This document shows positions 1 to 64,000 of a stretch of DNA of 64,000 bases, in pieces. Both the position numbers and the translations under genes were made by a program. The stretch spans positions 22,386-86,385 of the forward strand of contig JAZUOX010000060.1 in the NCBI GenBank assembly GCA_045604905.1. The letters run 5' to 3'. The notes under the pieces are model-generated. The model ran no database searches and had not been told where the DNA came from. It saw only the letters and a list, made by a program, of their open reading frames with translations. The stretch comes from Clostridia bacterium (GTDB taxonomy: Bacteria; Bacillota; Clostridia; UMGS1883). Numbering within the stretch: the first letter of the stretch is position 1; each line of letters begins with the position of its first letter.

Positions 1-29
1 TCTAATTTTGAATTAAGTGCTTTTTTATA

Positions 30-341
30 TCATAATCCTGCTATCTGAAAAGCAAATGCAACCACCGCAGCACCCAGAGCAACGGTTAACAGACCTCTTT
101 TGAAATAAGCCAGAATCACAGCAACAATACTTCCTGCAGTTGCTGACGCCACAGAACCTGTACTGGTAAAAATTGAAGGAAATGTCATCGCTGCCAGAAC
201 TGTATAAGGAACATAGAACAAAAAAGACTGAATCCATCTGTTTTTAATCTTTTTGCGGAAAACCACCATCGGTACTACCCTGATTATATAAGTCAAAAAT
301 GCCATAACAGCAATATTCATAAGTATGTAGGATACTTTCAT
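30..341 (-). CDS. azlD: AzlD-family branched-chain amino acid transport protein (small membrane subunit)
   Basis: 103-aa very hydrophobic ORF. Its start overlaps the stop of the upstream AzlC-like gene by 4 nt. Size and topology are typical of AzlD partners of AzlC. Confidence 0.75.
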   Translation of the reverse strand: MKVSYILMNIAVMAFLTYIIRVVPMVVFRKKIKNRWIQSFLFYVPYTVLAAMTFPSIFTSTGSVASATAGSIVAVILAYFKRGLLTVALGAAVVAFAFQIAGL

Positions 342-1060
342 TCCTGCACCTCCTTAACCGGAAAAACGCTTGCACAAAAAGCACTGACTGCCATTGTGAT
401 TATTATAACAGTCCATCCCTCCGAAACAAATTCAAGAAAAGGAGTAATTTTAAAAACAATACTCATTACAACTGATGCAAGCACTGCTATGAGCACACTT
501 TTGTTTTCTCTTGCCGGAGGAATTATAATTGCAATAAACATTCCATAGAGGGCTATTCCCATTGCCGATGAAAGTGCTGTCGGCATAACAGAGGTCGCAA
601 CTGCACCTACGGCAGTACCGGCTGTCCATCCTATTATAGGTGTCAGTATCAAACCCGCCAGATAGGAAGCGGTAAGTATTCTTTTTCGACGCATTGATAC
701 AGCAAATATCTCATCAGTAATACCGAAAGAAAGTATGAACCGTTGCCACAATTTCATCGAAGGGTCAATTTTTTGAGAAACGGAAAGAGACATCAGAAAA
801 TATCTCATATTTATAATCAACGTAGTTATGGCAAGTTCTATAAACCTTCCGCCTGCAAGAACAATATTAACCCCTGCAAACTGCCCTGCACTTGTAAGAT
901 TTGTAAAGGATGTAAGTATTGCTGCCCATTCAGGAAATCCCGATAAAACTGCAGTAAGACCGAATGCCATTGAAACTGAAAAATAACCAAGACAAATCGG
1001 AATCCCGTCTTTTATTCCGTTTATAAATTCAATTCTTTTCATAAAAGCACCTTTTAACAC
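338..1060 (-). CDS. azlC: AzlC-family branched-chain amino acid permease
   Basis: 240-aa multi-TM protein. The N-terminal region (GIKDGIPICLGYFSVSMAFG...) matches the AzlC family, and the gene is paired with azlD. Confidence 0.8.
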   Translation of the reverse strand: MLKGAFMKRIEFINGIKDGIPICLGYFSVSMAFGLTAVLSGFPEWAAILTSFTNLTSAGQFAGVNIVLAGGRFIELAITTLIINMRYFLMSLSVSQKIDPSMKLWQRFILSFGITDEIFAVSMRRKRILTASYLAGLILTPIIGWTAGTAVGAVATSVMPTALSSAMGIALYGMFIAIIIPPARENKSVLIAVLASVVMSIVFKITPFLEFVSEGWTVIIITMAVSAFCASVFPVKEVQE

Positions 1061-1142
1061 CGCATGTAAATGTCTTATAATACTATAAACAGTTAAATTT
1101 TATACTATTCGGTTATTATATCACAAATATTGTAAGTAAGCA

Positions 1143-1182
1143 ACAAAAAAAATGGTCACCACAGCAAAATGTGGCGACCATT
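1143..1182 (-). terminator. Rho-independent terminator ending the long minus-strand carbohydrate operon
   Basis: Inverted repeat aatggtcaccaca / tgtggcgaccatt (13 bp, 1 mismatch, 6-nt loop). It lies immediately downstream of the SDR gene stop (1186). On the minus-strand transcript it is followed by a U-run (plus-strand A8 at 1143-1150). Confidence 0.7.
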
Positions 1183-1185
1183 TAA

Positions 1186-2031
1186 TTATACTCCGCTATA
1201 TGCGCTGAATCCACCGTCTACAGGAATTACAACACCGTTAACAAAGCTTGACGCATCTTTATGCACAAGGAAAAGAAGTGTTCCGATAAGTTCTTCTGCT
1301 TTTCCGAAACGATCCATAGGAGTTGCGGCAAGGATTTTGCCTGTTCTTGCTGTGGGGGTTCCGTCTTCGTTGAAGAGAAGCTTTTCGTTCTGCTTTGTTA
1401 CAAAGAATCCCGGTGCTATTGCGTTGCAACGGATATTTGTCTTTGAAAAGTGCACTGCAAGCCACTGTGTAAAGTTTGAAATTGCAGCCTTTGCACCACT
1501 GTACGCAGGTATTTTTGTAAGGGGTGTGTACGCATTCATACTTGAAATGTTGATGATGCTTGCATCGTCCTTTTCGAGCATATCCTTTGCAAATACCTGG
1601 GTGGGTAAAAGAGTTCCAAGGAAGTTAAGGTTAAACACAAACTCAACACCCGACTTGTCAAGGTCAAAGAATGTCTTTACATTCCCCATATCTTCGGGTG
1701 AAAAGTATTCGTCATCAGTGGTTGCCTTGGAGTTGTTACCACCTGCACCATTGATGAGAATGTCACAAGTGCCAAAGTCCTTTACAATTTCGTCGTGTGC
1801 CTGCTGTATGCTTTCTGTTTCAAGAACGTTGCACTTGTATCCTTTTGCAATTCCGCCCTCTGCCTCAATTTCAGAAGCGTAAGCTTTTGCAGCGTCTTCA
1901 TTCAGGTCTAAAAGTGCAATTTTTGCACCTGTTTTTGCAAGAGCCTTTGCAAACATGGAGCAAAGCACACCGCCTGCACCTGTTACAACACATACCTTGC
2001 CTGTTAAGTCTATTTCAAAAGGTAATTTCAT
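1186..2031 (-). CDS. Short-chain dehydrogenase/reductase, probably SDR-type D-mannonate/fructuronate oxidoreductase (UxuB/YjmF-like)
   Basis: Rossmann motif TGAGGVLCS and a YxxxK catalytic motif (YSGAK). At ~280 aa it is a long SDR. A UxuA gene lies two genes upstream in the same operon, which supports a uronate-pathway role; that role is inferred. Confidence 0.7.
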   Translation of the reverse strand: MKLPFEIDLTGKVCVVTGAGGVLCSMFAKALAKTGAKIALLDLNEDAAKAYASEIEAEGGIAKGYKCNVLETESIQQAHDEIVKDFGTCDILINGAGGNNSKATTDDEYFSPEDMGNVKTFFDLDKSGVEFVFNLNFLGTLLPTQVFAKDMLEKDDASIINISSMNAYTPLTKIPAYSGAKAAISNFTQWLAVHFSKTNIRCNAIAPGFFVTKQNEKLLFNEDGTPTARTGKILAATPMDRFGKAEELIGTLLFLVHKDASSFVNGVVIPVDGGFSAYSGV

Positions 2032-2052
2032 TTATATATGTCCTTTCCAGCT

Positions 2053-2775
2053 TTATAATTTGCTAATAATCAACTCTGCTAACTCATTAGATTTAGCAAG
2101 CAATCCATGAGGATGATGTCCTTGCGAGTTTCGGGGGATAACCGTAAGAAGTTCACTGCATTCTGAATAAGCCTCCTCAAGGAGTTTGCCATTTGAAAAA
2201 TAATCCACAGTCATATCCTCTGTACCATAAAGCATTATGACAGGAAATCTCTTTTCTATAAGTTTGGGAACATTATTTATTGGATTTTCTTCTAACGTGA
2301 ATATATCAGATCTTTTAATATTTGGATAAGCCCGCGTGAATTCTTCATCCCAAATTTTTTCGTATTTATTATATTTTCCAGGAAAATCCAAGAAATTAAG
2401 AACAGGTGCATCTATAACCAAACACGATACTAATTCGGGATAGTATGCAGCAAAATTAACTGCCTGCGCCCCACCACAGCTCATACCAACTAACACGCAT
2501 TTACAATCAAGATTATATTTTTCTGATACATATTGTATGAATCTTGCTTTCATATCACAATTATTTCTGTTTGCCAATCTTGTTTCATTTTTAACATGAA
2601 CAAGGTGGAATCCTCGTTTCAAAAGCTCTATTTCAAGCTCAGGAAATGCATTCCAGTATTCAGTTTTAAATGCAATTCTATTGTTTGAATTTGAATCAGG
2701 AGTAACTACATACCCTATTGTATCTTCAAAGTCAAATTCTTCGCACTTAAAGCCATGAAATAATTTATCTCCCAT
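2053..2775 (-). CDS. Alpha/beta-hydrolase-fold esterase (putative carbohydrate esterase)
   Basis: Nucleophile-elbow motif GMSCGG in a 240-aa ORF with no signal peptide. It sits inside the uronate/xylan side-chain gene block. Confidence 0.6.
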   Translation of the reverse strand: MGDKLFHGFKCEEFDFEDTIGYVVTPDSNSNNRIAFKTEYWNAFPELEIELLKRGFHLVHVKNETRLANRNNCDMKARFIQYVSEKYNLDCKCVLVGMSCGGAQAVNFAAYYPELVSCLVIDAPVLNFLDFPGKYNKYEKIWDEEFTRAYPNIKRSDIFTLEENPINNVPKLIEKRFPVIMLYGTEDMTVDYFSNGKLLEEAYSECSELLTVIPRNSQGHHPHGLLAKSNELAELIISKL

Positions 2776-2795
2776 AAATTGTTCTCCTTATATGA

Positions 2796-3833
2796 TTATA
2801 ACATTTTATCAAGTGTTTCCCATATGCCTGCCATATACATAGCACCAAGTGCTCTGTCATAAAGTCCATAACCCGGCTTTCCTGTTTCTCCCCATATCAT
2901 TCTGCCGTGGTCAGGACGAAGGTATCCCTTGAAGCCTGTATCGTGGTAAGCCTTAAGAATTTCCACAACATCAAGAGAGCCACACTCTGAAAGATGTCCG
3001 CTTTCTTCAAATGAGCCGTCGGGAAGAATTTTAATGTTTCTTACGTGGGCGAAATGGATTCTGCCCATACTGCCGTACTTACGTACCATTGCGGTATAGT
3101 CATTGAATGTTGCACAGCCTAAGCTTCCGCTGCAAAGAGTAAGTCCGTGATGCACATCATCATAAAGTGAAAGGAATCTGTCAATATTCGCCTCTGTTGT
3201 GATAATTCTCGGAATACCGAAGATAGGCCACGGCGGATCATCGGGATGAATTGCCATATTAACGTCGCACTCAACTGCAACAGGCATAATCTCCTTTATA
3301 AAGTATTCAAGGTTACTCCACAGGCCCTCTTCCCCTATTTTCTTATATTCTTCAATAAGACCTGACATTTCGTCGGGAGTGTAAGATGCATCCCATCCGG
3401 GGAGTGTCATTTTTGTGGGGTCCATTTTGTCAACATCTTCCTTGTAGTAAACAAGTGCGTTTGAACCGTCAGGAAGAGGCTGATCAAGTCGTGAACGTGT
3501 CCAGTCAAACACGGGCATAAAGTTATAACAGATACACTTTACACCTGCTTTAGAAAGTCTTCTGATGTTTTCTTTGTAGTTATCAATATAAAGCTGATAG
3601 TTACCGCGTCTCAGTTTTATATCCTCGTGTACAGGTACTGATTCAATAACTTCCATTTCAAGACCTTTTGTGTTAACAGTAGCTTTCATAGCGTCAATTT
3701 CTTCCTGTGGCCATACCTCGCCAACAGGAACCGAATACACTGCCGTCACTACACCTGTCATACAGGGGATCTGTCTTATGTAGTCAAGTGTTATTGAATC
3801 GTCGTTTCCGTACCAACGGAAAGTCATTTTCAT
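2796..3833 (-). CDS. uxuA: Mannonate dehydratase
   Basis: N-terminus MKMTFRWYG..., plus CYNFMPVFDWTRS and AIHPDDPPWPIFGIPRI, align closely with E. coli UxuA over the full length (compared from memory). Confidence 0.93.
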   Translation of the reverse strand: MKMTFRWYGNDDSITLDYIRQIPCMTGVVTAVYSVPVGEVWPQEEIDAMKATVNTKGLEMEVIESVPVHEDIKLRRGNYQLYIDNYKENIRRLSKAGVKCICYNFMPVFDWTRSRLDQPLPDGSNALVYYKEDVDKMDPTKMTLPGWDASYTPDEMSGLIEEYKKIGEEGLWSNLEYFIKEIMPVAVECDVNMAIHPDDPPWPIFGIPRIITTEANIDRFLSLYDDVHHGLTLCSGSLGCATFNDYTAMVRKYGSMGRIHFAHVRNIKILPDGSFEESGHLSECGSLDVVEILKAYHDTGFKGYLRPDHGRMIWGETGKPGYGLYDRALGAMYMAGIWETLDKML

Positions 3834-3847
3834 AATTTTGCCTCCTT

Positions 3848-5977
3848 TTAAATATTTTCATTATCCCAGAAAAGCTCGTGTCTGAAATATCCGTCAAGGT
3901 GGATAATTTCTACCTCAATCTGCTCTATTTTCCAAAGAAGTGCCTTTTCGTCGCCTACGTATTCCATGCTTGGCTCCCAACCAAGGCGGCTGTCACATTG
4001 CACAAGCGGAATTGTGTCCTTAACGTTTTCAAGCTCATTTTTAAGGATTTCTTCCATATTGCAGATAAGCTCCTCGCCTTTTTCCCTTGTACGGCACATT
4101 GTAAGCTGCTGACGGTTAATATAATGCTCTTTTACATTTCTGGTTGTAACAATGCAGTTACGGATGTAGTGAACAAGATTTGTAAGACGTAAAAGCTCCT
4201 CGTTGGGATTTGTGCACTTATTAAGTGTTTTAAGAGCAGAATTTACAAGGTCAAGCATAATTTTCGACTCGTCCATTTCGTCAAAAATTCTGATACCGAT
4301 AAGCGAATTCTTGATAGAAAGATCTTCCCAATATCTTGAATATGCCATACCTGGAAGCGGATGTGCCGCATGCTTTGAATGTGAGGGGAAAGTTTTCGGC
4401 CATCCCTCGTAAATATCTGTCCAGATAGGATATGCAGGACCGATTCTGTAAGGGCCGTACTGGTCTTCATTGGTTGCAACATAGTGAGTTATAGCCTCAC
4501 TCAAGTCACGGAAAGCATCTTCCACAAGGTCTGCATTTTCCTCTCCGTAATCCCTTACAATGAGGTCACGGATAATAGCTTCGTCATCCTTTATGGGCGT
4601 AAAGAACTTCCACTTTTCAATGTCTGTAATGATTGAAGGATAAAATCCGTAGTGAATATTTTCAAGCATACCCGAAAGATTGTAGTTCTTCTTTGCTTTA
4701 AGAAGCTCGTTATACTTTTTCATCCACTGGAAGGGCATTGGCTCGTAGGGAATCATACCAAAATCCCATGTAAAGCCTGATGAGTTTGCGTTTGCGACAC
4801 TTCTTAGCCCTGCTTTTTTAACGGCTTCTACCTCAACTTTATATTTTTCAGACGGGTCTGCAAAGCGAAGCGAATAGTCAACCCCACATTCCACACTCTC
4901 TTTACCTAGGCGGTATCTTCTGCCATTGTCCCATGTTGTCATTATGATACATTCCTTGGGAAGGTCGTGAATAAGTCTTACACGTTCTTCATCGGGGGCT
5001 CCCTGCCAGTTGTAGGTACTTATAACAAGCTCTGCCTCGGGCTTGATTCCCTTAATAATCTTAAGAATAAGCTTCATAAGGTCGGGATAGTCATTACATG
5101 GCCACCAGCCTGAAGATGTGGGGCGTGTATCACGGGAAGCAATTCTTTCAAACTTTTTCACGCCCGGAGGTGCTATATGTGGGTCTGAAGTTGCGTAACG
5201 GGTAGCTTCACCAAGGAAGGAAACACCCCATACGCTTGGGCACTGTCTGAAAAGTGTACCGTAGATTTCATCATAGAATTCTTCGGCATTTGGTGCGTAC
5301 ACATTCACACTGTGAGGAACGTAGAATTGAACAAGGATTTTAATACCGTATTTTGCAGCACGCTGTGCAAGGTTTTCAAGGTCAAGGTAATATCCTCTGC
5401 GGTCACTGTCAAAGCCTGTCATCCACATTTCAAGAGTATCCATACCCAGGTGCGCAATTCTGGCAAGAATTTCATCAGGAAATTCTGCAGTACCCATTGG
5501 CGACTGAGTAGCACGCATTACATCAAACTCTGCTTTTCTCTTGATAGTACCAAAAGGCACGATTGGCGCTTTTTTAATACTCATTAAATCTTCAAGGAAG
5601 TAAAGTCCTTGAGCGATACCTCGTGAGTCAAAACCCTCAACCGTGATACCGCCTTCTGTTACATTGATTCTGTAACCCATATAACCGCTTGCTTCCTCAA
5701 TATCTTCGTTAACAGAAAGGCGGATATAATTTGTATCAGCTTTCTTTGCAATACCTGCACACACATTCATTGATGTGAGAAGGTAGTCAGAAAAGTCATA
5801 AGCTGCAGTTTTTGTGATTATATCGTAATTTTCAGGAAGAACTATTGAAAAGCCGTCCTCAATTTCAAGTTCATTCTCAGCTTTAGCGACATCATAATTT
5901 CTTATATTGGGTTTATGTAATTCCATAAGACGTTTACGGAATTCATAACGCTGTTCTTTTTTAAGCATACAACTCAC
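3848..5977 (-). CDS. Putative glycoside hydrolase with a GH67N/GH20b-like N-terminal domain; specificity unknown
   Basis: 709 aa, no signal peptide. The N-terminal RGIAQGLYFLEDL motif resembles the beta-sandwich N-domain of alpha-glucuronidase-type and DUF4838-type enzymes. The context (CE15, UxuA) suggests an alpha-glucuronidase-like role, but GH67 signature motifs were not recognised. Confidence 0.5.
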   Translation of the reverse strand: MSCMLKKEQRYEFRKRLMELHKPNIRNYDVAKAENELEIEDGFSIVLPENYDIITKTAAYDFSDYLLTSMNVCAGIAKKADTNYIRLSVNEDIEEASGYMGYRINVTEGGITVEGFDSRGIAQGLYFLEDLMSIKKAPIVPFGTIKRKAEFDVMRATQSPMGTAEFPDEILARIAHLGMDTLEMWMTGFDSDRRGYYLDLENLAQRAAKYGIKILVQFYVPHSVNVYAPNAEEFYDEIYGTLFRQCPSVWGVSFLGEATRYATSDPHIAPPGVKKFERIASRDTRPTSSGWWPCNDYPDLMKLILKIIKGIKPEAELVISTYNWQGAPDEERVRLIHDLPKECIIMTTWDNGRRYRLGKESVECGVDYSLRFADPSEKYKVEVEAVKKAGLRSVANANSSGFTWDFGMIPYEPMPFQWMKKYNELLKAKKNYNLSGMLENIHYGFYPSIITDIEKWKFFTPIKDDEAIIRDLIVRDYGEENADLVEDAFRDLSEAITHYVATNEDQYGPYRIGPAYPIWTDIYEGWPKTFPSHSKHAAHPLPGMAYSRYWEDLSIKNSLIGIRIFDEMDESKIMLDLVNSALKTLNKCTNPNEELLRLTNLVHYIRNCIVTTRNVKEHYINRQQLTMCRTREKGEELICNMEEILKNELENVKDTIPLVQCDSRLGWEPSMEYVGDEKALLWKIEQIEVEIIHLDGYFRHELFWDNENI

Positions 5978-5980
5978 CTC

Positions 5981-7141
5981 TTATTCAGTAAATCCGAACT
6001 GTTTATCTGCAAAATCCATATATGCTCTCCAGTCAAAGAGAAGAAGATTGTGTCCGCCAGTTCTCACATGATAACCGATATTACCCTTATTAAGTGAGAA
6101 ATTAACTTCAGGGAAACCGTCTGCAACAAGACCGATTTTGCCGTAAACCTTTTCATAAACTTCTGAAGCAAGTGCCGCGGTAGTAAATTCAGCCTTGGGA
6201 TCAGCCCACTCGTCAAGCTCGGAGCTCTGAATATAAAGTCCGCGGGGTGCAACAAGGGAAGCAAGATAGTGCTGGTCAAATTCCATTGCCTGCTCATTAT
6301 TTACATACTTTGCGTAGTTCTGACAGAACCAATAAGGAACAACATCAACCATATATTCAACGTGTTCACCGATTTTTGTCTTGAAGAGCGCAGCACCGCC
6401 GCATCCTGAACTGTTTGGAATTGCAATAGCAAATCTTTCGTCAAATGCTGCAGTAACAAGTGCGGTTTTGCCAAGTCTTGAATGTCCCATAACTGCAACC
6501 TTTGTTTCGTCAACTTCGGGAGCTACCTCAAGATAGTCCATAATTCTCATTGCGGCAAAGGACCAAAGACCGATTGCACCAAGGTCTTCTTTACTGTCAG
6601 GATCAATTTCAAGAGTTTCAAAAAGACCTTTTCTGTAGTCTGTGTACTTATAACCCGGCTCATGCTCAATAATACCTGCCGTATAATCCTCATGTGCAAT
6701 TTCGTCAGTATCATAATAAATAATGCCGTAACCGCGGCTTGTTATTTCAACAAGTGGAAATCTTTCGTCAATTATTCCCTGATATACGCTTCTTGACATC
6801 CAACTGTGACGACTGATGTGAAGGAACATCGGCACATTCTTTTTTCCGTAAGGCAGGAACATATATGCGTTAAAGGAAAATGACTTGCCGTTGTTATTAA
6901 CTGTAATTTCAATTTGGCGTTTAATGATTTCCTTATTGGGTACCATTGCATCAACAATAACCTTAAAAGTTGTGTTCTTTTTATCATATTCGGGAAATCT
7001 GCCGTATTCTTCACGCTGAAGAATATCTTTAAGCCTTGCTCTTCCCTCTTTTTCCCATTTTTCGGGATTTCCGATTTCATCGGGCATAAGAATTTCAGGA
7101 AGATTAGTATTATACTTTTTGTTAACCTCTGCAATTGTCAT
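5981..7141 (-). CDS. CE15-family glucuronoyl esterase (4-O-methyl-glucuronoyl methylesterase)
   Basis: The GHSRLGK motif matches the CE15 G-C/H-S-R-x-G catalytic-serine signature. The start is taken at MTIAEVNKKY (ATG 7139-7141), 1 nt after the upstream TGA, with an AAGGAGA ribosome-binding site; the longer ORF start would overlap the GH2 gene. Confidence 0.7.
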   Translation of the reverse strand: MTIAEVNKKYNTNLPEILMPDEIGNPEKWEKEGRARLKDILQREEYGRFPEYDKKNTTFKVIVDAMVPNKEIIKRQIEITVNNNGKSFSFNAYMFLPYGKKNVPMFLHISRHSWMSRSVYQGIIDERFPLVEITSRGYGIIYYDTDEIAHEDYTAGIIEHEPGYKYTDYRKGLFETLEIDPDSKEDLGAIGLWSFAAMRIMDYLEVAPEVDETKVAVMGHSRLGKTALVTAAFDERFAIAIPNSSGCGGAALFKTKIGEHVEYMVDVVPYWFCQNYAKYVNNEQAMEFDQHYLASLVAPRGLYIQSSELDEWADPKAEFTTAALASEVYEKVYGKIGLVADGFPEVNFSLNKGNIGYHVRTGGHNLLLFDWRAYMDFADKQFGFTE

Positions 7142-7142
7142 T

Positions 7143-9998
7143 TCAGTTCTCTCCTTTATTTGCATAATCATAAATGTTTGCAACGAAGCGCTTTGCAACG
7201 GGATTTTCTGTTCTTAATTCTGCAAGACAAATTATGTAAAGCTTACCCTCGTATTCCTTTACTGCACAGGCAAGTGCATCGTCCCAGTTTCCGTTTTCGT
7301 CCTTGTTACCTGTTGTAAGAACGGGTGTAAATCCGTCAGCTGTAAATGTCTTGTACAGAATGGGGGTAATCATATCCTCATCCTCATTATACCAGTAGGA
7401 GAAGTCCTTTTCACGGAATTCTTCCACGATAGGATGACCTGTCTTTCTTGATACGAAATGAAGCGGAAGCATACCGCAGTCCTTAACTTTTACAGTTTCC
7501 CCTGCAATCTGATATTCGCCGGGTTCAAGGTCATCAATGATAACAACATTGTCATTAACTTCAATTTCTACGTCTTCAAATACTTCAATGTCATGAGTTG
7601 TGTAGTTTACAACGCTTCCGTTTTCATCAAGAAGAATTGCCTTAAGAGTGAAGATTTCTCTGTCAACAACCTCGTCAATTGTGAAACGGATATCACTTAT
7701 TGCAGTAACATCACAGTTTTTGATTTCTGCCTGTTTTTCGGAAGTCTTTATAAGCTCATCACCTGCATAAAGCTCGTAACGCATCTTGTAATTATCTGTT
7801 TCAAGGTTTGTGTCGTTACAGATAAATGCTTCAACACTTACCTCTTCACCCTCAAAGTATGTCCATTTATCTGTGCGCAGACTTACCATAATCGGCTCAA
7901 GAGCATTTTTATATGCAAAAAATGCCTTTTTAGGATTTCTGTCACAGTCCATAATGGTCTTCATCCAACCGCTGGGCCATGCATCTATAAACAGATGTAT
8001 CGCAAATGAAATCATACGGCTGTCACGACGGTAGGACTCTGCCATAAGCTTTGTAGCAAGTGCCTGATAGCGCTGGCTATGCTCTACCCAATCTTCAACA
8101 TTATCCTGTGTATCGTAGAAGAATCTGTGAAGGTCTTTAGTCTGTGCACCAACTATTTTGCCAATGTCAAGAGGCTCAACAAGCCACTGTGCAGGATAAT
8201 ACTTTCTCATAACCTCGGTGCACTCAAGTCCTTCCGTACCGAATTCACCGCATCCGTAATACCAGCCGGGTTTAACCTGCATCCAGTGTCCTTTGTAGAG
8301 TTTACCGATGTCGATACCGTGACCGTTATACCATGTGGGATAACAGTGATTATCGGGCATACCCTCCGTAGGCGGATCGTAGTCACCGTCAACGTGTTTA
8401 ATTACACGATCGGGGTTATTAAGACGGACTATATAGTCACATGATGTGAAGAAGTTTTCAAGATCGGGACGCTCTAAATGTCTGTGAGGTTGATTCTTTG
8501 CATTTGGGAAAGGCTCATTAATATAAGTAACAACAACGCAAGAAGCGTGGCTTCTTATAAGCTTCTCCATTTCCTCTGCCTGACGGATACCCTCTGCAAC
8601 CTTGTTTCTTCTCATACAACCGAAAAGCGGAAGGTCTGTCTGAATCATAAGACCGAGCATATCGCAATAATTGTAGAATTCTTCCTGAACGGGACGCTGT
8701 GTAATACGAAGATAATTCATATTACAAAGTTTTGCAAGAAGGATATCGTCGATAAGCTGATCGAAATCACCACGCATAACGTCAAGCTGTTCAAATCCCA
8801 TTGTATTTGCACCGCGGAGACGGGTCTTTTTGCCGTTAAGCATAAACATACCCTTCATATCTTCGTTATCAAGGTCCTGACGGAATTCACGCATACCGAA
8901 TTGACGTGAGCGTGTATCTGTAACTTCACCATTATAAATAAGCTCTACCTGCACCTGATAAAGATAAGGTGTTTTTGGTTCCCAGAGCTTCGCATTTTCC
9001 ATAGGAATTTTGAATTTGTATACGTTATTACCTTTTTCTGCAGGCACTTTAAGGGGTTTACCCATAATATCCTTAACATCTGCCTGAGTAAGGCTGTCGC
9101 CCATACCTGCATAGTAAATTGTTTCAGCTTCAAAAGGCATTTTTTCAAATACTTTTTCTTCGAAGTTCTGACCATATACTGAAATTGTAAAATTAAGGTC
9201 TTTAATTACATACTCTGTATTTTCAACCTCAATCCAAACCTCCGCCTTGTTTTCAAAGGGAAGCGGACGAACAAATACATCACTTATATGAGTTTTGTTT
9301 CTGTATTCAATATAAACATCGTCATAAAGACCCATTCCGGGAGGACAATGATGCCAGCCAATCTGACTGTCGTCCCAGCCGATACCTGTTGCAGCGTACA
9401 GCTTATCACCCTCAAGTCGTTCTCCTGTGCCGCAAAAGTCACAGACTCCGCCATATATAAAATCGTTCTTAAGTACAATCTTAAGGTCGTTTTCACCTAT
9501 ATGTACAAACTCTGTTATATTAAATTCAAAGGGTGCGAAAAATCCCTCATGTCTGCCTGCAAATTCACCGTTAATCATAACAGCCGCTTCGTAGTCGGCA
9601 CCACCGATGCAAATATAGATTTCTTTTCCGGGTGCTTCTTCAATATTGAACTTTGTTTCGTAAACCTGCTTTGCATAGCCTACTGGACCACCGTAATAAG
9701 GGATTGTAATCTTTTCTTTTCCGTCAAGGATAAATTCCTTAATGTCCACCCTCTTATTCATTACAGGAAGCTTGGGTGCAAGATTACGAAGGTAAGGCGC
9801 ATATTCTCCCCTCATTTTCTTAAGCTCTGCACGCATTTCCTCTTGAGTGTCCATTTTCTTTTCTGTTTTTACTGCTTCTCCACCATCCTGAAGCTCACAG
9901 ATTTCAATATCCGTAAATTTGGGAGAAGGCTCATAAAGAAGCTCCGCTCTGCCGCCTATACCTCCGGCTGCAATTTCAATAAACTGGTCGTTAGCCAT
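7143..9998 (-). CDS. GH2-family glycoside hydrolase (beta-galactosidase/beta-glucuronidase/beta-mannosidase superfamily)
   Basis: 951 aa and cytoplasmic. The sugar-binding-domain ending GMGLYDDVYIEYR...ISDVFVRP and the TIM-barrel NEP motif (VVTYINEPF) are typical of GH2. Confidence 0.65.
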   Translation of the reverse strand: MANDQFIEIAAGGIGGRAELLYEPSPKFTDIEICELQDGGEAVKTEKKMDTQEEMRAELKKMRGEYAPYLRNLAPKLPVMNKRVDIKEFILDGKEKITIPYYGGPVGYAKQVYETKFNIEEAPGKEIYICIGGADYEAAVMINGEFAGRHEGFFAPFEFNITEFVHIGENDLKIVLKNDFIYGGVCDFCGTGERLEGDKLYAATGIGWDDSQIGWHHCPPGMGLYDDVYIEYRNKTHISDVFVRPLPFENKAEVWIEVENTEYVIKDLNFTISVYGQNFEEKVFEKMPFEAETIYYAGMGDSLTQADVKDIMGKPLKVPAEKGNNVYKFKIPMENAKLWEPKTPYLYQVQVELIYNGEVTDTRSRQFGMREFRQDLDNEDMKGMFMLNGKKTRLRGANTMGFEQLDVMRGDFDQLIDDILLAKLCNMNYLRITQRPVQEEFYNYCDMLGLMIQTDLPLFGCMRRNKVAEGIRQAEEMEKLIRSHASCVVVTYINEPFPNAKNQPHRHLERPDLENFFTSCDYIVRLNNPDRVIKHVDGDYDPPTEGMPDNHCYPTWYNGHGIDIGKLYKGHWMQVKPGWYYGCGEFGTEGLECTEVMRKYYPAQWLVEPLDIGKIVGAQTKDLHRFFYDTQDNVEDWVEHSQRYQALATKLMAESYRRDSRMISFAIHLFIDAWPSGWMKTIMDCDRNPKKAFFAYKNALEPIMVSLRTDKWTYFEGEEVSVEAFICNDTNLETDNYKMRYELYAGDELIKTSEKQAEIKNCDVTAISDIRFTIDEVVDREIFTLKAILLDENGSVVNYTTHDIEVFEDVEIEVNDNVVIIDDLEPGEYQIAGETVKVKDCGMLPLHFVSRKTGHPIVEEFREKDFSYWYNEDEDMITPILYKTFTADGFTPVLTTGNKDENGNWDDALACAVKEYEGKLYIICLAELRTENPVAKRFVANIYDYANKGEN

Positions 9999-10009
9999 TA
10001 TATTTCACC

Positions 10010-10972
10010 TCATTTATTGTCATAGTCGTAACGCCTTACCTGTCCGAGAATATCGGCAGCTGCAACGTTGTATGAATGATTATCTTTAATTGTAGGGTAC
10101 CACGTTGTCATCATATAACCCAGAAGATTTTCCTTACTTATCTGCTCTTTACAGAACTCAGAAAGAAGAGTGATATTCTCGTAAGCCATCCATATACTGC
10201 CTGTAGGAACCTGCTTATAGCCGTGTTTGTCAAGGAATGAATAATACTTATACGCATCCCACAAAGGATAGCTTGGCGTTCCGGGGAACGAGAAATCTCT
10301 GTCATAGTACCATATACTCTGGAGAACTGATTTGGGCATTTTCTTTACATATTCGTTTTCATCCTGAAGTACCACGTTATCGCTCCACATCCATGCACAG
10401 CTTCCGTTCTTTTCAACCTCGTTAATAAGGAAAAGAACATCGTGCCACCATAGGTCACCGTGTCTTACAACTGCATAGCTGTAAGGCTTCTGATGATGAT
10501 ATGCTTCCTCGTCCATACCGATGTGGAAATAATCAGGTGTGTCAAATATTTCGCAGACTTCTTTTATAAGGTCGGCACAAACTCTGTAATAAATGCTTGT
10601 CGAAACCATTCTTGAATATTCACCCAGCCACTCATCGTGAGTTGTGGCAAAATTCAGTTTTGGAATAGGATTAAGACCGATTGAGCGAAGACGTTTTAAT
10701 TCTTCCTTAAGCTCGTCCACGCTCCAGCTGCCATCGATTGCAAGCTCGGGATGTGTTTCGTACTTAACACCTTCACCAAGGTCAATAATAAGTGTATTTA
10801 CACCTTTTAAAACAAGCTCATTTGTAAGTGCAATCCACTCTTCTTTATCAGTACGCATCTTGTCCTCCGCCTTGTGCATAAGGCCACGTGGTGTTCTGTC
10901 AAGGCCGTAAAGCTTACCGTCTTTGTCTGCCCACATATGTGTACCTAAATGAATTAAATACGACCAAATCAT
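10010..10972 (-). CDS. Uncharacterised GH20-like TIM-barrel family protein, paralog 1 (divergent)
   Basis: 320 aa with no signal peptide. It shares the LNFATTHDEWLGEYSRMVST and FHIGMDEE motifs with the seven other paralogs. Confidence 0.6.
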   Translation of the reverse strand: MIWSYLIHLGTHMWADKDGKLYGLDRTPRGLMHKAEDKMRTDKEEWIALTNELVLKGVNTLIIDLGEGVKYETHPELAIDGSWSVDELKEELKRLRSIGLNPIPKLNFATTHDEWLGEYSRMVSTSIYYRVCADLIKEVCEIFDTPDYFHIGMDEEAYHHQKPYSYAVVRHGDLWWHDVLFLINEVEKNGSCAWMWSDNVVLQDENEYVKKMPKSVLQSIWYYDRDFSFPGTPSYPLWDAYKYYSFLDKHGYKQVPTGSIWMAYENITLLSEFCKEQISKENLLGYMMTTWYPTIKDNHSYNVAAADILGQVRRYDYDNK

Positions 10973-10996
10973 ACCAAATTCTCCCTTTTAATTAAT

Positions 10997-11025
10997 CTTT
11001 ATTTTAATTATAAATTTACCGGTAT
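10997..11025 (-). promoter_or_regulatory. Sigma-A-type promoter (TTGACG-17-TATAAT on the minus strand) driving paralog 1 and the downstream GH2/CE15/uxuA block
   Basis: On the minus strand the sequence reads TTGACG ataaataccggtaaatt TATAAT. About 25 nt further on are an AAAGGGAG ribosome-binding site and the ATG at 10972. Two direct repeats, GACAATATATCGGTC and GTCAATATATTGGTC, lie immediately upstream of the -35. Confidence 0.55.
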
Positions 11026-11075
11026 TTATCGTCAAGACCAATATATTGACAAAAGACCGATATATTGTCATTTCA

Positions 11076-13976
11076 TCAGTTTTTTCCTGATTTTTTTATT
11101 GTTTGCGGTGCAATTTTTCCGTCAGCATCAAGAATCATTATTTTGTAAGAATCCGCTTCGGAGAAATCGCCGTCAAAGCTTACGATTGAGTTGCCCGGTG
11201 AAAGAGTGATTTCCTTGACGCTTACCTCGATAAGCTTGCCTTCTTTATAGCCTGCGCAAATCGCATTCACAGCCACGTCGGATGCAGAACTGTTCTTGAC
11301 AGAAGCTTCTGCTATGCCTAAAATATTGCACTTCGTTTCACCGATTATAATCTGCTTTACATCAGACTTAAGAACAAGGTATGCGTTCTTGTCACCGGTT
11401 ACGGTGATGGTATTTCCGTTTATTTCGTAATCAATTTCCGCATAGCCGGTTGTTGATATATCATAAACCTCTGCCGTGTCTGCATCAAATGACTGCGGAA
11501 GGGTTATTCTCTCGCCCTCAACTGCTTCAAGGCAGTCGATAAAGAAATAACTTTCTCCGTTATATTCGATGTCGTAAACGGAAAGGTTTTCACCCTCTTT
11601 TGCAGTATCGCTGAACTTACGATATACAACGCCTTTATAGGGATCACCCTTTACAAGTTCTTTCTGAACTTTGAAAAGCGGATATGATTTAAGGGATTTA
11701 TAGAAATAGTAGGATTCGTTTGTTGCAAGGGTTGACGGTGATTTTTCATAGCTTCTTTCACCTACAGGCAAAAATCCGCTTGCAAAAGCAATTTCAGTTT
11801 CACCGTCTGCATTACGCATATAGTCAATGGTACGGTTTGTAATCTTCGGAGTTATGCCGTCTTCCATCACTTCGCCCCACATAGCTTTACCGATATATCC
11901 GTTGGGGTAATTTTCCGCATAATAGTCGTCTGCTTTACCCGTTGTATAAATAAGCTTCGGAGTTGTGAAATCGTAATTTATACCGCTATATGTAAAAGGC
12001 TTTGATCCGGGAATATATCTGTATGTACCACCGCCAAGATTGAATCTTGGATAATAGCAGTAGCCGATATACATAACCTTTGTATTTGCCATATCAGTAA
12101 GAATTTCGTGGTCAAGCTCCACTATTACAGAGCTTTCCTCGTCAACAATAATTCTCTGATGATAGCTTAAAAGTTCTTCTCCGAGAGCATAACCGATTTC
12201 GGGTGTCCACTCACCTTTTAATTCACGAAGAAGCTGGGGAAGCTTTCTCGGGTCTGTAAGAATGTATTTTTCGTCAAGTACAAGCTTGTCGCAGTTAAGT
12301 TCCTCATAAGTAAAGATATCAAGAGGGATTTCTTCACCGTTACGATAAGCAGTATATGTCTTAACGTGATTTTTTGTAATGGGGAAAATCATCTGTCCTG
12401 TCTGCTGATTGGTAAAGGAAAGTTCTTTACCTGCATATTTTTCTTCTGTGTCTATACAAGTGATTTTACCTGTTTTTATTCCTCCGTCCATTGAGTTTTT
12501 ATGCTGCCAGCTTGTTGAAGACACAAAATCATCCGACATAAAACGGATTGCATTTATATGGTCAATTTTGCAAAGTGTCCATTTTTCACCGCTTTCACTC
12601 TCCCACTGTGTACCAACCCAGCTGTCGTCAAGACCGTGTCCGTTAATTGTAAGCCTCATAGCCATAGGACCGTGGTTTGCACCATAGAAAAGACCGCTGA
12701 AGTTAATGGAAGGGGTATCGTCCTGCGCCTGATTTGCAAGCTGTGTTCTTACTCCGGTTTCCTTATCAATGAGATGCGGAATAAGGTGGTCAATTATGTG
12801 GTTGCTTGTAGTAATTTCCGCAAAACGATGTTCAATTAGTCTATCCTCATCGTAGTCCGATACAACGCTGAGTGCAGGATGTGCATTTGTAGAATCGTGA
12901 AGGTCTGTTGAAGAAGTAATACCTGTTGTAACCTTAAGAGGACCCATTTCATTTTCGTCCATTGTTGTTACTGTGATTGTGTCTTTTGGTGTTGACACTA
13001 CAACGTCATCAATATAGAAATTACCGCCCAGAATACTGAAACGCTGCATACCGAACTTCACTTCAAAAAGACCTGTATATGTAACACCGTCTTTTGCAAA
13101 TGAAACGGGAGCGGAATTTTTCTTTACACCGTCAACATAAAAATCAAGCGTCTCTGTTGCAAAATCAAAATCAATACCTATTCTGTTCGTATTGTTATGT
13201 GTATGAGATGCACCGTTAATCTTTGTGCCGTTTGCATTAAGCACACCTGTAACGGCGCTTTTACCGTTAGATGCAGAAAGAGTATAGCCTATGTATGTAT
13301 CTGTCTTACCGGTAGAATCCTGAAGATAGAAAAGCATATCATATCTTATAAGCTGACCGTAGTCGCTTGCTTCCTTACGAGTGAATGAATACTCGTATTT
13401 AACTCTGTCCGAATCAGGAAGGTCATTCATAATGTGCTTTGTATAATAAGCATAAGACTTTGTTTCTGTTCTGTTATTAAAGCAGTCAAGCACATAATTT
13501 CCGTTATCTTCTCCGATAAGATTCACATAATCGGGGTCTGCAACAGACTGTTGTTCGCCCCAGTTCTTAATAACTGCCATAGGTTTTTCACCGAGAGAAT
13601 CCGGTCTGCCGAAGCCTTCTGATTCTATTATATACGTAGACTTCGCAGGCACTGTAAAGGTAATAACCTTACTATATCCTCCGACAGTTGCAGTAAGGTT
13701 CACAACAGTATCATTTTCCTGCCTTGTAACGGAAGCCTTGTTTCCGCTTATAACTACTGCAGGAGAATCGCTTGTCCATGTAACAGAATTTCCTCCTACA
13801 GCATCAGAAAGCGCCTCTGTATCAAGCGAAAATGTTTTTGCAACTGCATACTTTGACTGACTTGTCAGAAGGTCAAGAGTGATATTTTCCGCAAGGTTTT
13901 CACCTGATGCAAAAGCCAAAGGTACAATATTTAAAACAAGCATTATTGAAATGATGAGTGAAACAATTTTTTTCAT
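11076..13976 (-). CDS. Secreted 966-aa modular carbohydrate-active protein (Ig-like domain + ConA-like jelly-roll module + ~550-aa unassigned region)
   Basis: Signal peptide MKKIVSLIISIMLVLNIVPLAFASG. It carries an Ig-like module (VTWTSDSPAVVISGNKASVTRQENDTVVNLTATV) and a jelly-roll module ending FYIDDVVVS. Both are repeated in the 1765-aa protein at 22728-28025. Confidence 0.55.
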   Translation of the reverse strand: MKKIVSLIISIMLVLNIVPLAFASGENLAENITLDLLTSQSKYAVAKTFSLDTEALSDAVGGNSVTWTSDSPAVVISGNKASVTRQENDTVVNLTATVGGYSKVITFTVPAKSTYIIESEGFGRPDSLGEKPMAVIKNWGEQQSVADPDYVNLIGEDNGNYVLDCFNNRTETKSYAYYTKHIMNDLPDSDRVKYEYSFTRKEASDYGQLIRYDMLFYLQDSTGKTDTYIGYTLSASNGKSAVTGVLNANGTKINGASHTHNNTNRIGIDFDFATETLDFYVDGVKKNSAPVSFAKDGVTYTGLFEVKFGMQRFSILGGNFYIDDVVVSTPKDTITVTTMDENEMGPLKVTTGITSSTDLHDSTNAHPALSVVSDYDEDRLIEHRFAEITTSNHIIDHLIPHLIDKETGVRTQLANQAQDDTPSINFSGLFYGANHGPMAMRLTINGHGLDDSWVGTQWESESGEKWTLCKIDHINAIRFMSDDFVSSTSWQHKNSMDGGIKTGKITCIDTEEKYAGKELSFTNQQTGQMIFPITKNHVKTYTAYRNGEEIPLDIFTYEELNCDKLVLDEKYILTDPRKLPQLLRELKGEWTPEIGYALGEELLSYHQRIIVDEESSVIVELDHEILTDMANTKVMYIGYCYYPRFNLGGGTYRYIPGSKPFTYSGINYDFTTPKLIYTTGKADDYYAENYPNGYIGKAMWGEVMEDGITPKITNRTIDYMRNADGETEIAFASGFLPVGERSYEKSPSTLATNESYYFYKSLKSYPLFKVQKELVKGDPYKGVVYRKFSDTAKEGENLSVYDIEYNGESYFFIDCLEAVEGERITLPQSFDADTAEVYDISTTGYAEIDYEINGNTITVTGDKNAYLVLKSDVKQIIIGETKCNILGIAEASVKNSSASDVAVNAICAGYKEGKLIEVSVKEITLSPGNSIVSFDGDFSEADSYKIMILDADGKIAPQTIKKSGKN

Positions 13977-13990
13977 TTAGCATCCTCCAT

Positions 13991-14890
13991 TTAATTTAAC
14001 CCAAGAAATTTTTCTGCATTCTTGTAAGAAATTTTATCATAAACTTCCTTAGTTATAAGGCCTTCCGCGAGCCAGTCGTTAAGAAGCGGTATAATAGTTA
14101 CCTCCATTTCAGGCGAAGTGATATCTGTACCAAAAAACATTCTGTCCTGAAATTCAGTTAGGAATTTTGCACCGAACTTCGGATCGCGTCTTAACATATG
14201 TACGGGGGTAAAGTCTGAAAGGTCACCGTAAAGATTCGGGAATTTACGGAATAATTTAGGCACAACGCCCTCCTCTTTTATAGGACCTTCACCCATTTTT
14301 CCGATAAAATTACCTTCAGAATTTACGAAATATCCTCTTTCACTGATTGTTTCAAGCTTTGCAAGCTCCGACCAGAAAAGCGGACCGTGACCGAATACTA
14401 TAAGCTTGGGAAATGACATCAACGTCATTTCAAGCTGCGGAAGACCGGGATCATCATATATGCCAAAGCCCATATCCTTACTCGGTGAGCCGTCAAAAGT
14501 AACAGAAAGACCGGCTTTTTCGGCATAAGCCAGTAAGTTCTGCATTTTCGGGTCCATAAGCTCCATTTTGGGCATAATTTCACCTATGCCTTTACACCCC
14601 ATTGACTTATAATATTCAAGCACTTCGCTGAAATCTGATTTTGGGCAGTTCCAAATCATTCTCGGATCAATATTACAGAAAGGGATTATTCTGTCGGGAT
14701 ATTTTTCCGCCATTTCAAGAACATCTTCGTTTGTCTGCGGAAAGTACACCTCAGGGCTTACGATAGGCATTACAACACCTTTTGCTATTCCCAGTTCGTC
14801 CCATCTTACAATTAACTGCTCCGCACTGCAGAATCTACACACAAATCTTTGCGGAAAACGGTACGCGTGGGCATGCATATCAATAAACAT
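13991..14890 (-). CDS. Amidohydrolase_2 (TIM-barrel metal-dependent hydrolase, lactonase/decarboxylase-type) family protein
   Basis: The N-terminal MFIDMHAHAY (HxH metal ligands) is typical of PF04909-type amidohydrolases. 299 aa, cytoplasmic. Confidence 0.6.
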   Translation of the reverse strand: MFIDMHAHAYRFPQRFVCRFCSAEQLIVRWDELGIAKGVVMPIVSPEVYFPQTNEDVLEMAEKYPDRIIPFCNIDPRMIWNCPKSDFSEVLEYYKSMGCKGIGEIMPKMELMDPKMQNLLAYAEKAGLSVTFDGSPSKDMGFGIYDDPGLPQLEMTLMSFPKLIVFGHGPLFWSELAKLETISERGYFVNSEGNFIGKMGEGPIKEEGVVPKLFRKFPNLYGDLSDFTPVHMLRRDPKFGAKFLTEFQDRMFFGTDITSPEMEVTIIPLLNDWLAEGLITKEVYDKISYKNAEKFLGLN

Positions 14891-14893
14891 ATC

Positions 14894-15694
14894 TTACTTC
14901 CTTTCAAAATAACCTAAAACGTTATAGAACTTACCGCCGGAAAGTGCTTTGTCCTTGATTTTTCTTGCAAATTCACTTTTTGGTTCAATATCGCGGATTT
15001 CCTCACGGTCGGTAAATCCGAACTTAAAGAGAAAGTGGATGATACTGTCCTGCTCACGTTTATGGATTATATTAAACCGTTTCTGAAATTTAATTATATT
15101 GGTATCGTCACCGAGAAATTCCTGTAGATTATCGTCAAGCATCCAAGAAAAGCAGGTATAATACTTATACTCATATTCAGGGAAATGCTTTGTGAAAAAT
15201 TCTTCCGCCAAACTGAAGGCTTCATCAATAACTTCAGGGGTGATTGAGCCACCATCTGCAGGAATATGCACGTCAATTATATTGGTATCTTCTGAAAAGC
15301 CACCGTCTTTTCCCTCGGGATACATTTTTGACATCTGAAACTGCAGTCTGCCAAGTCTGAAAATTTCAAACTTAAGCGAAAGCACTATCCATGCATCTTT
15401 ATCAACCTTGAAATCGCCTTTAACAAGAGTATCGGGAAGATACTTTATTGAGGCATTGAAAATATCCTCGCTGATTCCTCTTTTCTTGTACTGACGGCTC
15501 AGCTCTTCGCAAAAGTAAAGGAACATAACGGAGTTTTTCTCTTTATCTTCTCCGTCGTTTTCAAGATAGGTTTTAATATCACATTCATAAAGTCCGTTTG
15601 TGTTTTCAAGCAGGGCATAAAATCTTTCGTCCGCATTTTGGGGGAAATCAAGCTTTTCGTACCATTTCTTTGCCAGTTCTTTTACTTTTTCCAT
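14894..15694 (-). CDS. Hypothetical protein (267 aa) embedded in the GH105/paralog operon
   Basis: The start is reassigned to MEKVKELAKKWY (ATG 15692-15694), preceded by a GGAAGGA ribosome-binding site and 4 nt after the upstream stop. The longer tracked ORF overlaps paralog 2. No recognisable family. Confidence 0.5.
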   Translation of the reverse strand: MEKVKELAKKWYEKLDFPQNADERFYALLENTNGLYECDIKTYLENDGEDKEKNSVMFLYFCEELSRQYKKRGISEDIFNASIKYLPDTLVKGDFKVDKDAWIVLSLKFEIFRLGRLQFQMSKMYPEGKDGGFSEDTNIIDVHIPADGGSITPEVIDEAFSLAEEFFTKHFPEYEYKYYTCFSWMLDDNLQEFLGDDTNIIKFQKRFNIIHKREQDSIIHFLFKFGFTDREEIRDIEPKSEFARKIKDKALSGGKFYNVLGYFERK

Positions 15695-15698
15695 TGTT

Positions 15699-16652
15699 TC
15701 AATCCTTCCAGTGGTCGTCAACTGCTTTTTTACTATGTACAATCGCTGAAAAGTGAATATACTTGTCAAGCTCTGTTGTGTCACACCAGGGTGCAACGAG
15801 TAATCCCTTAAGATGCTCCGGCGCAATGTTTTCCTTAGAAAATCTTACCTGATGGTCAAAATTGTATTTTGCACTATGATTTGAGCCACAGGGAAGCTGA
15901 TCGTAACCCTCATCACTGAGCTTTCTGTAATTTTCAAGTCTTGCCTTACTCCACGGGTCCTTGGGAAGGGGTGCTGATGCATCCTCGTACATATGGCAGT
16001 AATACCAGGGACTGATAAGAACGTCCTTGGGTACATTTTCAATAAATTCGTCATAGTGAGTCCACGACCAGTCTGCCCATATCCAGGGGCGTGAGCCGTT
16101 CTCACGAACGCAGTCAAAATAAAAATTAAGGTCTTGCCAGATAAGTTCAAACTGACGGTATGCCGCAAAAGTGAGCTTCTGCTGATTAAGACCGTTTTCT
16201 TCATCAAGGCCGAGATGGAAAAGCTCGGGCGTTTCGAAAATTTCACAAACTTCTTTTATAAGGTCTTTTACAACCTCATAGTATTTTGGTGTAGAAAGCA
16301 TTCTTGAATATACGCCTAGCCAGGCATCGTGACCTGCCGAGAAGTTCAGCTTCGGGAATACTTTTAGTCCCATTTTTTTAAGACGCTTAACCTCGTCATT
16401 CATAAACTCAGGAGTCCACGCACCCTCAACCGCAATTTCGGGATGTGATTTATAGAGAATACCGTCACCAACGTCTACAAGAATAGAGTTAAAACCGTGA
16501 GCTACGGCAAAATCAATGATTTCGTCCCACGCCTTTTTTTCTGTATTAAGTTTAAGGGAAAATCTTGCACCTGTGCAGGCAGGTCTTGTAGCTGAATCCT
16601 CCCACATATTGTCGCTGAGGTATAACATTAAGCATAAAAGTTTATCTTTCAT
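15699..16652 (-). CDS. Uncharacterised GH20-like TIM-barrel family protein, paralog 2 (group B)
   Basis: 317 aa. Motifs LSDNMWED, LNFSAGHDAWLGVYSRM and FHLGLDEENG. Cytoplasmic. Confidence 0.6.
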   Translation of the reverse strand: MKDKLLCLMLYLSDNMWEDSATRPACTGARFSLKLNTEKKAWDEIIDFAVAHGFNSILVDVGDGILYKSHPEIAVEGAWTPEFMNDEVKRLKKMGLKVFPKLNFSAGHDAWLGVYSRMLSTPKYYEVVKDLIKEVCEIFETPELFHLGLDEENGLNQQKLTFAAYRQFELIWQDLNFYFDCVRENGSRPWIWADWSWTHYDEFIENVPKDVLISPWYYCHMYEDASAPLPKDPWSKARLENYRKLSDEGYDQLPCGSNHSAKYNFDHQVRFSKENIAPEHLKGLLVAPWCDTTELDKYIHFSAIVHSKKAVDDHWKD

Positions 16653-16671
16653 TTTTAAAAACTCCTTTATA

Positions 16672-17628
16672 TTAATCTAAAAACTTACTTTTAACCTCGG
16701 CAACGTGTTCAAGTGCCGCAAAATATCTGTATTTGTGTCTTTCGGTAGTGCTTCTTCCTGAAGTAATCATAAAGCCACTTACCTTATCCCATACGGCGTT
16801 ATCCTTTGTAAATCTGACATTATGCTCAAAGGAAAAAGGCGTGAACGAATCATTTGCACCGCAGGGGATAATTTCATAACCTGCTTCCGAAAGCTTTTTA
16901 TAGCTGTCACGCATATTAACGTGATCAGTAGCATCAATAAGAGGAGCCTGAGGGTCAGAATACATATGATTGTGGTAATAAGGACTTACAAGAACGTCTT
17001 TTCCGATGTTATTCTCAAAGCGTTCAAAATCCTTTGCCGCAATATGTCCCCATATCCATGGACGTACACCCTTATCTCTTACACACTGAAGCATAAAGTT
17101 AAGATCCTCCATAAGAAGGTCAAACTGTCTGTAGCAAGCATATGTAAGATTTCTCTGGCTTTCCTCATCCTCGTTATTCATACCAAGGTGGAAAAGCTCG
17201 GGATTTTCAAATATATCACATACCTCATAAATAAGGTCTTTCACCACATCGTGATAGTCGGGCGTGCCGAGCATTCTTCCATATACGCCAAGCCACGCAT
17301 CGTGCGCCGCAGAGAAGTTAAGCATAGGAACTACCTTGAATCCCATTTTCTTGAGGCGTCTTACTTCCTCTGTCATATATTCGGGAGTCCAGCCGCCTTC
17401 TTCAAGCCAAAGTTCGGGATGTGACTTATAGTTAATACCGTCGGCAAGGTCAATTACAAGGGTAGTTATCCCCTTTTCCTTTGCTCCGTCAACTATCTGG
17501 TCCCAAGCCGCCTTTTCTGTAATCATTTTTGTATTGAAAACCTCACCTTTAAAGTTTGGTTTAGTTTTAGAGTCGTTTCCTGTATTATCGCCAAGGGTTA
17601 TAATTAAGCATAAATCTTTATTATACAT
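16672..17628 (-). CDS. Uncharacterised GH20-like TIM-barrel family protein, paralog 3 (group B, DE->NN variant)
   Basis: 318 aa and roughly 70% identical to paralog 7. The H-x-G motif reads HLGMNNEDEE, so the Asp/Glu positions are replaced. Confidence 0.6.
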   Translation of the reverse strand: MYNKDLCLIITLGDNTGNDSKTKPNFKGEVFNTKMITEKAAWDQIVDGAKEKGITTLVIDLADGINYKSHPELWLEEGGWTPEYMTEEVRRLKKMGFKVVPMLNFSAAHDAWLGVYGRMLGTPDYHDVVKDLIYEVCDIFENPELFHLGMNNEDEESQRNLTYACYRQFDLLMEDLNFMLQCVRDKGVRPWIWGHIAAKDFERFENNIGKDVLVSPYYHNHMYSDPQAPLIDATDHVNMRDSYKKLSEAGYEIIPCGANDSFTPFSFEHNVRFTKDNAVWDKVSGFMITSGRSTTERHKYRYFAALEHVAEVKSKFLD

Positions 17629-17630
17629 AC

Positions 17631-18590
17631 TTATTTTCCTCCAAAGAATTGTTCTCTTGTGTAACTTGCCTGATAGATTGCATCAAAATAGTAGTACTTG
17701 GATGAACCATTAACAGGCGACCAACAACCGGTGATTGCCATACCTATAATTTTATCAAGAACGGCATTTTCGGTTGCATATCTTACATTATGTTCAAAGT
17801 TAAACGTACTTTCGTTAGAACCGCCCTGAAGCCATAGGTCGTAGCCCGCTTCCGTCAGCTCCTTAAAAGCTTCAAGACGCTTTGTACTCCACGGGTCTGT
17901 AAGCTTCGGACGAGCGGCATCAAAGTAAAGATTGTTATAAAACCAGTTACTTATAATAACGTCACGGGGGACATTTGCTAAAAATTCCTCGGGAAAGCTC
18001 CAGAAATAGTCCGCATCGATGTTCGGCCTTACGCCCTTTTGTCGGATGCAGTCGCACAGATAATTTATATCGTGCCATTGAAGATCCCTCTGTCTGTAGC
18101 AGGCATACTGCACTCTTCCCTGATTAAGTCCATTTTCTTCGTCCATTTCAATAGCCATCATTTCAGGAGTATTAAAGAGGTCGCAAACCTCAAAAATCAG
18201 GTCACGGACAACTTCATAATATTTCGGCGTTGACACCATACGGGAATAAATCCCGAGCCATACATCGTGACCTGCCGAGAAGTTAAGGCGCGGATAAGCC
18301 TTAAGTCCTTTGGAATAAATATACGAAAGTTCTTCTTTAAGTTCATCCGTTGTCCATGCACCTTCAATTGCAATTTCGGGATGAGATTCATAGCGGATGC
18401 CATTTGCAAGGTTTATGTAAAGGCTGTCGATTCCGTTTTCCGCTGCCATATCAACAACCTCTCTCCACGCTTTTTTCTCTGTCAGAAGTTTTGTGTTAAA
18501 AAGCTCACCCGTACACCACGCCTCTGTATCAGAATCATTCCAACAGTTACCTGCAAGATATAAAATAAGACACCAGTTGTCATTTATCAT
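17631..18590 (-). CDS. Uncharacterised GH20-like TIM-barrel family protein, paralog 4 (group A)
   Basis: 319 aa. Motifs LAGNCWNDS, LNFSAGHDVWLGIYSRMVST and IEMDEENGLNQ. It ends in GGK. A 2-nt spacer separates it from the next gene. Confidence 0.6.
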   Translation of the reverse strand: MINDNWCLILYLAGNCWNDSDTEAWCTGELFNTKLLTEKKAWREVVDMAAENGIDSLYINLANGIRYESHPEIAIEGAWTTDELKEELSYIYSKGLKAYPRLNFSAGHDVWLGIYSRMVSTPKYYEVVRDLIFEVCDLFNTPEMMAIEMDEENGLNQGRVQYACYRQRDLQWHDINYLCDCIRQKGVRPNIDADYFWSFPEEFLANVPRDVIISNWFYNNLYFDAARPKLTDPWSTKRLEAFKELTEAGYDLWLQGGSNESTFNFEHNVRYATENAVLDKIIGMAITGCWSPVNGSSKYYYFDAIYQASYTREQFFGGK

Positions 18591-18591
18591 A

Positions 18592-19548
18592 TTATTTTCC
18601 TCCGTTCATTTTATCAATAGAATACCTTGCCTGATTGATTGCATCAAGATTGTAGTTCACGGTTTCAGGCACAGGAGATTCCCAGCTGCCGCAAATCTGA
18701 AGTCCGAGGATTTTACTTTCGTCAAGAGTTTCCTTTGCAAGCTTTATTAACTGCTCAAAATTAAAGCTGTTTATTCCTGCACCGCAGAGGAATATATCAT
18801 AACCCGCCTCTGTAAGTGCTTTAAAGCTTTTAAGCCTGTTATCGCTCCAGTAATCAGCAGGTCTGGGGTGTGCATCGTCAAAAAAGAGTGTGTCATAATA
18901 CCAGTTGGTAAGTGCAACATCCCTGGGTACATTTTGAAGAAATTCCTCGGGATGTGACCAGTAGTAATCGGCACACATACTGGGTCTTACTCCCTTTTCA
19001 CGGATGCAGTCACAAAGATAGTTTACATCGTGCCAGATTAATTCACCCTGACGGTAGCATACATACTGCAATCTTCCCTGATTAAGTCCGTTTTCCTCGT
19101 CATATTCAAGGCTGAAAAATTCAGGAGTATCGAAAATGTCAATAATCTCATGAATTAAATCCTTTGCAACCTCGTAATACTTCTTTGTTGAAACCATTCT
19201 TGAATATTCACCGAGCCACGCATCGTGTGCCGCTGAAAAATTAAGCATAGGATACGGAGTAAGACCAATACTTCTTAAATAGTCAAGCTCACTTTTAAGT
19301 AAGTCAACCTCCCACGCATTTTTTACCGCTATTTCAGGATGTGATTTATACTTTATACCGTTTGAAAGGTTTATAAATATACTGTCACATCCGTTTTTTG
19401 CCGCATGGTCTACTGTTTTTCGCCAACATTCATAATCAAGACGCATTTCGGGTCTGAATACGTTACCGTTACACCAGGGGACATCTACAGAGTCGTTCCA
19501 GCAGTTTTCGGCAATCCATACCATCATAGAAAGTCTGTTAATACCCAT
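18592..19548 (-). CDS. Uncharacterised GH20-like TIM-barrel family protein, paralog 5 (group A)
   Basis: 318 aa. Motifs IAENCWNDS and LEYDEENGLNQ. It ends in GGK. A 1-nt spacer separates it from paralog 4. Confidence 0.6.
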   Translation of the reverse strand: MGINRLSMMVWIAENCWNDSVDVPWCNGNVFRPEMRLDYECWRKTVDHAAKNGCDSIFINLSNGIKYKSHPEIAVKNAWEVDLLKSELDYLRSIGLTPYPMLNFSAAHDAWLGEYSRMVSTKKYYEVAKDLIHEIIDIFDTPEFFSLEYDEENGLNQGRLQYVCYRQGELIWHDVNYLCDCIREKGVRPSMCADYYWSHPEEFLQNVPRDVALTNWYYDTLFFDDAHPRPADYWSDNRLKSFKALTEAGYDIFLCGAGINSFNFEQLIKLAKETLDESKILGLQICGSWESPVPETVNYNLDAINQARYSIDKMNGGK

Positions 19549-20508
19549 TTAATTGACCTCTTTCATTTTATCCCACGAATATTTCCACTGATAGATTGCA
19601 TCAAGGTAATAGTACTTATTTTCCTCCATAGGTGCTTCCCAGCTGCCGCACATCAAAACACCGTTTATCTTATTTTCATCAAGCTTTTCACGGGCAAAAC
19701 GGATTGTCTGCTCCGCATTATAGTTGTTTTCGTTTGAAGCGGGCTGGAGCATAATATCAAAGCCTGCATTTGTAAGTGCCTCGAATGCACCGAGGCGGTT
19801 AAGCGACCAGGGATGTGTAGGCTTCGGATGTGCTTCATCAAAATAAAGAAGTCCGTAATGCCATGGGCATACAAGCACATCTTTAGGTACATTTGCGATA
19901 AATTCTTCGGGATAAGACCAATAGTAGTCAGCACCTATACAGGGGCGTACTCCCTTTTCGCGGACACAGTCGCAAAGGTAATTAACATCGTGCCAGATAA
20001 GGTCAAACTGACGGTAGCAGGCATAACGAAGCCTGCCCTGATTAAGTCCGTTTTCTTCATCAAGAACAAGTGACATAATTTCGGGAGTATCAAAGATATC
20101 GCAAACCTCGTGAATCAGTTCTTTTGCAACCTCGTAATACTTCTGTGTTGAAACCATTCTTGAATATTCACAAAGCCACACATCGTGCCCTGCGGAGAAG
20201 TTAAGACGGGGGTAAAATTTAAGCCCTTTTTCCTTGTAACGCCTTACTTCTTCTTGCATAAATTCGGGAGTCCAAGCACCCTCCACTGCAATTTCGGGAT
20301 GTGATTTATACTTAATTCCGTTTGCAAGGTCAATAATTACGCTGTCAAAGCCACACTGGAGTGCCTTGTCGCATATTTCACGGAATGTATTTACGTCTGC
20401 ACGAAGGACAGGCTGATACAAAACGCCTGTACACCACGGAATTTCTGCAGAATCATTCCAGCAGTTATCTGCAAGACATATAAGTAAACAGGTTCTGTCT
20501 GTAATCAT
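19549..20508 (-). CDS. Uncharacterised GH20-like TIM-barrel family protein, paralog 6 (group A)
   Basis: 319 aa. Motifs LADNCWNDS and LVLDEENGLNQ. Its stop abuts the start of paralog 5 with no spacer. Its start is 2 nt after the GH105 stop. Confidence 0.6.
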   Translation of the reverse strand: MITDRTCLLICLADNCWNDSAEIPWCTGVLYQPVLRADVNTFREICDKALQCGFDSVIIDLANGIKYKSHPEIAVEGAWTPEFMQEEVRRYKEKGLKFYPRLNFSAGHDVWLCEYSRMVSTQKYYEVAKELIHEVCDIFDTPEIMSLVLDEENGLNQGRLRYACYRQFDLIWHDVNYLCDCVREKGVRPCIGADYYWSYPEEFIANVPKDVLVCPWHYGLLYFDEAHPKPTHPWSLNRLGAFEALTNAGFDIMLQPASNENNYNAEQTIRFAREKLDENKINGVLMCGSWEAPMEENKYYYLDAIYQWKYSWDKMKEVN

Positions 20509-20510
20509 TT

Positions 20511-22598
20511 TTATTCTCCTAACATATTCATAACGGCTACACCTGCACCAAGAACTATACCTACGCCGTGGTCGTCATTTGTGATTGTACCAAGATCAAG
20601 GTAGTATTTTTCTTCCTTATTACAGCCTGAACCCTGACATACACCGTAAACGTTACCTTCACTGTCAACGCATTTTTCACAAAGGGCGTTCCACGCTTCA
20701 ACAACAGTGTCTTTGATATTTTCATCAAGCCAACCAAACTTTACGCCACGCGCAAGTGCAGTAATAAACATTGCACTGCCGCTTGTTTCAACATAACTGT
20801 CGTGATTGTTTATAACCTGATGCCAGATACCTTCATTTTTGTCACGACACTTAAGAACACCGCCTGCAAAATTGCGGAATATTTCCAGAATTCTTTCTCT
20901 GTCCTTATGACTTTCAGGCATAAGCATAAGAAGCTCACTCATAGCAAGGAGCACCCAACCGTTACCTCTGCCCCAGGGAACTCTGTTTGCAAATTCTTCC
21001 GGTGGGAAGAAAATGTGTGAGTATATGTTCTGATCGTGCATATACATTCTTTCCCAAAATCCGAAAATCTGTCTTGCAGCTTCGTCAAAATACTTTTCTT
21101 CGCTGAATATTGCACCAAGACGTGCAAGGAACGGAAGACACATATACATATCGTCTGTCCACATTGTCTTTCCGCGGTGGAATGTACCGTCGGGGAATCT
21201 TGGAACATTGGTCATCATTCTGTCAGCCATCAGTTCTATAAGACGTTTCGCATTATTGTCTCCTGATATAAGATAGTATTCGCAAAGAGTTATACCGAAT
21301 GTTCCGATAGAATCAAGGTTATTGAAGTTGGCAGATGAAGAAAGATATGATGAATATCCCGACACTCTATTATCGTGTGCTGCGTAATCACGGTGCTTTG
21401 AGATAGTCTTTCCGAAAGATATGTAGTAATCGTAAAAATCTCTAATATCAAGTTTTGCTGCAGTCTGCCTCATACCTTCTATACCTACCATAATGGCATA
21501 GAACCACTGTCCCCAGAAGCTTGTTTCAACGTTCTGGCGAAGATAGGTGCCCTTACGGTAGAAATTCCAGTAGCAGGTTTTTCCGCAGGCTGAAGGCATA
21601 GGCTCTGCAAAATCAAGCTTCATTTCAGGAACATAGGGGTAGCTGAAGGGATCTGTTTCTCTTCCGAAAGGTCCCGTCCATATCCACTGAAGGTCGGGAC
21701 AGGTATCACCTGTTACAAATGAAAGCTGCGATTCGCCGCCGGCAGTTGCGGTAAATCCCCATTCTTCTCCTTTTGCGCTCTTTATAAGAAGGTGTGTAAA
21801 ATCTTTAAATTCAGCCTCATACTTCCCTTTTTCTTCCGATGTGTAAAGGGTCTTTCCTTCGCTCATTATCTTGATAGGTGACTTATGCTCGATAACAAGC
21901 TTACCCTTATATTCTGTATATACATAAGCGGCTTTACCATCATTTTCACAAAGCGAGGCAAAGTCAAACTCTTTTACATTTGACTGCTCCGGCTTTACCG
22001 GGAAAACCCAGTCGATATTTTCAAATGTAGGCTCAAAAACTTCGTCCTTTTTATAAAGACGTGAATGTCTGATTACTGACTGCCCTTCAAAGCCGTCGTC
22101 ATCGATATACATTCTTGTGCAATAAACGTAGCTTCCTGCACCCATACGAAGTCCGGGAATGAGGATACGAATGGCACCTTCAAAACCATCTTCGTCCGCT
22201 ACGAGCTTTACTACAATACGGTTTTTACCCTTTTTGAAAAGGATATCCGCATCAACTGCAGGAATATTTCTGAAATCTCCTTTGTGAGTGGGAATTTTTT
22301 CACCGTTAAAGTACACTTCTGCATTTTTATTCTTAGCTATATTAATTATAAGCTCTCTATCATATGGACCGTCTGCATCAACGCTGATAAAAGCGTAGTC
22401 ACCTACCTCGTAAGAGGGAAAAATCTCGCTGAAATCAGGTCCCGCCTTATGAATAATATCCATTTCCTTGTAATAAGGGAACGGATGGTAATAAACCTCA
22501 CTCTTTCCTCTTGTTTCAAGCATATGATCATAGATTTTCCTTAAGACTTCTGCATTTGTAGACGCAACAGTTCTGATGGATTTCTCGCAGTATTTCAT
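20511..22598 (-). CDS. GH105-type unsaturated rhamnogalacturonyl/galacturonyl hydrolase with a ~330-aa N-terminal extension
   Basis: The C-terminal ~360 aa carry the WGRGNGW motif and (alpha/alpha)6-type signatures of the GH105/GH88 YteR family. There is no signal peptide. A GGAGG ribosome-binding site is present. Confidence 0.7.
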   Translation of the reverse strand: MKYCEKSIRTVASTNAEVLRKIYDHMLETRGKSEVYYHPFPYYKEMDIIHKAGPDFSEIFPSYEVGDYAFISVDADGPYDRELIINIAKNKNAEVYFNGEKIPTHKGDFRNIPAVDADILFKKGKNRIVVKLVADEDGFEGAIRILIPGLRMGAGSYVYCTRMYIDDDGFEGQSVIRHSRLYKKDEVFEPTFENIDWVFPVKPEQSNVKEFDFASLCENDGKAAYVYTEYKGKLVIEHKSPIKIMSEGKTLYTSEEKGKYEAEFKDFTHLLIKSAKGEEWGFTATAGGESQLSFVTGDTCPDLQWIWTGPFGRETDPFSYPYVPEMKLDFAEPMPSACGKTCYWNFYRKGTYLRQNVETSFWGQWFYAIMVGIEGMRQTAAKLDIRDFYDYYISFGKTISKHRDYAAHDNRVSGYSSYLSSSANFNNLDSIGTFGITLCEYYLISGDNNAKRLIELMADRMMTNVPRFPDGTFHRGKTMWTDDMYMCLPFLARLGAIFSEEKYFDEAARQIFGFWERMYMHDQNIYSHIFFPPEEFANRVPWGRGNGWVLLAMSELLMLMPESHKDRERILEIFRNFAGGVLKCRDKNEGIWHQVINNHDSYVETSGSAMFITALARGVKFGWLDENIKDTVVEAWNALCEKCVDSEGNVYGVCQGSGCNKEEKYYLDLGTITNDDHGVGIVLGAGVAVMNMLGE

Positions 22599-22727
22599 AA
22601 ACTATTCCTCCAAAATTATTTAGTTTAAACAGAAAACGGAAAACAGAATCAAAGGTAGCCAAATGCTTTTAAAACCAATGTTTTGTTTTTGCGATTTTGT
22701 ACCTCCGAATTCCGTTTTCCGTTTATT

Positions 22728-25700
22728 TTAATTAGTAAGTTCTGCCGTAACAGAAGCTATTTTTATATCTGAAGACCCATTGATTGTAAAATCAGTCTTT
22801 AAGCGTTCCATATTGTCAAGGCACGCACCTGCAATGTTAAGAGTAACTGTTTTAAGCGCCCCTGTTCCCGTACGGGGTATTTTTTCAGTATTCTTAACAA
22901 GGCGGTTTCTTGTTTCCCCAATTTCAAAAGTATAATAGGTAAAGTTAAAAGAGTCTGTACCCTCGTCAAGATAGGTGATTGTCACCTTTACATTGCCCTC
23001 CGGCTGATATGCGACTTCATTCTTGACATTTACACGCATAATGTTGCCTTCTGGAAGATTGTAAAGAGTCTTTCCATTGTGTGAAACTTCACTTACTTCA
23101 CTGTCACAGCCCGCATAGCTGAAACTGTCGCAGCTGTCTGAAAGGTCATACCATCCGCCATCAGGTGCATTTTCGATTATATCCGATACATCTGCCCATC
23201 CGATTCTTATAATCTTACCAGTTTCGTCATAGTGGCCGAACCACACCTTTGTACCGTCAATGTTAAATGCGGGATGACAGTGTCCGGGGTTAACGCCTGT
23301 CTGCTTTACTCTTGCAACAACGTGACTTACACCTGTGTAACAGTCAATAAGCACTATGTCTGAATATTCACCGTTGCTGTACCCTGTATCTGCTACTGCC
23401 CAGCGGTTACTTACGGGACTTGTTGCAACGTGGTTATATGCATAGTCACTGTTTATGTAATTACGTTCTGTTCCGTCATATTTAATGGAAACTATACCTG
23501 GATAACCGATTGCGGAACTACCCGAAGATTTATGGAACACAATATGCTCGCCGTCGTAGGACCACATTTCGTGACAGGCAATTTCCCCTGCAGATTTCGC
23601 TGAATAGAATCTTGGAACAAATACATTGTAGTATTCGTCAGTATCTGTATTAAGAACCCACAATCTGTCGTTTACGGAAGTACCTTCGTGACAAAACAGG
23701 AGAAGATTTGGCTTTACGGGGTTAATCGAAACGTGATTGGGGTCATACCATTCTGTATCAAATACATAGTTGTGGCTTAAATCCCACTCGCCCGTCTTAA
23801 GATCAAGAATCGGGAATCTTGACCCCTCTGAAAGGAGCTTATCGTTCCATTCCACGGAAAGCTTTTCCTCTGTATCCATTACCTGAAGCATTCCTGCATA
23901 GTCTGCATATTCTTCCGGAATGACACCCACAACCCTTTTCTCGTAAGTGTCAATATCCATACGGATAATTTCACTGTTGCGGTTAATGTAGAACAATCCG
24001 TTAAGAGGCGTTGTTACAACATTATGCTCACGCTCACATGTGTCAATATACTTTACACTGCTTGTATTTATATCATACTCATAAATTTTAAAGTTATCGT
24101 CGCGGACGAAGAACTTATTTCCATCTTTTGACCAGCCCTGCATAGTAAAGTAGCTTCTTATCATATTTTTGCCGTTAAAGTCTACCCAGTTATATGTCCT
24201 ACCTGAAATAGGACAAGTCATCTCTCCTGATATAACTTCACGGTTAAGCTCATTTTTAAAGCAAAGCTGTTCTATGTAAGGATGAGCAAAATTCTTGTCA
24301 AAAACATATACTTTGACAACCGAAAGTTCCGGATACGGCGACAGTTTGAAATCTTCGAATATAAGTTCTTCTGCAGTTGAGCTGTCTGTATCAAGGTCAA
24401 TTGACTTAAGCTTGATATTTGTCATTGTCGATCCTTGATATTCACAAACTGCAACGCTTACCTTCTTTACTTCTTCCGTCTGATTATAAAGACGGACATT
24501 TACATCAATACTTCCGTCAAGTGCTTCTTCAATAGCACCGATGATTCTTCCGTCTGATGAGAATATACTGTTTGAAACAACATCCCCTGCAGCTGTATAT
24601 GCGGCAAAATTATCAAATGAAAGCTGACCTGACTGTGTTCTGAAGTTTGTAAAACGAATATCCTCAACGTTATAAAGTGCCTGGTCTTTTCTTGTAACAC
24701 ACTCTAAAAGACCTATGGGAGCCTCGTTAATTTTCACCCCGTCAATAAAATAGTCTGCCGTCTGGGTTGCTGTATTAACCTCAATTCTGAGAGTGAACCA
24801 TTCATCAAGCACAGGAGCTGTATTCATAAGGTAAATGCTTCTTACTGTACCCTTATCATCCTGACGTCTTGCAAACATAAATTCACGGTAACCCTCGTAA
24901 TAGAAACAGCAGTCAACAATCTGTGCCCTTTCTTTTGTTCCGTCAGGCAAAAGATAGTTTCCGTACATATGGAAGAAATAATACTGTGGCGTATCTGAGT
25001 GATTAAATTTCAGGTCCGTTTCAAAAGCCACTTTGTGCTGAGATGTTGTAGGGAATTTGTACTGAATAAATTTCTGCGACCCGCTTGTGCCTTCACGCCA
25101 TGTATGCATAATGTGATTTTTGTTTTTATCGACTTCTAGCGCTGTTTTATAAAGTGCGTCACTGTATGTTGTTATTCCCATTTGAGAGTCAGTAATCTCA
25201 TGTATTCCCTTTCCTACACTTTCGGGATAATAGAAAGAATCTGAATAATACACTGCCTTATCTTTTGAAAGAACTCTGTACTCAAGTTCCTTGTCTATTG
25301 AAAACTCTTTTCCTTTTTGTGAAATCGATGCAGTAATTGTAACAGCGGTATCTTCTATAGGACGTTTTACAATACCCACGCCTTGCTCGCTGTCAATATC
25401 AATAACAGAAGGATTACTACTCTCAAAGGTGATTTCTACATCTGAAAAATCAATACCTGTAAGCTTTGCATAATTAAAATCAAGATTTTTTGTTACATGA
25501 TTTACGGACTCTGCCGTAAACACTTCCGGATTAAATCTCTTTGCAATGTTTGATATTTTGCTGTATTCTTCATCGCACAAAACAGTGTAAACAAGCTCTT
25601 TTGAAATTGACGCTCCATTCTTTTCAAGAGTAACGGTAAGCGTTACAGTTGAATCATACTTATCTCTTGTGACCGTGCCGTCTTCAGACAGAATATTGCT

Positions 25701-28025
25701 GTTACTTGATAAATAAGTTACTGTTATGTCATTATCAGAGATATATTCAGCCCATTTGTGATTTATTAAATCAAGGTCGGTGGTAATTAAATCTTTGTCT
25801 TCTGATGTAAAATCAGTTTCTTCAAGATTATTGTACAGATAGAATATTTCAGGATTTTCATTATACCACCGTGGGTTATCTGTAATACTTACATCATCTA
25901 TAAAAAGGTTTCCCTTGCCGTACTGACGGAATGTATTGAATTCAAAGTCGTTGTAGCCCATAAATTCTGTTCTGTCAACAGAGGGATTAAGAACATCGTT
26001 AAAATGAATGGGTTCACTGTTAACCTTTACATCATTTATGAAAAGGTCAAGAGTCAATGAGTCTTCGTAATATCTCCATTCAAAGTCTGCCCACTCGCCC
26101 ACTTCCGGCAAATAATCCTTTGAAAAATAAATTGTTTGGCTTTTTTCACCGTTATGAACGGGCATGTAAATGTTGTATGCACCGTTGGCTTCATATCGGA
26201 AGTTTGTTTCATTCAGCCATACACGTTTGTTTTCACCGTTCACCTTAAATATTCCGTATGTTCTGAACACATAAATCTGCGGTGCGTCAGCATGCTCAAA
26301 CTTCATACGCATGCGGTGAATAATGTCACCCTTTGGTTTTTCACCAAGAATGTAATAAGTGCTGTTGCCTTCCTCCATTCCTATAGGGCGATATGAATGA
26401 AGCAGATACTTCTCATCCTCCACATCAATATAGCTTTTAAATCTCTGCCCGGAAGTTGTGTCCTCGGAAAGCTGTGTTGCATATCTTGAAGACCAGCCGT
26501 ACGTTCCCGAAATCGGAGGTGTGACATTTGTTTCCGAACGTATTATTCCGGGAACATCGTAAAGTATCATTCCTTTGCCTTCGGGATAATAAAAGTTTTC
26601 CGACATATGTACCTTTGTAGTTTGTCTGAGAACTTTAAAGTAAAGTTTATTTGTCCAACTCTTTCCCTCGCCATTTACAGTTGCAGTAATTTCCACGGGG
26701 GTATCACGGTAAAGGTCACGGGTAACGTAGCCAGTATTTTCACTTATAATAATAGCGTCGCTATTACTTGCAAATGTTACGGTATAACCATCAGGAAGGA
26801 AATTCTCCGGATTAAGGTCAAGATTTTCTGTTATAACATCTCTTGGCTCGTTTGTAAGCATTTCTTCAGTTACATTAAAATGATCCAAGTCATTTTCTTT
26901 TATACTAGTTACAGATAAATCATCTATATATACTTTTCCGCCTGTAAATGTACGGAAAATGTTAAAGTCAATATCATTTATATCCACAAAATTCGCACGG
27001 TCTGCACCCTCTTTATCTCTTTCGTAGAAGGGTATGCTTTCCGTCGTTACTTTTGCGTCGTTTATGTACATATCCCAAATTTGGGCATCTGTGTCAATAA
27101 GCCATTCAATCTTTGCTTCTTCCCCAACCTTGGGCATATCTTCTTTTTTAACGTAAGCGGACTTAACTTCACTGCCGCTGTAATAGGACATATAGGTTGA
27201 GGATGCACCGTTTTGGTCATATTTATAGTTTATTTCAAAAATGCGTGCTCTTTCATAAGCGCTGTCTACATAATAATTACCGAAAGCACGGAATACGTAA
27301 ATCTGTGTGCCCGGTTCGTGATCAAATGTGACATCAGCCTTGACGGACACCTTGCCCGAAGGTTTGTCACCGAATACATAATGTAAAAAGTTATAGTCGC
27401 TGTCTACGGCAACATCACGGTATGCATTAAGGAAATAGTCACCGTTTACTTCATCTGTAATTGCTTTGAATCTGTTTGCCGCTACGCTGTCACCTTCAAG
27501 CTCTGTTGCAAAGGCGAATGCCCATCCCTCTTCTGTGTCTCTTGTAGGCGATGGTATAGTTTTACTTATTTTAAGAGATCTTTCCTCTGTGAAAAGTTTT
27601 CCTTTGTTATTAGGATAATAGAAATTCTCCGACATATGGGCTTTTGTTGTCTGTCTGAGAACTGTAAAATTAAGTTCTTTGGTAAAAACTTTGCTACCAT
27701 CACTTACTGTTGCTGTAAGTGTTACCGGTATATCATGGTAGAGGTTGCGCACAACATGCGCAACCTCACCATCAATTGCTATGGCGTTAGAGTTACTTTC
27801 AATGCTTACGCTGACACCTGCGGGAAGAATATCGCTTAAATCAAGGTCAAGATTCTTTGTTATTGCATCTGTAACCTCATTTGTGAGCATTTCTTCGCAA
27901 ATGAGTTCCGCAAAAGAAGCTGCATCACTGCCTGCTGTGTAGCCATCCATTGGCATACATCCGCATACAAGCACAAATGCACATATTATTGACATAATTC
28001 TTCTGTAAAGCTTTGAATGTAACAT
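22728..28025 (-). CDS. Giant secreted 1765-aa multi-module protein with a PL22 (oligogalacturonide lyase-like) beta-propeller domain
   Basis: Signal peptide. Four [Ig-like ~80 aa + ConA-like jelly-roll ~250 aa] modules. The C-terminal region carries the PL22 motifs LLLFCHEGTSVNDRLWVLN, CHEMWSYDGEH and NPGHCHPAFNIDGTKVWF. A terminal ~110-aa domain with the VTITYLDEG motif is shared with two other proteins in the cluster. Confidence 0.7.
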   Translation of the reverse strand: MLHSKLYRRIMSIICAFVLVCGCMPMDGYTAGSDAASFAELICEEMLTNEVTDAITKNLDLDLSDILPAGVSVSIESNSNAIAIDGEVAHVVRNLYHDIPVTLTATVSDGSKVFTKELNFTVLRQTTKAHMSENFYYPNNKGKLFTEERSLKISKTIPSPTRDTEEGWAFAFATELEGDSVAANRFKAITDEVNGDYFLNAYRDVAVDSDYNFLHYVFGDKPSGKVSVKADVTFDHEPGTQIYVFRAFGNYYVDSAYERARIFEINYKYDQNGASSTYMSYYSGSEVKSAYVKKEDMPKVGEEAKIEWLIDTDAQIWDMYINDAKVTTESIPFYERDKEGADRANFVDINDIDFNIFRTFTGGKVYIDDLSVTSIKENDLDHFNVTEEMLTNEPRDVITENLDLNPENFLPDGYTVTFASNSDAIIISENTGYVTRDLYRDTPVEITATVNGEGKSWTNKLYFKVLRQTTKVHMSENFYYPEGKGMILYDVPGIIRSETNVTPPISGTYGWSSRYATQLSEDTTSGQRFKSYIDVEDEKYLLHSYRPIGMEEGNSTYYILGEKPKGDIIHRMRMKFEHADAPQIYVFRTYGIFKVNGENKRVWLNETNFRYEANGAYNIYMPVHNGEKSQTIYFSKDYLPEVGEWADFEWRYYEDSLTLDLFINDVKVNSEPIHFNDVLNPSVDRTEFMGYNDFEFNTFRQYGKGNLFIDDVSITDNPRWYNENPEIFYLYNNLEETDFTSEDKDLITTDLDLINHKWAEYISDNDITVTYLSSNSNILSEDGTVTRDKYDSTVTLTVTLEKNGASISKELVYTVLCDEEYSKISNIAKRFNPEVFTAESVNHVTKNLDFNYAKLTGIDFSDVEITFESSNPSVIDIDSEQGVGIVKRPIEDTAVTITASISQKGKEFSIDKELEYRVLSKDKAVYYSDSFYYPESVGKGIHEITDSQMGITTYSDALYKTALEVDKNKNHIMHTWREGTSGSQKFIQYKFPTTSQHKVAFETDLKFNHSDTPQYYFFHMYGNYLLPDGTKERAQIVDCCFYYEGYREFMFARRQDDKGTVRSIYLMNTAPVLDEWFTLRIEVNTATQTADYFIDGVKINEAPIGLLECVTRKDQALYNVEDIRFTNFRTQSGQLSFDNFAAYTAAGDVVSNSIFSSDGRIIGAIEEALDGSIDVNVRLYNQTEEVKKVSVAVCEYQGSTMTNIKLKSIDLDTDSSTAEELIFEDFKLSPYPELSVVKVYVFDKNFAHPYIEQLCFKNELNREVISGEMTCPISGRTYNWVDFNGKNMIRSYFTMQGWSKDGNKFFVRDDNFKIYEYDINTSSVKYIDTCEREHNVVTTPLNGLFYINRNSEIIRMDIDTYEKRVVGVIPEEYADYAGMLQVMDTEEKLSVEWNDKLLSEGSRFPILDLKTGEWDLSHNYVFDTEWYDPNHVSINPVKPNLLLFCHEGTSVNDRLWVLNTDTDEYYNVFVPRFYSAKSAGEIACHEMWSYDGEHIVFHKSSGSSAIGYPGIVSIKYDGTERNYINSDYAYNHVATSPVSNRWAVADTGYSNGEYSDIVLIDCYTGVSHVVARVKQTGVNPGHCHPAFNIDGTKVWFGHYDETGKIIRIGWADVSDIIENAPDGGWYDLSDSCDSFSYAGCDSEVSEVSHNGKTLYNLPEGNIMRVNVKNEVAYQPEGNVKVTITYLDEGTDSFNFTYYTFEIGETRNRLVKNTEKIPRTGTGALKTVTLNIAGACLDNMERLKTDFTINGSSDIKIASVTAELTN

Positions 28026-28039
28026 ACTGTCACCCCGAA

Positions 28040-30763
28040 TTATTTAATGACTACCACACAGTCATTGATATAACCTGAATATCTGTAAATATACATTGTC
28101 ACACCATTGTCAGTATATGTGTAGTCTCCGTTTTCATCAAGTGATGCACTTACGGGAACGTCCAGGTATGTGCCCTGTCTTACTTCCCAATTCACATAGT
28201 CAATGACTACCGGCTTTGGTCCGTTTCCTATTGTATGAGCTCTTACAGTTGCACCACGGTCTGTTGAAAGCACAACCGCTAAATCGTTTCTTGCATATAC
28301 ATGACCGTAGAATACGCCTTCACCCGTATCTTCGTTACCTGTTATTGACTGGAAAGGCGCTGCGTCGCTTGTTCTTACGCGCAACTGAGCTTCAATAATA
28401 TTGAAGTTCTCATCAACTTTGATTGCTGCAATATCACCGAATTTAAATCCACCCGGAACAACACTGTCGATAACACCGGGACGCTCTTCGCGGAATGTAT
28501 ATTCCTCATCCTTATATCTTCCTGTTACCATATAAATCTCTTCACCGTCAGCATTTGTACCTTTAACACTCTTTATTACAGTCATAGCCTTTGGAAGAAA
28601 ACCTGTACCGGATTGCGAAACAACTTCTACTGCACCTGTTGTCCAGAATTCATCTGCATCATACATTCTTACATTTGACCTTCTTGCAAGATCGTAAAGC
28701 TTTTCATGAGGAATTACCTTAATATAATTCTCGTCAAAGTTTTTATCTTCCGGAACAAGGAATATTGTTGTATTTTCATCCATACGGTACTTTCCGCTCA
28801 TAGAATTACGTTTTGCATTATAATATTCTGAGTAGCTTCCGCTGGGTGTTTTATATACAAGGCAGAATCTTGTGGGGTCAAAACCGGTTGTTTTCGTACA
28901 TATTTCAGCATCTGTGGTTGTTTCAATTTCTTTAAGCTCACCTATTGCGCTAAATTTTACTTTTACAATCTGTCTTCTGAAATCACCTGATGTATTTCCG
29001 TCAACATAGAGGTCTGTTTCTGCGAGTAGGTCTTCACTGTTTTTAGTTGTAACACCGTTTATTGTAATTTTCTTTGCTGTTGCAACTGTAGCGACATCAC
29101 CTGTGTTAAGGCAAAGCTTTATAAGACATCTGCTTGAAAGCTTTGCGTTTTTGTCTTTTCCGGCATCAAGGAAGTATGCATACTGGAACTGATCTTTGTA
29201 ATTTTCAACACCTGCGATCCTACCCTGGAAGTCAAGACGAAGCGTAACCTCTGATTCAAGCGCAGGTTTAACAAAACCTTTTATATTATTTTCAACATTT
29301 TTAATGAATGTTGCACTGTATTCGTAAGGTGTCTCAACCTCTTCACCTTCAACCATATGAGTTACAGTTATAATTTCCTCATCGTCTTCATTGGTTTCAA
29401 TACCTGAAACTCTGCAATCAACCTTGTCTTCTGAAACAATGATTTTAACTCTTGCGTCATCTTTACTTGCAAATACTGAAAGCACACTGTTGGATTTAAG
29501 AAGAGATATTGCTTTTGTTTCCCCAAGTGTTGTGAGGAATTCATACTTATCATATTCTCCGTACTTAATCTCGTTACCGTTACTGTCAGCAACAAGCTGG
29601 CTTGCCTGATTGTTTGTAAGAAGCAGATAGTTTTCAAACTCTTCAGCAATAACTACATCATAGGTACTGTCAAGGTCAACATCGACAAAAGTAAGTGTAC
29701 CTGATTCAATTTTCATATCATCCACAAGAAATGCCGGATAAGAACTTCCGTTGTATATAAAGTCAGCAAAAGGACTTACTTCCACATCTATTTTCTTATT
29801 TTTTACCGTATATACAACATTTGTTTTTGTGAAGTCAGGAGATTCAACATCTAGGTCTTCTGCTTTTACAGTAAGAACTTTGTTCCTTGCGTCATCTTTT
29901 ACTACATAGAGGAGCTTGTCTTCATCTGCATCGTAATACGCGATAACATTATAACCTACAAGTCCGTCTGTATTTACAGATTCGTTTACCAATTTCTTTT
30001 TGCCGATAATTGCAGTTTTTCCCGGATACACTGTTGAACCTTTAAGATTAGTGATACCGTCATCCATAAACTGTGCTCTCATCTTTTTTATGTTGTGATA
30101 TACATCGAGAACAGTTTTGCCTTCTGTCACAGCATATGTAATATACTTACCCTTAACAGCGAGAATATCCATTACCTCAACTTCACAAGCTTTGGCAAGC
30201 ATATTCACTATGTTATAACGTGTAAGATACTCAGTTCTTCCGGGACTGTTCAAAAGACCGAGATCAATTGCTACTGAATAGTAGCCGTTGGGGTACCCTC
30301 CTCTTGAATTTGCGATACCCTCATATCCAAGAACTGAAATTACAGTTTTTACAGCCTGGTCAAGTGTAACAAAATCATCCGGTCTGAATTTGCCGTCAGA
30401 TCCAACCATAAGATTGGCTACACCTACAGAGTAAATGTGCTCTCTGAACTGTGTTGATTCACCTACATCTTCATACTTGAGCTCTGCACTGAATGTTTTT
30501 TCATCAAGATCACAAAGTCTTGAAATTGCACTTGCAAATTCACCCCTTGTAACATTATTTATATGGTCTGTATTGGGAGAAACCCATATTCCCACTGCAG
30601 TAAGGAACTCAATGTTCTTTTTATAGGTTTCAATCTGTGCTTCTGTGTATTTTGATTCTTCGACAGGAGCTTCGGTTTCTTCTGCTGCAAATACTGAAAA
30701 TGCAGATGCAAACATAAGAATTGCCATAATAATTGAAATTGATTTTCTAAATATTTTATTCAT
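28040..30763 (-). CDS. Secreted 907-aa cell-surface protein with N-terminal SLH-like repeats
   Basis: Signal peptide MNKIFRKSISIIMAILMFASAFSVFA. Degenerate SLH-type segments (NVTRGEFASAISRL, FRPDDFVTLDQAVKTVISVLG). The large C-terminal region is unassigned. Confidence 0.55.
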   Translation of the reverse strand: MNKIFRKSISIIMAILMFASAFSVFAAEETEAPVEESKYTEAQIETYKKNIEFLTAVGIWVSPNTDHINNVTRGEFASAISRLCDLDEKTFSAELKYEDVGESTQFREHIYSVGVANLMVGSDGKFRPDDFVTLDQAVKTVISVLGYEGIANSRGGYPNGYYSVAIDLGLLNSPGRTEYLTRYNIVNMLAKACEVEVMDILAVKGKYITYAVTEGKTVLDVYHNIKKMRAQFMDDGITNLKGSTVYPGKTAIIGKKKLVNESVNTDGLVGYNVIAYYDADEDKLLYVVKDDARNKVLTVKAEDLDVESPDFTKTNVVYTVKNKKIDVEVSPFADFIYNGSSYPAFLVDDMKIESGTLTFVDVDLDSTYDVVIAEEFENYLLLTNNQASQLVADSNGNEIKYGEYDKYEFLTTLGETKAISLLKSNSVLSVFASKDDARVKIIVSEDKVDCRVSGIETNEDDEEIITVTHMVEGEEVETPYEYSATFIKNVENNIKGFVKPALESEVTLRLDFQGRIAGVENYKDQFQYAYFLDAGKDKNAKLSSRCLIKLCLNTGDVATVATAKKITINGVTTKNSEDLLAETDLYVDGNTSGDFRRQIVKVKFSAIGELKEIETTTDAEICTKTTGFDPTRFCLVYKTPSGSYSEYYNAKRNSMSGKYRMDENTTIFLVPEDKNFDENYIKVIPHEKLYDLARRSNVRMYDADEFWTTGAVEVVSQSGTGFLPKAMTVIKSVKGTNADGEEIYMVTGRYKDEEYTFREERPGVIDSVVPGGFKFGDIAAIKVDENFNIIEAQLRVRTSDAAPFQSITGNEDTGEGVFYGHVYARNDLAVVLSTDRGATVRAHTIGNGPKPVVIDYVNWEVRQGTYLDVPVSASLDENGDYTYTDNGVTMYIYRYSGYINDCVVVIK

Positions 30764-30782
30764 TATCTATCTCCCGCCTTTC

Positions 30783-32519
30783 TTAATATTTTAATAATCT
30801 GTAGATTAACTGCGCAGCCTGTGCTCGTGTGAGTTTTCCACCGGGCTGGAATTCAGTTTCTGTCATACCGGTTATTACTCCGGCCTTTGTAAGTGTTTCT
30901 ACACTTTCTTTTGCATAGTCAGCTATCGCAGCATCATCACTGAAAGTTTTTCCTGCACCTTCCTCAAGTTCAATGCCTTTGTATTCAATAACTCTGTCAA
31001 GCATTACAGCAGCATCCTGTCTAGTTATAGGCTGACCTATACCGAAAGTGAAATTATCCTGACCTTTTACAATGCCTTTTTCCTGCGCACTTGCAACATA
31101 AATGTTCGCCCAGTGTCCGAGAAGGTCTGTGTATATTGTAAGAGCTTCTTTATTGTAAAGGCCAAATGCCATTACATACATCTTTACAAATTCTTCTCTT
31201 GTAACATTTGCATCAGGATCATATCTGTTAGTAGCAACACCGTCAATTACACCGATACTATGGAGTTCATTTACTGCAGCAAATGCCCAGTGACCCTTTG
31301 GTACATCGTTAAATATGCCGCCTACAGGAGCTTCGGGAAGTATTGACATATTAGCATTTGAATTGTGAAGAGTATCTTCTACATCCCGTATCTCTGTTTT
31401 GTCATCTTTTACAGTAGCACCGCCACCGCCACCGCCGCCACCGCCACCGCCGGAGGAGGGTTTCTTGCCTGATTCCTTTTCTGCATTCTTTATAACTTCT
31501 TCAAATGCATCTGCAACTTCTTTTGAAAGAACAAAGTTTCTGCCAACAAATGTCTTGTTGATTTCTCCTGCGCCATACTTATCACAGGCTTCTTCATAGT
31601 CCTTTTTGTCAATACCGAAGTATTCGATATATTTTTCAACAGTAGTACCTACATTTGTCGCATTGAGCTTGTTGAAGTTTGCCATTGCGATACTCTGGAA
31701 AAGGTCGTCTTTTACATCACCGATAGTTTCAGGACTGCTATCCTTTGAGTTCTTGTAGAAAAGTTTATACACATCTTCTTTCTTTTCTGAATAGTCCCCA
31801 TCTTCCACATCGAGAGTAAGAAGAACACTTTCATCTTCACAAATTTCTTTGCATCTTTCTTCTGTTGTAGCTTCATTAAGGTCACGGATAAGCTGAACAC
31901 CTGAAAGAATATTCATAACTGTGCCCATATCATTACATTGGTTATCATAGTCTTCTTCACGGATATTAAGGAAAAGGTCACAAATTACATCTGTGTTCTC
32001 CGCAAAATCAGTTTTGTCGACTGAAAGCATATCTGCCTTTTCTGAAAGAAGTGCTTCTATTTCTGCACGATCTGCAGTTTCAATTGCAGGAAGTGTAACC
32101 TCATCTATATAAGTCTGGCTTTCAAAGTATATTTCCGTTGTATCCTTTGAAACTGCTGCTTTTGTACCATTACCGGAAGCAGCTATTACAATATAACCTG
32201 CAGGGTCATCCTCTGCGAGCTGTACTTCTTTTTCTACATATCCGCTGCCGTCTGTTTTAACCTCAAGCGCGCGCACAAAATCAGCGGGCGAAGATACCGC
32301 AGTTTCTTTTTCGTACATTACAATTGAAATTTTCTGCACATATTTTGCAGGGGTAGTAACCTGAATTGAAACTACTGATGTATCGTAGTTTACAGATGCG
32401 GTCACCTCAAACTCTGTTTCTGCCGAAACGCTAAAACACATCATTGAAAGTGTCATAGTGCATACAACAATCATACAGAGGATTTTTTTAACATTATTCA
32501 TATCTGTAACTCCTCCCAA
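30783..32519 (-). CDS. S-layer homology (3x SLH) cell-wall-anchored protein with a poly-Gly linker
   Basis: Signal peptide. A G12 linker. Three canonical C-terminal SLH domains (FNDVPKGHWAFAAVNELHSIGVIDG..., ...ITRQDAAVMLDRV..., ...LTRAQAAQLIYRLL). Confidence 0.8.
   Translation of the reverse strand: MGGVTDMNNVKKILCMIVVCTMTLSMMCFSVSAETEFEVTASVNYDTSVVSIQVTTPAKYVQKISIVMYEKETAVSSPADFVRALEVKTDGSGYVEKEVQLAEDDPAGYIVIAASGNGTKAAVSKDTTEIYFESQTYIDEVTLPAIETADRAEIEALLSEKADMLSVDKTDFAENTDVICDLFLNIREEDYDNQCNDMGTVMNILSGVQLIRDLNEATTEERCKEICEDESVLLTLDVEDGDYSEKKEDVYKLFYKNSKDSSPETIGDVKDDLFQSIAMANFNKLNATNVGTTVEKYIEYFGIDKKDYEEACDKYGAGEINKTFVGRNFVLSKEVADAFEEVIKNAEKESGKKPSSGGGGGGGGGGGATVKDDKTEIRDVEDTLHNSNANMSILPEAPVGGIFNDVPKGHWAFAAVNELHSIGVIDGVATNRYDPDANVTREEFVKMYVMAFGLYNKEALTIYTDLLGHWANIYVASAQEKGIVKGQDNFTFGIGQPITRQDAAVMLDRVIEYKGIELEEGAGKTFSDDAAIADYAKESVETLTKAGVITGMTETEFQPGGKLTRAQAAQLIYRLLKY
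31423..31452 (-). repeat. (GGN)n triplet microsatellite encoding the poly-Gly linker
   Basis: The plus strand reads caccgccaccgccaccgccgccaccgccaccgcc, and the repeat is in frame within the SLH protein. Slippage here would change only linker length. Confidence 0.6.
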
Positions 32520-32520
32520 A

Positions 32521-35427
32521 TCACTTAACTTCTTTTACGAATACATCGCGGATAAACGCCTTTGACTGAACACCGCTTAACTTAAAATCTGCACCAAGCT
32601 GATACATATTCTCGAGATTCATATGATGTATTGTAAGCTTTGCCGTTTTCCATTTACCTGTATTATTACGCTGAATATACTCTACTCTCGGACGGAGCTT
32701 ACCAATGCCTTCGTAATAGTAGTCGGGGTGATTTTTCTCACGTTTTGCGTAGGTACTGATGTTTTCCCATTCAAAATAATCAAGCCTTATTGGGAAATAA
32801 CCGTTGTCCAAATATTCAATCTCAATTTCTACTGAGGTTGATTCCTTTTCAAGGTAGTCGGTTTTAACCTTAACTTCCATATAGTTATTCTTGGGTATTT
32901 CGTAATATGTACCCTTATCATCCTTATGCTCAAGCATAAAGTGGTCTTCGCCCTCGTAACTATAGGTTGAGCAAGCTTCGTTAAGGTCAATCTGACCGCC
33001 GGGAGTGGGATTTTCTGTAATGTCGCCTACGTAAGCCCAGCCGACTTCAACAGTCTTATAGTCTTCACTCCAGAGACCGAAGAACGCAGTCTTTGCATCC
33101 CAGCTGAACTGCGGATGCGAATGTCCGGGGTTATTACCCTTTGTATGGTTTACAATAACTTTTGACCAGCCTGCCTCTGTATCCATAAGTACAAGCTTTG
33201 TAAAACCGTTTGCACTGTCGATACCAACGTCGGAAATAAGCCAGCGGTTGGAGTTAAGTGCTGTTGCACAGTGTGAATAATCGTAGTCACCGTTTACAAG
33301 GTAACGGTCCTTACCGTCCCAACGTGCAAAGTAAATACCTCTTTCTGTGGGAGTTTCTGTTTCAGCACCCCAGTTGTAACGGATTTCGTCGTGATGACCG
33401 TGTCCGCGGACTGTAAGAAGATACTCACCATCTGCAAGCCAGTATTCGTGAACACCTGTTTCACCTGTTCTTTCTGGTGAATACTTTTTCTGAGGGAAGC
33501 CTACCCATCTTTCACCTGTGTCAATATCCATAACCCATGTTCTGTCATTTACATGTGCACCCTCGTGACAATAGAACACAAGATTTTTCTTTACGGGGTT
33601 CTGACAAAGATGTCCGGGATAAGTATAGTCGGTTACAAAATCCTTTGAAAAATCAGGTATGAAAATATTTTTCCAGATATTATTTTCGATATCGTACTGA
33701 TGTATTGAACCGCCCTGGTCCCTTATTTCCCAATAGCGGGCATCACGTACACCAATTGTAAGTGCCGTTTCGTTAAAGTCAACCTGAAGCATTACACCTG
33801 TTGAAAGAGATATATCCTGATATGCATCGGGAAGGTGTACTACAACAGTTTCTTCATATGTGTCAAGATTAATCTTACAGATTCTTGAATACTGATCAAG
33901 ATACCACAGATTATTCTTTTTTGTCAGGCAGAAGAAATGCTCAATACCGGGTCTACCACTGCACATATACTTAACCATATAGGTTTTCATATTGTACTCA
34001 TATATGTTTGAGTTTTTATCACGGAAATAGAAGCGGGTATCATCATAGGATGTCATAGGCATCGTATAATAGTTCTTAATTGCGTTTTCTCCGAGAAGAT
34101 TAATTGTGTAATATGTTCTTCCTGTTTCGGGGTCGTAGTGTTCTTCCGGAGGCATATAGAATTCACCCATTAAAAGCCAGTTGATAAGGCTTGAGTCCCC
34201 TGTTTCTCTGAATGTATCAACTGTTACTCTGCCTGAATTGTAAAGGTCTGAAAGATAACACTTTTCTGTCTTTAAATTCTTTAACGGAAGCATATTGTTT
34301 GCAAATGCAACAAGATTATCCATCAGAACTTTCTTTGTAGGCTGGAATACCATATTACCAGAATTTATAAGATTAAGTCCAGCCACAACTGTAAGGGGAT
34401 TTGTCTTTACAGCCGGATCTTCAGAGCCCATAAATGCTGCGTACCACTCACAAAGTTCACTCTGTGGAAACATCTCTTTGGCGCCGAGGGTACCGCCTGT
34501 GTTCTTTATGATACCCAGGCTTTCTGCCATACCCACATAGGGTTTATATTCCAGAGATACATCAGTAAATGAGCAAGAAAGATTCTTTGTTTCAGCCTCT
34601 TCCTTAAGACCTGCAAACTGAATGATGTACTTAAGTGCTTCTTCCCTTGTAAGCTCTTTTCCGAGAATTGCATCTGCATTCTCTGCACTGTACTCATCGA
34701 AAAGTCCGAGTACTTTAAGAGAGTTAGCTGACTTTGAGTTAAAGAGGTCGAATGTTTCCTCACCTGCGTTACGGCTGAGGTTTGTAACCTCAATCTTTGA
34801 AAACGCGTTGTAACCACCGGTTACAATACGGATGTCTCCACCGTAGTCCATTGCCTGACGGAAGGATGCATCAGAAATGTAAAAGGTACATTCCCACCAC
34901 TTTGCTTTTTCATAACGTTCTTCCTCGGTACCGCCCTTGGGGTCACCCATTTTAAGAACGGAGATACGTCCGTAAGTATCGGTTGTGCCCGGAATGGTGT
35001 AGTCAAAATGAATATAACCTGCACCACCGAAGTCATAATAGTTAAACGTTATTTTATAGGTTGTATCTTCCGGAGAACAGAATGACGGATCAAAGCGAAG
35101 ATACATAATATTCTGATAATAAACTTTTCTTCCCACAATACCTTTAAGATTAATCTTTTCATTGTATGTAACGTCCGTGAGAGTTGTTTTGCCGAATCCG
35201 TCTTCAAATGACATCTGATTTTCCTGCGCAGTATCTGTGAAAATGATGTATGCGTTATTCTCATCAACAGGTGTCGTCTGCTTGATTTCTACCTGAGGCA
35301 TAATAACAGGATTTTCACGCACTACAACCGATGCCGCCTTTGCCTCGGGAGGAGCAACATTAACAACAGTTACTGCCATAATTACCGCCAGCAAGCATAG
35401 AAGACCTTTCTTGAATATTTTTTTCAT
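32521..35427 (-). CDS. Secreted 968-aa SLH-like-domain protein with a PL22 (oligogalacturonide lyase-like) beta-propeller and the shared C-terminal domain
   Basis: Signal peptide MKKIFKKGLLCLLAVIMAVTVVNVAPPEAKA. SLH-like segment (LTREEALKYIIQFAGL...FTDVSLEY). PL22 motifs VFYCHEGAHVNDRTWVMD, VHEYWLADGEY and NPGHSHPQFSWDAKTAFF. C-terminal IEIEYLDNG domain. Confidence 0.7.
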   Translation of the reverse strand: MKKIFKKGLLCLLAVIMAVTVVNVAPPEAKAASVVVRENPVIMPQVEIKQTTPVDENNAYIIFTDTAQENQMSFEDGFGKTTLTDVTYNEKINLKGIVGRKVYYQNIMYLRFDPSFCSPEDTTYKITFNYYDFGGAGYIHFDYTIPGTTDTYGRISVLKMGDPKGGTEEERYEKAKWWECTFYISDASFRQAMDYGGDIRIVTGGYNAFSKIEVTNLSRNAGEETFDLFNSKSANSLKVLGLFDEYSAENADAILGKELTREEALKYIIQFAGLKEEAETKNLSCSFTDVSLEYKPYVGMAESLGIIKNTGGTLGAKEMFPQSELCEWYAAFMGSEDPAVKTNPLTVVAGLNLINSGNMVFQPTKKVLMDNLVAFANNMLPLKNLKTEKCYLSDLYNSGRVTVDTFRETGDSSLINWLLMGEFYMPPEEHYDPETGRTYYTINLLGENAIKNYYTMPMTSYDDTRFYFRDKNSNIYEYNMKTYMVKYMCSGRPGIEHFFCLTKKNNLWYLDQYSRICKINLDTYEETVVVHLPDAYQDISLSTGVMLQVDFNETALTIGVRDARYWEIRDQGGSIHQYDIENNIWKNIFIPDFSKDFVTDYTYPGHLCQNPVKKNLVFYCHEGAHVNDRTWVMDIDTGERWVGFPQKKYSPERTGETGVHEYWLADGEYLLTVRGHGHHDEIRYNWGAETETPTERGIYFARWDGKDRYLVNGDYDYSHCATALNSNRWLISDVGIDSANGFTKLVLMDTEAGWSKVIVNHTKGNNPGHSHPQFSWDAKTAFFGLWSEDYKTVEVGWAYVGDITENPTPGGQIDLNEACSTYSYEGEDHFMLEHKDDKGTYYEIPKNNYMEVKVKTDYLEKESTSVEIEIEYLDNGYFPIRLDYFEWENISTYAKREKNHPDYYYEGIGKLRPRVEYIQRNNTGKWKTAKLTIHHMNLENMYQLGADFKLSGVQSKAFIRDVFVKEVK

Positions 35428-35441
35428 ATTTATCCTCCTTG

Positions 35442-37067
35442 TTATCTGGCGTCATAGAAACGGATAGATTTAACTCTGAGAGGCTGACCGTTTGTTGAAA
35501 TGATTATATCATCCGTAGAAATGGGAAGATTCTTACCAATTGCAAATTTCGCATCGGAAAGCTCAATTCTTGCAGTCTTCCATTCGCCACTGTTTGTAAG
35601 AGAATATGTAGCCTGAGAATTACCGGATGTACTCATATAGTCAAGAACGATATCTCCTTCCCCTTCGTCGAGGTATTCAATATCCACATTAACTCTTTTT
35701 ACTCCGTTAAGTCTTGTGTCGGTGATATCAAAATCAAATGATTCTGTCTCGTCAATTTCGATACATTCTTCTCCGTCTATCTCCACAACCTCTGCCTGGT
35801 CCATATAAAATACCACTTCACGGATTTCGGGAACATCTTTCATACGAAGACCTGAAGGATCACCGTCATAGTCGCTTCTTCTTGAAACGGCTACGTTTGA
35901 AACCTTAAGCCCGGGAGTGCCCTGCCAGAAACGGAAGTTACCCTGACCTGTACCGTTATCCATATAGTAGTGGAAGCCTGCATCTACAAGGCGAAAGCTT
36001 TCCGTCTTCCAAAGACCTGTACCTGTCTTTGTAAAGCTTGCGCTACCTGTTTTAAGAGTTGTTGCGGTTGAATCTTTTCTTGTGTATGAAATATCAACCT
36101 TTTCTGTATCCTCATCAAAGAATGTGATGTCGATAATCACTCTTTCATCATCTGCATTGATAAGTGCAGGATCAACCTTACAGGTGAAACGGCCAATAAG
36201 AGTTGCGCTGCCGCGAAGGTAATCGGGAGCTACACGGCACGCTCTGCCACCTGCTTCGGCATACTCTGTATAACCGTAACCCTGCTTACTTCCCGGTGTA
36301 GGTCCTGTAAGTTCGGGACGAGCTATTGGAAGCCAGAGCCATACGCCGTTTTCTGTAACTTCTGTTGTGTTATCCGGATCAGTTGTTGACATTTCGATAT
36401 TCGGAACATCTATGGTTGTTACATTGAATTCTGCTGCCTGGGATACAAGACCTTCTCCGTCTATTGCTTCGATAAGATAATTCTTCTGTGTGTTTTTATC
36501 AAGGTCTTCTTCAGCAAATGTTGTCTCATTACTTCCTGATGAAACAAGTATTCCGTCGCTGTATACATTATAAGATGTCACATCGTCAAAATCGTCATAC
36601 GCTGCATCCCATGTAATCTCAAGGTTTGAAGGCATATTCACACTGTCAACAACATTCTGAGGCGCTGCAGGCTCCATATTGTCAAGAGGTGTGCAAAGTG
36701 TAATGCCATCCCAGAGAAATACCTTGTACTCTTCTGTTGAAAGGTCTCCGACTGTAACACCTGCTTTAAGTGTATCACTTACAAGCGCACCGGAAAGTGT
36801 TACTGACTGCGAATCTGTCGCCTTTATCTTTCCGGTATCCTTGTCACACAGCATAACAATAAGCATCACACTCTGCGGTGAAGTGCCGTTAAGATTCGCT
36901 GTTACCTGAGTGTACACAAGACCTGACTGGATTTCAGGAATTTCGTTATCTCCTGCATCCAGATACTTAATATCTGTGAATTCCACTTTTGCGGCGGACG
37001 CCATTGCCACAGGCGCAAGTGAGAGCACCATTGCAAGGACCACCATGGTTGCCAATAGTTTTTTCAT
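35442..37067 (-). CDS. Secreted 541-aa FN3-domain surface protein with the shared C-terminal YLDEG domain; first gene of the operon
   Basis: Signal peptide MKKLLATMVVLAMVLSLAPVAMASA. FN3-like segment (APQNVVDSVNMPSNLEITWDAAYDD...). C-terminal VDIEYLDEGEGDIVLDY...NSGEWKTARIELSDAKF. Confidence 0.6.
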   Translation of the reverse strand: MKKLLATMVVLAMVLSLAPVAMASAAKVEFTDIKYLDAGDNEIPEIQSGLVYTQVTANLNGTSPQSVMLIVMLCDKDTGKIKATDSQSVTLSGALVSDTLKAGVTVGDLSTEEYKVFLWDGITLCTPLDNMEPAAPQNVVDSVNMPSNLEITWDAAYDDFDDVTSYNVYSDGILVSSGSNETTFAEEDLDKNTQKNYLIEAIDGEGLVSQAAEFNVTTIDVPNIEMSTTDPDNTTEVTENGVWLWLPIARPELTGPTPGSKQGYGYTEYAEAGGRACRVAPDYLRGSATLIGRFTCKVDPALINADDERVIIDITFFDEDTEKVDISYTRKDSTATTLKTGSASFTKTGTGLWKTESFRLVDAGFHYYMDNGTGQGNFRFWQGTPGLKVSNVAVSRRSDYDGDPSGLRMKDVPEIREVVFYMDQAEVVEIDGEECIEIDETESFDFDITDTRLNGVKRVNVDIEYLDEGEGDIVLDYMSTSGNSQATYSLTNSGEWKTARIELSDAKFAIGKNLPISTDDIIISTNGQPLRVKSIRFYDAR

Positions 37068-37232
37068 AAAAACTCCTCCTTGAAAAATGTATAATTAATA
37101 AAATTATTTGCTCTTTAATAAGAAAATTTGTTTTCATCAAACTGCACTTTCTGTCAGCTTGCCTTAAATTTCATCCAATCTTCCTATTTTACATTGTATA
37201 TTATACAATAAAACAAAAAACTGTGCAATACA

Positions 37233-37267
37233 CAATATTAATATTTTTGTGCTCAATATTAATATTT
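37233..37267. promoter_or_regulatory. Twin copies of caatAATATTAATATTt (perfect 12-bp palindrome) spaced 21 bp apart in the divergent promoter region
   Basis: Exact repeats at 37233-37246 and 37254-37267, two helical turns apart, in the 330-bp AT-rich gap between the surface-protein operon (-) and the REC-AraC regulator (+). Confidence 0.5.
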
Positions 37268-37398
37268 GGTTGATTTTTTGATTTTTTTGTTGTATTATGT
37301 AAGCATAGTTTGGAAACAATGGAAATTATTATTAATATAGGTGTTACAAGGATTTTTCATCTAATTCCAAACAACATGTTTTTGCGGAGGTCATACAT

Positions 37399-38604
37399 AT
37401 GCACGAACTTACGATTATAGACGACGACAGACAGTTTTTAAACAATTTTTCTGTTTTTTTAAAAAAGAATATCGGTTCACAAATAAAATCGACTCTTATT
37501 ATGGAAACGGATTCCGCACTGATGCACCTTCGTATACACTATCCCGATGTTATTATAATAAATGCAAGGTTTAACGGAGAAAGTGGACTTGACATAATCC
37601 GCAGCTGCAAAAAAACAAATAACACTTCAAAATTTATAGTTATAAGCGATGAAAAAGATTTTGATACAATTCAGGAAGCTCTGCGCCTAGGTGTACGCGA
37701 TTTTTTCTTGAAACCTGTTGATTATTCCGCACTGCTTGAATCTGCGAATAAGATTTTTGCAACCCTCGATAAAGAAGCACCTAAACATTCCGAAAATGAC
37801 GTACGACCTATGAAGGACAGAATGTTTTCAGACCTTCTTGCAGGTCGCATAAAAAATCCCGTTGACTTATCACTCCGCCTTGCGGAGGCAGAGCTTAAAT
37901 CAGACTATATCAACCGTCCTTGTGCACTTGTAAACATACATATAAACAGCTTTTCAAGATGGCTTACAATGTGTTGGGACAGTGGTGCACACAGGTTTTA
38001 CAGCGAAGTTGACAATGCACTTTCCAGCATTACTGAAAAGGCTGAGTTTGTTATTGCAAGGACTTTCTACAGTAATATTGAAGTACTTTGCATAAACAAT
38101 TCCCAAATGTCCACCGAAGAACTTCTTGAAGAATGTATCCCGCTATTTTCGAAAATAATTCTTGAAAAATTAGGAGTGTATTCTCAAATACATACAACCA
38201 AAATTTTCTCTTCACTTTCTGAAATTATGAAATATAATCTGCAGGAACCTGTCAATACGGATAACAAATCAGAAACCATTCTAGAAAATGCACTGAAATA
38301 TATGCGCCACAACTATTTCCGTGAATTCACCCTTGATGATGTTGCAAATTATGTCAAACTTTCAAAGGAATATTTCTGCTCATACTACAAGAAAAAAACG
38401 GGGGAAAATTTTCTTGACTCCCTCACCCGTCACAGAATAGAAATGTCAAAAAAACTTCTTGCAAATACTACACTTACAATCAATCAAGTAGCAGAAAGCG
38501 TTGGCTACAGAAGTGCTTCTTATTATCATAAAACCTTTAAGATTTCATGCGGAATGTCACCATCTGAATTCCGCAAAAAATCCATTATTACAAAAGCTGA
38601 ATAA
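37399..38604 (+). CDS. Response regulator with an N-terminal receiver and a C-terminal AraC-type HTH (orphan; receiver apparently lacks the phospho-acceptor Asp)
   Basis: The receiver-like N-terminus (IIDDD acidic pocket, conserved Lys in FFLKPV) has Asn at the position aligning with CheY D57 (PDVIIINARFNGESGLD). The C-terminus carries two HTH_AraC helices (LDDVANYVKLSKEYF...). A GGAGG ribosome-binding site is present. No histidine kinase is adjacent. Confidence 0.75.
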   Translation: MHELTIIDDDRQFLNNFSVFLKKNIGSQIKSTLIMETDSALMHLRIHYPDVIIINARFNGESGLDIIRSCKKTNNTSKFIVISDEKDFDTIQEALRLGVRDFFLKPVDYSALLESANKIFATLDKEAPKHSENDVRPMKDRMFSDLLAGRIKNPVDLSLRLAEAELKSDYINRPCALVNIHINSFSRWLTMCWDSGAHRFYSEVDNALSSITEKAEFVIARTFYSNIEVLCINNSQMSTEELLEECIPLFSKIILEKLGVYSQIHTTKIFSSLSEIMKYNLQEPVNTDNKSETILENALKYMRHNYFREFTLDDVANYVKLSKEYFCSYYKKKTGENFLDSLTRHRIEMSKKLLANTTLTINQVAESVGYRSASYYHKTFKISCGMSPSEFRKKSIITKAE

Positions 38605-38693
38605 TCATTGTTTATATTATATCATTCGTAAATTTTTCTGTAAATATTATCTGTACATTTTGCTTTAAAATGCAAAAAACGACACAGTCAAAT

Positions 38694-38739
38694 CAAAAAA
38701 AATGCACATTTGAGTATAAGTCTCAAATGTGCATTTTTT
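38694..38739. terminator. Bidirectional intrinsic terminator between the regulator (+) and the dppA-like gene (-)
   Basis: Perfect 18-bp inverted repeat aaaaaatgcacatttgag / ctcaaatgtgcatttttt with a 7-nt loop. It is flanked by an A-run upstream and a T-run downstream. Confidence 0.7.
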
Positions 38740-39538
38740 ATTTGTTTTCAGCCATATCCCACTGAAGCCCTGTGTTTATTACATAACGAAGGGTTCTCGC
38801 ATCAAGCCTTTCAGTCCATGGATAATTTTCGTGGTATATGTCACAGTAGTCTGTACGATAGAGTTCTAACTTTATCTCCGCAGGCATAGTCGGCTTATAT
38901 GGGAGAAATTTCTTCCCTTCCTTAAGTGCTTTCACAGTGCGGAAGGATGCATCATAAATTTCCTGCCGTGATTTTTTTGTATCGTAAAGCTGTGCCGCGT
39001 TTCTGCAGTTAGCTCCTTTAACGCTGACACACTCAATATCTCCGAAAAAGCTATGTGCTTCACGGACCGCCGCATCATCTCCCGACATCATGGCAAGAGG
39101 TACACCGAAATGACCTGCCACCATTGCCCACTGACCAAGTTCCCCGACTTTTCTGCCGTTTATGTAATAATTAAACCACTCTATACTCGACTGAGTATGG
39201 TCAAGGAAAGCATTTTGTGTACCTGCCATAGCGTGGGCACCTATAAAGAAGGTTGCATCAAAGCTTTCGTCAAGGCTCTGCCACCAATGTTTGTGACCCC
39301 CGTCAAGAACGGCACGGCTGTCGATAATACTCTTATCAATATTATCCCCGGGGCCGTGGCAGTCAAGAACATACACCTCATCAGCACCTGCATCAAATGC
39401 ACCCTTGATTGCCGCATTGGTATCGCAGGCAAGGGCACGGCACGCCTCTTTATTTTCAGGTGTGTAAAAAGGGAAAACCTGATTTATGGAATTAACCTCC
39501 GTTGCACCTTCAAGGTCTGTATGGATATAAATTTTCAT
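38738..39538 (-). CDS. M55-family D-aminopeptidase (DppA-like)
   Basis: The start is reassigned to MKIYIHTDLEGAT (ATG 39536-39538), matching the DppA N-terminus (MKxYxSxDxEG) and preceded by an AAAGGA ribosome-binding site. The 15-codon upstream extension was dropped. Confidence 0.7.
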   Translation of the reverse strand: MKIYIHTDLEGATEVNSINQVFPFYTPENKEACRALACDTNAAIKGAFDAGADEVYVLDCHGPGDNIDKSIIDSRAVLDGGHKHWWQSLDESFDATFFIGAHAMAGTQNAFLDHTQSSIEWFNYYINGRKVGELGQWAMVAGHFGVPLAMMSGDDAAVREAHSFFGDIECVSVKGANCRNAAQLYDTKKSRQEIYDASFRTVKALKEGKKFLPYKPTMPAEIKLELYRTDYCDIYHENYPWTERLDARTLRYVINTGLQWDMAENK

Positions 39539-39614
39539 AATAAACAATCCTTTCAAAATAAATTTATATTGCAAAAAGTCCACTGTTGTGTTACTATTCT
39601 CATAGGGTGATTTT

Positions 39615-40421
39615 ATGATACGTAATACGATTTCCGAGTTTTATAATGACACATTAAAATACGACCATATCTCCTTTGAGGATATGTCCTGGCCGGGGAT
39701 TGAAACTCAGTCACATACGGGGTATGAAATGATTTTTTTGAAATCGGGCGATGCTACCTTCATTGCCGATGAAAAGATTTTCAGTGTAAAACCCGGCAGC
39801 ATAATACTTACCCCACCTAATACCCGTCACATCATAAACTTTAACGAAACGGCGTATTATGACAGATTTGATGTGATTTTCGACCCCTCTGTAATACATC
39901 CCGAAATATATAAAGAAATTCCATCTGGGGCAAATGTTTTTTGTACGGAAAAGCCTGAATATTTCCTCTCCTTGTTTGAAAAAATTGATTTTTACTGCAG
40001 ACATTTTTCGGGTGATTCTCTTTGCAAAATCATCTTGAATGTAGTTGAGGAAATCTTTTACAATATCGCGATAGAAACAAAGGAAACCTCCGGAATTGTG
40101 CCGTATGACAACTACATTTCCGATTCAACATTTACGAAAATCATTGAATTTATAAGTAAAAACATCACTAACCCTTTCACCCTCGAAGATATGTGCGATG
40201 AACTTTATATTTCAAAAAGCAATCTGCACAAGCTTTTTTCAAAACACCTCGGTAAAAGCCCCAAAAAATATATTACCGAAAAACGTCTTGCCATAGCACG
40301 CCTTGAAATCCTTTCAGGGTCACTTCCTACAGAGGTTTTCCATAAATACGGATTTTCTGACTATTCCTCTTTTTACAGAAGCTATCGGGCATATTATGGA
40401 CATTCACCGTCGGAAACCTAA
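39615..40421 (+). CDS. AraC-family transcriptional regulator (cupin-type sensor + HTH)
   Basis: 268 aa. The N-terminal cupin-like region and the C-terminal AraC HTH (FTLEDMCDELYISKSNLHKLF...) are both present. It is divergent from the dppA-like gene. Confidence 0.8.
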   Translation: MIRNTISEFYNDTLKYDHISFEDMSWPGIETQSHTGYEMIFLKSGDATFIADEKIFSVKPGSIILTPPNTRHIINFNETAYYDRFDVIFDPSVIHPEIYKEIPSGANVFCTEKPEYFLSLFEKIDFYCRHFSGDSLCKIILNVVEEIFYNIAIETKETSGIVPYDNYISDSTFTKIIEFISKNITNPFTLEDMCDELYISKSNLHKLFSKHLGKSPKKYITEKRLAIARLEILSGSLPTEVFHKYGFSDYSSFYRSYRAYYGHSPSET

Positions 40422-40472
40422 ATATCCGGGGATGTAAAAAAGTCCATAACACATTTTCCTATCACCTAGTGG

Positions 40473-40510
40473 GAGTGTAAAAAAACTTGGTTTTTTTTAC
40501 ACTCTTTTTT
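40473..40510 (+). terminator. Intrinsic terminator after the AraC regulator gene
   Basis: Stem gagtgtaaaaaaa / tttttttacactc with a 5-nt loop, followed by T6. Confidence 0.6.
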
Positions 40511-40596
40511 ACCGTATAGGAATTTGCGTCAAATTATGACGCAGGAAACTTTGTTTGCACTCCTGCGAGGGTGCGACATGGGTGAAGCGGCACGCT

Positions 40597-42600
40597 TCAT
40601 CTGTTTGCGGTGATTTTATAGTACAGAGTTTTAAGTTGTGATCTTGTAAGTGCATCCTTTAACTGAGTATCAGGCTCATAGTCAAGATAAACTATACCAT
40701 AAGTGTATTCGCTCATACGCTCCGCAAGCGAGGAAATTTCAGAATACAGTTTTTCTTCATCATCACGTTTTTCATAAAGACAGTTGTAATAATCAAGGCA
40801 AAGCACCATCATCCTGAAAACATCAACACCGTACAAAACTCCGCGGATATCTTCGTTGATTTTTGAAAGCAGTGCCTCTCCCTCTGGCTTTTTTCTCATA
40901 TCCCGAGGGTTAAGGGCAGTGCTTTCGTCAGTAAAAAGTTCGGGAGAAAGAGATGCTGTTTCTTCCGTTCTTATTTTCCGAAGTTCCCTCAAAGCTTTTT
41001 CAAGCTTTTTTACAGTTTCATAACCGCTTGCTACGGCATTTTCTCCCAGGTGGGATTCGTTATAAAAAGGCTTTGCGGGGATTTTTCCGTCCCACTCGGA
41101 AAGGTGTGTGAGAATACTTGTGTCAAACCAGTTACGCCATGATCCGCAATAGCTCACGGCATCCTCGATAAGTCGGTAAGCCTCTTTTGCACGATCTGCA
41201 TATTTTCCGTACATATCGTCAAAATACTTTCCGATAAGCTTGTCAGTATCACAGTTTCTGTCACGGCTGATATTTGCAAGCACATACTGATTAAGACTTC
41301 TCACTCCCCAGTCGAGGACGGGGGTGTGCATATACTCAATTTCCGTCACACCGCAGTCTATGTAATACTTAACGTCGTTTATTATCCTCTCCGTGAAAAG
41401 AAGCGGCAAATCCTCATACTTTGAAACGTTATAATACTCATTCATCGCAAGCATCATGCCCGTTTTTGTCCAGTCATTGAGAGTACGTTTATATATTCTG
41501 TTTTTGTCGCAAGTATCGTCACTTAAATCGTGGTGGTAGCATCTTAAAATCGGGCAAAAAAGCGGATAATCTCCCGCTTTTATAAGATTTTCGGGAACGG
41601 GATTCTCAGGTGCTTCAAGGGTATCTGTACCCTCATAAGCATCGAATGAAAGTCTTATATTATGGTCAATAATACCATCACGATACGCCTGGTCAATTCT
41701 TTTTCTTATATGTGAAAGATAATGCAGAGTTCTGTCAGTTCCGTTTCCGAGGGCACTGCATTTTTCACAATTACAACTTGCCCCCCAGGTATCAAAGCCT
41801 GCAAGTTCAAACACCGATTGGTCTTTCCAGTCGGTCTTTATTTTATCAATGACAGTTTCCGCAAGCTTGTCAAGTAATCCTTCATTGGTAACACAGAACT
41901 GAACGTTAATGGCATTTTTCTCATTTATTTCGCCTTCACGCTTGCCGTACCAGTCTTTGTGCACGTCAATATAATATCCGCCGTTCTCATCAACGTTTTT
42001 CGGATTAAGAATTTTTGTAAAAACGTGGCCACCTGTTTTAAGAGTGAAGCACAGCTTCTGCTGAAGTTTTTTCGTATTCGGAAAACAAGCGTGTATGTTC
42101 ATCCGATTTCTCGCCATCCATACGGTCAGGCCTATTGATTCTTTGAGAAGTCCTTCAAAATGAAATCCTCTGCCGTCAGGCATATCGTATTTATAATTTT
42201 TAGATTTGAAAGTTGCAAGTTCTTTAAGTTCAGGTACAAATTCCTCCGTAGGGGAATACCAGCGAATTCCCTGCATTTCAAGGAATTCATACACTGCATA
42301 AAGTAGTCCTTTCCTCGAATTGCCTTCCAGAACAGTGTCACTGCCGTCAGTGTATATTCTGAATTCTTCTCCGTCTTTGTCAAGACACTTGAGAATAATG
42401 TTTCTCTCACCTTTTTCGTGAGATACAGAAGTCTTAAGTCCGCATTTATTAAGATAAACACAAAGTTCCTCTGCCGCATAAGAAACCGTACATCTTACGG
42501 CAGATTCCTTGTCGTTTTCAAAATCAATTTTATTTTCATCATGTGCCCAAAGTTCATAATATTTTTCCGCATCGGGATATGGAAGCACTATTGTCAACAA
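40597..42600 (-). CDS. DUF4838-like putative glycoside hydrolase (GH67N/GH20b-type N-domain + TIM barrel), specificity unknown
   Basis: 667 aa with no signal peptide. The N-terminal RKGLLYAVYEFLEMQGIRW motif is typical of DUF4838/alpha-glucuronidase-N-like domains. It shares architecture with the 3848-5977 gene. Confidence 0.5.
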   Translation of the reverse strand: MLTIVLPYPDAEKYYELWAHDENKIDFENDKESAVRCTVSYAAEELCVYLNKCGLKTSVSHEKGERNIILKCLDKDGEEFRIYTDGSDTVLEGNSRKGLLYAVYEFLEMQGIRWYSPTEEFVPELKELATFKSKNYKYDMPDGRGFHFEGLLKESIGLTVWMARNRMNIHACFPNTKKLQQKLCFTLKTGGHVFTKILNPKNVDENGGYYIDVHKDWYGKREGEINEKNAINVQFCVTNEGLLDKLAETVIDKIKTDWKDQSVFELAGFDTWGASCNCEKCSALGNGTDRTLHYLSHIRKRIDQAYRDGIIDHNIRLSFDAYEGTDTLEAPENPVPENLIKAGDYPLFCPILRCYHHDLSDDTCDKNRIYKRTLNDWTKTGMMLAMNEYYNVSKYEDLPLLFTERIINDVKYYIDCGVTEIEYMHTPVLDWGVRSLNQYVLANISRDRNCDTDKLIGKYFDDMYGKYADRAKEAYRLIEDAVSYCGSWRNWFDTSILTHLSEWDGKIPAKPFYNESHLGENAVASGYETVKKLEKALRELRKIRTEETASLSPELFTDESTALNPRDMRKKPEGEALLSKINEDIRGVLYGVDVFRMMVLCLDYYNCLYEKRDDEEKLYSEISSLAERMSEYTYGIVYLDYEPDTQLKDALTRSQLKTLYYKITANR

Positions 42601-42628
42601 TAAAATTCACTACCTTTTCATCGTATTT

Positions 42629-43579
42629 TTATAACAGTTTACTACATTTATTTTTTGCACTTGAAGCCGCCTGAATCGCCGCAAAAATGCGAAATTTATT
42701 TCTTTCTGTTGTACTGCGTCCGGTAACAATAAGAAGTCCCTGTGCTTTATCCTGAACGGCATTTTCAAGAGTAAATCTTAAATTATGTTCAAGGTTGAAG
42801 GTTGAATCTATGGAGCCGGCAGGAATAATATCGTATCCTGCCTCGGTAAGTTTTCTGTAGCTTTCACGCTTTTTTATATCGTAAGGGTCATCGGGAAGCG
42901 GTGCGGCAACATCCGGGAACATATGACCGAAATACCACGGGCTTACCACAACATCCTTTCCGATGTTTTTTTCAAAAGTTTCAAAGTCTTTCCAAAAAGC
43001 ATCTGCCCACATCCAGGGTCTTACCCCTTTATCTCTTACGCACTGAAGCATAAACTTAACATCGTGAAGCAGTAGTTCGTGCTGACGGTAGCACGCATAG
43101 GTGAGGTTACGCTGACTGTCCTCCCCTTCTTCATTCATACCAATGTGGAAAAGTTCGGGAGTTTCAAATATATCGCACACCTCATAAATAAGGTCTTTTA
43201 CAACCTCATAATAATCAGGTGTAGAAAGCATTCTGCCGTAAATACCGAGCCAAGCATCGTGTGCCGCGGAAAAATTCAGTTTCGGATAGACCTTGAAGCC
43301 CATAGAACGAAGACGTCTTACTTCCTCCGTCATATATTCAGGAGTCCATCCCCCTTCAATCCACAGTTCGGGATGGGATTTATAGCAAATTGCATCACCG
43401 ATATTTATAACAAGAGCTTCTACGCCCTTTTCCTTTGCAAAGTCCACAACCTGATCCCAGGCTGCCTTCTCGGTAATTATTCTTGTATTGAACACATTAC
43501 CTGCATAATCGGCACGGGTGGTTGAATCTATGCCGAAATTATCTCCAAGAGAGAGCATTAAATAGAGTGTGTCTTTCAT
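42629..43579 (-). CDS. Uncharacterised GH20-like TIM-barrel family protein, paralog 7 (group B, D->N variant)
   Basis: The start is reassigned to MKDTLYLMLSLGDNFG (ATG 43577-43579), 1 nt after the paralog-8 stop. The H-x-G motif reads HIGMNEEGED. ~70% identical to paralog 3. Confidence 0.6.
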   Translation of the reverse strand: MKDTLYLMLSLGDNFGIDSTTRADYAGNVFNTRIITEKAAWDQVVDFAKEKGVEALVINIGDAICYKSHPELWIEGGWTPEYMTEEVRRLRSMGFKVYPKLNFSAAHDAWLGIYGRMLSTPDYYEVVKDLIYEVCDIFETPELFHIGMNEEGEDSQRNLTYACYRQHELLLHDVKFMLQCVRDKGVRPWMWADAFWKDFETFEKNIGKDVVVSPWYFGHMFPDVAAPLPDDPYDIKKRESYRKLTEAGYDIIPAGSIDSTFNLEHNLRFTLENAVQDKAQGLLIVTGRSTTERNKFRIFAAIQAASSAKNKCSKLL

Positions 43580-43580
43580 A

Positions 43581-44543
43581 TTATTTACCTCCCAAAAGCT
43601 TTTCCCTTGCGTACTTTGCCTGGTATATGGCATCCATATACCAATACTTGCTGTCATCCATAGGTGCCGCCCAGCTTCCGCAGATAATCATACCGCGAAT
43701 TTTGTCCTGATTAAGGTTTTCAAGAGCATAGCGTATTGTATGCTCAAAATTATGAGTGTTTACATTTGCTCCGCCCTGAAGCATAATATCAAAGCCGTTT
43801 TCCGTGAGAAGCTTGAAGCTTTTGTAGCGGTTCGTGCTCCATTCGTCAGTCGGAAGAGGATTCTGTGCATCACCGTAAAAGCTACCGTAAAGCCAGTTAC
43901 ACACAAGTACATCCTTTTTGACATTCTTTATAAACTCTTTGGGATATGACCAGCAATAGTCACCGCCAATGGCAGGTCTTACGCCTTTTTCTCGGATGCA
44001 GTTACACAGGTATTCCACATCGTGCCACACAAGGTCAAACTGACGATAGCAGGCAAAATCGTACCGCTGCTGATTTGTCCAGTTTTCCTCATCAAGGACA
44101 AGTGAAAAGAATTCGGGGGTGTCGAAAATGTCACAAACTTCGTGAATAAGCTCCCTCGCAACCTCATAATATCGTTGTGTTGAAACCATTCTGGAATATT
44201 CCTCAAGCCACGCATCGTGACCTGCAGAAAAGTTAAGTCTGGGATACAGCTTTATCCCCTTTTCGTCACGAAGACGCTTTACCTCCGCCCGCATAAATTC
44301 AGGAGTCCATGCCCCCTCAACGGCAATTTCGGGGTGGGAATCAAACCTTATACCATTTGCAATGTCAAGAAGAATACTGTCACATCCATTTTCAGCTGCA
44401 CAATCAACTATTTCGTTCCACGCCTTTAAATCTGCCCTCAGTTTTTTATAATAAATCTCCCCCTGACAGTCGGGTCTTGTGGGAGAATCGTTCCAACAGT
44501 TGTCCGCAAGGCAAACAAGCAGGCACCATTTTTCAGAAATCAT
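43581..44543 (-). CDS. Uncharacterised GH20-like TIM-barrel family protein, paralog 8 (group A)
   Basis: The start is reassigned to MISEKWCLLVCLADNCWND (ATG 44541-44543) with a strong GGAGGA ribosome-binding site at 8-nt spacing. The tracked 72-codon N-terminal extension is an artifact that runs into the spoVT terminator. Confidence 0.6.
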   Translation of the reverse strand: MISEKWCLLVCLADNCWNDSPTRPDCQGEIYYKKLRADLKAWNEIVDCAAENGCDSILLDIANGIRFDSHPEIAVEGAWTPEFMRAEVKRLRDEKGIKLYPRLNFSAGHDAWLEEYSRMVSTQRYYEVARELIHEVCDIFDTPEFFSLVLDEENWTNQQRYDFACYRQFDLVWHDVEYLCNCIREKGVRPAIGGDYCWSYPKEFIKNVKKDVLVCNWLYGSFYGDAQNPLPTDEWSTNRYKSFKLLTENGFDIMLQGGANVNTHNFEHTIRYALENLNQDKIRGMIICGSWAAPMDDSKYWYMDAIYQAKYAREKLLGGK

Positions 44544-44666
44544 AGCTTTTCCTCCATAATGAGATTGAAAAATTTCTCTTATGATTATTTTACCACGATA
44601 AATTTTCCTTGTAAATTGCAAAAATAAGAAAAGCACATTGCAAAAAGTCCACTGAATTCTTTCCCT

Positions 44667-44716
44667 AAAAAAAATTGTACATTTTGGGGACTGTCCCCAA
44701 AATGTACAATTTTTTA
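44667..44716 (-). terminator. Long perfect palindrome (22-bp arms); probably the spoVT intrinsic terminator
   Basis: aaaaaattgtacattttggggac t gtccccaaaatgtacaatttttt. A GC-rich core hairpin has extended AT arms, and U-runs sit on both strands. It overlaps the spoVT stop codon. Confidence 0.6.
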
Positions 44717-45259
44717 TTCTTCCATTTGTTTTCCTAAGAATCCTGCTGCACTCTGGCAAAGCTTCTTTTCAACTTCACCAACGGGCATTGACTCTTTATC
44801 CGACACCATCATAACACTTCCGATGCTGTCACCTTCGCTGATAATCGGGGCAACAACACCTGCAAAATACTTTTCTGAGCCTTCTACAACGGGAAGTCCT
44901 TCCCCACCCGTTGAATCGATCACAAAGATGTTTTTCTTTTCCATTGTTTTTTCAACATCCTCGCTGATTCTCTTTTCAACAAGTTCTTTTTTGGGAGCTC
45001 CTGAAACAGCTATAACACTGTCCTTATCAGTGATAACAACGGCTAAACCACTTGTTTTTGAAAGAGTTTCCGCATAACCTGCGGCAAACTCACCAAGCTC
45101 TCCAATCGGTGAGTATTTTTTGAAGATTACTTCCCCGTCACGCTCCGTGAATATCTCAAGTGGATCGCCCTCACGGATTCGGAGAACGCGGCGAATTTCT
45201 TTGGGTATAACTACACGACCGAGGTCGTCTATTCTTCTGACAATTCCTGTTGCTTTCAT
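44714..45259 (-). CDS. spoVT: Stage V sporulation protein T (AbrB-type N-domain + GAF-like C-domain)
   Basis: MKATGIVRRIDDLGRVVIPKEIRRVLRIREGDPLEIF... is near-identical to the SpoVT N-terminus. At ~181 aa from the M17 start it has the right length. Confidence 0.85.
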   Translation of the reverse strand: MKATGIVRRIDDLGRVVIPKEIRRVLRIREGDPLEIFTERDGEVIFKKYSPIGELGEFAAGYAETLSKTSGLAVVITDKDSVIAVSGAPKKELVEKRISEDVEKTMEKKNIFVIDSTGGEGLPVVEGSEKYFAGVVAPIISEGDSIGSVMMVSDKESMPVGEVEKKLCQSAAGFLGKQMEE

Positions 45260-45342
45260 TACATAAATGCTCCTTTTGGTTTGATTTACATTTCTATTGT
45301 GTTCCAAAAGGAATTTTTTATGTAAGGAAAAAGGTGGAATAA

Positions 45343-45374
45343 AGCTAAAAATCCCGTCTCAAACGAAACAGGAT
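45343..45374 (-). terminator. Intrinsic terminator after the Zn-ribbon membrane protein gene
   Basis: On the minus strand the sequence reads aaaaauccuguuuc-guuu-gagacgggauuuuu (14-bp stem with 2 G-U pairs), followed by a U-run. Confidence 0.55.
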
Positions 45375-45381
45375 TTTTAAA

Positions 45382-45882
45382 TTATTCTTTTCCGCAAAAT
45401 TCACACGGAGACTGACTCCTCATTTTTCCGCAACTGTCACAAAGCCATTTATGTTCAGGTTTTTCAGTTTTTACAAATTTTGCTCCGCAGTGCCAGCACA
45501 CAACTCTGTCACTTGGCTGTTCAAAATTGCATTCAGAACAAATCATCATACCGTTTTCAACCAAAACAGAAGTAGCCGTTTTTTCTGTTTTACTTAATTC
45601 ATTATTAGTTCTTTCAGGCTTATTCTCTTTCAGAATTTCAAGGATTTTTCTGCTGTTTTGCTCATTCTGACTTGTTTTTTCTACCAATTCACCAAAAGCA
45701 TAGATAAACCATGACACCACCAGTGCTGCAAAAGGACCTAAAATCATAACATATATGCCGATTTCAAACATATCTTCATCAAAAAGCATAGACAATCCTG
45801 TTATTATGGCAGAAACAACTTCTATTATGAACGATACTTTTGCATACTTCTTAATCTTTTCTCCAACATTTTCAAAAAACAT
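45382..45882 (-). CDS. Membrane protein with C-terminal double zinc-ribbon (CxxC x4)
   Basis: Two TM segments are followed by CSECN...CWHCG...CDSCG...CEFCG. Confidence 0.6.
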   Translation of the reverse strand: MFFENVGEKIKKYAKVSFIIEVVSAIITGLSMLFDEDMFEIGIYVMILGPFAALVVSWFIYAFGELVEKTSQNEQNSRKILEILKENKPERTNNELSKTEKTATSVLVENGMMICSECNFEQPSDRVVCWHCGAKFVKTEKPEHKWLCDSCGKMRSQSPCEFCGKE

Positions 45883-45906
45883 AATATCATACTCCGTGAA
45901 ACAGAT

Positions 45907-47259
45907 TTAATTTTTAAGGCTATGCATAGGTGCAGGAATTCTTCCTCCGCGGTTAATAAAGTCTGCACAACCGAATTTACTTACGGGCATTACAGGACCT
46001 GTACCCAGAAGTCCGCCAAATTCAACTACATCTCCCACCTTTTTGCCGGGTGCAGGAATTATACGAAGAGCTGTGGTTTTTGTATTTATAACACCGATTG
46101 CAACCTCGTCTGCAAGGATGCCTGAAATTGTTTCGGCAGTTGTATCTCCCGGAACAACAACCATATCTATGCCAACAGAACATACGCAGGTCATAGCTTC
46201 CAGCTTTTCAAGAGAAAGTGCACCACACTTAACAGCTTCAATCATGCCCGCGTCTTCACTTACGGGAATAAACGCACCACTGAGACCACCTACATACGAA
46301 GACGCCATAACGCCACCCTTTTTAACTGCATCGTTAAGAAGTGCAAGAGCTGCCGTTGTTCCGGGTGCACCGCACTTTTCTACGCCCATTTCCTCCAGTA
46401 TATACGCAACACTGTCACCAACTGCCGGAGTCGGTGCAAGCGAAAGGTCAACTATACCCGACTGAGCATTAAGTCTTTCCGCAGCTTCACTTGCTACAAG
46501 CTGACCCATACGGGTAATTTTGAACGCTGTTTTCTTTATAGTATCGGCAACAACTCCAAAATCCTCACCCTTTACTTTTTCAAGAGCTTTTTTAACAACT
46601 CCCGGACCGCTTACCCCAACATTTATGACACACTCACCCTCACCGGTGCCATGGAATGCACCAGCCATAAAAGGGTTGTCCTCAACTGCGTTCGCAAAAA
46701 CAACAAGCTTTGCGCAGCCAAATCCGTCACTTTCAGCTGACATTTCGGCTGTTCTTTTTATAATCTGCCCCATATGCTTAACCGCATCCATTGAAATCCC
46801 GGCTTTTGTTGAGCCTACATTTACACTTGAGCAAATTCTGTTTGTAGTACAGAGAGCTTCAGGAATAGTTTCAATAAATTCCCTCTCTCCGATTGTATAT
46901 CCTTTCTGTATGAGAGCAGAATAACCCCCGATAAAGTTTACACCGGTAGTTTCAGCAGCGCGGTCAAGTGCTTTTGCAAATTCCACATAATGCCCACAAG
47001 GATGTCCCACAATCGAAATGGGAGTTACGGATATACGCTTGTTTATAATCGGAATACCGTACTCCTTCTCCAGTTGTTCACCAACCGGAACTAGATTTTC
47101 CGCAAGTCGCGTAACCTTGTCGTAAACCTTACTTGAGGCAATTTTATAATCCTCACTCATACAGTCAAGAAGTGATATTCCCATCGTGATTGTTCTTATA
47201 TCAAGATGTTCATTGTCAACCATCTTGATGGTTTCAAGTATTTCAAAAGGATTTATCAT
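45907..47259 (-). CDS. UPF0210 (PFL-like, DUF711) family protein
   Basis: 450 aa. The N-terminus [33 protein letters not shown] is characteristic of the UPF0210 family. It is paired with an upstream ACT-domain gene, as in other Firmicutes. Confidence 0.8.
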
Positions 47260-47271
47260 TTATGCTCCTCC

Positions 47272-47541
47272 TTATATTCTGTGCATTGAGTCAAAAACTT
47301 TTTTATGTCTGACTTGAATTCTGAGGCAATTATCATTTCCAAGCTTTTTAAGTTTTTCAGACACTTCAAAAAAAGATACTTTAGCCTCTTTTATATCCAC
47401 AACCATAACCATCAGAAACTGTTTGTCATAAGTTGTCTGGGAGATATCTATAATGTTGATATTATCCTCAGCAAGAAGTCCCGACACTTTAGCTATGATG
47501 CCGACTGCATCTTCTCCAATAACTGTTATTACAGATTTCAT
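47272..47541 (-). CDS. ACT-domain protein (UPF0237 family), partner of UPF0210
   Basis: The start is taken at MKSVITVIGEDAVGIIAKVSGLL, giving ~89 aa, typical of UPF0237. The longer tracked ORF adds 21 unsupported codons. Confidence 0.75.
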   Translation of the reverse strand: MKSVITVIGEDAVGIIAKVSGLLAEDNINIIDISQTTYDKQFLMVMVVDIKEAKVSFFEVSEKLKKLGNDNCLRIQVRHKKVFDSMHRI

Positions 47542-47605
47542 ATACATTCCTCCATAAAAAAATAGAACCGCATTGATTATATCACCAAGCGGTTCTGTTT
47601 TCAAG

Positions 47606-47854
47606 TCATAAAGTCTTTTTTTTCAGGTCGTCAAGACAATTTTTGCAAACATTTTTTTCTGCATACAGATAAATATGCTCACTGTTCCCGCAAAATATGC
47701 ATGTGGGATTGTACTTTTTAAGGATTATGCTGTCACCGTCTACATAAATCTCAAGGGGATCTCTTTCCTTGATGTCAAAAATTGTGCGCATTTCCTTAGG
47801 AAGAACTATTCTACCAAGCTCGTCAACTTTACGGATTATACCTGTCGATTTCAT
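47606..47854 (-). CDS. abrB: AbrB-family transition-state regulator with a Cys-rich C-terminus
   Basis: MKSTGIIRKVDELGRIVLPKEMR...LEIYVDGDSIILKKY is near-identical to the B. subtilis AbrB N-domain. The C-terminal domain is replaced by CIFCGNSEH...CKNC. Confidence 0.8.
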   Translation of the reverse strand: MKSTGIIRKVDELGRIVLPKEMRTIFDIKERDPLEIYVDGDSIILKKYNPTCIFCGNSEHIYLYAEKNVCKNCLDDLKKKTL

Positions 47855-48056
47855 GCATTTTCCTCCTCTTTTTTACATTTTATTCCATTAACTTTCACAA
47901 GTATATCAAATAAAACCGTTTTCGTCAATGAAATTTCTGTTAATATTTTGTGAATTTCGACATAAAATCTTCCCCTTTTTATTGCTTTTTCGGATTTTCT
48001 ATGGTACTATTGTGTAGGGTGTTTTTTACCCTAATAATATTTGCGAGGTAAATAAT

Positions 48057-49562
48057 ATGTCTAAAAGAAACAAACTCATTGGCATTATTGCCACAGTCAC
48101 AGCCGTAATTATGATTTTCGGCATCACCGCTTTCGCGGAAATTTCACAGAAAAATGCAGTTGCACATTACAATGACATAAAAATTGTTGTTGACGGAAAC
48201 CATATTATTCCTACTGATGTTAACGGTAACATTGTTGATCCGTTCATTATCGACGGTACAACATATCTTCCGGTAAGAGCACTTGCAACAGCTCTCGGTC
48301 AAGGTGTCAGATGGGAAGCGGAGACAAGCACTGTTTATATCGGTGGAGTAGCTGACGAGGCTGTTGCACCCAATACATCCGTTACAGAACAAGGTGCATT
48401 TTCAAAAGAAGTTGTTCTCAGCTATAACGATATAAAAATCAATGTAAATAATGCTGAAATTACTCCACAGGATGCTAACGGCAACAGTGTTGAGCCTTTT
48501 ATCATCGATGGTACAACATATCTCCCTGTAAGAGCGCTTGCAACAGCTCTCGGAGAAAACGTTGATTGGGATCAGGCTACTTCTACTGTAATCATCGGTG
48601 AAAAATCCGTTGTGGAAACACCTGCAGAAACTGAGCTTTTCAAGGTTGATTCAGCCATTCTCTCAACCTTTTCCGAAAAGACTCTTGCTACAGTAGGCGA
48701 CATTCCAGTAAAAGGTTCTTACTACAACATCAACATTGCTCAGACATGTAATTCCGCAATGTTTGAAATGATGTGTGATAACTATTCAGCTGACAAAACT
48801 CTTCAGACTATCACTATGAATTCTTATCCCGCTGCAAAAATTCTTGCTGATACTCTTACAGATTCTTTCCATCCTATGTTCGCAGTTTATGCAGAAGCTG
48901 AAAAAACAGGATTCACCAAGAAGCCTGAAATACAGCAGTTTATTGAGGCTACACTCAAGAGCTATAAGTCCCAGTTCAAAACTGACGAAGAGTTCCGTAA
49001 TTTCTTAAGTGAAAGTGCTATTTCAGAAAAAGATTTCAATAATTATATCACTATGAATGCTGTTTACTCAGTTTACGCTGACGATCTCTATTCAAGATAC
49101 ACTCAGATTCCCTACACTGACGAGGAAATCGTTGATATATGCAAAAAAGAATTTGTAAAAGCTAAGCACATCCTCGTTCAGGATGCTGAAACTGCACAGA
49201 AAATCATCTCTGAGCTTAGCGCAGGAAAGGACTTCCATGCGCTTACAGATGAGTACAATCTTGATTCCGGACAGCCTTATGAAGGCTACACTTTCACTCG
49301 TGGTGAAATGGTTCCAGAATTCGAAAAAGCAGCATTTGACCTTGCTGAAAACACTTACACAAAATCACCTGTAAAGTCTGTGTACGGTTATCATATCATT
49401 TACAGATATTCCATTGACGCTGAATGGGCAAAAGCTAATATACAGGCGATTATATCAGCTATAGCATCAAGAGATACTGACAACGTTATTTCCACACTTA
49501 AAAACAATTCAGCTCTTAAATTGACAGCTGATTATGACACCTATGTCACAACTATAAAATAA
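48057..49562 (+). CDS. PrsA-like peptidyl-prolyl isomerase (PpiC domain) with two Cu-amine-oxidase-N-like stalk repeats, membrane anchored
   Basis: N-terminal TM anchor. Two ~60-aa repeats (YNDIKI.V.....P.D.NGN.V.PFIIDGTTYLPVRALATALG). C-terminal parvulin domain (FVKAKHILVQD...YGYHIIY). Confidence 0.7.
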   Translation: MSKRNKLIGIIATVTAVIMIFGITAFAEISQKNAVAHYNDIKIVVDGNHIIPTDVNGNIVDPFIIDGTTYLPVRALATALGQGVRWEAETSTVYIGGVADEAVAPNTSVTEQGAFSKEVVLSYNDIKINVNNAEITPQDANGNSVEPFIIDGTTYLPVRALATALGENVDWDQATSTVIIGEKSVVETPAETELFKVDSAILSTFSEKTLATVGDIPVKGSYYNINIAQTCNSAMFEMMCDNYSADKTLQTITMNSYPAAKILADTLTDSFHPMFAVYAEAEKTGFTKKPEIQQFIEATLKSYKSQFKTDEEFRNFLSESAISEKDFNNYITMNAVYSVYADDLYSRYTQIPYTDEEIVDICKKEFVKAKHILVQDAETAQKIISELSAGKDFHALTDEYNLDSGQPYEGYTFTRGEMVPEFEKAAFDLAENTYTKSPVKSVYGYHIIYRYSIDAEWAKANIQAIISAIASRDTDNVISTLKNNSALKLTADYDTYVTTIK

Positions 49563-49574
49563 GGACGAATTTCT

Positions 49575-51950
49575 ATGGCAACAAAAACTCTTTTACCTGT
49601 TATCCCCACTCGCGGATTTGTTATTTTCCCTAAAAATGTTTTTCACTTTGATGTAGCAAGAGAAAAAAGCAAAGCCGCAATCGAAAAAGCAATAATGCAA
49701 GACGGTCTGATTTTTCTCGCTGCACAAAAAAACGACATGGTAGAAAATCCAACAGAAAGCGATATCCGACCCTTCGGAATAATAGCAAAAATCAAACAGC
49801 TTGTGCGCTTGCCCGATGATTGTCTCCGCATTCTTGTGGAGGGTGTTTCTCGAGGCAAGCTCACTTCAGGCTTTGTTACAGATGCTTTGTATGAAGGAGA
49901 AGTTGTTTTTAAAAAATCCTCTGTAAAGGATTTGTCGGTTGAAGAATATACGGCATTTCTGAATCAGGTACATCTTCTTATAAACGACTATGTTGAATTC
50001 AATCCGAAGCTCGCTACGGAAGCTTTTCTTAAATCTCTTCCGGAAAGCGAGCCGTCAGATTTCTGCGATGCCGTTGCATTCAATCTTTTACGAAGCAACA
50101 ATGACAAACAGGACCTTCTTGAAATAACAAATGTAAAAAAACGTCTCACTAAGCTTATAGACATTATGACAAAGGAAGTCAGAATTCTCGATGTCGAAAG
50201 TGCAATAGCTTCTCGGGTGAAGCAGCAGATGGATGATCATAATCATGAATATTATCTGCGCGAACAGCTTAAAATAATACGCGAAGAGCTTGGTGAGGAC
50301 CGTTTTGATGAAGTTGAGGAGCTTTGCGCTAAAATTGAAAGCACTCCTCTGACAGAAGAAGCTTATGAAAAAGCTATCCGCGAGCTTAATTCTTTTGAAA
50401 AAATGCCTCCTTCATCACCGGAGAGCAACATCGCAAGAAATTATCTTGACACCCTATGCGCTCTTCCGTGGGAGGTTTTTACAGACGAAAATAATAATAT
50501 AGAAAATGCCCGCGCAGTGCTTGACCGTGACCATTATGGAATGAAAAAGGTTAAGGAGCGTATAATAGAACAGCTTGCAGTAGTGAACCGCACCGGTAAT
50601 CCTGCAGGAAGCATTCTTTGTCTTCTCGGTGCTCCCGGTGTAGGTAAAACATCTATAGCAAAATCTATTGCTGAAGCCACCGGCAGAAAATATGCCCGCA
50701 TAAGTCTTGGTGGAATGCGTGACGAAGCAGAGCTTCGCGGACACAGAAAAACTTATGTAGCAGCTATGCCCGGTCGTATAGTAAATGCTCTCAAACAGGC
50801 ACAATCTTCAAATCCGCTTATCCTGCTTGATGAAATTGATAAGCTCGGTGCAGATTTCAAAGGCGACCCATCATCAGCTTTGCTTGAAATCCTCGACAGC
50901 GAACAGAATGTATCTTTCCGCGACAATTATCTTGAAGTCGGGATTGACCTTTCAAAAGTCCTTTTCATAGCTACGGCAAACGATGTTTCAACCATACCTG
51001 CTCCGTTGCTCGACAGACTGGAGATTATAGAACTTTCAAGCTATACCTATGAAGAGAAGATGAATATTGCAAAAAAGCATCTTATTCCCAAGCAGCTTAA
51101 AAAACATTCAATTGATGCTAAAACGCTTAAAATTTCAGATAAGGCGCTTTCCTCAATCATAAATTCTTATACCAGAGAGTCCGGCGTAAGAAAACTCGAA
51201 AGAGAAATTGCAAAACTTTGCAGAAAAGCTGTTCTCAGTATGGCTGAATCAAAAAAAGGCATATCTGTTACAGACAAAAATCTTGCCGTTTACCTGGGAT
51301 GCGAAAAATATGTAGATGAAGCTATTTCAAAAACATCAGAGGTCGGTATAACAAATGGTCTTGCTTGGACCTCTGTAGGTGGTGAACTGCTTAAATGCGA
51401 AGCTGTAAGTATGCCGGGTACCGGTAAAATTCAGCTGACAGGAAAGCTTGGTGACGTAATGAAAGAATCTGCTGAAACAGCAGTTTCTTATATAAGAACA
51501 ATTGCTGATCTGCTTGAAATCGATGCTGACTTTTACAAAAATCGCGATATACACATTCATTTTCCCGAAGGCGCTGTTCCGAAAGACGGTCCAAGTGCCG
51601 GAATTACTGTTGCAACAACAGTAGCAAGCGCACTTTCACTTTTGCCGGTACGCAGTGATATTGCTATGACAGGTGAGATATCTCTTACCGGCAAGGTGCT
51701 TCCGATAGGCGGGCTTAAAGAAAAAGTTCTTGCTGCATATCGTCACGGAATTAAGGAAATAATAGTTCCGAAAGCCAATGTGAAGGACTTTGAAGAAATA
51801 CCAGAAGTCATTCTTCGGGAAATCATTTTTCATCCCGTGGAAAGCACTTCAGATGTCTTAAATATCGCGCTTGTTAAATCTGCAGCAAACAAAAAGATTT
51901 CTCCGATTTCTAACAGCAAAGAAAGGAGACTTGACCGTGAATATTCATAA
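49575..51950 (+). CDS. lon: ATP-dependent Lon protease
   Basis: Walker [12 protein letters not shown] and the catalytic-serine motif [10 protein letters not shown]. 791 aa. Confidence 0.93.
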
Positions 51951-52527
51951 TGTCGAACTCACGATATCCGCAGTATCGCCAAAACAGTACCCGAACACTA
52001 AGTTTCCTGATATTGCATTTGCAGGGCGCAGTAATGTCGGCAAAAGCTCCTTTATAAACAAAATGCTCAACCGCAAATCTCTTGCAAGAACAAGCTCCAA
52101 GCCCGGAAAAACAGCGACAATCAATTTTTACAACATTGACAACACAGTCAACTTTGTAGACCTGCCGGGTTATGGTTATGCAAAAGTTAGCAAGGAAGAA
52201 AAGAAAAAATGGGGTAACATGATAGAAACTTATCTGGACACCCGCGACACACTCGTCTGCACTGTTCTCCTTGTAGACGCAAGACATAAACCAACAAGCG
52301 ACGACCTTGTTATGCTTAATTACATACGCGAGCGACATGGCTTTGCGTTTGTAGTAGCTACAAAATGTGATAAAATAGCTAAAACCAAGCTTAATGACCA
52401 CCTTGACGACATCTATTATACTCTTGAGCTTGAAGATGATGATATCATGATGCCTTTCAGTGCTGAATCCGGTGCTGGTGCAGAAGATATCTGGGAAGCT
52501 ATTTATGAAATTTGTGAAATTAATTAA
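51937..52527 (+). CDS. engB: Ribosome biogenesis GTP-binding protein YsxC/EngB
   Basis: G1 motif GRSNVGKSS. A GTG start at 51937, 8 nt after an AGGAGA ribosome-binding site, overlaps the lon stop. The lon-ysxC order is conserved in Firmicutes. Confidence 0.85.
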   Translation: MNIHNVELTISAVSPKQYPNTKFPDIAFAGRSNVGKSSFINKMLNRKSLARTSSKPGKTATINFYNIDNTVNFVDLPGYGYAKVSKEEKKKWGNMIETYLDTRDTLVCTVLLVDARHKPTSDDLVMLNYIRERHGFAFVVATKCDKIAKTKLNDHLDDIYYTLELEDDDIMMPFSAESGAGAEDIWEAIYEICEIN

Positions 52528-52549
52528 ATATTATAAATGAGGTGTTATT

Positions 52550-53083
52550 ATGGAATTAAAAGGTTCAAGAACAGAAGCTAATCTCCTTGCAGCATTTGCA
52601 GGAGAATCACAGGCAAGAAATAAGTATACTTATTTTGCGTCTGTGGCTAAAAAGGAAGGCTATCAGCAGATTGCCGCTATTTTTGAAGAAACTGCAAACA
52701 ATGAAAAGGAACACGCAAAGCTTTGGTTCAAAGCTCTTGGTCTTCTTGGAGAAACTGCAGGAAATCTTCTTTCTGCTGCTGAAGGCGAAAATTATGAATG
52801 GACTGATATGTACAAGAACTTCGCTGAAGAAGCTGATGCTGAAGGCTTTACAGAAATTGCAGCACAGTTCCGTGCAGTAGCTAAAATTGAAAAGGCTCAC
52901 GAAGACCGCTACCGTGCACTTCTTAACAATGTAGAAATGCAGAAAGTTTTCGAAAAAGCTGAAGAAACCATGTGGGAATGCCGTAACTGCGGACACCTTG
53001 TTATGGGTAAAAAAGCTCCTCAGCTTTGCCCTGTATGTAAACATCCTCAGGCTTACTTTGAAGTAAGGAAAGAAAATTATTAA
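52550..53083 (+). CDS. rbr: Rubrerythrin
   Basis: N-terminal ferritin-like diiron motifs (E..E.....KEH) and a C-terminal rubredoxin-like C-x2-C...C-x2-C (CRNCGH...CPVCKHP). Confidence 0.9.
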
Positions 53084-53142
53084 GCAGCGTACCGCTGCAC
53101 TCTTGTCGCACCCCTAGTAAGTGCTGACATTGTTAAAAACCA

Positions 53143-53181
53143 AAAACGGGATTGCAAACCTAAGTTTGCAATCCCGTTTTC
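53143..53181. terminator. Bidirectional intrinsic terminator between rbr (+) and the dac-like gene (-)
   Basis: Perfect 17-bp stem aaaacgggattgcaaac / gtttgcaatcccgtttt with a 4-nt loop. U-runs follow on both strands. Confidence 0.8.
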
Positions 53182-53195
53182 TGATAACACGGTTT

Positions 53196-54551
53196 TTACC
53201 TCATCATTCTTTCCATTTCTTCTCTTCGTTTTCTCCTTGCTTCGCGTCTTTTTTTTCTGAGGATTCTTCTACGTCTTCTTTCAACCATTATAAAGAAAGC
53301 TATAGCAAGCAAAATTGCCACATAAAGCCATGGAGAGGTAACAAACGCTACCATTTTATTTACAGTAAAAGTAATTGGATCCAGCATGTAATCTTTATCT
53401 GCAACCAGTTGAACTTTGCCGATAGATTTACCACCGATAAAATATTCTCTTGAACCTATAACATCCAATTCCTTAATTGGTGCGCTTTTTTTCGCCGGAA
53501 GGCTGTCTTTATAGGTTATTTTCAAATCAGCTTTGTCTTTATGCGTTATCACAGACAATTCTTTATTTGTTTTCAGTATGAGTTTATTATTGCGTCTTGT
53601 ATGTTCAACCTCAGTCTGTGCGACTATCTCGCCCTCTCCTACCACTTTCTGTGCGACATAGTTTTCAAAGGTATAATCAAACATATTTTTACAGTCTTTA
53701 AAACTCTGAGCCACTTTATCAACTGTTGGTGCTCCAAAAACAAGAGCTACAAGTTCCATTCCGTTTTTTCTGGCTGACGCGGCTATACAGGATTTTGCTT
53801 CCATTGTGTAGCCCGTTTTTATTCCCGTTGCGTAACGGTAATAGTAGTCAGTCCTCTTGAGTCTGCTCACGAAATGATTGGTGTTAACTACTTTATGTGC
53901 AGAATTATTTTTATTAGTTGCAGGGATACTATAAGAATCACACTTTACTATTTCTCTGAATTCTTCTATTTGCATTGCATAAACAACAAGATTGGTCATA
54001 TCAATGGCAGTTGTATAATGCCTTTCATCGTGTTCTCCGGAAGGATTGGTAAAGTTTGTACTGTTCATTTTAAGCTCTTTCGCTTTTTCATTCATCAATA
54101 CAACAAATTTTTCTATACTTCCCGATGTTTTTTCAGCAAGAACATTGGATGCATCTGCCGCAGAACCAAGAAGCATAGCATAGAGAAGCTGTCTTACGGA
54201 AAATTTCTCATCTTTTACAATGCCAAGCTTACTCTCACCTGTTTTAACATTTGATACTGCAGTTTCGCTTGCTGTAACGGTTTCTTCAAGTTTACAGTTT
54301 TCAAGCACTAACACTGCCGTCATTATCTTAGTCAGATCAGCCGGATAAACTCTGTCCTTAGAATTTTTTTCATAAAGCACTATTCCTGTGGAAAGGTCAG
54401 CCAGAACTACATAGGGCGAAGATGCACTTATTCCCCGCTCTTTGGTATTTTCAGTTTTTTCCTCAGTAGGTTCGTTTTCTGCAAATGCTATTCCAAAAAT
54501 CGAAAACGAAATAACTGAACACATAATAAGAGAAATTATCTTCTTTATCAT
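53196..54551 (-). CDS. PBP5-family D-alanyl-D-alanine carboxypeptidase homolog, apparently catalytically degenerate
   Basis: Signal peptide, a KTG motif and a C-terminal TM anchor with an Arg/Lys-rich tail. The S-x-x-K motif reads A-D-L-T-K (Ser->Asp). The SxN position reads S-A-A-D. Confidence 0.7.
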   Translation of the reverse strand: MIKKIISLIMCSVISFSIFGIAFAENEPTEEKTENTKERGISASSPYVVLADLSTGIVLYEKNSKDRVYPADLTKIMTAVLVLENCKLEETVTASETAVSNVKTGESKLGIVKDEKFSVRQLLYAMLLGSAADASNVLAEKTSGSIEKFVVLMNEKAKELKMNSTNFTNPSGEHDERHYTTAIDMTNLVVYAMQIEEFREIVKCDSYSIPATNKNNSAHKVVNTNHFVSRLKRTDYYYRYATGIKTGYTMEAKSCIAASARKNGMELVALVFGAPTVDKVAQSFKDCKNMFDYTFENYVAQKVVGEGEIVAQTEVEHTRRNNKLILKTNKELSVITHKDKADLKITYKDSLPAKKSAPIKELDVIGSREYFIGGKSIGKVQLVADKDYMLDPITFTVNKMVAFVTSPWLYVAILLAIAFFIMVERRRRRILRKKRREARRKRREEMERMMR

Positions 54552-55720
54552 TGTTTTGTTCCTTTTATACTTTCTATCGCCGCCTTAAACGCAGCATCAT
54601 TTCTTATGTCAGATGCTATATCTTCCGTCACTTCAATATCCGGAGTTATGGCATCATTCATCCATTTGCCGTTTGGAGTAAAGTTTTTGCACACAGTAAG
54701 TTTAACTGCTCCGGATGATTTATCCAGCGGATTTATGTATCTGACACTCTGACTTACTCCTTTGCCATAAGTTTTTTCTCCAACGATCACAGCTCTTTTA
54801 TTATCCTGCAATGCTCCTGCAAAAACCTCTGCAGCACTTGCACTGCCTCCATTAACAATTACTGCAAGCGGAAGATCACACTTACCGTCTTTTGCTGTAT
54901 AGACAACCTTTTGTCCCTGCTTATCGACAGTGTACATAACAGTAGCCTCATCAAGGAAAAGGTCACACATATCTATTGCGCTGTTAAGTTCACCGCCCGG
55001 ATTATTCCTCAGGTCTATTACAATTCCTGTCACTGATTCATCCAGGGAATCTGTGATTTTTTTTGTTTGCTCGAGCGAATTCTTATCAAAACCCGGATAT
55101 TTTATGTAACAGATTCCGTCAATGAATTCACTTTTTACATTATTCACCTGAATTTTTTCGCGTTTCAGCTTGATTTCAAGAAGTTCTCCACTTCTTTCTA
55201 TAGTCAAGGTAAGTTCTTTATCGAGAGGATTTTTTTCACTGATACCCCTCATATAGTTTACGGCCTCAGGAAAAGTAGCTGCGTCATACTCTTTATCATC
55301 AATTTTAAGAATATAATCTCCACTTTTTATACCTGCTTTTGACGACGGAGTTCCTTCGTAAGCCGATATAACTTCAATTTTTCCATTTTCACTGTTCGCA
55401 AAAGCTTCTATACCTATGCCATAATAATAGCCGTCAATTTCAAGAAACTGCTGCTGTGCACTTTCTTCATCGTAGTAAACGGAATATTTGTCACCAAGTC
55501 CACTCACGACAGCACTCAAAACTTCATTTTCAAGCTGTTTTTTATCGTAGTTACCCATATATTGTTTATCAATAATATCTGCAACTCTGATAACATTATA
55601 AATTGGTACCGGAAGACTTTTAAGATAAACAACTATTCCTAAAGCAATTAACAAAAAAGTAATAAAAGCTGTAACCAGAACTGTCATTACTTTTTTACGG
55701 ATGCTGTCTTTTCTTTCCAA
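54548..55720 (-). CDS. S41-family C-terminal processing peptidase (CtpA/CtpB-like)
   Basis: N-terminal TM, a PDZ region and the S41 catalytic motif GGSASAAEVFAGALQD...KTYGKG. Confidence 0.85.
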   Translation of the reverse strand: MERKDSIRKKVMTVLVTAFITFLLIALGIVVYLKSLPVPIYNVIRVADIIDKQYMGNYDKKQLENEVLSAVVSGLGDKYSVYYDEESAQQQFLEIDGYYYGIGIEAFANSENGKIEVISAYEGTPSSKAGIKSGDYILKIDDKEYDAATFPEAVNYMRGISEKNPLDKELTLTIERSGELLEIKLKREKIQVNNVKSEFIDGICYIKYPGFDKNSLEQTKKITDSLDESVTGIVIDLRNNPGGELNSAIDMCDLFLDEATVMYTVDKQGQKVVYTAKDGKCDLPLAVIVNGGSASAAEVFAGALQDNKRAVIVGEKTYGKGVSQSVRYINPLDKSSGAVKLTVCKNFTPNGKWMNDAITPDIEVTEDIASDIRNDAAFKAAIESIKGTKQ

Positions 55721-55745
55721 GTCGTTCCCTCCGAATCTTTAAAAA

Positions 55746-56915
55746 TTATTTGTAATAGCTAAGTGGGTCAACCGTAGCTCCGTTTATACGCACCTCATAG
55801 TGAAGGTGAGGACCTGTAGAAAGCCCTGTCGAACCTGCTTTTGCAATTAATTGCCCCTTCTTAACCTTATCGCCCTTTGATACAAGAAGCGAACTGTTAT
55901 GACCATATAACGTAGATATACCGCTACCGTGATTTACGATAATACATTTACCGTAACCACCATTATATGTAGACATAGTAACTGTACCGTCTGCAGCAGC
56001 AACAATATCAACACCGTATGACGCATTTATGTCAATACCGGAATGGAACTTCCTTGTTTTGTATATCGGGTGTATACGGTAACCGTAGTAGCTCGAAATA
56101 CTTTTTGTGGAAGGAACCGGCCATGCAAACTTTCCGCCCGTATACTTTATCGGATTTCCTTTGCTTGAAAGAGCATCGGAAGCCTGACTGATAAGAGCCT
56201 GTTCCGCTCTGTCTGCTGCTTCGTAAACAGCTTTATACATTTCAACGTCAGCCATAATTTCTGCCATAAATGCAGCCTTTGTTTCGAGAGTTACAGAAAG
56301 ATTTTTCTTGTTTTCTTCCAGTATTTTAACGTTTTCTTCCTGCTGTTTAAGATTCTCTTCAAGCGATGCTTTTGAATCTATAATCTGCTGCTTTTTTTCC
56401 TGTATTGTTTCAAGAATGTCCTGGTCATAATTGATAATTGATGTGACTATATCTATCTTTGCCAAAAAATCGCTGAAATTTTCCGCGCTGAAAAGAATTT
56501 CAAGATAGTCAAAGTCTGTATTTTCATACATTGCTCTTGCTCTTGTTTTAAAAACTTCGAGATAGTCATCGTACTCTTTCTGAGCAAGAACAATAGCTTC
56601 CTCAAGGACTTTTATTTCACTCTTGGTCTGCTCTATTTCGGCCTCAAGCACGCTTATCTCATACTCAGCATCGGAAATTTGTTTATCAATAGCATTATAT
56701 TCTGCGACAATTGCTTCTTTTTTTCGTTCTGCTTCTTCAAGGTCTTTCTTAGCCTCGGCAGTTTTGTCTTTTGCCTCATTGAGTTCTGTCTTTGAAACTG
56801 CCATAGCCGGCTGAAGCATAATGGACGAAATAAAAGCAAGCAACACCAGTGCGGCACAGACAATTGCAACTGCACGTTTTAATTTTTCTTTTTTGTTTTT
56901 TTTCAAATTAAACAC
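55746..56915 (-). CDS. M23 peptidase with an N-terminal coiled-coil (EnvC-like), catalytic residues intact
   Basis: A long coiled-coil N-terminal half. The M23 motifs HSGIDI (HxxxD) and GPHLHYEV (HxH) are present. Confidence 0.8.
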   Translation of the reverse strand: MFNLKKNKKEKLKRAVAIVCAALVLLAFISSIMLQPAMAVSKTELNEAKDKTAEAKKDLEEAERKKEAIVAEYNAIDKQISDAEYEISVLEAEIEQTKSEIKVLEEAIVLAQKEYDDYLEVFKTRARAMYENTDFDYLEILFSAENFSDFLAKIDIVTSIINYDQDILETIQEKKQQIIDSKASLEENLKQQEENVKILEENKKNLSVTLETKAAFMAEIMADVEMYKAVYEAADRAEQALISQASDALSSKGNPIKYTGGKFAWPVPSTKSISSYYGYRIHPIYKTRKFHSGIDINASYGVDIVAAADGTVTMSTYNGGYGKCIIVNHGSGISTLYGHNSSLLVSKGDKVKKGQLIAKAGSTGLSTGPHLHYEVRINGATVDPLSYYK

Positions 56916-56933
56916 CCTTTCACGAGGATTATA

Positions 56934-57806
56934 TCAGACTTTAAGATGCTTTTTAAGTGAAAGGCCACTTCCTGCTGCACCCATGATGATTCCAAACAGA
57001 GCCATACATACACCAAGCACAACAATACACTTCTGAAGCGGAATAAATTCAAACAGGCCAATCATATCACTCACTCCTGCAATAACAGCTCCGTATCCGA
57101 AAACTATTATAAGGAATGACACAATAAAGCCGAGAATACCAATCATCACACCTTCAATTACAAAGGGTGTTCTTATAAAATGATCGGTTGCTCCGACAAA
57201 TTTCATAATATGTATTTCTTTTTCTCTTGCATAAACACTGAGTTTTATGGTGTTCTTAATGATAAATACTGCTATAAGAAGAAGAATAAGCATTGCAATG
57301 ACACTTCCTCTTTTTACAACATTGGTAAAACTGATTACTTTATCAACAAGGTCCTGATGATGTTTAACTTCTTCAACACCTTTGATTCTCTTAATTTCAT
57401 TAGCAGTATCCTGTGTAAGATTGATATCCTTGAGTGTAATTCTTACAGTACTTCTTAAGAAATCTTCTCCACGAAGTCCGTCAAGTATATGAGCTTTATT
57501 TCCAAGTCTTTTTCTGAAGTTGGACATTGCCTGCTCCTGAGACTCAAACTCAATCTTCTCAACATTCGGATTCTTTGATATTTCTGTACAGATGCGCTGT
57601 TCTCCTGCATCATCTTCTGTCATTTTGATATGTGCCTGGATTTCGCACTGCGATTCTATCTGCCGGCTGATATCATTAAGGTTAAGAGTAACAAGCAAAA
57701 ACACACCGAAAAGGAACAAAGCACACGTTACTGTTATAAACGAAGCAAGTGTCATTATTCCGTTTCTTACGAAAGAGCTCGCTGCACTCTTTATATAGTA
57801 TTTCAT
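56934..57806 (-). CDS. ftsX: Cell-division ABC transporter permease FtsX
   Basis: The start is taken at MKYYIKSAASSFVRNGIMT, aligning with the B. subtilis FtsX N-terminus, 4 nt after the ftsE stop. An alternative ATG 12 nt upstream would overlap ftsE. Confidence 0.8.
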   Translation of the reverse strand: MKYYIKSAASSFVRNGIMTLASFITVTCALFLFGVFLLVTLNLNDISRQIESQCEIQAHIKMTEDDAGEQRICTEISKNPNVEKIEFESQEQAMSNFRKRLGNKAHILDGLRGEDFLRSTVRITLKDINLTQDTANEIKRIKGVEEVKHHQDLVDKVISFTNVVKRGSVIAMLILLLIAVFIIKNTIKLSVYAREKEIHIMKFVGATDHFIRTPFVIEGVMIGILGFIVSFLIIVFGYGAVIAGVSDMIGLFEFIPLQKCIVVLGVCMALFGIIMGAAGSGLSLKKHLKV

Positions 57807-57810
57807 ATTT

Positions 57811-58497
57811 CTAAACATCAAGATTGTACACCCCGTTTTCTTCGTCACGCACCAATGCACCGTTTTCGAGCTGAATTACTCTCTTTTGCATATCGTTAAC
57901 GATTTTTTCAGAATGAGTAACCATAACAATGGTTGTTCCCATTTTGTTGATTTTATCAAAAAGCTCCATTACACCTGACGAAGTTTCCACATCAAGGTTA
58001 CCGGTAGGTTCATCGGCAATTATAAGTGACGGGCTGTTGACAATAGCACGGGCAATGCTTACACGCTGCTGCTCACCGCCTGAAATTTCGTGAGGGAAGT
58101 TATCGGCTCTTTCGCCAAGACCTACAAGAGCAAGAATTTTTGGTACTTTACGTTCTATTTCACTCTTCGGCTTTCCGATTATTTCCATGGCAAAAGCAAC
58201 GTTTTCGTAAACGGTTTTATTCGGCAGAAGCCTGAAATCCTGGAATACTACTCCCTGCGCTCTTCTAAGATAAGGAATTTTTTTTCTTTTAAGCGAATTT
58301 ACAACTATTCCGTCAACAACAACATCCCCTGATGTCGGTTTTATTTCTCCTGTAAGAAGTTTTATTGCAGAACTTTTTCCTGCGCCTGTCTTACCTACAA
58401 GAAATACAAATTCGCCATCATTTATTTCAAAGGAAACATGGTCAAGTGCAACTATTTCCTTGTCATAAACAACTGAGACATCTTTGAATTTAATCAT
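57811..58497 (-). CDS. ftsE: Cell-division ATP-binding protein FtsE
   Basis: Walker [10 protein letters not shown], an ABC signature and Walker B. 228 aa. Confidence 0.9.
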
Positions 58498-58509
58498 CTA
58501 ACCATCCTT

Positions 58510-59598
58510 TCATATGCGAGTAGGCTTTGAAACGAGATACTTTTTAACCATCAGTGCAACCTTGAAGACAATAGCATGATCAAAAATTCTGAGATCAAGC
58601 CCTGTTATTTTGCGCACCTTATCGAGCCTGTATACAAGTGTGTTTCTATGTACATAGAGCTGTCTTGAAGTTTCTGACACATTAAGGTTATTTTCGAAAA
58701 ACTTCTGTATTGTGTAAAGCGTCTCCTGATCCAAAGAGTCAAGAGAGCCTTTTTTGAAAACTTCCGAAAGGAACAGCTCGCAAAGTGTAGTCGGAAGCTG
58801 GTATATAATACGGGCAATTCCGAGATTGTCATAATTAATTATATACTTATCCCCGTCAAACACCTTTCCGACTTCAAGAGCAATTCTTGCTTCCTTATAG
58901 CTTTTTGCTATGTCACGGATATTGGTAGCTATACTTCCGATACCGAGTCTTATGTTTACCATTGCCTCTGCAGTAATAGTATCAGCAAGCTGACGTGCCA
59001 TCTTCTCAAGTTCTGTTGCAGAAGCGCCCATCTTGACTTCCTTTACAACTGCAATCATGTTATTGTCAAGGTCTATGACAAAATCCTTGCCGTTATCAGG
59101 AAAAATTCCGCTTATGATATCGTACACATCAACTCCGCGGATTTCATCATACTGAAGCGCAAAAACAGCTCTGTCAGTATCATATGCAAGATGAAGCTCT
59201 TTGCTTTTCAGAAACACATCTCCGGGAAGAATACCGTCAGACAGGATGTTTTTGATAAAATTAGCCTTGTCATACTTATCGTTATGCATCTGTCTTATAC
59301 TTCCGATATAAGCTGCAAGAACCTCTGCTTGCTTCAGTGCATCTTCATCATCTTTTCCCACAAAAGTGATGTAATCAAGCTTCCCGCGGGACATAACTGC
59401 ATAAAATGTAAAACCGAACATTTTCAACACTCTATCACCGGATTCAGCACACTTAGTCATAATTTCAGGAGTGTTTTTTTCAACAGTTTCACAATATGCT
59501 GACGCTGTTACCGCTCCGCTGTTTTCGATAACTCCTAATGCAGAATTAAGAATCTTACTCATCTGCACTAAAACATTGTTGAGATATTTATTAACCAA
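58510..59598 (-). CDS. PucR/CdaR-family transcriptional regulator
   Basis: The C-terminal PucR-type HTH (SETSRQLYVHRNTLVYRLDKVRKITGLDL) follows an N-terminal ligand-binding-like region. Confidence 0.65.
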   Translation of the reverse strand: MVNKYLNNVLVQMSKILNSALGVIENSGAVTASAYCETVEKNTPEIMTKCAESGDRVLKMFGFTFYAVMSRGKLDYITFVGKDDEDALKQAEVLAAYIGSIRQMHNDKYDKANFIKNILSDGILPGDVFLKSKELHLAYDTDRAVFALQYDEIRGVDVYDIISGIFPDNGKDFVIDLDNNMIAVVKEVKMGASATELEKMARQLADTITAEAMVNIRLGIGSIATNIRDIAKSYKEARIALEVGKVFDGDKYIINYDNLGIARIIYQLPTTLCELFLSEVFKKGSLDSLDQETLYTIQKFFENNLNVSETSRQLYVHRNTLVYRLDKVRKITGLDLRIFDHAIVFKVALMVKKYLVSKPTRI

Positions 59599-59783
59599 TT
59601 AAATCTTCCTCCAATCAGTTACATACATAACCATACGATTATATAATAACACTTTTACTCTACTATTTCAACATTTTTTTGAATTTCTTTACAAAATTGT
59701 TACATTATTTTCCGTTTCTTATTCTGTATACTCAAAAAACATCCTTTGTGCATACTATAATATTGTAAGAATTTAAAGAAAGG

Positions 59784-60041
59784 GTGATGTTAATGATTGC
59801 CACAGTTGCCTCTTTGACTGCCGCAAACAGATTAAAGCGCCACAGCAACGAATACGGTATATATCCGAGCATTATACAAACTCCGCATTTGCTTACAAAA
59901 GACGGTTGCGGATACAGTCTGCGTTTTGATGACAACGACAGAATAATCATACAGAATTCTGCCGAAAATCTCGGGATAAGAATAAGAGGAATATACCGAG
60001 AAGAAATAAAAGATGGAAAGAAAATATATTCTGAGGTTTAA
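59784..60041 (+). CDS. Small hypothetical protein (85 aa)
   Basis: ORF preceded by AAAGGGTG. It ends 11 nt before the aminotransferase gene. There is no family assignment, so it may be spurious. Confidence 0.3.
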   Translation: MMLMIATVASLTAANRLKRHSNEYGIYPSIIQTPHLLTKDGCGYSLRFDDNDRIIIQNSAENLGIRIRGIYREEIKDGKKIYSEV

Positions 60042-60052
60042 AGGAGTATTTT

Positions 60053-61171
60053 ATGATATATCTGGATAATGCCGCTACCACTTTTCCGAAGCCCGAAAGC
60101 GTAATCGTTGCTATGAATGAGCTTATGCAGCTTTACGGTGGAAATCCCGGCCGCGGCGCACATTATATTTCAAGGAAATGTAACGAAAAAATTTTTGAAT
60201 GCCGTGAAGCTGCTGCAAAACTCATAAATGCCTCTTCCCCTGATGAAATAGTATTTACAAAAAATGCTACAGAAGCAATAAACCTGGCTATAAAAGGAAC
60301 ATTAAAAGAAGGCGATGAAATAATTCTTTCTTCAATGGAACACAACAGTGTACTCCGTAGTGCTGTTGGTCTTGAAAAGAAAGGTATAATTGTGAAAATC
60401 GCTCGTGCAGATTCTTCAGGATTTGTAAGCAAAGAGAGCATTTCATCTCTCTTAGGAGAAAAAACCAGACTTGTAGTTGTCACTCATGCTTCAAACGTAT
60501 GCGGAACAGTAAACCCTATAAGAGAAATAGCTTCAGAGGTACATTCAAAGGGGATACCGATACTCATTGATGCCGCGCAAAGTGGCGGTGTACTTGATAT
60601 ATATGCTCCGGATTTTGACATGATAGCATTTGCCGGTCACAAAGGCTTGTACGGACCTTTCGGAACAGGCATTCTCTATGTTAAAAACAATGTAAAGCTG
60701 GAAACCTTAACAGAAGGTGGAACAGGCAGCTTTTCTGAAAGTGCATTTATGCCGGACTATTCCCCCGACCGTTACGAAGCAGGAACCCTGAATGCCTGTG
60801 GCATAGCAGGACTATGTAAAGGTATTGAATTTGTCACTAAAGAAGGTGTTATGGAAAAGGAACGCGAACTGGCAAGTTTTATGGCAGAACAGTTTTCCGT
60901 CGTAAAAGGGGTACGGATAATCGGTAATCCTTCAATTGCACTCATTGGTCTAAGGATTCCGGGTTATGACTGTGTTAACATTGCCGAAAGATTAGATGGA
61001 GAATTCGGCATTGCTACAAGAGCTGGGCTGCATTGTGCACCAATGGCACACCGTACTCTCGGAACTATTACAGGAGGACTTCTAAGGATTTCAGCAGGAT
61101 ATTTCAACACCAAAGATGACATTACTGCCGCTGCAAAAGCAATTGAAAAACTTACCGAATGTTACAAATAG
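60053..61171 (+). CDS. Class-V aminotransferase-fold PLP enzyme, cysteine desulfurase-like
   Basis: MIYLDNAATTFPKPESV.. N-terminus and a C-terminal RAGLHCAP motif containing the active-site Cys. AGGAG ribosome-binding site. Confidence 0.8.
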   Translation: MIYLDNAATTFPKPESVIVAMNELMQLYGGNPGRGAHYISRKCNEKIFECREAAAKLINASSPDEIVFTKNATEAINLAIKGTLKEGDEIILSSMEHNSVLRSAVGLEKKGIIVKIARADSSGFVSKESISSLLGEKTRLVVVTHASNVCGTVNPIREIASEVHSKGIPILIDAAQSGGVLDIYAPDFDMIAFAGHKGLYGPFGTGILYVKNNVKLETLTEGGTGSFSESAFMPDYSPDRYEAGTLNACGIAGLCKGIEFVTKEGVMEKERELASFMAEQFSVVKGVRIIGNPSIALIGLRIPGYDCVNIAERLDGEFGIATRAGLHCAPMAHRTLGTITGGLLRISAGYFNTKDDITAAAKAIEKLTECYK

Positions 61172-61269
61172 ATGAAATATCGGCAGAAAGCCTTTTTTTT
61201 TGACGGTTTTTATTGTATTATTAAACTAGATGAATTATTCATACTCCGGAACAAAGGTGGTTGACAGTA

Positions 61270-62097
61270 TTGGACGCATTTTTCAGCGGATTAGCCTTGA
61301 GATTGGCAGATATACTTGATATTGCAATAGTTGCTTACCTTTTTTACAAGCTTTCTGCACTCCTTCGTGAAACACGGGCAGGCGCTCTTATTAAAGGTAT
61401 TATTCTCGTGCTTATTTTTGCATGGCTCAGCAATCTTTTGCAGCTTAACACCATCAACTATCTGCTACGCAATCTTATGCAGTTCGGTATTATGGCTCTG
61501 ATTGTCGTTTTCCAACCGGAACTCAGACGAACTCTTGAGAAAGTCGGTAAAACAAACTTTGCTACACTATTCTCCAGTGAAAAGGATGAGGCTGAAGAGG
61601 TCGCTTCAGAAATTGCAGCTGCAGCAAGTGCTATGTCCAGCAGACGAATTGGAGCGCTTATTGTTCTTGAGAGAGATATTAAAATCGGTGATATAGTAAG
61701 AACAGGTTGCGAGATTGATTCAAAAGTTTCAAGCGAACTTCTTATTAACATATTCATTCCTAACACTCCCCTTCATGACGGAGCCGTTATTGTAAGAGAC
61801 GGAAGAATTCTTGCAGCTAGGTGCATTCTTCCCCTTACTCCTAACGAAACGCTCAGTCAGGAGTTCGGAACAAGACATCGCGCAGCACTCGGTATTTCCG
61901 AAAGTTCTGATTCGGCAGTTATTGTTGTCAGTGAAGAAACAGGAAAAATAAGTTTTGTAGCAGACGGTAATATGAGCCGTAATTATACTGAGGAAACTCT
62001 CAAAAAAATGATTATTAAATCACTTGCTTCCGATTCTAAAAATATTAAAGACAGTACTATTTCTAAGTGGAAGGAGCGTATGAAATGGAAAAAATAA
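61270..62097 (+). CDS. cdaA: Diadenylate cyclase CdaA (DisA_N domain, membrane-anchored)
   Basis: 3 TM segments and DAC motifs (DGAVIVRDGRILAA, RHRAALGISE). A TTG start at 61270, 9 nt after AAAGGTGG, is preferred over the TTG at 61261. Confidence 0.85.
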   Translation: MDAFFSGLALRLADILDIAIVAYLFYKLSALLRETRAGALIKGIILVLIFAWLSNLLQLNTINYLLRNLMQFGIMALIVVFQPELRRTLEKVGKTNFATLFSSEKDEAEEVASEIAAAASAMSSRRIGALIVLERDIKIGDIVRTGCEIDSKVSSELLINIFIPNTPLHDGAVIVRDGRILAARCILPLTPNETLSQEFGTRHRAALGISESSDSAVIVVSEETGKISFVADGNMSRNYTEETLKKMIIKSLASDSKNIKDSTISKWKERMKWKK

Positions 62098-63011
62098 TGC
62101 AGAATAAAAAAGTCATCAAGATCATTTGTATTGCTCTTGCCACTCTTTTGTGGGTGTATGTTTCCTATCAGGAGAATCCCTCAATGTCAAAAACTGTTAA
62201 GAATGTTCCGATAGTAATTGTAGGTGAGCAGGCTCTTAAGGAAAAAGGATTTTCTGTTTATTCCGTTTCGGAAAAAAGCGTTAATGTTAAAGCAACGGCA
62301 AATAGACTCACTCTTTCGAGAATCAACAGTAAAACAGTATCTGCAAACATAAACGTTTCTTCCATAAAAAAAGCAGGCACCCATGTGGTTCCCGCCACTA
62401 TTACATCAAGTGTTTCTTCCGCTGCCAATTATTATGTGAAAACAAGTGATATAAAGGTTATAATTGAACCGATTATGAAAGATACTTTTGCGGTTGAAGC
62501 AGTACTTAATAAACCTGATGCAGAAAATAAAGTGATAGATTCTTATGCACTTTCAGATGAATCTGTGAGTGTTTCAGCTCCAAAAAGCATTATAAGTGAT
62601 ATCGGCAATGTGAAAACCGAGGTGATAACAACTGCGCCTGAAAGCGGTACACAGACAGTACGCCTTGTGGCATATGCTAAAAACGGAAAAATTCTTGAAG
62701 GTGTTGAGTTTTCTCCCGCTGAAATTACTGTAAGCTATATAATTTCTGACGTCAAAAAAGTTCCTGTAATTCTTAAAACTTCCGATGGAAAGAGTCATCA
62801 GCTCCCGTCTCAGTACGATGTTGATATTTGCGGTTTTGGTGAAAGTTTTAATTCTCTTAAAGAGATTGCGACATTGCCACTGGATGTTACGGGAGCAAAA
62901 GACGGAGATATTTTGACAGCAATTCTGGATGTTCCCGGTTATGCTAAGCCAAAAGACATCTCCAAGGAAATACAAATCAGGTTTGAATCCGGATTTTTTA
63001 AAGAAGATTGA
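62085..63011 (+). CDS. cdaR: CdaR (YbbR-domain regulator of CdaA)
   Basis: N-terminal TM and repeated YbbR-like beta domains. It is in the conserved position downstream of cdaA. The start at MEKIMQ sits 8 nt after GGAAGGAG. Confidence 0.8.
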   Translation: MEKIMQNKKVIKIICIALATLLWVYVSYQENPSMSKTVKNVPIVIVGEQALKEKGFSVYSVSEKSVNVKATANRLTLSRINSKTVSANINVSSIKKAGTHVVPATITSSVSSAANYYVKTSDIKVIIEPIMKDTFAVEAVLNKPDAENKVIDSYALSDESVSVSAPKSIISDIGNVKTEVITTAPESGTQTVRLVAYAKNGKILEGVEFSPAEITVSYIISDVKKVPVILKTSDGKSHQLPSQYDVDICGFGESFNSLKEIATLPLDVTGAKDGDILTAILDVPGYAKPKDISKEIQIRFESGFFKED

Positions 63012-63013
63012 TA

Positions 63014-63048
63014 AAAACCGATGAGTGATTTTCACTCATCGGTTTTTT
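63014..63048 (+). terminator. Intrinsic terminator after cdaR
   Basis: Stem ccgatgagtg / cactcatcgg with a 5-nt loop, followed by T6. Confidence 0.8.
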
Positions 63049-63085
63049 AATATATGGAAATTTAACAAAATTATGTCCTTACAAA

Positions 63086-63940
63086 TCAGGGCTGTAGTGG
63101 GGTAAGACTATCTTTCCAGTAGAATATTCTGTATTTTTTACCAACGTATGCAGAAATATCTTTTTCTATTTTCTCATACTCATTTAACGTAGGACAATCT
63201 TTGTTGAGGAATTCTATCTTTTCGATTTTTCCGTCAACTGTGTATGAAGCAAGTATTCCAGAGAAATAAAGAGGCTCTAAGGTGTTATTTTTAAATTTCA
63301 CCTTATTGTTTTCTACAGTCATAGTTACTCCGTGGTTTTCGGCTGCACTGTTAAGAGCTTCGTCATAGACTATAAAAGAGGCATCACTAAGCTCTCCAAC
63401 ACTGAACTCTGCCGTTTTACTGTTATTTGATCTTAAAACTGTTTTTATACCATTTTTATGCCCTATGCATATAATTGAACTGATATCCTTTCCATCTACT
63501 TCAACACATATTTTCTTTTCGTCTGTGTCTTTTATTTGTATCGCCTTAAATTCAGGTTTCTCATTTTGCGGAATTACAGTGATTTTAATTACCTGAGCCT
63601 CACTCTCCGTTTTGTGGAGTGGTGACATAAAGTAAAACTCCCACACTACTTTTCCGTTTGTCTTTAGCGTTTCTGAAACGGCTCCGTTTTTTGTCACAAA
63701 GGTATTAAGGTTAAGTGATGTTCTTTTCGGTGCAAAAGCGTCATATATAACTTCATCGTCTGCCTTGATTCTCACAAATGTATTTCTTCGTATCTGTGCA
63801 ATAAGCGAAAGAGCGCTGTTTTCAACAAATTCGTCAGGGTCCGTTGTAAATGGCAGAATATATCCTTCCTCTGACTGTTTGATTTTATTTTCAACTGTCG
63901 CATAGTTCATTTTTGTACTGAAAAGGAAGTCTGTATTCAT
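63086..63940 (-). CDS. Hypothetical protein (284 aa)
   Basis: Intact ORF convergent with cdaR. No recognisable motifs. Confidence 0.45.
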   Translation of the reverse strand: MNTDFLFSTKMNYATVENKIKQSEEGYILPFTTDPDEFVENSALSLIAQIRRNTFVRIKADDEVIYDAFAPKRTSLNLNTFVTKNGAVSETLKTNGKVVWEFYFMSPLHKTESEAQVIKITVIPQNEKPEFKAIQIKDTDEKKICVEVDGKDISSIICIGHKNGIKTVLRSNNSKTAEFSVGELSDASFIVYDEALNSAAENHGVTMTVENNKVKFKNNTLEPLYFSGILASYTVDGKIEKIEFLNKDCPTLNEYEKIEKDISAYVGKKYRIFYWKDSLTPLQP

Positions 63941-64000
63941 ATTATCTTCGTTTACAGGAGTATATTGTTCCCAGTCGCCGTAGAAACCTGTAAAGGGTAT

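Follow-up and report, generated by a model that had tools for sequence, protein, structure and literature searches.

A conserved five-gene unit encoding two PL22-like propeller proteins and SLH-bearing partners in a Clostridia bacterium: a putative wall-borne lyase system

In a 64-kb stretch of DNA from a Clostridia bacterium (hereafter the window), five consecutive minus-strand ORFs, ordered A-B-C-D-E in the ORF list, span positions 37067 to 22728. They constitute one co-oriented, tightly packed unit with a conserved promoter/operator on the 5' side and a conserved hairpin on the 3' side. Two of the products, B and E, carry a divergent seven-bladed propeller whose closest fold is that of PL22 oligogalacturonate lyase. 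On balance, we favor the reading that this regulated transcription unit gives an uncultured bacterium of the gut Oscillospiraceae a wall-borne lyase system directed at a uronate-containing polysaccharide. The operon appears to provide two divergent secreted lyases and three non-enzymatic partners on the wall, as a variant of a strategy already known.

Layout, conservation and regulatory signals of the unit

The intergenic gaps A-B, B-C, C-D and D-E are 14, 1, 19 and 14 nt as called, and a reading of the junctions revealed a Shine-Dalgarno sequence before each of the five start codons. Gene C (30783..32519, minus strand) is called from a TTG as a 578-aa protein. Its start is most likely the ATG at 32501, because GGGAGGAG lies 8 nt upstream; C would then have 572 aa, the B-C gap would be 19 nt, and all gaps in the unit would fall within 14-19 nt. 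The range of 1-19 nt given in a first-pass annotation is correct for the ORFs as called, and its lower limit is lost if C starts at this ATG. That annotation had also placed all five genes within 28040-37067, which holds only four of them; the 1765-aa gene E occupies 22728-28025. Its view of a five-gene minus-strand operon was borne out by co-orientation, short gaps, the conserved promoter/operator and the terminal hairpin. By inspection, the N-termini of all five proteins are signal peptide-like, and the models of B and D possess a low-confidence N-terminal helix at the signal peptide position.

Among orthologues, dN/dS values of 0.09-0.22 indicate purifying selection on the operon genes, and the B-C-D order is retained down to 27% identity, indicating that the operon genes are real. 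The order A-B-C-D(-E) is repeated within genomes of uncultured gut Oscillospiraceae, each of which has three to four such paralogous loci. In line with the first-pass remark that the organisation resembles that of gut Clostridia, the nearest relatives belong to uncultured gut Oscillospiraceae/Clostridia.

A sigma-70-like promoter (TTGCAC or TGCACA, a spacer of 16-17 nt, and TATAAT; 37200..37228, minus strand) lies about 130 nt 5' of the A start codon. It matches the consensus at 10 of 12 positions. Since such a scan does not by itself outperform chance, the evidence for the promoter is conservation: neither the −10 nor the −35 element varies among orthologous loci. Directly 5' of the −35 element is a minus-strand block (37233..37267) formed by direct repeats of AAATATTAATATTG, one at 37254-37267 and one at 37233-37246, with a spacing of 21 nt. 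Six orthologous loci share this block without change, among them L001, whose protein A is just 38% identical. These repeats are a candidate operator for a response regulator with an AraC-type DNA-binding domain (identified by Pfam), which is encoded divergently from A at 37399..38604 on the plus strand and may act through them. Synteny between the regulator gene and gene A is retained in L001 and L008-L011, and the regulator gene shows the same deep synonymous divergence as the operon. No histidine kinase gene adjoins it in the 64-kb window.

At the other end of the unit, a long hairpin and, after it, a U-rich tract (22634..22724, minus strand) are located within the 129-nt gap between E and a GH105 gene. 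Its predicted RNA fold has a free energy of -38.8 kcal/mol (z=-6.1). The stem is retained in L008, L009 and L010, and in L011 both arms differ in sequence yet still pair. The hairpin is probably a terminator or attenuator that closes the five-gene unit. It is absent in L001, where the E-GH105 gap is 2 nt, suggesting that transcription of the unit may continue into GH105 in certain lineages.

PL22-like propellers of B and E

Protein B (968 aa; 32521..35427, minus strand) comprises a signal peptide, a beta-sandwich module (residues ~33-216), an SLH-like helical region (231-419), the propeller (422 to ~830; 32938..34164, minus strand) and a C-terminal beta-sandwich module (833-967). When its AlphaFold model (pLDDT 82) was searched with Foldseek, the best matches were the PL22 structures YeOGL of Yersinia enterocolitica (3PE7; E=1.7e-19, TM 0.78) and VPA0088 of Vibrio parahaemolyticus (3C5M), which share the same seven-bladed propeller, with generic WD40 propellers at about 1e-9. 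The B family profile matched 3PE7 with E=3.7e-23 over chain residues 14-368, and this homology covers the whole domain.

Protein E (1765 aa, minus strand) starts with a signal peptide containing a lipobox-like LVCGC, and continues with four aBig_2 domains alternating with three repeats of about 250 aa, an Ig-like domain, the propeller (~1272-1640; 23106..24212, minus strand) and a beta-sandwich module (1646-1764); SLH is absent from it. The propellers of E and B are 35% identical to each other and about 17% identical to characterised PL22. Against a Pfam PL22 cut-off of 30 bits, E scores above (36.1 bits) and B under (25.6 bits), and Pfam scores lie on both sides of the cut-off (25-46 bits).

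Residues R629, H660, H719, N766, H769 and H771 of B align to R217, H242, H287, Q350, H353 and H355 of YeOGL, that is, to an Arg, the catalytic His, and a metal site of three His and one amide residue. The roles assigned to these YeOGL residues follow those reported by Abbott et al. 2010. In comparison with PL22, the Gln ligand is changed to Asn, or swapped with the neighbouring His. All six residues of B are invariant in 23-24 family members, apart from a coupled swap of N766/H769 to H/Q in seven, and R1454, H1485, H1532, N1579, H1582 and H1584 are conserved in E. Across 24 B-type and 13 E-type sequences, the six positions are invariant with the exception of this coupled swap. The two PL22-like lyase domains proposed in the first pass are supported, with intact catalytic and metal residues.

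In other organisms, the same propeller is fused to GDSL esterase, FN3, SLH or dockerin, implying extracellular glycan work; the relative with a dockerin, P0146, is distant. Known PL22 enzymes are cytoplasmic, single-domain proteins of about 390 aa that act on di- and short oligogalacturonides. By contrast, B and E are secreted proteins of 968 and 1765 aa, in which the propeller shares its chain with SLH, aBig_2 and a new type of beta-sandwich module. Action of B or E on a polymer would thus be an extrapolation from the known enzymes.

SLH anchors, accessory proteins and known surface systems

Three of the proteins, B, C and D, contain an SLH anchor through which they would bind the wall. In C, a signal peptide and an Ig-like and helical N-terminal part are followed by a linker of 11 Gly and three C-terminal SLH repeats (Pfam SLH 108.7 bits, in three stretches); the three repeats had been recognised before, and the Gly run was then put at 12 residues, one above our count. 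D (907 aa; 28040..30763, minus strand) consists of a signal peptide, an N-terminal three-repeat SLH domain (residues ~40-195) and about 700 aa of beta-rich domains. As a single sequence it gave only a weak SLH match. The three repeats became clear by family profile (E=1e-19 to 1e-14 against the SLH of Sap, SpaA and SbsB) and by fold (model pLDDT 86; Foldseek TM 0.7-0.8 to SpaA-SLH). The ~700 aa of D outside the SLH domain gave no convincing Foldseek match and have no known relative. The SLH-like region of B matched the SLH of Sap and SpaA at about 1e-4 and that of C at 7e-9. By eye, of the three SLH repeats in each of B and D, just one or two retain a TRxE-type motif. The previous assignment of SLH to B and C, and of an SLH-like character to D, agrees with these Pfam, profile and fold results.

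Gene A (541 aa; 35442..37067, minus strand) encodes a signal peptide, an N-terminal Ig-like domain, an FN3-like domain (residues ~124-235) and the beta-sandwich module twice (294-373 and 428-536), with neither SLH nor a catalytic domain. A search of 5.8 billion proteins yielded just 14 homologues. The module, of about 120 aa and common to A, B and E, is previously undescribed. It occurs in one to three copies per protein, often internal. It most likely binds the substrate or, failing that, keeps the secreted components attached to one another.

SLH-anchored carbohydrate-active enzymes in Gram-positive bacteria include xylanases of Thermoanaerobacterium and Paenibacillus and surface enzymes of Caldicellulosiruptor, and SLH-bearing pectinases are reported for Monoglobus pectinilyticus. 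Like these, B joins a putative catalytic domain to a three-repeat SLH anchor in one secreted protein, and the breakdown products would likewise be imported and finished in the cytoplasm. It differs in that its SLH region is internal, not terminal, and that C, D and a secreted FN3 protein accompany it in fixed order, in a set multiplied per genome. To our knowledge, no PL22-like enzyme with SLH has been described.

In common with cellulosomes that have SLH-bearing anchoring scaffoldins, the secreted components are encoded together and some are SLH-anchored; A and E, being without SLH, would depend on a partner to remain cell-bound. However, no cohesin or dockerin was found in the five proteins at E<=0.1, and the arrangement of the beta-sandwich module is unlike that of dockerins. 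Because cohesins and dockerins are absent, the label "cellulosome-like" does not hold in the sense of membership.

Predicted pathway, substrate and rival explanations

The gene downstream of the operon (20511..22598, minus strand) encodes a 695-aa GH105-type unsaturated uronyl hydrolase (Pfam PF07470, 214.7 bits) with a catalytic domain at residues 359-692 and YteR-type GH105 enzymes as best solved relatives. Inspection of its N-terminus revealed no signal peptide, in line with the cytoplasmic location originally assigned to it, and the GH-like paralogue expansion noted at the same time amounts to eight copies in the window. Local sugar-acid genes encode UxuA, a D-mannonate oxidoreductase (454 bits) and a CE15 glucuronoyl esterase.

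In the mechanism that we propose, B would be held on the wall through its internal SLH region, and E would be a giant secreted protein, possibly lipid-anchored. Their propellers may cleave 4-linked uronate residues by metal-assisted beta-elimination, with a His base, an Arg and the site of three His and one amide residue, leaving 4,5-unsaturated uronate at new non-reducing ends. C and D would act as non-catalytic SLH-anchored partners and A as a secreted FN3/beta-sandwich protein. Uptake of the oligosaccharides would fall to a transporter with genes elsewhere in the genome, paralogous loci having an adjacent ABC system, and the oligosaccharides would be finished in the cytoplasm by GH105, GH2, the GH20-like paralogues, CE15, UxuA and mannonate oxidoreductase. 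Gram-positive polysaccharide utilisation loci cluster a regulator, an ABC transporter and carbohydrate-active enzymes. The present layout resembles them in its AraC-type response regulator and putative extracellular depolymerases, its long one-strand run of cytoplasmic glycoside hydrolases, and its paralogous loci with a solute-binding protein and two permeases. It differs in the lack of a transporter and of an adjacent histidine kinase in the window. As no sugar transporter is encoded in these 64 kb, the earlier claim of a complete import pathway fails; it is only at paralogous or distant loci that transporters (the solute-binding protein and two permeases) adjoin the gene module.

The substrate would be a uronate-containing glycan, probably one with a high content of glucuronate or rhamnose; that it is pectin is not established. 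We consider it unlikely that pectin (homogalacturonan or rhamnogalacturonan) is the specific target of the apparatus, with capture, import and cytoplasmic finishing all encoded in the window. Digalacturonate cleavage by YeOgl, the only characterised PL22 activity (PMC8778563), would fit such specificity, as would the action of GH105 enzymes on unsaturated rhamnogalacturonide, a fourth paralogous locus (L031) in which the gene module is linked with GH105 and a GH78 rhamnosidase, and the GDSL esterases of L005, which could be pectin acetylesterases. Yet the window ORFs scanned contain no PL1/9/10/11 (pectate lyase), GH28, CE8 (pectin methylesterase) or CE12-type family and no altronate-pathway/Kdu family (UxaA/B/C, KduI/D), and the missing transporter also argues against it. 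UxuA and D-mannonate oxidoreductase represent the glucuronate branch and, together with CE15, point to glucuronate, so that "pectin-type", as the substrate was first termed, is unproven. Related loci carry GH38, mannosidase-type GH2, GDSL esterases or GH78, and the linkage of other paralogues to GH38 and mannosidase-type GH2 implies that specificities differ among copies.

Less probable again is that A-E are neighbours and not a machine, with two independent secreted enzymes beside C and D as ordinary co-transcribed S-layer or cell-wall structural proteins. D is built like the true S-layer proteins Sap and SbsB (an N-terminal SLH triple and a long beta-rich body), a D homologue in L030 lies in an unrelated context, and the physical association of A-E is one that we infer. 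However, the B-C-D order survives at great divergence, and this gene set, in its three to four copies per genome, always occurs with lyase and accessory genes; four divergent copies tied to glycan loci are unexpected for a structural S-layer protein. Moreover, full-length D-family proteins adjoin GH88/105 and giant Hepar_II_III-type lyases, whose fold is other than the PL22-like propeller, in L032 and L034. It is very improbable that the propellers of B and E are surface glycan-binding domains that have lost enzyme function. Their strong divergence from PL22, with B under the Pfam threshold, and the frequent use of propellers as binding scaffolds (hundreds of WD40 matches) would allow it, but the aligned catalytic and metal residues are invariant across 37 sequences, ligand changes are coupled with their partner, and a downstream GH105 makes sense only if unsaturated ends arise.

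Within the favored reading of a wall-borne lyase system, a secreted 966-aa protein (11076..13976, minus strand) is probably a further extracellular accessory component; it combines aBig_2 with a ~250-aa repeat like those in the N-terminal part of E, without a propeller.

Organization and predicted expression signals of the operon

Five consecutive genes, here called A to E in the order of transcription, occupy the minus strand: A (35442-37067, 541 aa), B (32521-35427, 968 aa), C (called from a TTG codon as 30783-32519), D (28040-30763, 907 aa) and E (22728-28025, 1765 aa). The first-pass annotation had recognized this succession, but its range of 28040-37067 ends at the end of D and omits E. 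A Shine-Dalgarno sequence is found at every junction, one per gene. Because GGGAGGAG sits inside the called TTG extension of gene C, its true start is probably ATG 32501, giving a protein of 572 aa and a B-C gap of 19 nt. With this start, the intergenic gaps along A-E are 14, 19, 19 and 14 nt. All five N-termini combine basic and hydrophobic stretches with an Ala-X-Ala-type site, in agreement with the signal peptides previously claimed for every protein. The earlier domain calls (PL22 in B and E, SLH in C) were also reproduced by Pfam, and the glycine linker of C, described as 12 residues long, was counted as a run of 11. Comparison with orthologues in the nearest genomes gave dN/dS values of 0.09-0.22, indicating that A-E are real genes under purifying selection.

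A 75-nt block 5' of A is invariant in six orthologous loci, including where the A protein is 38% identical. Two perfect copies of the direct repeat AAATATTAATATTG, 21 nt apart (37233-37267, minus strand), abut a -35 element, the repeats being followed by TTGCAC, a 17-nt spacer and TATAAT. This upstream block fits an activator-dependent promoter, and an AraC-type response regulator encoded divergently from A (37399-38604) is our candidate for its activator. No histidine kinase gene lies next to this regulator; its neighbours include the genes of an M55 peptidase and of a second, cupin-type AraC regulator. At the other end, a 91-nt hairpin with a U-rich tail (22634-22724, minus strand; -38.8 kcal/mol, z=-6.1) is located between E and the gene of a GH105-type hydrolase. 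It is kept in three related loci (L008-L010), and in L011 both arms have changed in sequence with their pairing preserved; it is absent in L001, where the GH105 gene comes 2 nt after E. A promoter and terminator scan produced counts no better than those of shuffled sequence; the promoter and the hairpin are credible because of their conservation across loci only. From these predicted signals, it is plausible that A-E constitute a transcription unit, and read-through from it into the downstream array is possible.

Domain anatomy of the encoded proteins

Pfam matched PL22 in E at 36.1 bits (cut-off 30), together with four aBig_2 domains, and in B at 25.6 bits, under the same cut-off; C scored 108.7 bits for SLH over three stretches, and the SLH match of D was only faint. 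The PL22 matches (PF14583) of B and E cover just profile positions 35-255 of 386, and the relatives score 25-46 bits. In an AlphaFold model of B (pLDDT 82, pTM 0.71), the signal peptide leads into a beta-sandwich (residues 33-216), after which come a helical region (231-419), a propeller (422 to about 830) and a second, C-terminal beta-sandwich (832-966), five parts in all. The propeller and the C-terminal sandwich are common to B and E, with 35% identity.

When the B model was searched with Foldseek, the best matches were YeOGL, the PL22 oligogalacturonate lyase of Yersinia enterocolitica (PDB 3PE7; E=1.7e-19, TM 0.78, 408 columns), and the PL22 protein of Vibrio parahaemolyticus (3C5M). Generic WD40 proteins came next at about 1e-9, ten orders of magnitude weaker than 3PE7. 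A profile of 20 B-type sequences matched 3PE7 over the whole domain (E=3.7e-23, chain residues 14-368), and the seven-bladed beta-propeller of the solved PL22 enzymes is present in the B model. As modelled, the propeller of B is PL22 by fold. Abbott and colleagues are said to have assigned in 2010 H242 of YeOGL as the catalytic histidine, with R217 as its arginine and H287, Q350, H353 and H355 as a Mn2+ site; the manganese complex in 3PE7 is confirmed by the title of the PDB entry alone. The residues R217, H242, H287, Q350, H353 and H355 align, in this order, to R629, H660, H719, N766, H769 and H771 of B, matched in E by R1454, H1485, H1532, N1579, H1582 and H1584. The arginine, the catalytic histidine and two ligand histidines (H719 and H771 of B) are invariant in every B-type and E-type sequence that has a residue in the columns concerned. 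The glutamine ligand of YeOGL is replaced by asparagine in B and E and by aspartate in 5 of 13 E-type sequences, and the N766/H769 pair of B (window about 33121-33132, minus strand) changes together to H/Q in 7 of 23 B-type sequences, which looks like coupled ligand swapping at a predicted metal site. Such ligand conservation and swapping would be the pattern expected of a maintained, putative metal site.

Known PL22 enzymes are cytoplasmic, single-domain proteins that are exo-acting on di- and oligogalacturonides. By contrast, B and E are secreted, multi-domain proteins of 968 and 1765 aa, about 17% identical to the solved enzymes. Because they possess the PL22 fold and the kept residues, yet are secreted, multi-domain and this distant in sequence, we assign their propellers to an extracellular, divergent branch within the PL22 fold, for which lyase chemistry is likely. 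YeOgl itself cleaves digalacturonate to unsaturated galacturonate (PMC8778563). An exhaustive HMMER search recovered the complete architecture of B in about 30 clusters, and more than 100 further clusters in which the propeller and C-terminal sandwich lie within other large architectures, the propeller of relatives being fused to a GDSL esterase, to FN3 or to SLH plus dockerin. A whole-protein profile found about 180 clusters (50% identity) at E<=1e-30.

For anchoring to the wall, C is by its sequence a canonical SLH protein. For D, the family profile matches those of Sap, SpaA and SbsB in their SLH domains (E=1e-19 to 1e-14), and the D model (pLDDT 86), a helical N-terminal domain followed by about 700 residues in beta-rich domains, fits SpaA-SLH with a TM of 0.7-0.8 over about 160 residues. 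With its family profile, the B helical region reaches Sap and SpaA at about 1e-4, and this region also matches the SLH of C (7e-9) and the N-terminal part of D (2e-5); two of its SLH repeats are recognisable from sequence and the third from the model alone (helical 231-419). Three tandem SLH repeats, the composition of a wall-binding domain, are predicted for B, C and D when sequences and models are combined. By eye, TRxE-type motifs occur in all three repeats of C; in B and D they are confined to one or two. SLH is absent from A and E, and csaB, for pyruvylation of the secondary cell-wall polymer, was not found within the 64-kb window. The signal peptide of E (window 27930-28025) ends with a lipobox-like LVCGC, and the orthologues in L008, L010 and L011 have L-x-L-G-C. 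Since E of L009 and L001 and the paralogues possess ordinary signal-peptidase I sites in place of a lipobox-like end, lipid anchoring of E is possible but would not be general.

A further element, a beta-sandwich module of about 120 aa with the conserved core I-T-Y-L-D-x-G, is present in A at 294-373 and 428-536, in B at about 100-205 and at 833-967, and as a single copy in E (1646-1764), but never in C or D. In related loci it is found 2-3 times in GDSL esterases and A-like proteins, and it has no relative among PDB sequences or in Pfam. As its copies are multiple and often internal, they resemble a dockerin less than they do a carbohydrate-binding or spacer module. A cellulosome is built from cohesins on a scaffoldin and dockerins on enzymes. 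Neither Cohesin nor Dockerin matched A-E at E<=0.1, so the earlier description of the apparatus as cellulosome-like is not upheld; dockerin was seen just in P0146, a distant relative of the propeller.

Related loci and allele history

Homologues detectable by k-mers among 5.8 billion proteins numbered 20 for B and 14 for A. All loci are from uncultured Clostridia/Oscillospiraceae MAGs, some of them human-gut (Hadza, HGM) assemblies, and the closest genome, JAZPYX01 (L008), shows synteny with the window. The A-B-C-D(-E) order is found in three paralogous loci per genome with B 34-36% identical (e.g. L008/L014/L026 and L011/L016/L017), and one genome has a fourth copy (L031). At 27% identity, B-C-D is retained in L004 (the same contig as L021), L020 and L022; no D homologue is present in L023, L024 and L027, although B-C is kept. 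In L005 and L020, genes for an ABC solute-binding protein and two permeases separate B from C, and ABC systems adjoin the module in L005, L007, L013, L017, L020 and L022-L027.

In two loci of other Clostridia MAGs (L032 and L034), full-length D homologues (23% identity, profile E about 1e-80) come directly after a 536-aa SLH protein, and this pair is directly followed by genes of giant secreted lyases (L032 12651-22544, L034 8130-18117; 1460-1809 aa) carrying Hepar_II_III_C-type/heparinase II/III-like and F5/8-type C domains. L034 also has a GH88/105 gene. The placement of D-like proteins beside Hepar_II_III-type lyases indicates that D-type SLH proteins accompany extracellular lyases of two unrelated folds; the D homologue in L030 has no lyase context. 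That C is homologous to the SLH proteins preceding D in L032 and L034 was considered and rejected, no homology being detectable for the N-terminal part of C. Judged from these comparisons, D is the sole conserved partner outside the clade, accompanied by a positional SLH analogue.

Synonymous divergence from L008 and L009 is 0.08-0.14 for the flanking genes (M55, AraC, DUF4838, x342) and 0.44-1.1 for the response regulator (37399-38604) together with A-E (22728-37067), and dN/dS of the latter block stays at 0.08-0.22. Because dS jumps while dN/dS stays low, the regulator-plus-operon block has the appearance of an allele that is older or was exchanged, as a cassette swapped through recombination. 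Divergence within the block is greatest for C and D, and A differs between strains (92% versus 67% identity). Fast evolution of C and D by positive selection was set aside, their dN/dS being 0.16-0.17 and dS being what is high.

Downstream genes, substrate and interpretation

From 37067 down to 1186, the minus strand carries about 22 genes with short gaps. Downstream of E, no protein has a signal peptide save a secreted 966-aa aBig_2 protein (11076-13976). The GH105-type hydrolase (20511-22598; PF07470, 214.7 bits; no signal peptide) has as best solved relatives 3K11, 4WU0 and YteR, which are GH105-type; by homology it falls in the GH88/GH105 group and nearer to GH105, the unsaturated rhamnogalacturonyl/glucuronyl hydrolases, with a predicted cytoplasmic location, as the first-pass annotation had proposed. 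Further genes encode a GNAT_C protein, an amidohydrolase, GH2, CE15, a GH20b-like protein, UxuA and a D-mannonate oxidoreductase (454 bits). The expansion of GH-like paralogues claimed earlier was likewise recovered as eight copies of a cytoplasmic protein of about 318 aa, 31-67% identical and all within 64 kb. Five stand in tandem in the downstream array on the minus strand (19549-20508, 18592-19548, 17631-18590, 16672-17628 and 15699-16652), and the other three are at 10010-10972, 42629-43657 and 43581-44759. They have no Pfam or NCBIfam match apart from a faint similarity to GH20 catalytic domains, and probably represent an undescribed glycoside-hydrolase-like family that has diversified locally. 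L031, a related locus, has further copies of this family. Comparing the 709-aa GH20b-like protein, a 318-aa paralogue and GH2 with PDB entries identified no substrate.

A glucuronate finishing set at the far end of this same-strand array (1186-7198) comprises a CE15 glucuronoyl esterase, the 709-aa GH20b-like protein, UxuA, a small alpha/beta hydrolase and the D-mannonate oxidoreductase. Going by gene content, the local sugar-acid genes are of the glucuronate branch, not the galacturonate branch, and no uronate isomerase or Kdu genes were detected in the window. The first-pass annotation had seen here a complete surface-capture, import and finishing pathway for pectin-type substrates. With glucuronate-branch genes at hand and no pectin-specific family among the scanned ORFs, the pectin assignment is not supported. 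Compared with a Gram-positive polysaccharide utilisation locus, the window has the regulator and the enzymes but lacks a sugar transporter anywhere in its 64 kb, which leaves the import pathway incomplete there. Despite the PL22 fold of the propellers and the GH105 hydrolase, a pectin-specific, self-contained pathway is thus unlikely.

The reading that we favour, and consider probable, is a regulated, wall-anchored lyase system in which C and D are SLH partners without catalysis. The lyases would release unsaturated oligosaccharides at the cell surface, and these would be imported and then enter a breakdown initiated by GH105 in the cytoplasm. Alternatively, the enzymes might merely be co-located with structural wall proteins, a view which we regard as improbable. 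That the propellers of B and E are non-catalytic, divergent as they are from the solved enzymes while keeping the arginine and the catalytic histidine, is very improbable. Beyond the favoured wall-anchored lyase system, we put forward, as speculation in which we place little confidence, that the A-B-C-D set, and the D family above all, might be a modular platform, so far unrecognised, with which Gram-positive gut Clostridia handle polyanionic glycans at their surface, functioning like Sus-like systems or anchoring scaffoldins. Giant lyases that lack SLH and belong to at least two unrelated folds (the PL22-like propeller, and the heparinase II/III-like lyases of L032 and L034) would be held or presented by D together with the SLH protein whose gene immediately precedes it; the beta-sandwich module would be an assembly or targeting tag of the secreted components; several substrate-specific copies would exist per genome; and regulator-plus-operon cassettes would be exchanged between strains.

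The kind of system is not new, since glycan-degrading enzymes anchored by SLH are well known, as are utilisation loci in Gram-positive bacteria. What appear to be new are PL22-like lyases that are secreted and modular; the fixed gene set, multiplied per genome, in which two or three partners are non-catalytic; the beta-sandwich module; and the occurrence of the D family alongside lyases that differ in fold. A literature search of incomplete coverage returned no description of these four features. The capture of acidic glycans (pectins, gums, food additives and host glycans) is far less understood in Gram-positive gut bacteria than in Bacteroidetes, and we know of no biochemistry for these uncultured human-gut Oscillospiraceae. 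In this setting, the locus defines a putative divergent extracellular PL22-fold branch, the beta-sandwich module and a recurring SLH partner pair that accompanies lyases of different folds. Its substrate, once identified, would point to a nutritional niche for these organisms and probably to a new specificity or subfamily of polysaccharide lyases; if C and D assemble enzymes on the wall, a surface enzyme complex could be built without cohesins.

The enzymes encoded in related loci include GH38, mannosidase-type GH2, GDSL esterases or GH78. As this enzyme content differs among them, the paralogous modules probably target different uronate-containing glycans. One such locus, a distant one (L005, 1303-20482), combines two large GDSL esterases bearing the beta-sandwich module with a B-type lyase, an ABC transporter, C, D, GH88/105 and GH38, a gene set that may resemble known sets for xanthan-type side-chain degradation.

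Follow-up and report, generated by a model that had tools for sequence, protein, structure and literature searches.

The 968-residue protein encoded at positions 32521..35427 in an uncultured gut Clostridia bacterium probably represents an extracellular branch, with several domains, of a family whose solved members are small and single-domain. The existence of such a PL22-like branch is probable because the protein is secreted and joins a divergent SLH domain to a propeller that keeps the counterparts of the catalytic and metal-binding residues of Ogl enzymes. We hold with moderate confidence that it acts as a wall-attached, metal-dependent uronate beta-eliminase, which would yield unsaturated oligosaccharides for import and for cleavage by GH88. 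The gene lies in a window of 64,000 nucleotides (the whole stretch of DNA that was analysed), and its product is composed, in order, of a signal peptide, a CBM-like beta-sandwich, a divergent three-repeat SLH domain, a seven-bladed propeller, and a second beta-sandwich, as follows.

32521..35427, minus strand: gene of the 968-aa secreted PL22-like protein, stop codon included (ORF list, orthologues, dN/dS)
35434..35440, minus strand: strong Shine-Dalgarno sequence AAGGAGG, read from the sequence, 7 nt upstream of the ATG
35335..35427, minus strand: signal peptide, residues 1-31 (KK/KK n-region, hydrophobic core, cleavage site between AKA and A)
34762..35325, minus strand: N-terminal CBM-like beta-sandwich, residues ~35-222 (AF2 models, Foldseek, hhalign)
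34153..34755, minus strand: divergent three-repeat SLH domain, residues ~225-425 (Foldseek, profiles, Pfam on homologues, dN/dS)
34639..34650, minus strand: T260-R261-E-E in repeat 1, the sole retained TRAE-type motif, aligned to TRAE of Sap and SpaA
33013..34152, minus strand: seven-bladed PL22-like beta-propeller, residues ~426-805
33526..33579, minus strand: motif VFYCHEGAHVNDRTWVMD, residues 617-634, with H621 and R629 (alignments; R629 corresponds to YeOGL Arg217)
33421..33453, minus strand: motif VHEYWLADGEY, residues 659-669, with H660 (alignments; H660 corresponds to YeOGL His242)
33271..33273, minus strand: H719, aligned to the metal ligand His287 of YeOGL (profile alignment)
33112..33132, minus strand: N766-P-G-H769-S-H771-P, aligned to the metal ligands Gln350, His353, and His355 of YeOGL (profile alignment)
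32524..33012, minus strand: C-terminal beta-sandwich, residues 806-968 (hhalign; homologous to the N-terminal sandwich)

The open reading frame starts with ATG, runs through 968 open codons, and begins 14 nt from the TAA of the preceding gene. Orthologues were found in four MAGs at 81-92% identity, with dN/dS of 0.09-0.16 overall and of 0.04-0.17 per domain, the SLH-like domain included, which marks it as a genuine gene kept by selection. An exact-sequence database look-up of the protein retrieved no match on record. The preliminary description noted a signal peptide, and the N terminus, MKKIFKKGLLCLLAVIMAVTVVNVAPPEAKA followed by AS, has the look of one of Sec/SPase I type with a predicted AKA-A cleavage site; the AF2 model places a helix at residues 2-22, followed by a low-pLDDT segment (residues 23-41). 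All the strings quoted in that description were located in the translation, among them LTREEALKYIIQFAGL (residues 259-274), FTDVSLEY (residues 287-294), and NPGHSHPQFSWDAKTAFF (residues 766-783).

The propeller was recognized by several methods of differing sensitivity. PF14583 is the sole Pfam match of the 968-aa protein (25.6 bits, E 6.5e-6, residues 451-673) and stays under the gathering score of 30 bits, whereas a 1765-aa paralogue encoded nearby exceeds it with 36.1 bits. The same profile matches 8 of 21 close homologues (E < 0.1), and its scores in ten wider-family members straddle the cut-off, from no match up to 49 bits; the NCBIfam scan of the 968-aa protein gave no match. With phmmer, the two solved PL22 enzymes YeOGL from Yersinia enterocolitica (3pe7) and VPA0088 from Vibrio parahaemolyticus (3c5m), both single-domain proteins of 376-396 residues, were retrieved at E of about 1e-6. 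A profile of the 21 homologues matched YeOGL along the entire propeller (E 7e-24; residues 14-368 of 388), and Foldseek aligned the propeller to the Ogl fold with a TM score of 0.76 (E 1.8e-18; other propellers at best 5e-10). Identity to the solved lyases is 16-20%. The modelled propeller has the seven-bladed Ogl fold, and assignment to an unrelated propeller family devoid of lyase residues is not supported.

The PL22 motif set claimed in the preliminary description holds up in the alignment to YeOGL, where six aligned residues are conserved in the family. His242 and Arg217 of YeOGL, which we take to be its catalytic residues, have H660 and R629 as putative counterparts. H660 is invariant in the 148 wider-family representatives, as is H771, and R629 is found in all 21 close homologues and in 145 of the 148. 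YeOGL reportedly binds Mn2+ through His287, His353, His355, and Gln350; the putative set in the 968-aa protein consists of H719, H769, H771, and N766, with Gln replaced by Asn. H719 is conserved in 21 of 21 close homologues and 144 of 148 representatives. Across the family, position 769 is occupied by H or Q and position 766 by H, N, or D; three of the close homologues, the most distant ones, have the pair swapped to H766/Q769, so that three histidines plus an amide are retained as the ligand set.

This conservation bears on whether the propeller could instead be inert or perform another chemistry, the protein binding glycans or acting as a scaffold at the surface, or using its metal site for a hydrolytic or other reaction, while depolymerization is done by something else. 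Beta-propellers are versatile, the 968-aa protein has two CBM-like domains and falls under the Pfam PL22 threshold, and in some copies of the gene cassette described below the fifth gene carries no propeller. Yet the positions of the Ogl base, its Arg partner, and the metal ligands hardly vary across the 148 diverse representatives, and the dN/dS of the propeller (0.05-0.16) denotes purifying selection, a conservation hard to reconcile with a mere binding module. Moreover, the two PL22-like propellers are the only recognizable catalytic domains among the six secreted proteins of the operon. A non-lyase propeller is thus considered very unlikely.

An SLH-like segment had also been proposed for this protein. 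The homologues, the family profile, and the fold agree with that proposal, but PF00395 does not match the 968-aa protein itself at E up to 0.1; because Pfam SLH and NCBIfam are both silent on this protein, the homology is placed at the level of profile and fold. PF00395 matches 7 of the 21 homologues (best 6.6e-5), the family profile matches Sap SLH domains in the PDB at E 2e-6 to 7e-5 and SpaA SLH as well, and an HMM of residues ~225-425 matches the genuine SLH domain carried by the 578-aa product of the adjacent gene. In the AF2 model of residues 28-428 (pLDDT 85.6), the segment 225-425 can be overlaid on SLH domains with all three repeats and is therefore predicted to have the three-repeat fold. 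Foldseek with this region retrieved Sap 3pyw (TM 0.64) and SpaA 7sv5 (TM 0.63) over about 175 columns, and each of the top nine true matches is an SLH domain of Sap or SpaA (TM 0.60-0.68, targets of 165-178 residues). The domain is under constraint, with dN/dS of 0.045-0.125.

Compared with the SLH domains of Sap (3pyw/6bt4) and SpaA (6cwc/7sv5), the three-repeat helical fold is alike (TM 0.61-0.68, about 170 columns), and the TREE of repeat 1 aligns to TRAE, its T being present in 21 and its R in 18 of the 21 family members. The domain differs in being internal rather than terminal and in having no Arg in repeats 2 and 3. Repeat 2 begins with F-T-D-V and carries PQSE where the family consensus is TQxE, which aligns to TVEE of SpaA; repeat 3 carries LMDN where 7-8 paralogues have TRDN. 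The SpaA repeat motifs are presumably TRAE/TVEE/TRAQ, TVEE itself having been seen in the alignment. No csaB-like pyruvyl-transferase gene was found among the window ORFs scanned. The predicted wall binding is uncertain, as only one of the three TRAE-type motifs is intact and the window contains no pyruvyl-transferase gene; it is plausible that the protein is anchored to the wall via this domain.

The two beta-sandwiches that complete the protein are homologous to each other (hhalign probability 96.9%, E 1.4e-10). Foldseek matches of the N-terminal one to CBM16/11/6 and to Cry domain III are weak. The C-terminal type is also found at the end of the 1765-aa protein, and the 541-aa protein encoded upstream has two copies of it.

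The gene is the second of a five-gene cassette, a new finding of the present analysis, whose other members in the window are the following.

35442..37067, minus strand: first cassette gene; 541 aa, secreted (FN3-like module, two copies of the beta-sandwich)
30783..32519, minus strand: third cassette gene; 578 aa, secreted, three canonical SLH repeats at the C terminus (Pfam SLH, synteny)
28040..30763, minus strand: fourth cassette gene; 907 aa, secreted, SLH-like region at the N terminus (SLH matches, synteny)
22728..28025, minus strand: fifth cassette gene; paralogue of 1765 aa (four aBig_2 stretches, PL22-like propeller, C-terminal sandwich)

Three diverged copies of this cassette (541-, 968-, 578-, 907-, and 1765-aa genes) are present in each of five gut MAGs, and in most related loci the 968-type gene is directly preceded by a 541-type gene. 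The 578-aa protein matches Pfam SLH in three stretches (E 1.4e-31); in the 907-aa protein, SpaA SLH matches at E 0.002 (residues 69-187) and the Pfam SLH match is weak. The 1765-aa protein matches Pfam aBig_2 in addition to PF14583 and retains all invariant propeller residues. It shares 35% identity with the 968-aa protein over 528 residues (E 3e-83), spanning the propeller and the C-terminal domain. The two are indeed diverged paralogues, as the preliminary description had it, although at this level of identity its wording "only distantly related" is somewhat overstated. A recent duplication of the two propellers was rejected, given the 35% identity and the single clade formed by the 1765-type propellers, whose diversification across the cassette copies parallels that of the 968-type.

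The copies adjoin different CAZymes. Next to the paralogous cassettes are ABC or MFS transporters, recurrent GH88 genes, and GH38, GH130, and GH2 mannosidase-type genes, and a distant cassette, L020, has two GDSL esterases, GH88, and GH38 around its PL22-like gene. Another copy, L024, has no CAZyme neighbours and sits among SLH proteins and biosynthetic genes. This last setting would suit a cassette for envelope maintenance, in which the SLH proteins are S-layer or wall parts and the propellers, instead of attacking a nutrient, trim or remodel an acidic polymer that the cell itself makes as wall polymer, capsule, or exopolysaccharide; SLH-type domains occur in three of the five cassette proteins, and envelope variation could account for the presence of three copies per genome in the five MAGs. 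However, the cassette in the window heads a long co-directional catabolic operon that ends in uxuA/uxuB and is adjoined by an AraC-type response regulator, and the transporters and glycoside hydrolases beside other copies form a pattern typical of nutrient loci. A role in envelope upkeep is thus regarded as quite unlikely.

The operon downstream of the cassette contains the following genes of uronate metabolism.

20511..22598, minus strand: cytoplasmic GH88 (unsaturated glucuronyl hydrolase family), downstream of the cassette (Pfam GH88 E 2e-63, no signal peptide)
1186..3833, minus strand: distal end of the operon, three genes (uxuA, alpha/beta hydrolase, uxuB)
2796-3833, minus strand: uxuA, glucuronate catabolism (UxuA Pfam E 2e-143)
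2053-2775, minus strand: 240-aa alpha/beta hydrolase
1186-2031, minus strand: SDR-type uxuB, glucuronate catabolism (D-mannonate oxidoreductase NF006132, 454 bits vs cut-off 281)

A CE15 glucuronoyl esterase and small GH20-like enzymes are also encoded in the locus. Signal peptides in the operon are confined to the 541-, 968-, 578-, 907-, 1765-, and 966-aa proteins, and the downstream GH88, GH2, CE15, UxuA, and UxuB have none. No sugar transporter is encoded in the operon. A promoter and terminator scan of 20-38 kb stayed at shuffle level (48 vs 48.9 and 12 vs 11.6, respectively) and therefore gave no usable operon boundaries. GH88 is the expected consumer of the products of the putative lyase, and the extracellular uronide-processing step proposed in the preliminary description fits GH88, UxuA/UxuB, and the way in which the operon products divide into secreted and cytoplasmic ones.

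The same gene content bears on the choice between glucuronate- and galacturonate-containing substrates. The only characterized relatives of the propeller are oligogalacturonate lyases, with the same catalytic set, and the protein could be an exported but otherwise classical oligogalacturonate/pectate-type lyase acting on galacturonate-based pectin fragments in a pectin utilization operon. Unsaturated galacturonate and unsaturated glucuronate are one compound, so the downstream unsaturated-uronate hydrolase does not by itself separate the two. However, none of the 45 scanned window proteins is a PL1/PL9/PL10, CE8, CE12, GH28, or GH105 enzyme, or UxaA/UxaB or KduI; the locus has instead GH88, UxuA and UxuB of the glucuronate branch, CE15, and GH20-like enzymes. 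The mannosidase-type genes (GH38, GH130, GH2) beside paralogous cassettes, and the identity to Ogl of no more than 16-20%, likewise speak against pectin, which we consider an unlikely substrate. A glucuronate-containing glycan is the one that we infer.

Known PL22 lyases are cytoplasmic, act on oligosaccharides, and finish the breakdown of pectin. The 968-aa protein differs from these Ogl enzymes by four extra modules, by being secreted and probably wall-bound, and by a gene context that indicates glucuronate-containing glycans (GH88, UxuA/UxuB) rather than a pectin pathway. An extracellular, polymer-active PL22 enzyme is thus an extrapolation from solved members that are small, single-domain, cytoplasmic, and oligosaccharide-acting. 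SLH-anchored CAZymes are familiar from Gram-positive fibre degraders, such as the pectinases of Monoglobus pectinilyticus and the SLH-xylanases of Thermoanaerobacterium/Caldicellulosiruptor. In general design the 968-aa protein resembles them, as a secreted multidomain protein that combines CBM-like modules with SLH repeats for probable display on the wall of a Clostridia cell, and it differs in having a PL22-like propeller as its putative catalytic module and in belonging to a fixed five-gene cassette multiplied in the genome. A PL22-like propeller in an SLH-anchored surface role was not found in the literature on PL22, SLH, and Oscillospiraceae.

A functional parallel among gut bacteria is the degradation of xanthan side chains by Ruminococcaceae UCG13 through PL8 lyase, GH88, and GH38, with acetyl esterases (10.1101/2021.06.02.446819). 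The logic is alike, in that an unsaturated glucuronate end made by a lyase is removed by a cytoplasmic GH88, and the order lyase, GH88, GH38 demonstrated there is echoed by the L020 cassette with its two GDSL esterases. The UCG13 PL8 is an alpha/alpha toroid plus beta-sheet protein, in contrast to the propeller of the 968-aa protein. The window locus has GH2, CE15, and GH20-like genes instead of GH38, GH5, and GH94, and its substrate therefore differs from xanthan. Seven-bladed propellers are also found in the PL24/PL25 ulvan lyases and the PL42 rhamnose-glucuronate lyase, which cleave X-(1->4)-glucuronate linkages (PMC8377490), a chemistry compatible with the locus. Kinship with these propeller lyases was rejected, as none is among the top structural matches.

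In the proposed mechanism, the 968-aa protein would, after Sec export, be tethered to the cell wall by its internal SLH-like domain, either through direct binding of the wall polymer or through packing against its SLH-bearing neighbours. Its partners may be the larger PL22-like paralogue and the three non-catalytic secreted cassette proteins, with which it could form a complex. The two CBM-like sandwiches would stand on either side of the propeller, where H719, N766, H769, and H771 are predicted to hold a divalent metal on one face (reportedly Mn2+ in YeOGL) and the uronate carboxylate would be neutralized. H660, together with R629, would abstract H5 with elimination of the O4 glycosidic bond, so that the non-reducing end thus formed carries a 4,5-unsaturated uronate. 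The unsaturated oligosaccharides would then be imported and dismantled by the cytoplasmic GH88, GH2, CE15, and small GH20-like enzymes, and the glucuronate set free would enter the UxuB/UxuA route.

More tentatively, the cassette could be a modular, wall-anchored machine of uncultured gut Oscillospiraceae for the capture and cleavage of glycans, duplicated as a unit at least six times and retargeted to different acidic glycans, with its propellers founding a new PL22-related family or subfamily of polysaccharide-active glucuronate lyases. In that case it would play in Gram-positive cells the part of the Sus-like surface systems. To our knowledge, Oscillospiraceae have no equivalent of the SusC/D marker of Bacteroidetes, and the repeated five-gene cassette may provide a recognizable marker for polysaccharide loci in their uncultured members. 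If the proposed function is true, PL22 biology would be widened to the first, extracellular attack on acidic polysaccharides, and the propellers would be candidates for the degradation of glucuronate-containing glycans of dietary, host, or microbial origin, for which the degrading enzymes of gut Firmicutes are poorly known. No description of the PL22-like clade was found in the literature on PL22 propellers, glucuronate, and new lyase families. It comprises about 150 strongly matching clusters at 50% identity (147 at E 1e-30 or better; 1187 in all), is distinct and borderline for Pfam, and has large, multidomain members; the copies examined in this analysis are predicted to be secreted and surface-displayed.

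The 968-aa protein is encoded at 32521..35427 on the minus strand by 968 open codons beginning with ATG, with AAGGAGG located 7 nt upstream of this codon; the preceding gene ends with its stop codon 14 nt from the gene start. Orthologues with 81 to 92% identity are found in four MAGs labelled Clostridia or uncultured Oscillospiraceae, and comparison with these gives dN/dS values of 0.09 to 0.16 for the whole gene and 0.04 to 0.17 for the individual domains. The open reading frame is therefore a real gene, constrained over its entire length. The N-terminus presents two lysine pairs, a hydrophobic core and the sequence AKA|A, and is predicted to be a Sec signal peptide, in agreement with the terminal helix of the structural model.

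An AlphaFold2 model of the protein, built on 21 homologues (mean pLDDT 81), and a second model of residues 28 to 428 (pLDDT 85.6) reveal five parts. All strings quoted in the preliminary description were recovered from the translation, each at its mapped residues.

Parts of the 968-aa protein in the models, and strings found in its translation
residues 1-31, signal peptide
residues ~35-222, N-terminal beta-sandwich
residues ~225-425, helical SLH-like region
residues ~426-805, beta-propeller
residues 806-968, C-terminal beta-sandwich
residues 259-274, LTREEALKYIIQFAGL
residues 287-294, FTDVSLEY
residues 617-634, VFYCHEGAHVNDRTWVMD
residues 659-669, VHEYWLADGEY
residues 766-783, NPGHSHPQFSWDAKTAFF

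The propeller is most closely related to the PL22 family. Its PF14583 score (oligogalacturonate lyase, PL22), the sole Pfam match of the protein, is 25.6 bits and falls short of the curated cut-off of 30, but fold and active site both agree with PL22. The two PL22 structures, 3pe7 (YeOGL, from Yersinia enterocolitica) and 3c5m (from Vibrio parahaemolyticus), are the only significant phmmer matches among PDB sequences (E about 1e-6) and rank at the top in Foldseek (E 2e-18; TM 0.76 and 0.74), where unrelated propellers reach 5e-10 or weaker. A profile of the 21 homologues matches YeOGL with an E of 7e-24, spanning residues 14 to 368 of its 388. In YeOGL, whose PDB title states a manganese complex, His242 and Arg217 are reportedly catalytic, and His287, Gln350, His353 and His355 are said to bind Mn2+. 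The profile alignment places Arg217, His242, His287, Gln350, His353 and His355 at R629, H660, H719, N766, H769 and H771, with Gln350 replaced by N766. Of these six positions only 766 (N/D/H) and 769 (H/Q) vary among the 21 close homologues; in the three most distant homologues of this set the swap H766/Q769 occurs, which keeps three histidines plus an amide.

When 1.84 billion cluster representatives were searched exhaustively with the profile, 1187 proteins reached E <=1e-3 and 147 reached E <=1e-30; the top matches listed, some fragments included, span about 200 to 1750 aa and many architectures. Across 148 family representatives, H660 and H771 are present in all, R629 in 145 and H719 in 144. 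The scores of ten wider-family members scatter about the Pfam PL22 threshold, so the group is a sister clade bordering PL22 and does not belong to the canonical Ogl enzymes. Characterized PL22 enzymes differ from the 968-aa protein in size, modularity, genomic context and, presumably, cellular location. Fold and aligned residues suggest that it probably works like a PL22 lyase; set beside these residues, a non-catalytic binder, or a protein of other chemistry, is improbable. No description of such proteins was found in the literature searched.

The SLH-like segment of the preliminary description proved homologous to SLH domains by family profile, region HMM and fold, although the Pfam SLH HMM gives no match on the 968-aa protein itself. 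That HMM matches seven of the 21 homologues. The family profile matches the SLH domains of Sap from Bacillus anthracis and SpaA from Paenibacillus alvei (E 7e-5; 2e-6 in another search), an HMM of the region picks up the canonical triplet of the neighbouring 578-aa protein, and the model of the region can be superposed on whole SLH domains of three repeats with a TM of 0.60 to 0.68. Repeat 1 retains T260-R261-E-E, aligned to TRAE; repeat 2 has a typical F-T-D-V start and a PQSE end; repeat 3 has LMDN, which in some paralogues is TRDN. The region is under purifying selection (omega 0.045 to 0.125). The region is thus a true SLH domain, though a degenerate one, for which wall binding is plausible.

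The two sandwiches of the 968-aa protein are homologous (hhalign probability 96.9%, E 1.4e-10) and weakly resemble CBM-type jelly rolls. The same sandwich forms the C-terminal end of the 1765-aa paralogue, and two copies of it lie in the 541-aa protein, whose gene is directly upstream. The five copies in these three proteins share the pattern xIxIxYxDxG ... GxWKT ... DFRI, have no Pfam match, and may represent an undescribed CBM-like family.

Recurrent beta-sandwich
35442-37067, minus strand, 541-aa protein, two copies
34762-35325, minus strand, 968-aa protein, N-terminal
32524-33012, minus strand, 968-aa protein, C-terminal
22728-23165, minus strand, 1765-aa protein, C-terminal

Closely spaced genes, all in one direction, follow each other from 37067 down to about 1186, and the gene for the 968-aa protein comes second; a divergent gene for an AraC-type response regulator lies upstream. 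Signal peptides occur only in the 541-, 968-, 578-, 907-, 1765- and 966-aa proteins, and within this set no catalytic module can be recognised other than the two PL22-like propellers. The proteins encoded downstream, which lack signal peptides, comprise a GH88 (E 2e-63), a GH2, a CE15-type glucuronoyl esterase, an amidohydrolase, a GNAT-like protein, several small GH20-like proteins, UxuA and the SDR-type D-mannonate oxidoreductase UxuB (454 bits; cut-off 281). No pectin-pathway genes were seen among the 45 window proteins scanned, and it is improbable that the 968-aa protein is a classical lyase of oligogalacturonate or pectate that is merely exported. The most likely reading, of moderate probability, is that it is a wall-displayed, metal-dependent uronate lyase which acts on a glycan containing glucuronate, together with its larger paralogue and three partners that are not catalytic. 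The simplest pathway for the operon would start with beta-elimination outside the cell; the unsaturated oligosaccharides would be imported, GH88 would take off the unsaturated uronate, and further trimming in the cytoplasm would lead to glucuronate catabolism.

The more interesting yet less certain element is the five-gene surface cassette, which is conserved and multiplied. Scanning one genome per species retrieved 19 loci in uncultured Clostridia; according to record titles, several of these come from samples of the human gut. Five MAGs hold three loci each. Nearly all keep the same order of homologues (~540 aa, ~965 aa PL22-like, ~570 aa with three SLH repeats, ~900-930 aa), followed in about half by a second PL22-like protein of 1400 to 1790 aa; in two cassette types the fifth gene encodes an aBig_2 protein without propeller. 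Identity between copies is only 25 to 36%. In a neighbour-joining tree of propeller domains the long-type propellers all fall in one clade, and short and long types diversify in parallel over at least six cassette types, which indicates that the cassette was duplicated as a unit. The window copy (541, 968, 578 with three SLH repeats, 907 SLH-like and 1765 aa) spans 22728-37067 on the minus strand.

The flanking CAZymes and transporters vary by copy: GH88 with ABC transporter genes, GH20b-like and amidohydrolase pairs with an MFS transporter, GH130, or a GH2 mannosidase-type gene with an ABC transporter. At locus L024 no CAZyme genes neighbour the cassette. That the cassette remodels the envelope by acting on polymers of the cell itself is an improbable reading, slightly more so than that of an exported oligogalacturonate or pectate lyase. 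In locus L020 (1303-20482) the PL22-like protein is a distant paralogue, P0018 (28% identity); its neighbours are two large GDSL esterases, an ABC transporter, an SLH protein, GH38 and a GH88 of only 338 aa, compared with 695 aa in the window. Gut Ruminococcaceae UCG13 have been shown to process xanthan side chains by the logic of lyase, GH88, GH38 and esterase (10.1101/2021.06.02.446819), with PL8 xanthan lyase where L020 has the PL22-like protein. By analogy, this offers a lead for the L020 paralogue only.

The GH88 of the window (20511-22598, minus strand) has an N-terminal extension of ~350 residues before its catalytic domain (match 359-692). Eight paralogues of a ~318-aa cytoplasmic protein, 31 to 67% identical, are present, five in tandem.

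Paralogues of the ~318-aa protein
10010-10972, minus strand
15699-16652, minus strand
16672-17628, minus strand
17631-18590, minus strand
18592-19548, minus strand
19549-20508, minus strand
42629-43657, minus strand
43581-44759, minus strand

Their closest PDB relatives are the small GH20 enzymes 9fym/9fyl (E 1.6e-8), described as lacto-N-biosidase or N-acetyllactosaminidase types (PMC11776370). This local expansion is unusual and hints at HexNAc in the substrate. The 709-aa (3848-5977, minus strand) and 667-aa (40597-42600, minus strand) cytoplasmic proteins show weak, sub-threshold matches to the GH20b N-terminal domain, the latter also with DUF4838; no PDB relative was found for the former, and paralogous pairs of its type recur beside other cassette copies. 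The 907-aa protein (28040-30763, minus strand) has an N-terminal SLH-like region (residues 69-187; SpaA E 0.002) and no family detectable outside it; its orthologues give a faint Pfam SLH match. The sixth secreted protein (966 aa; 11076-13976, minus strand) has a borderline aBig_2 match (25.2 bits; cut-off 27), and its N-terminal half shares 23 to 26% identity with the N-terminal part of the 1765-aa protein. Two minus-strand frames are listed with TTG starts that probably lie too far upstream: 14894-15826 shares 128 nt with the preceding gene, and the alignment of the 392-aa frame at 43581-44759 to its paralogues begins at residue 73.
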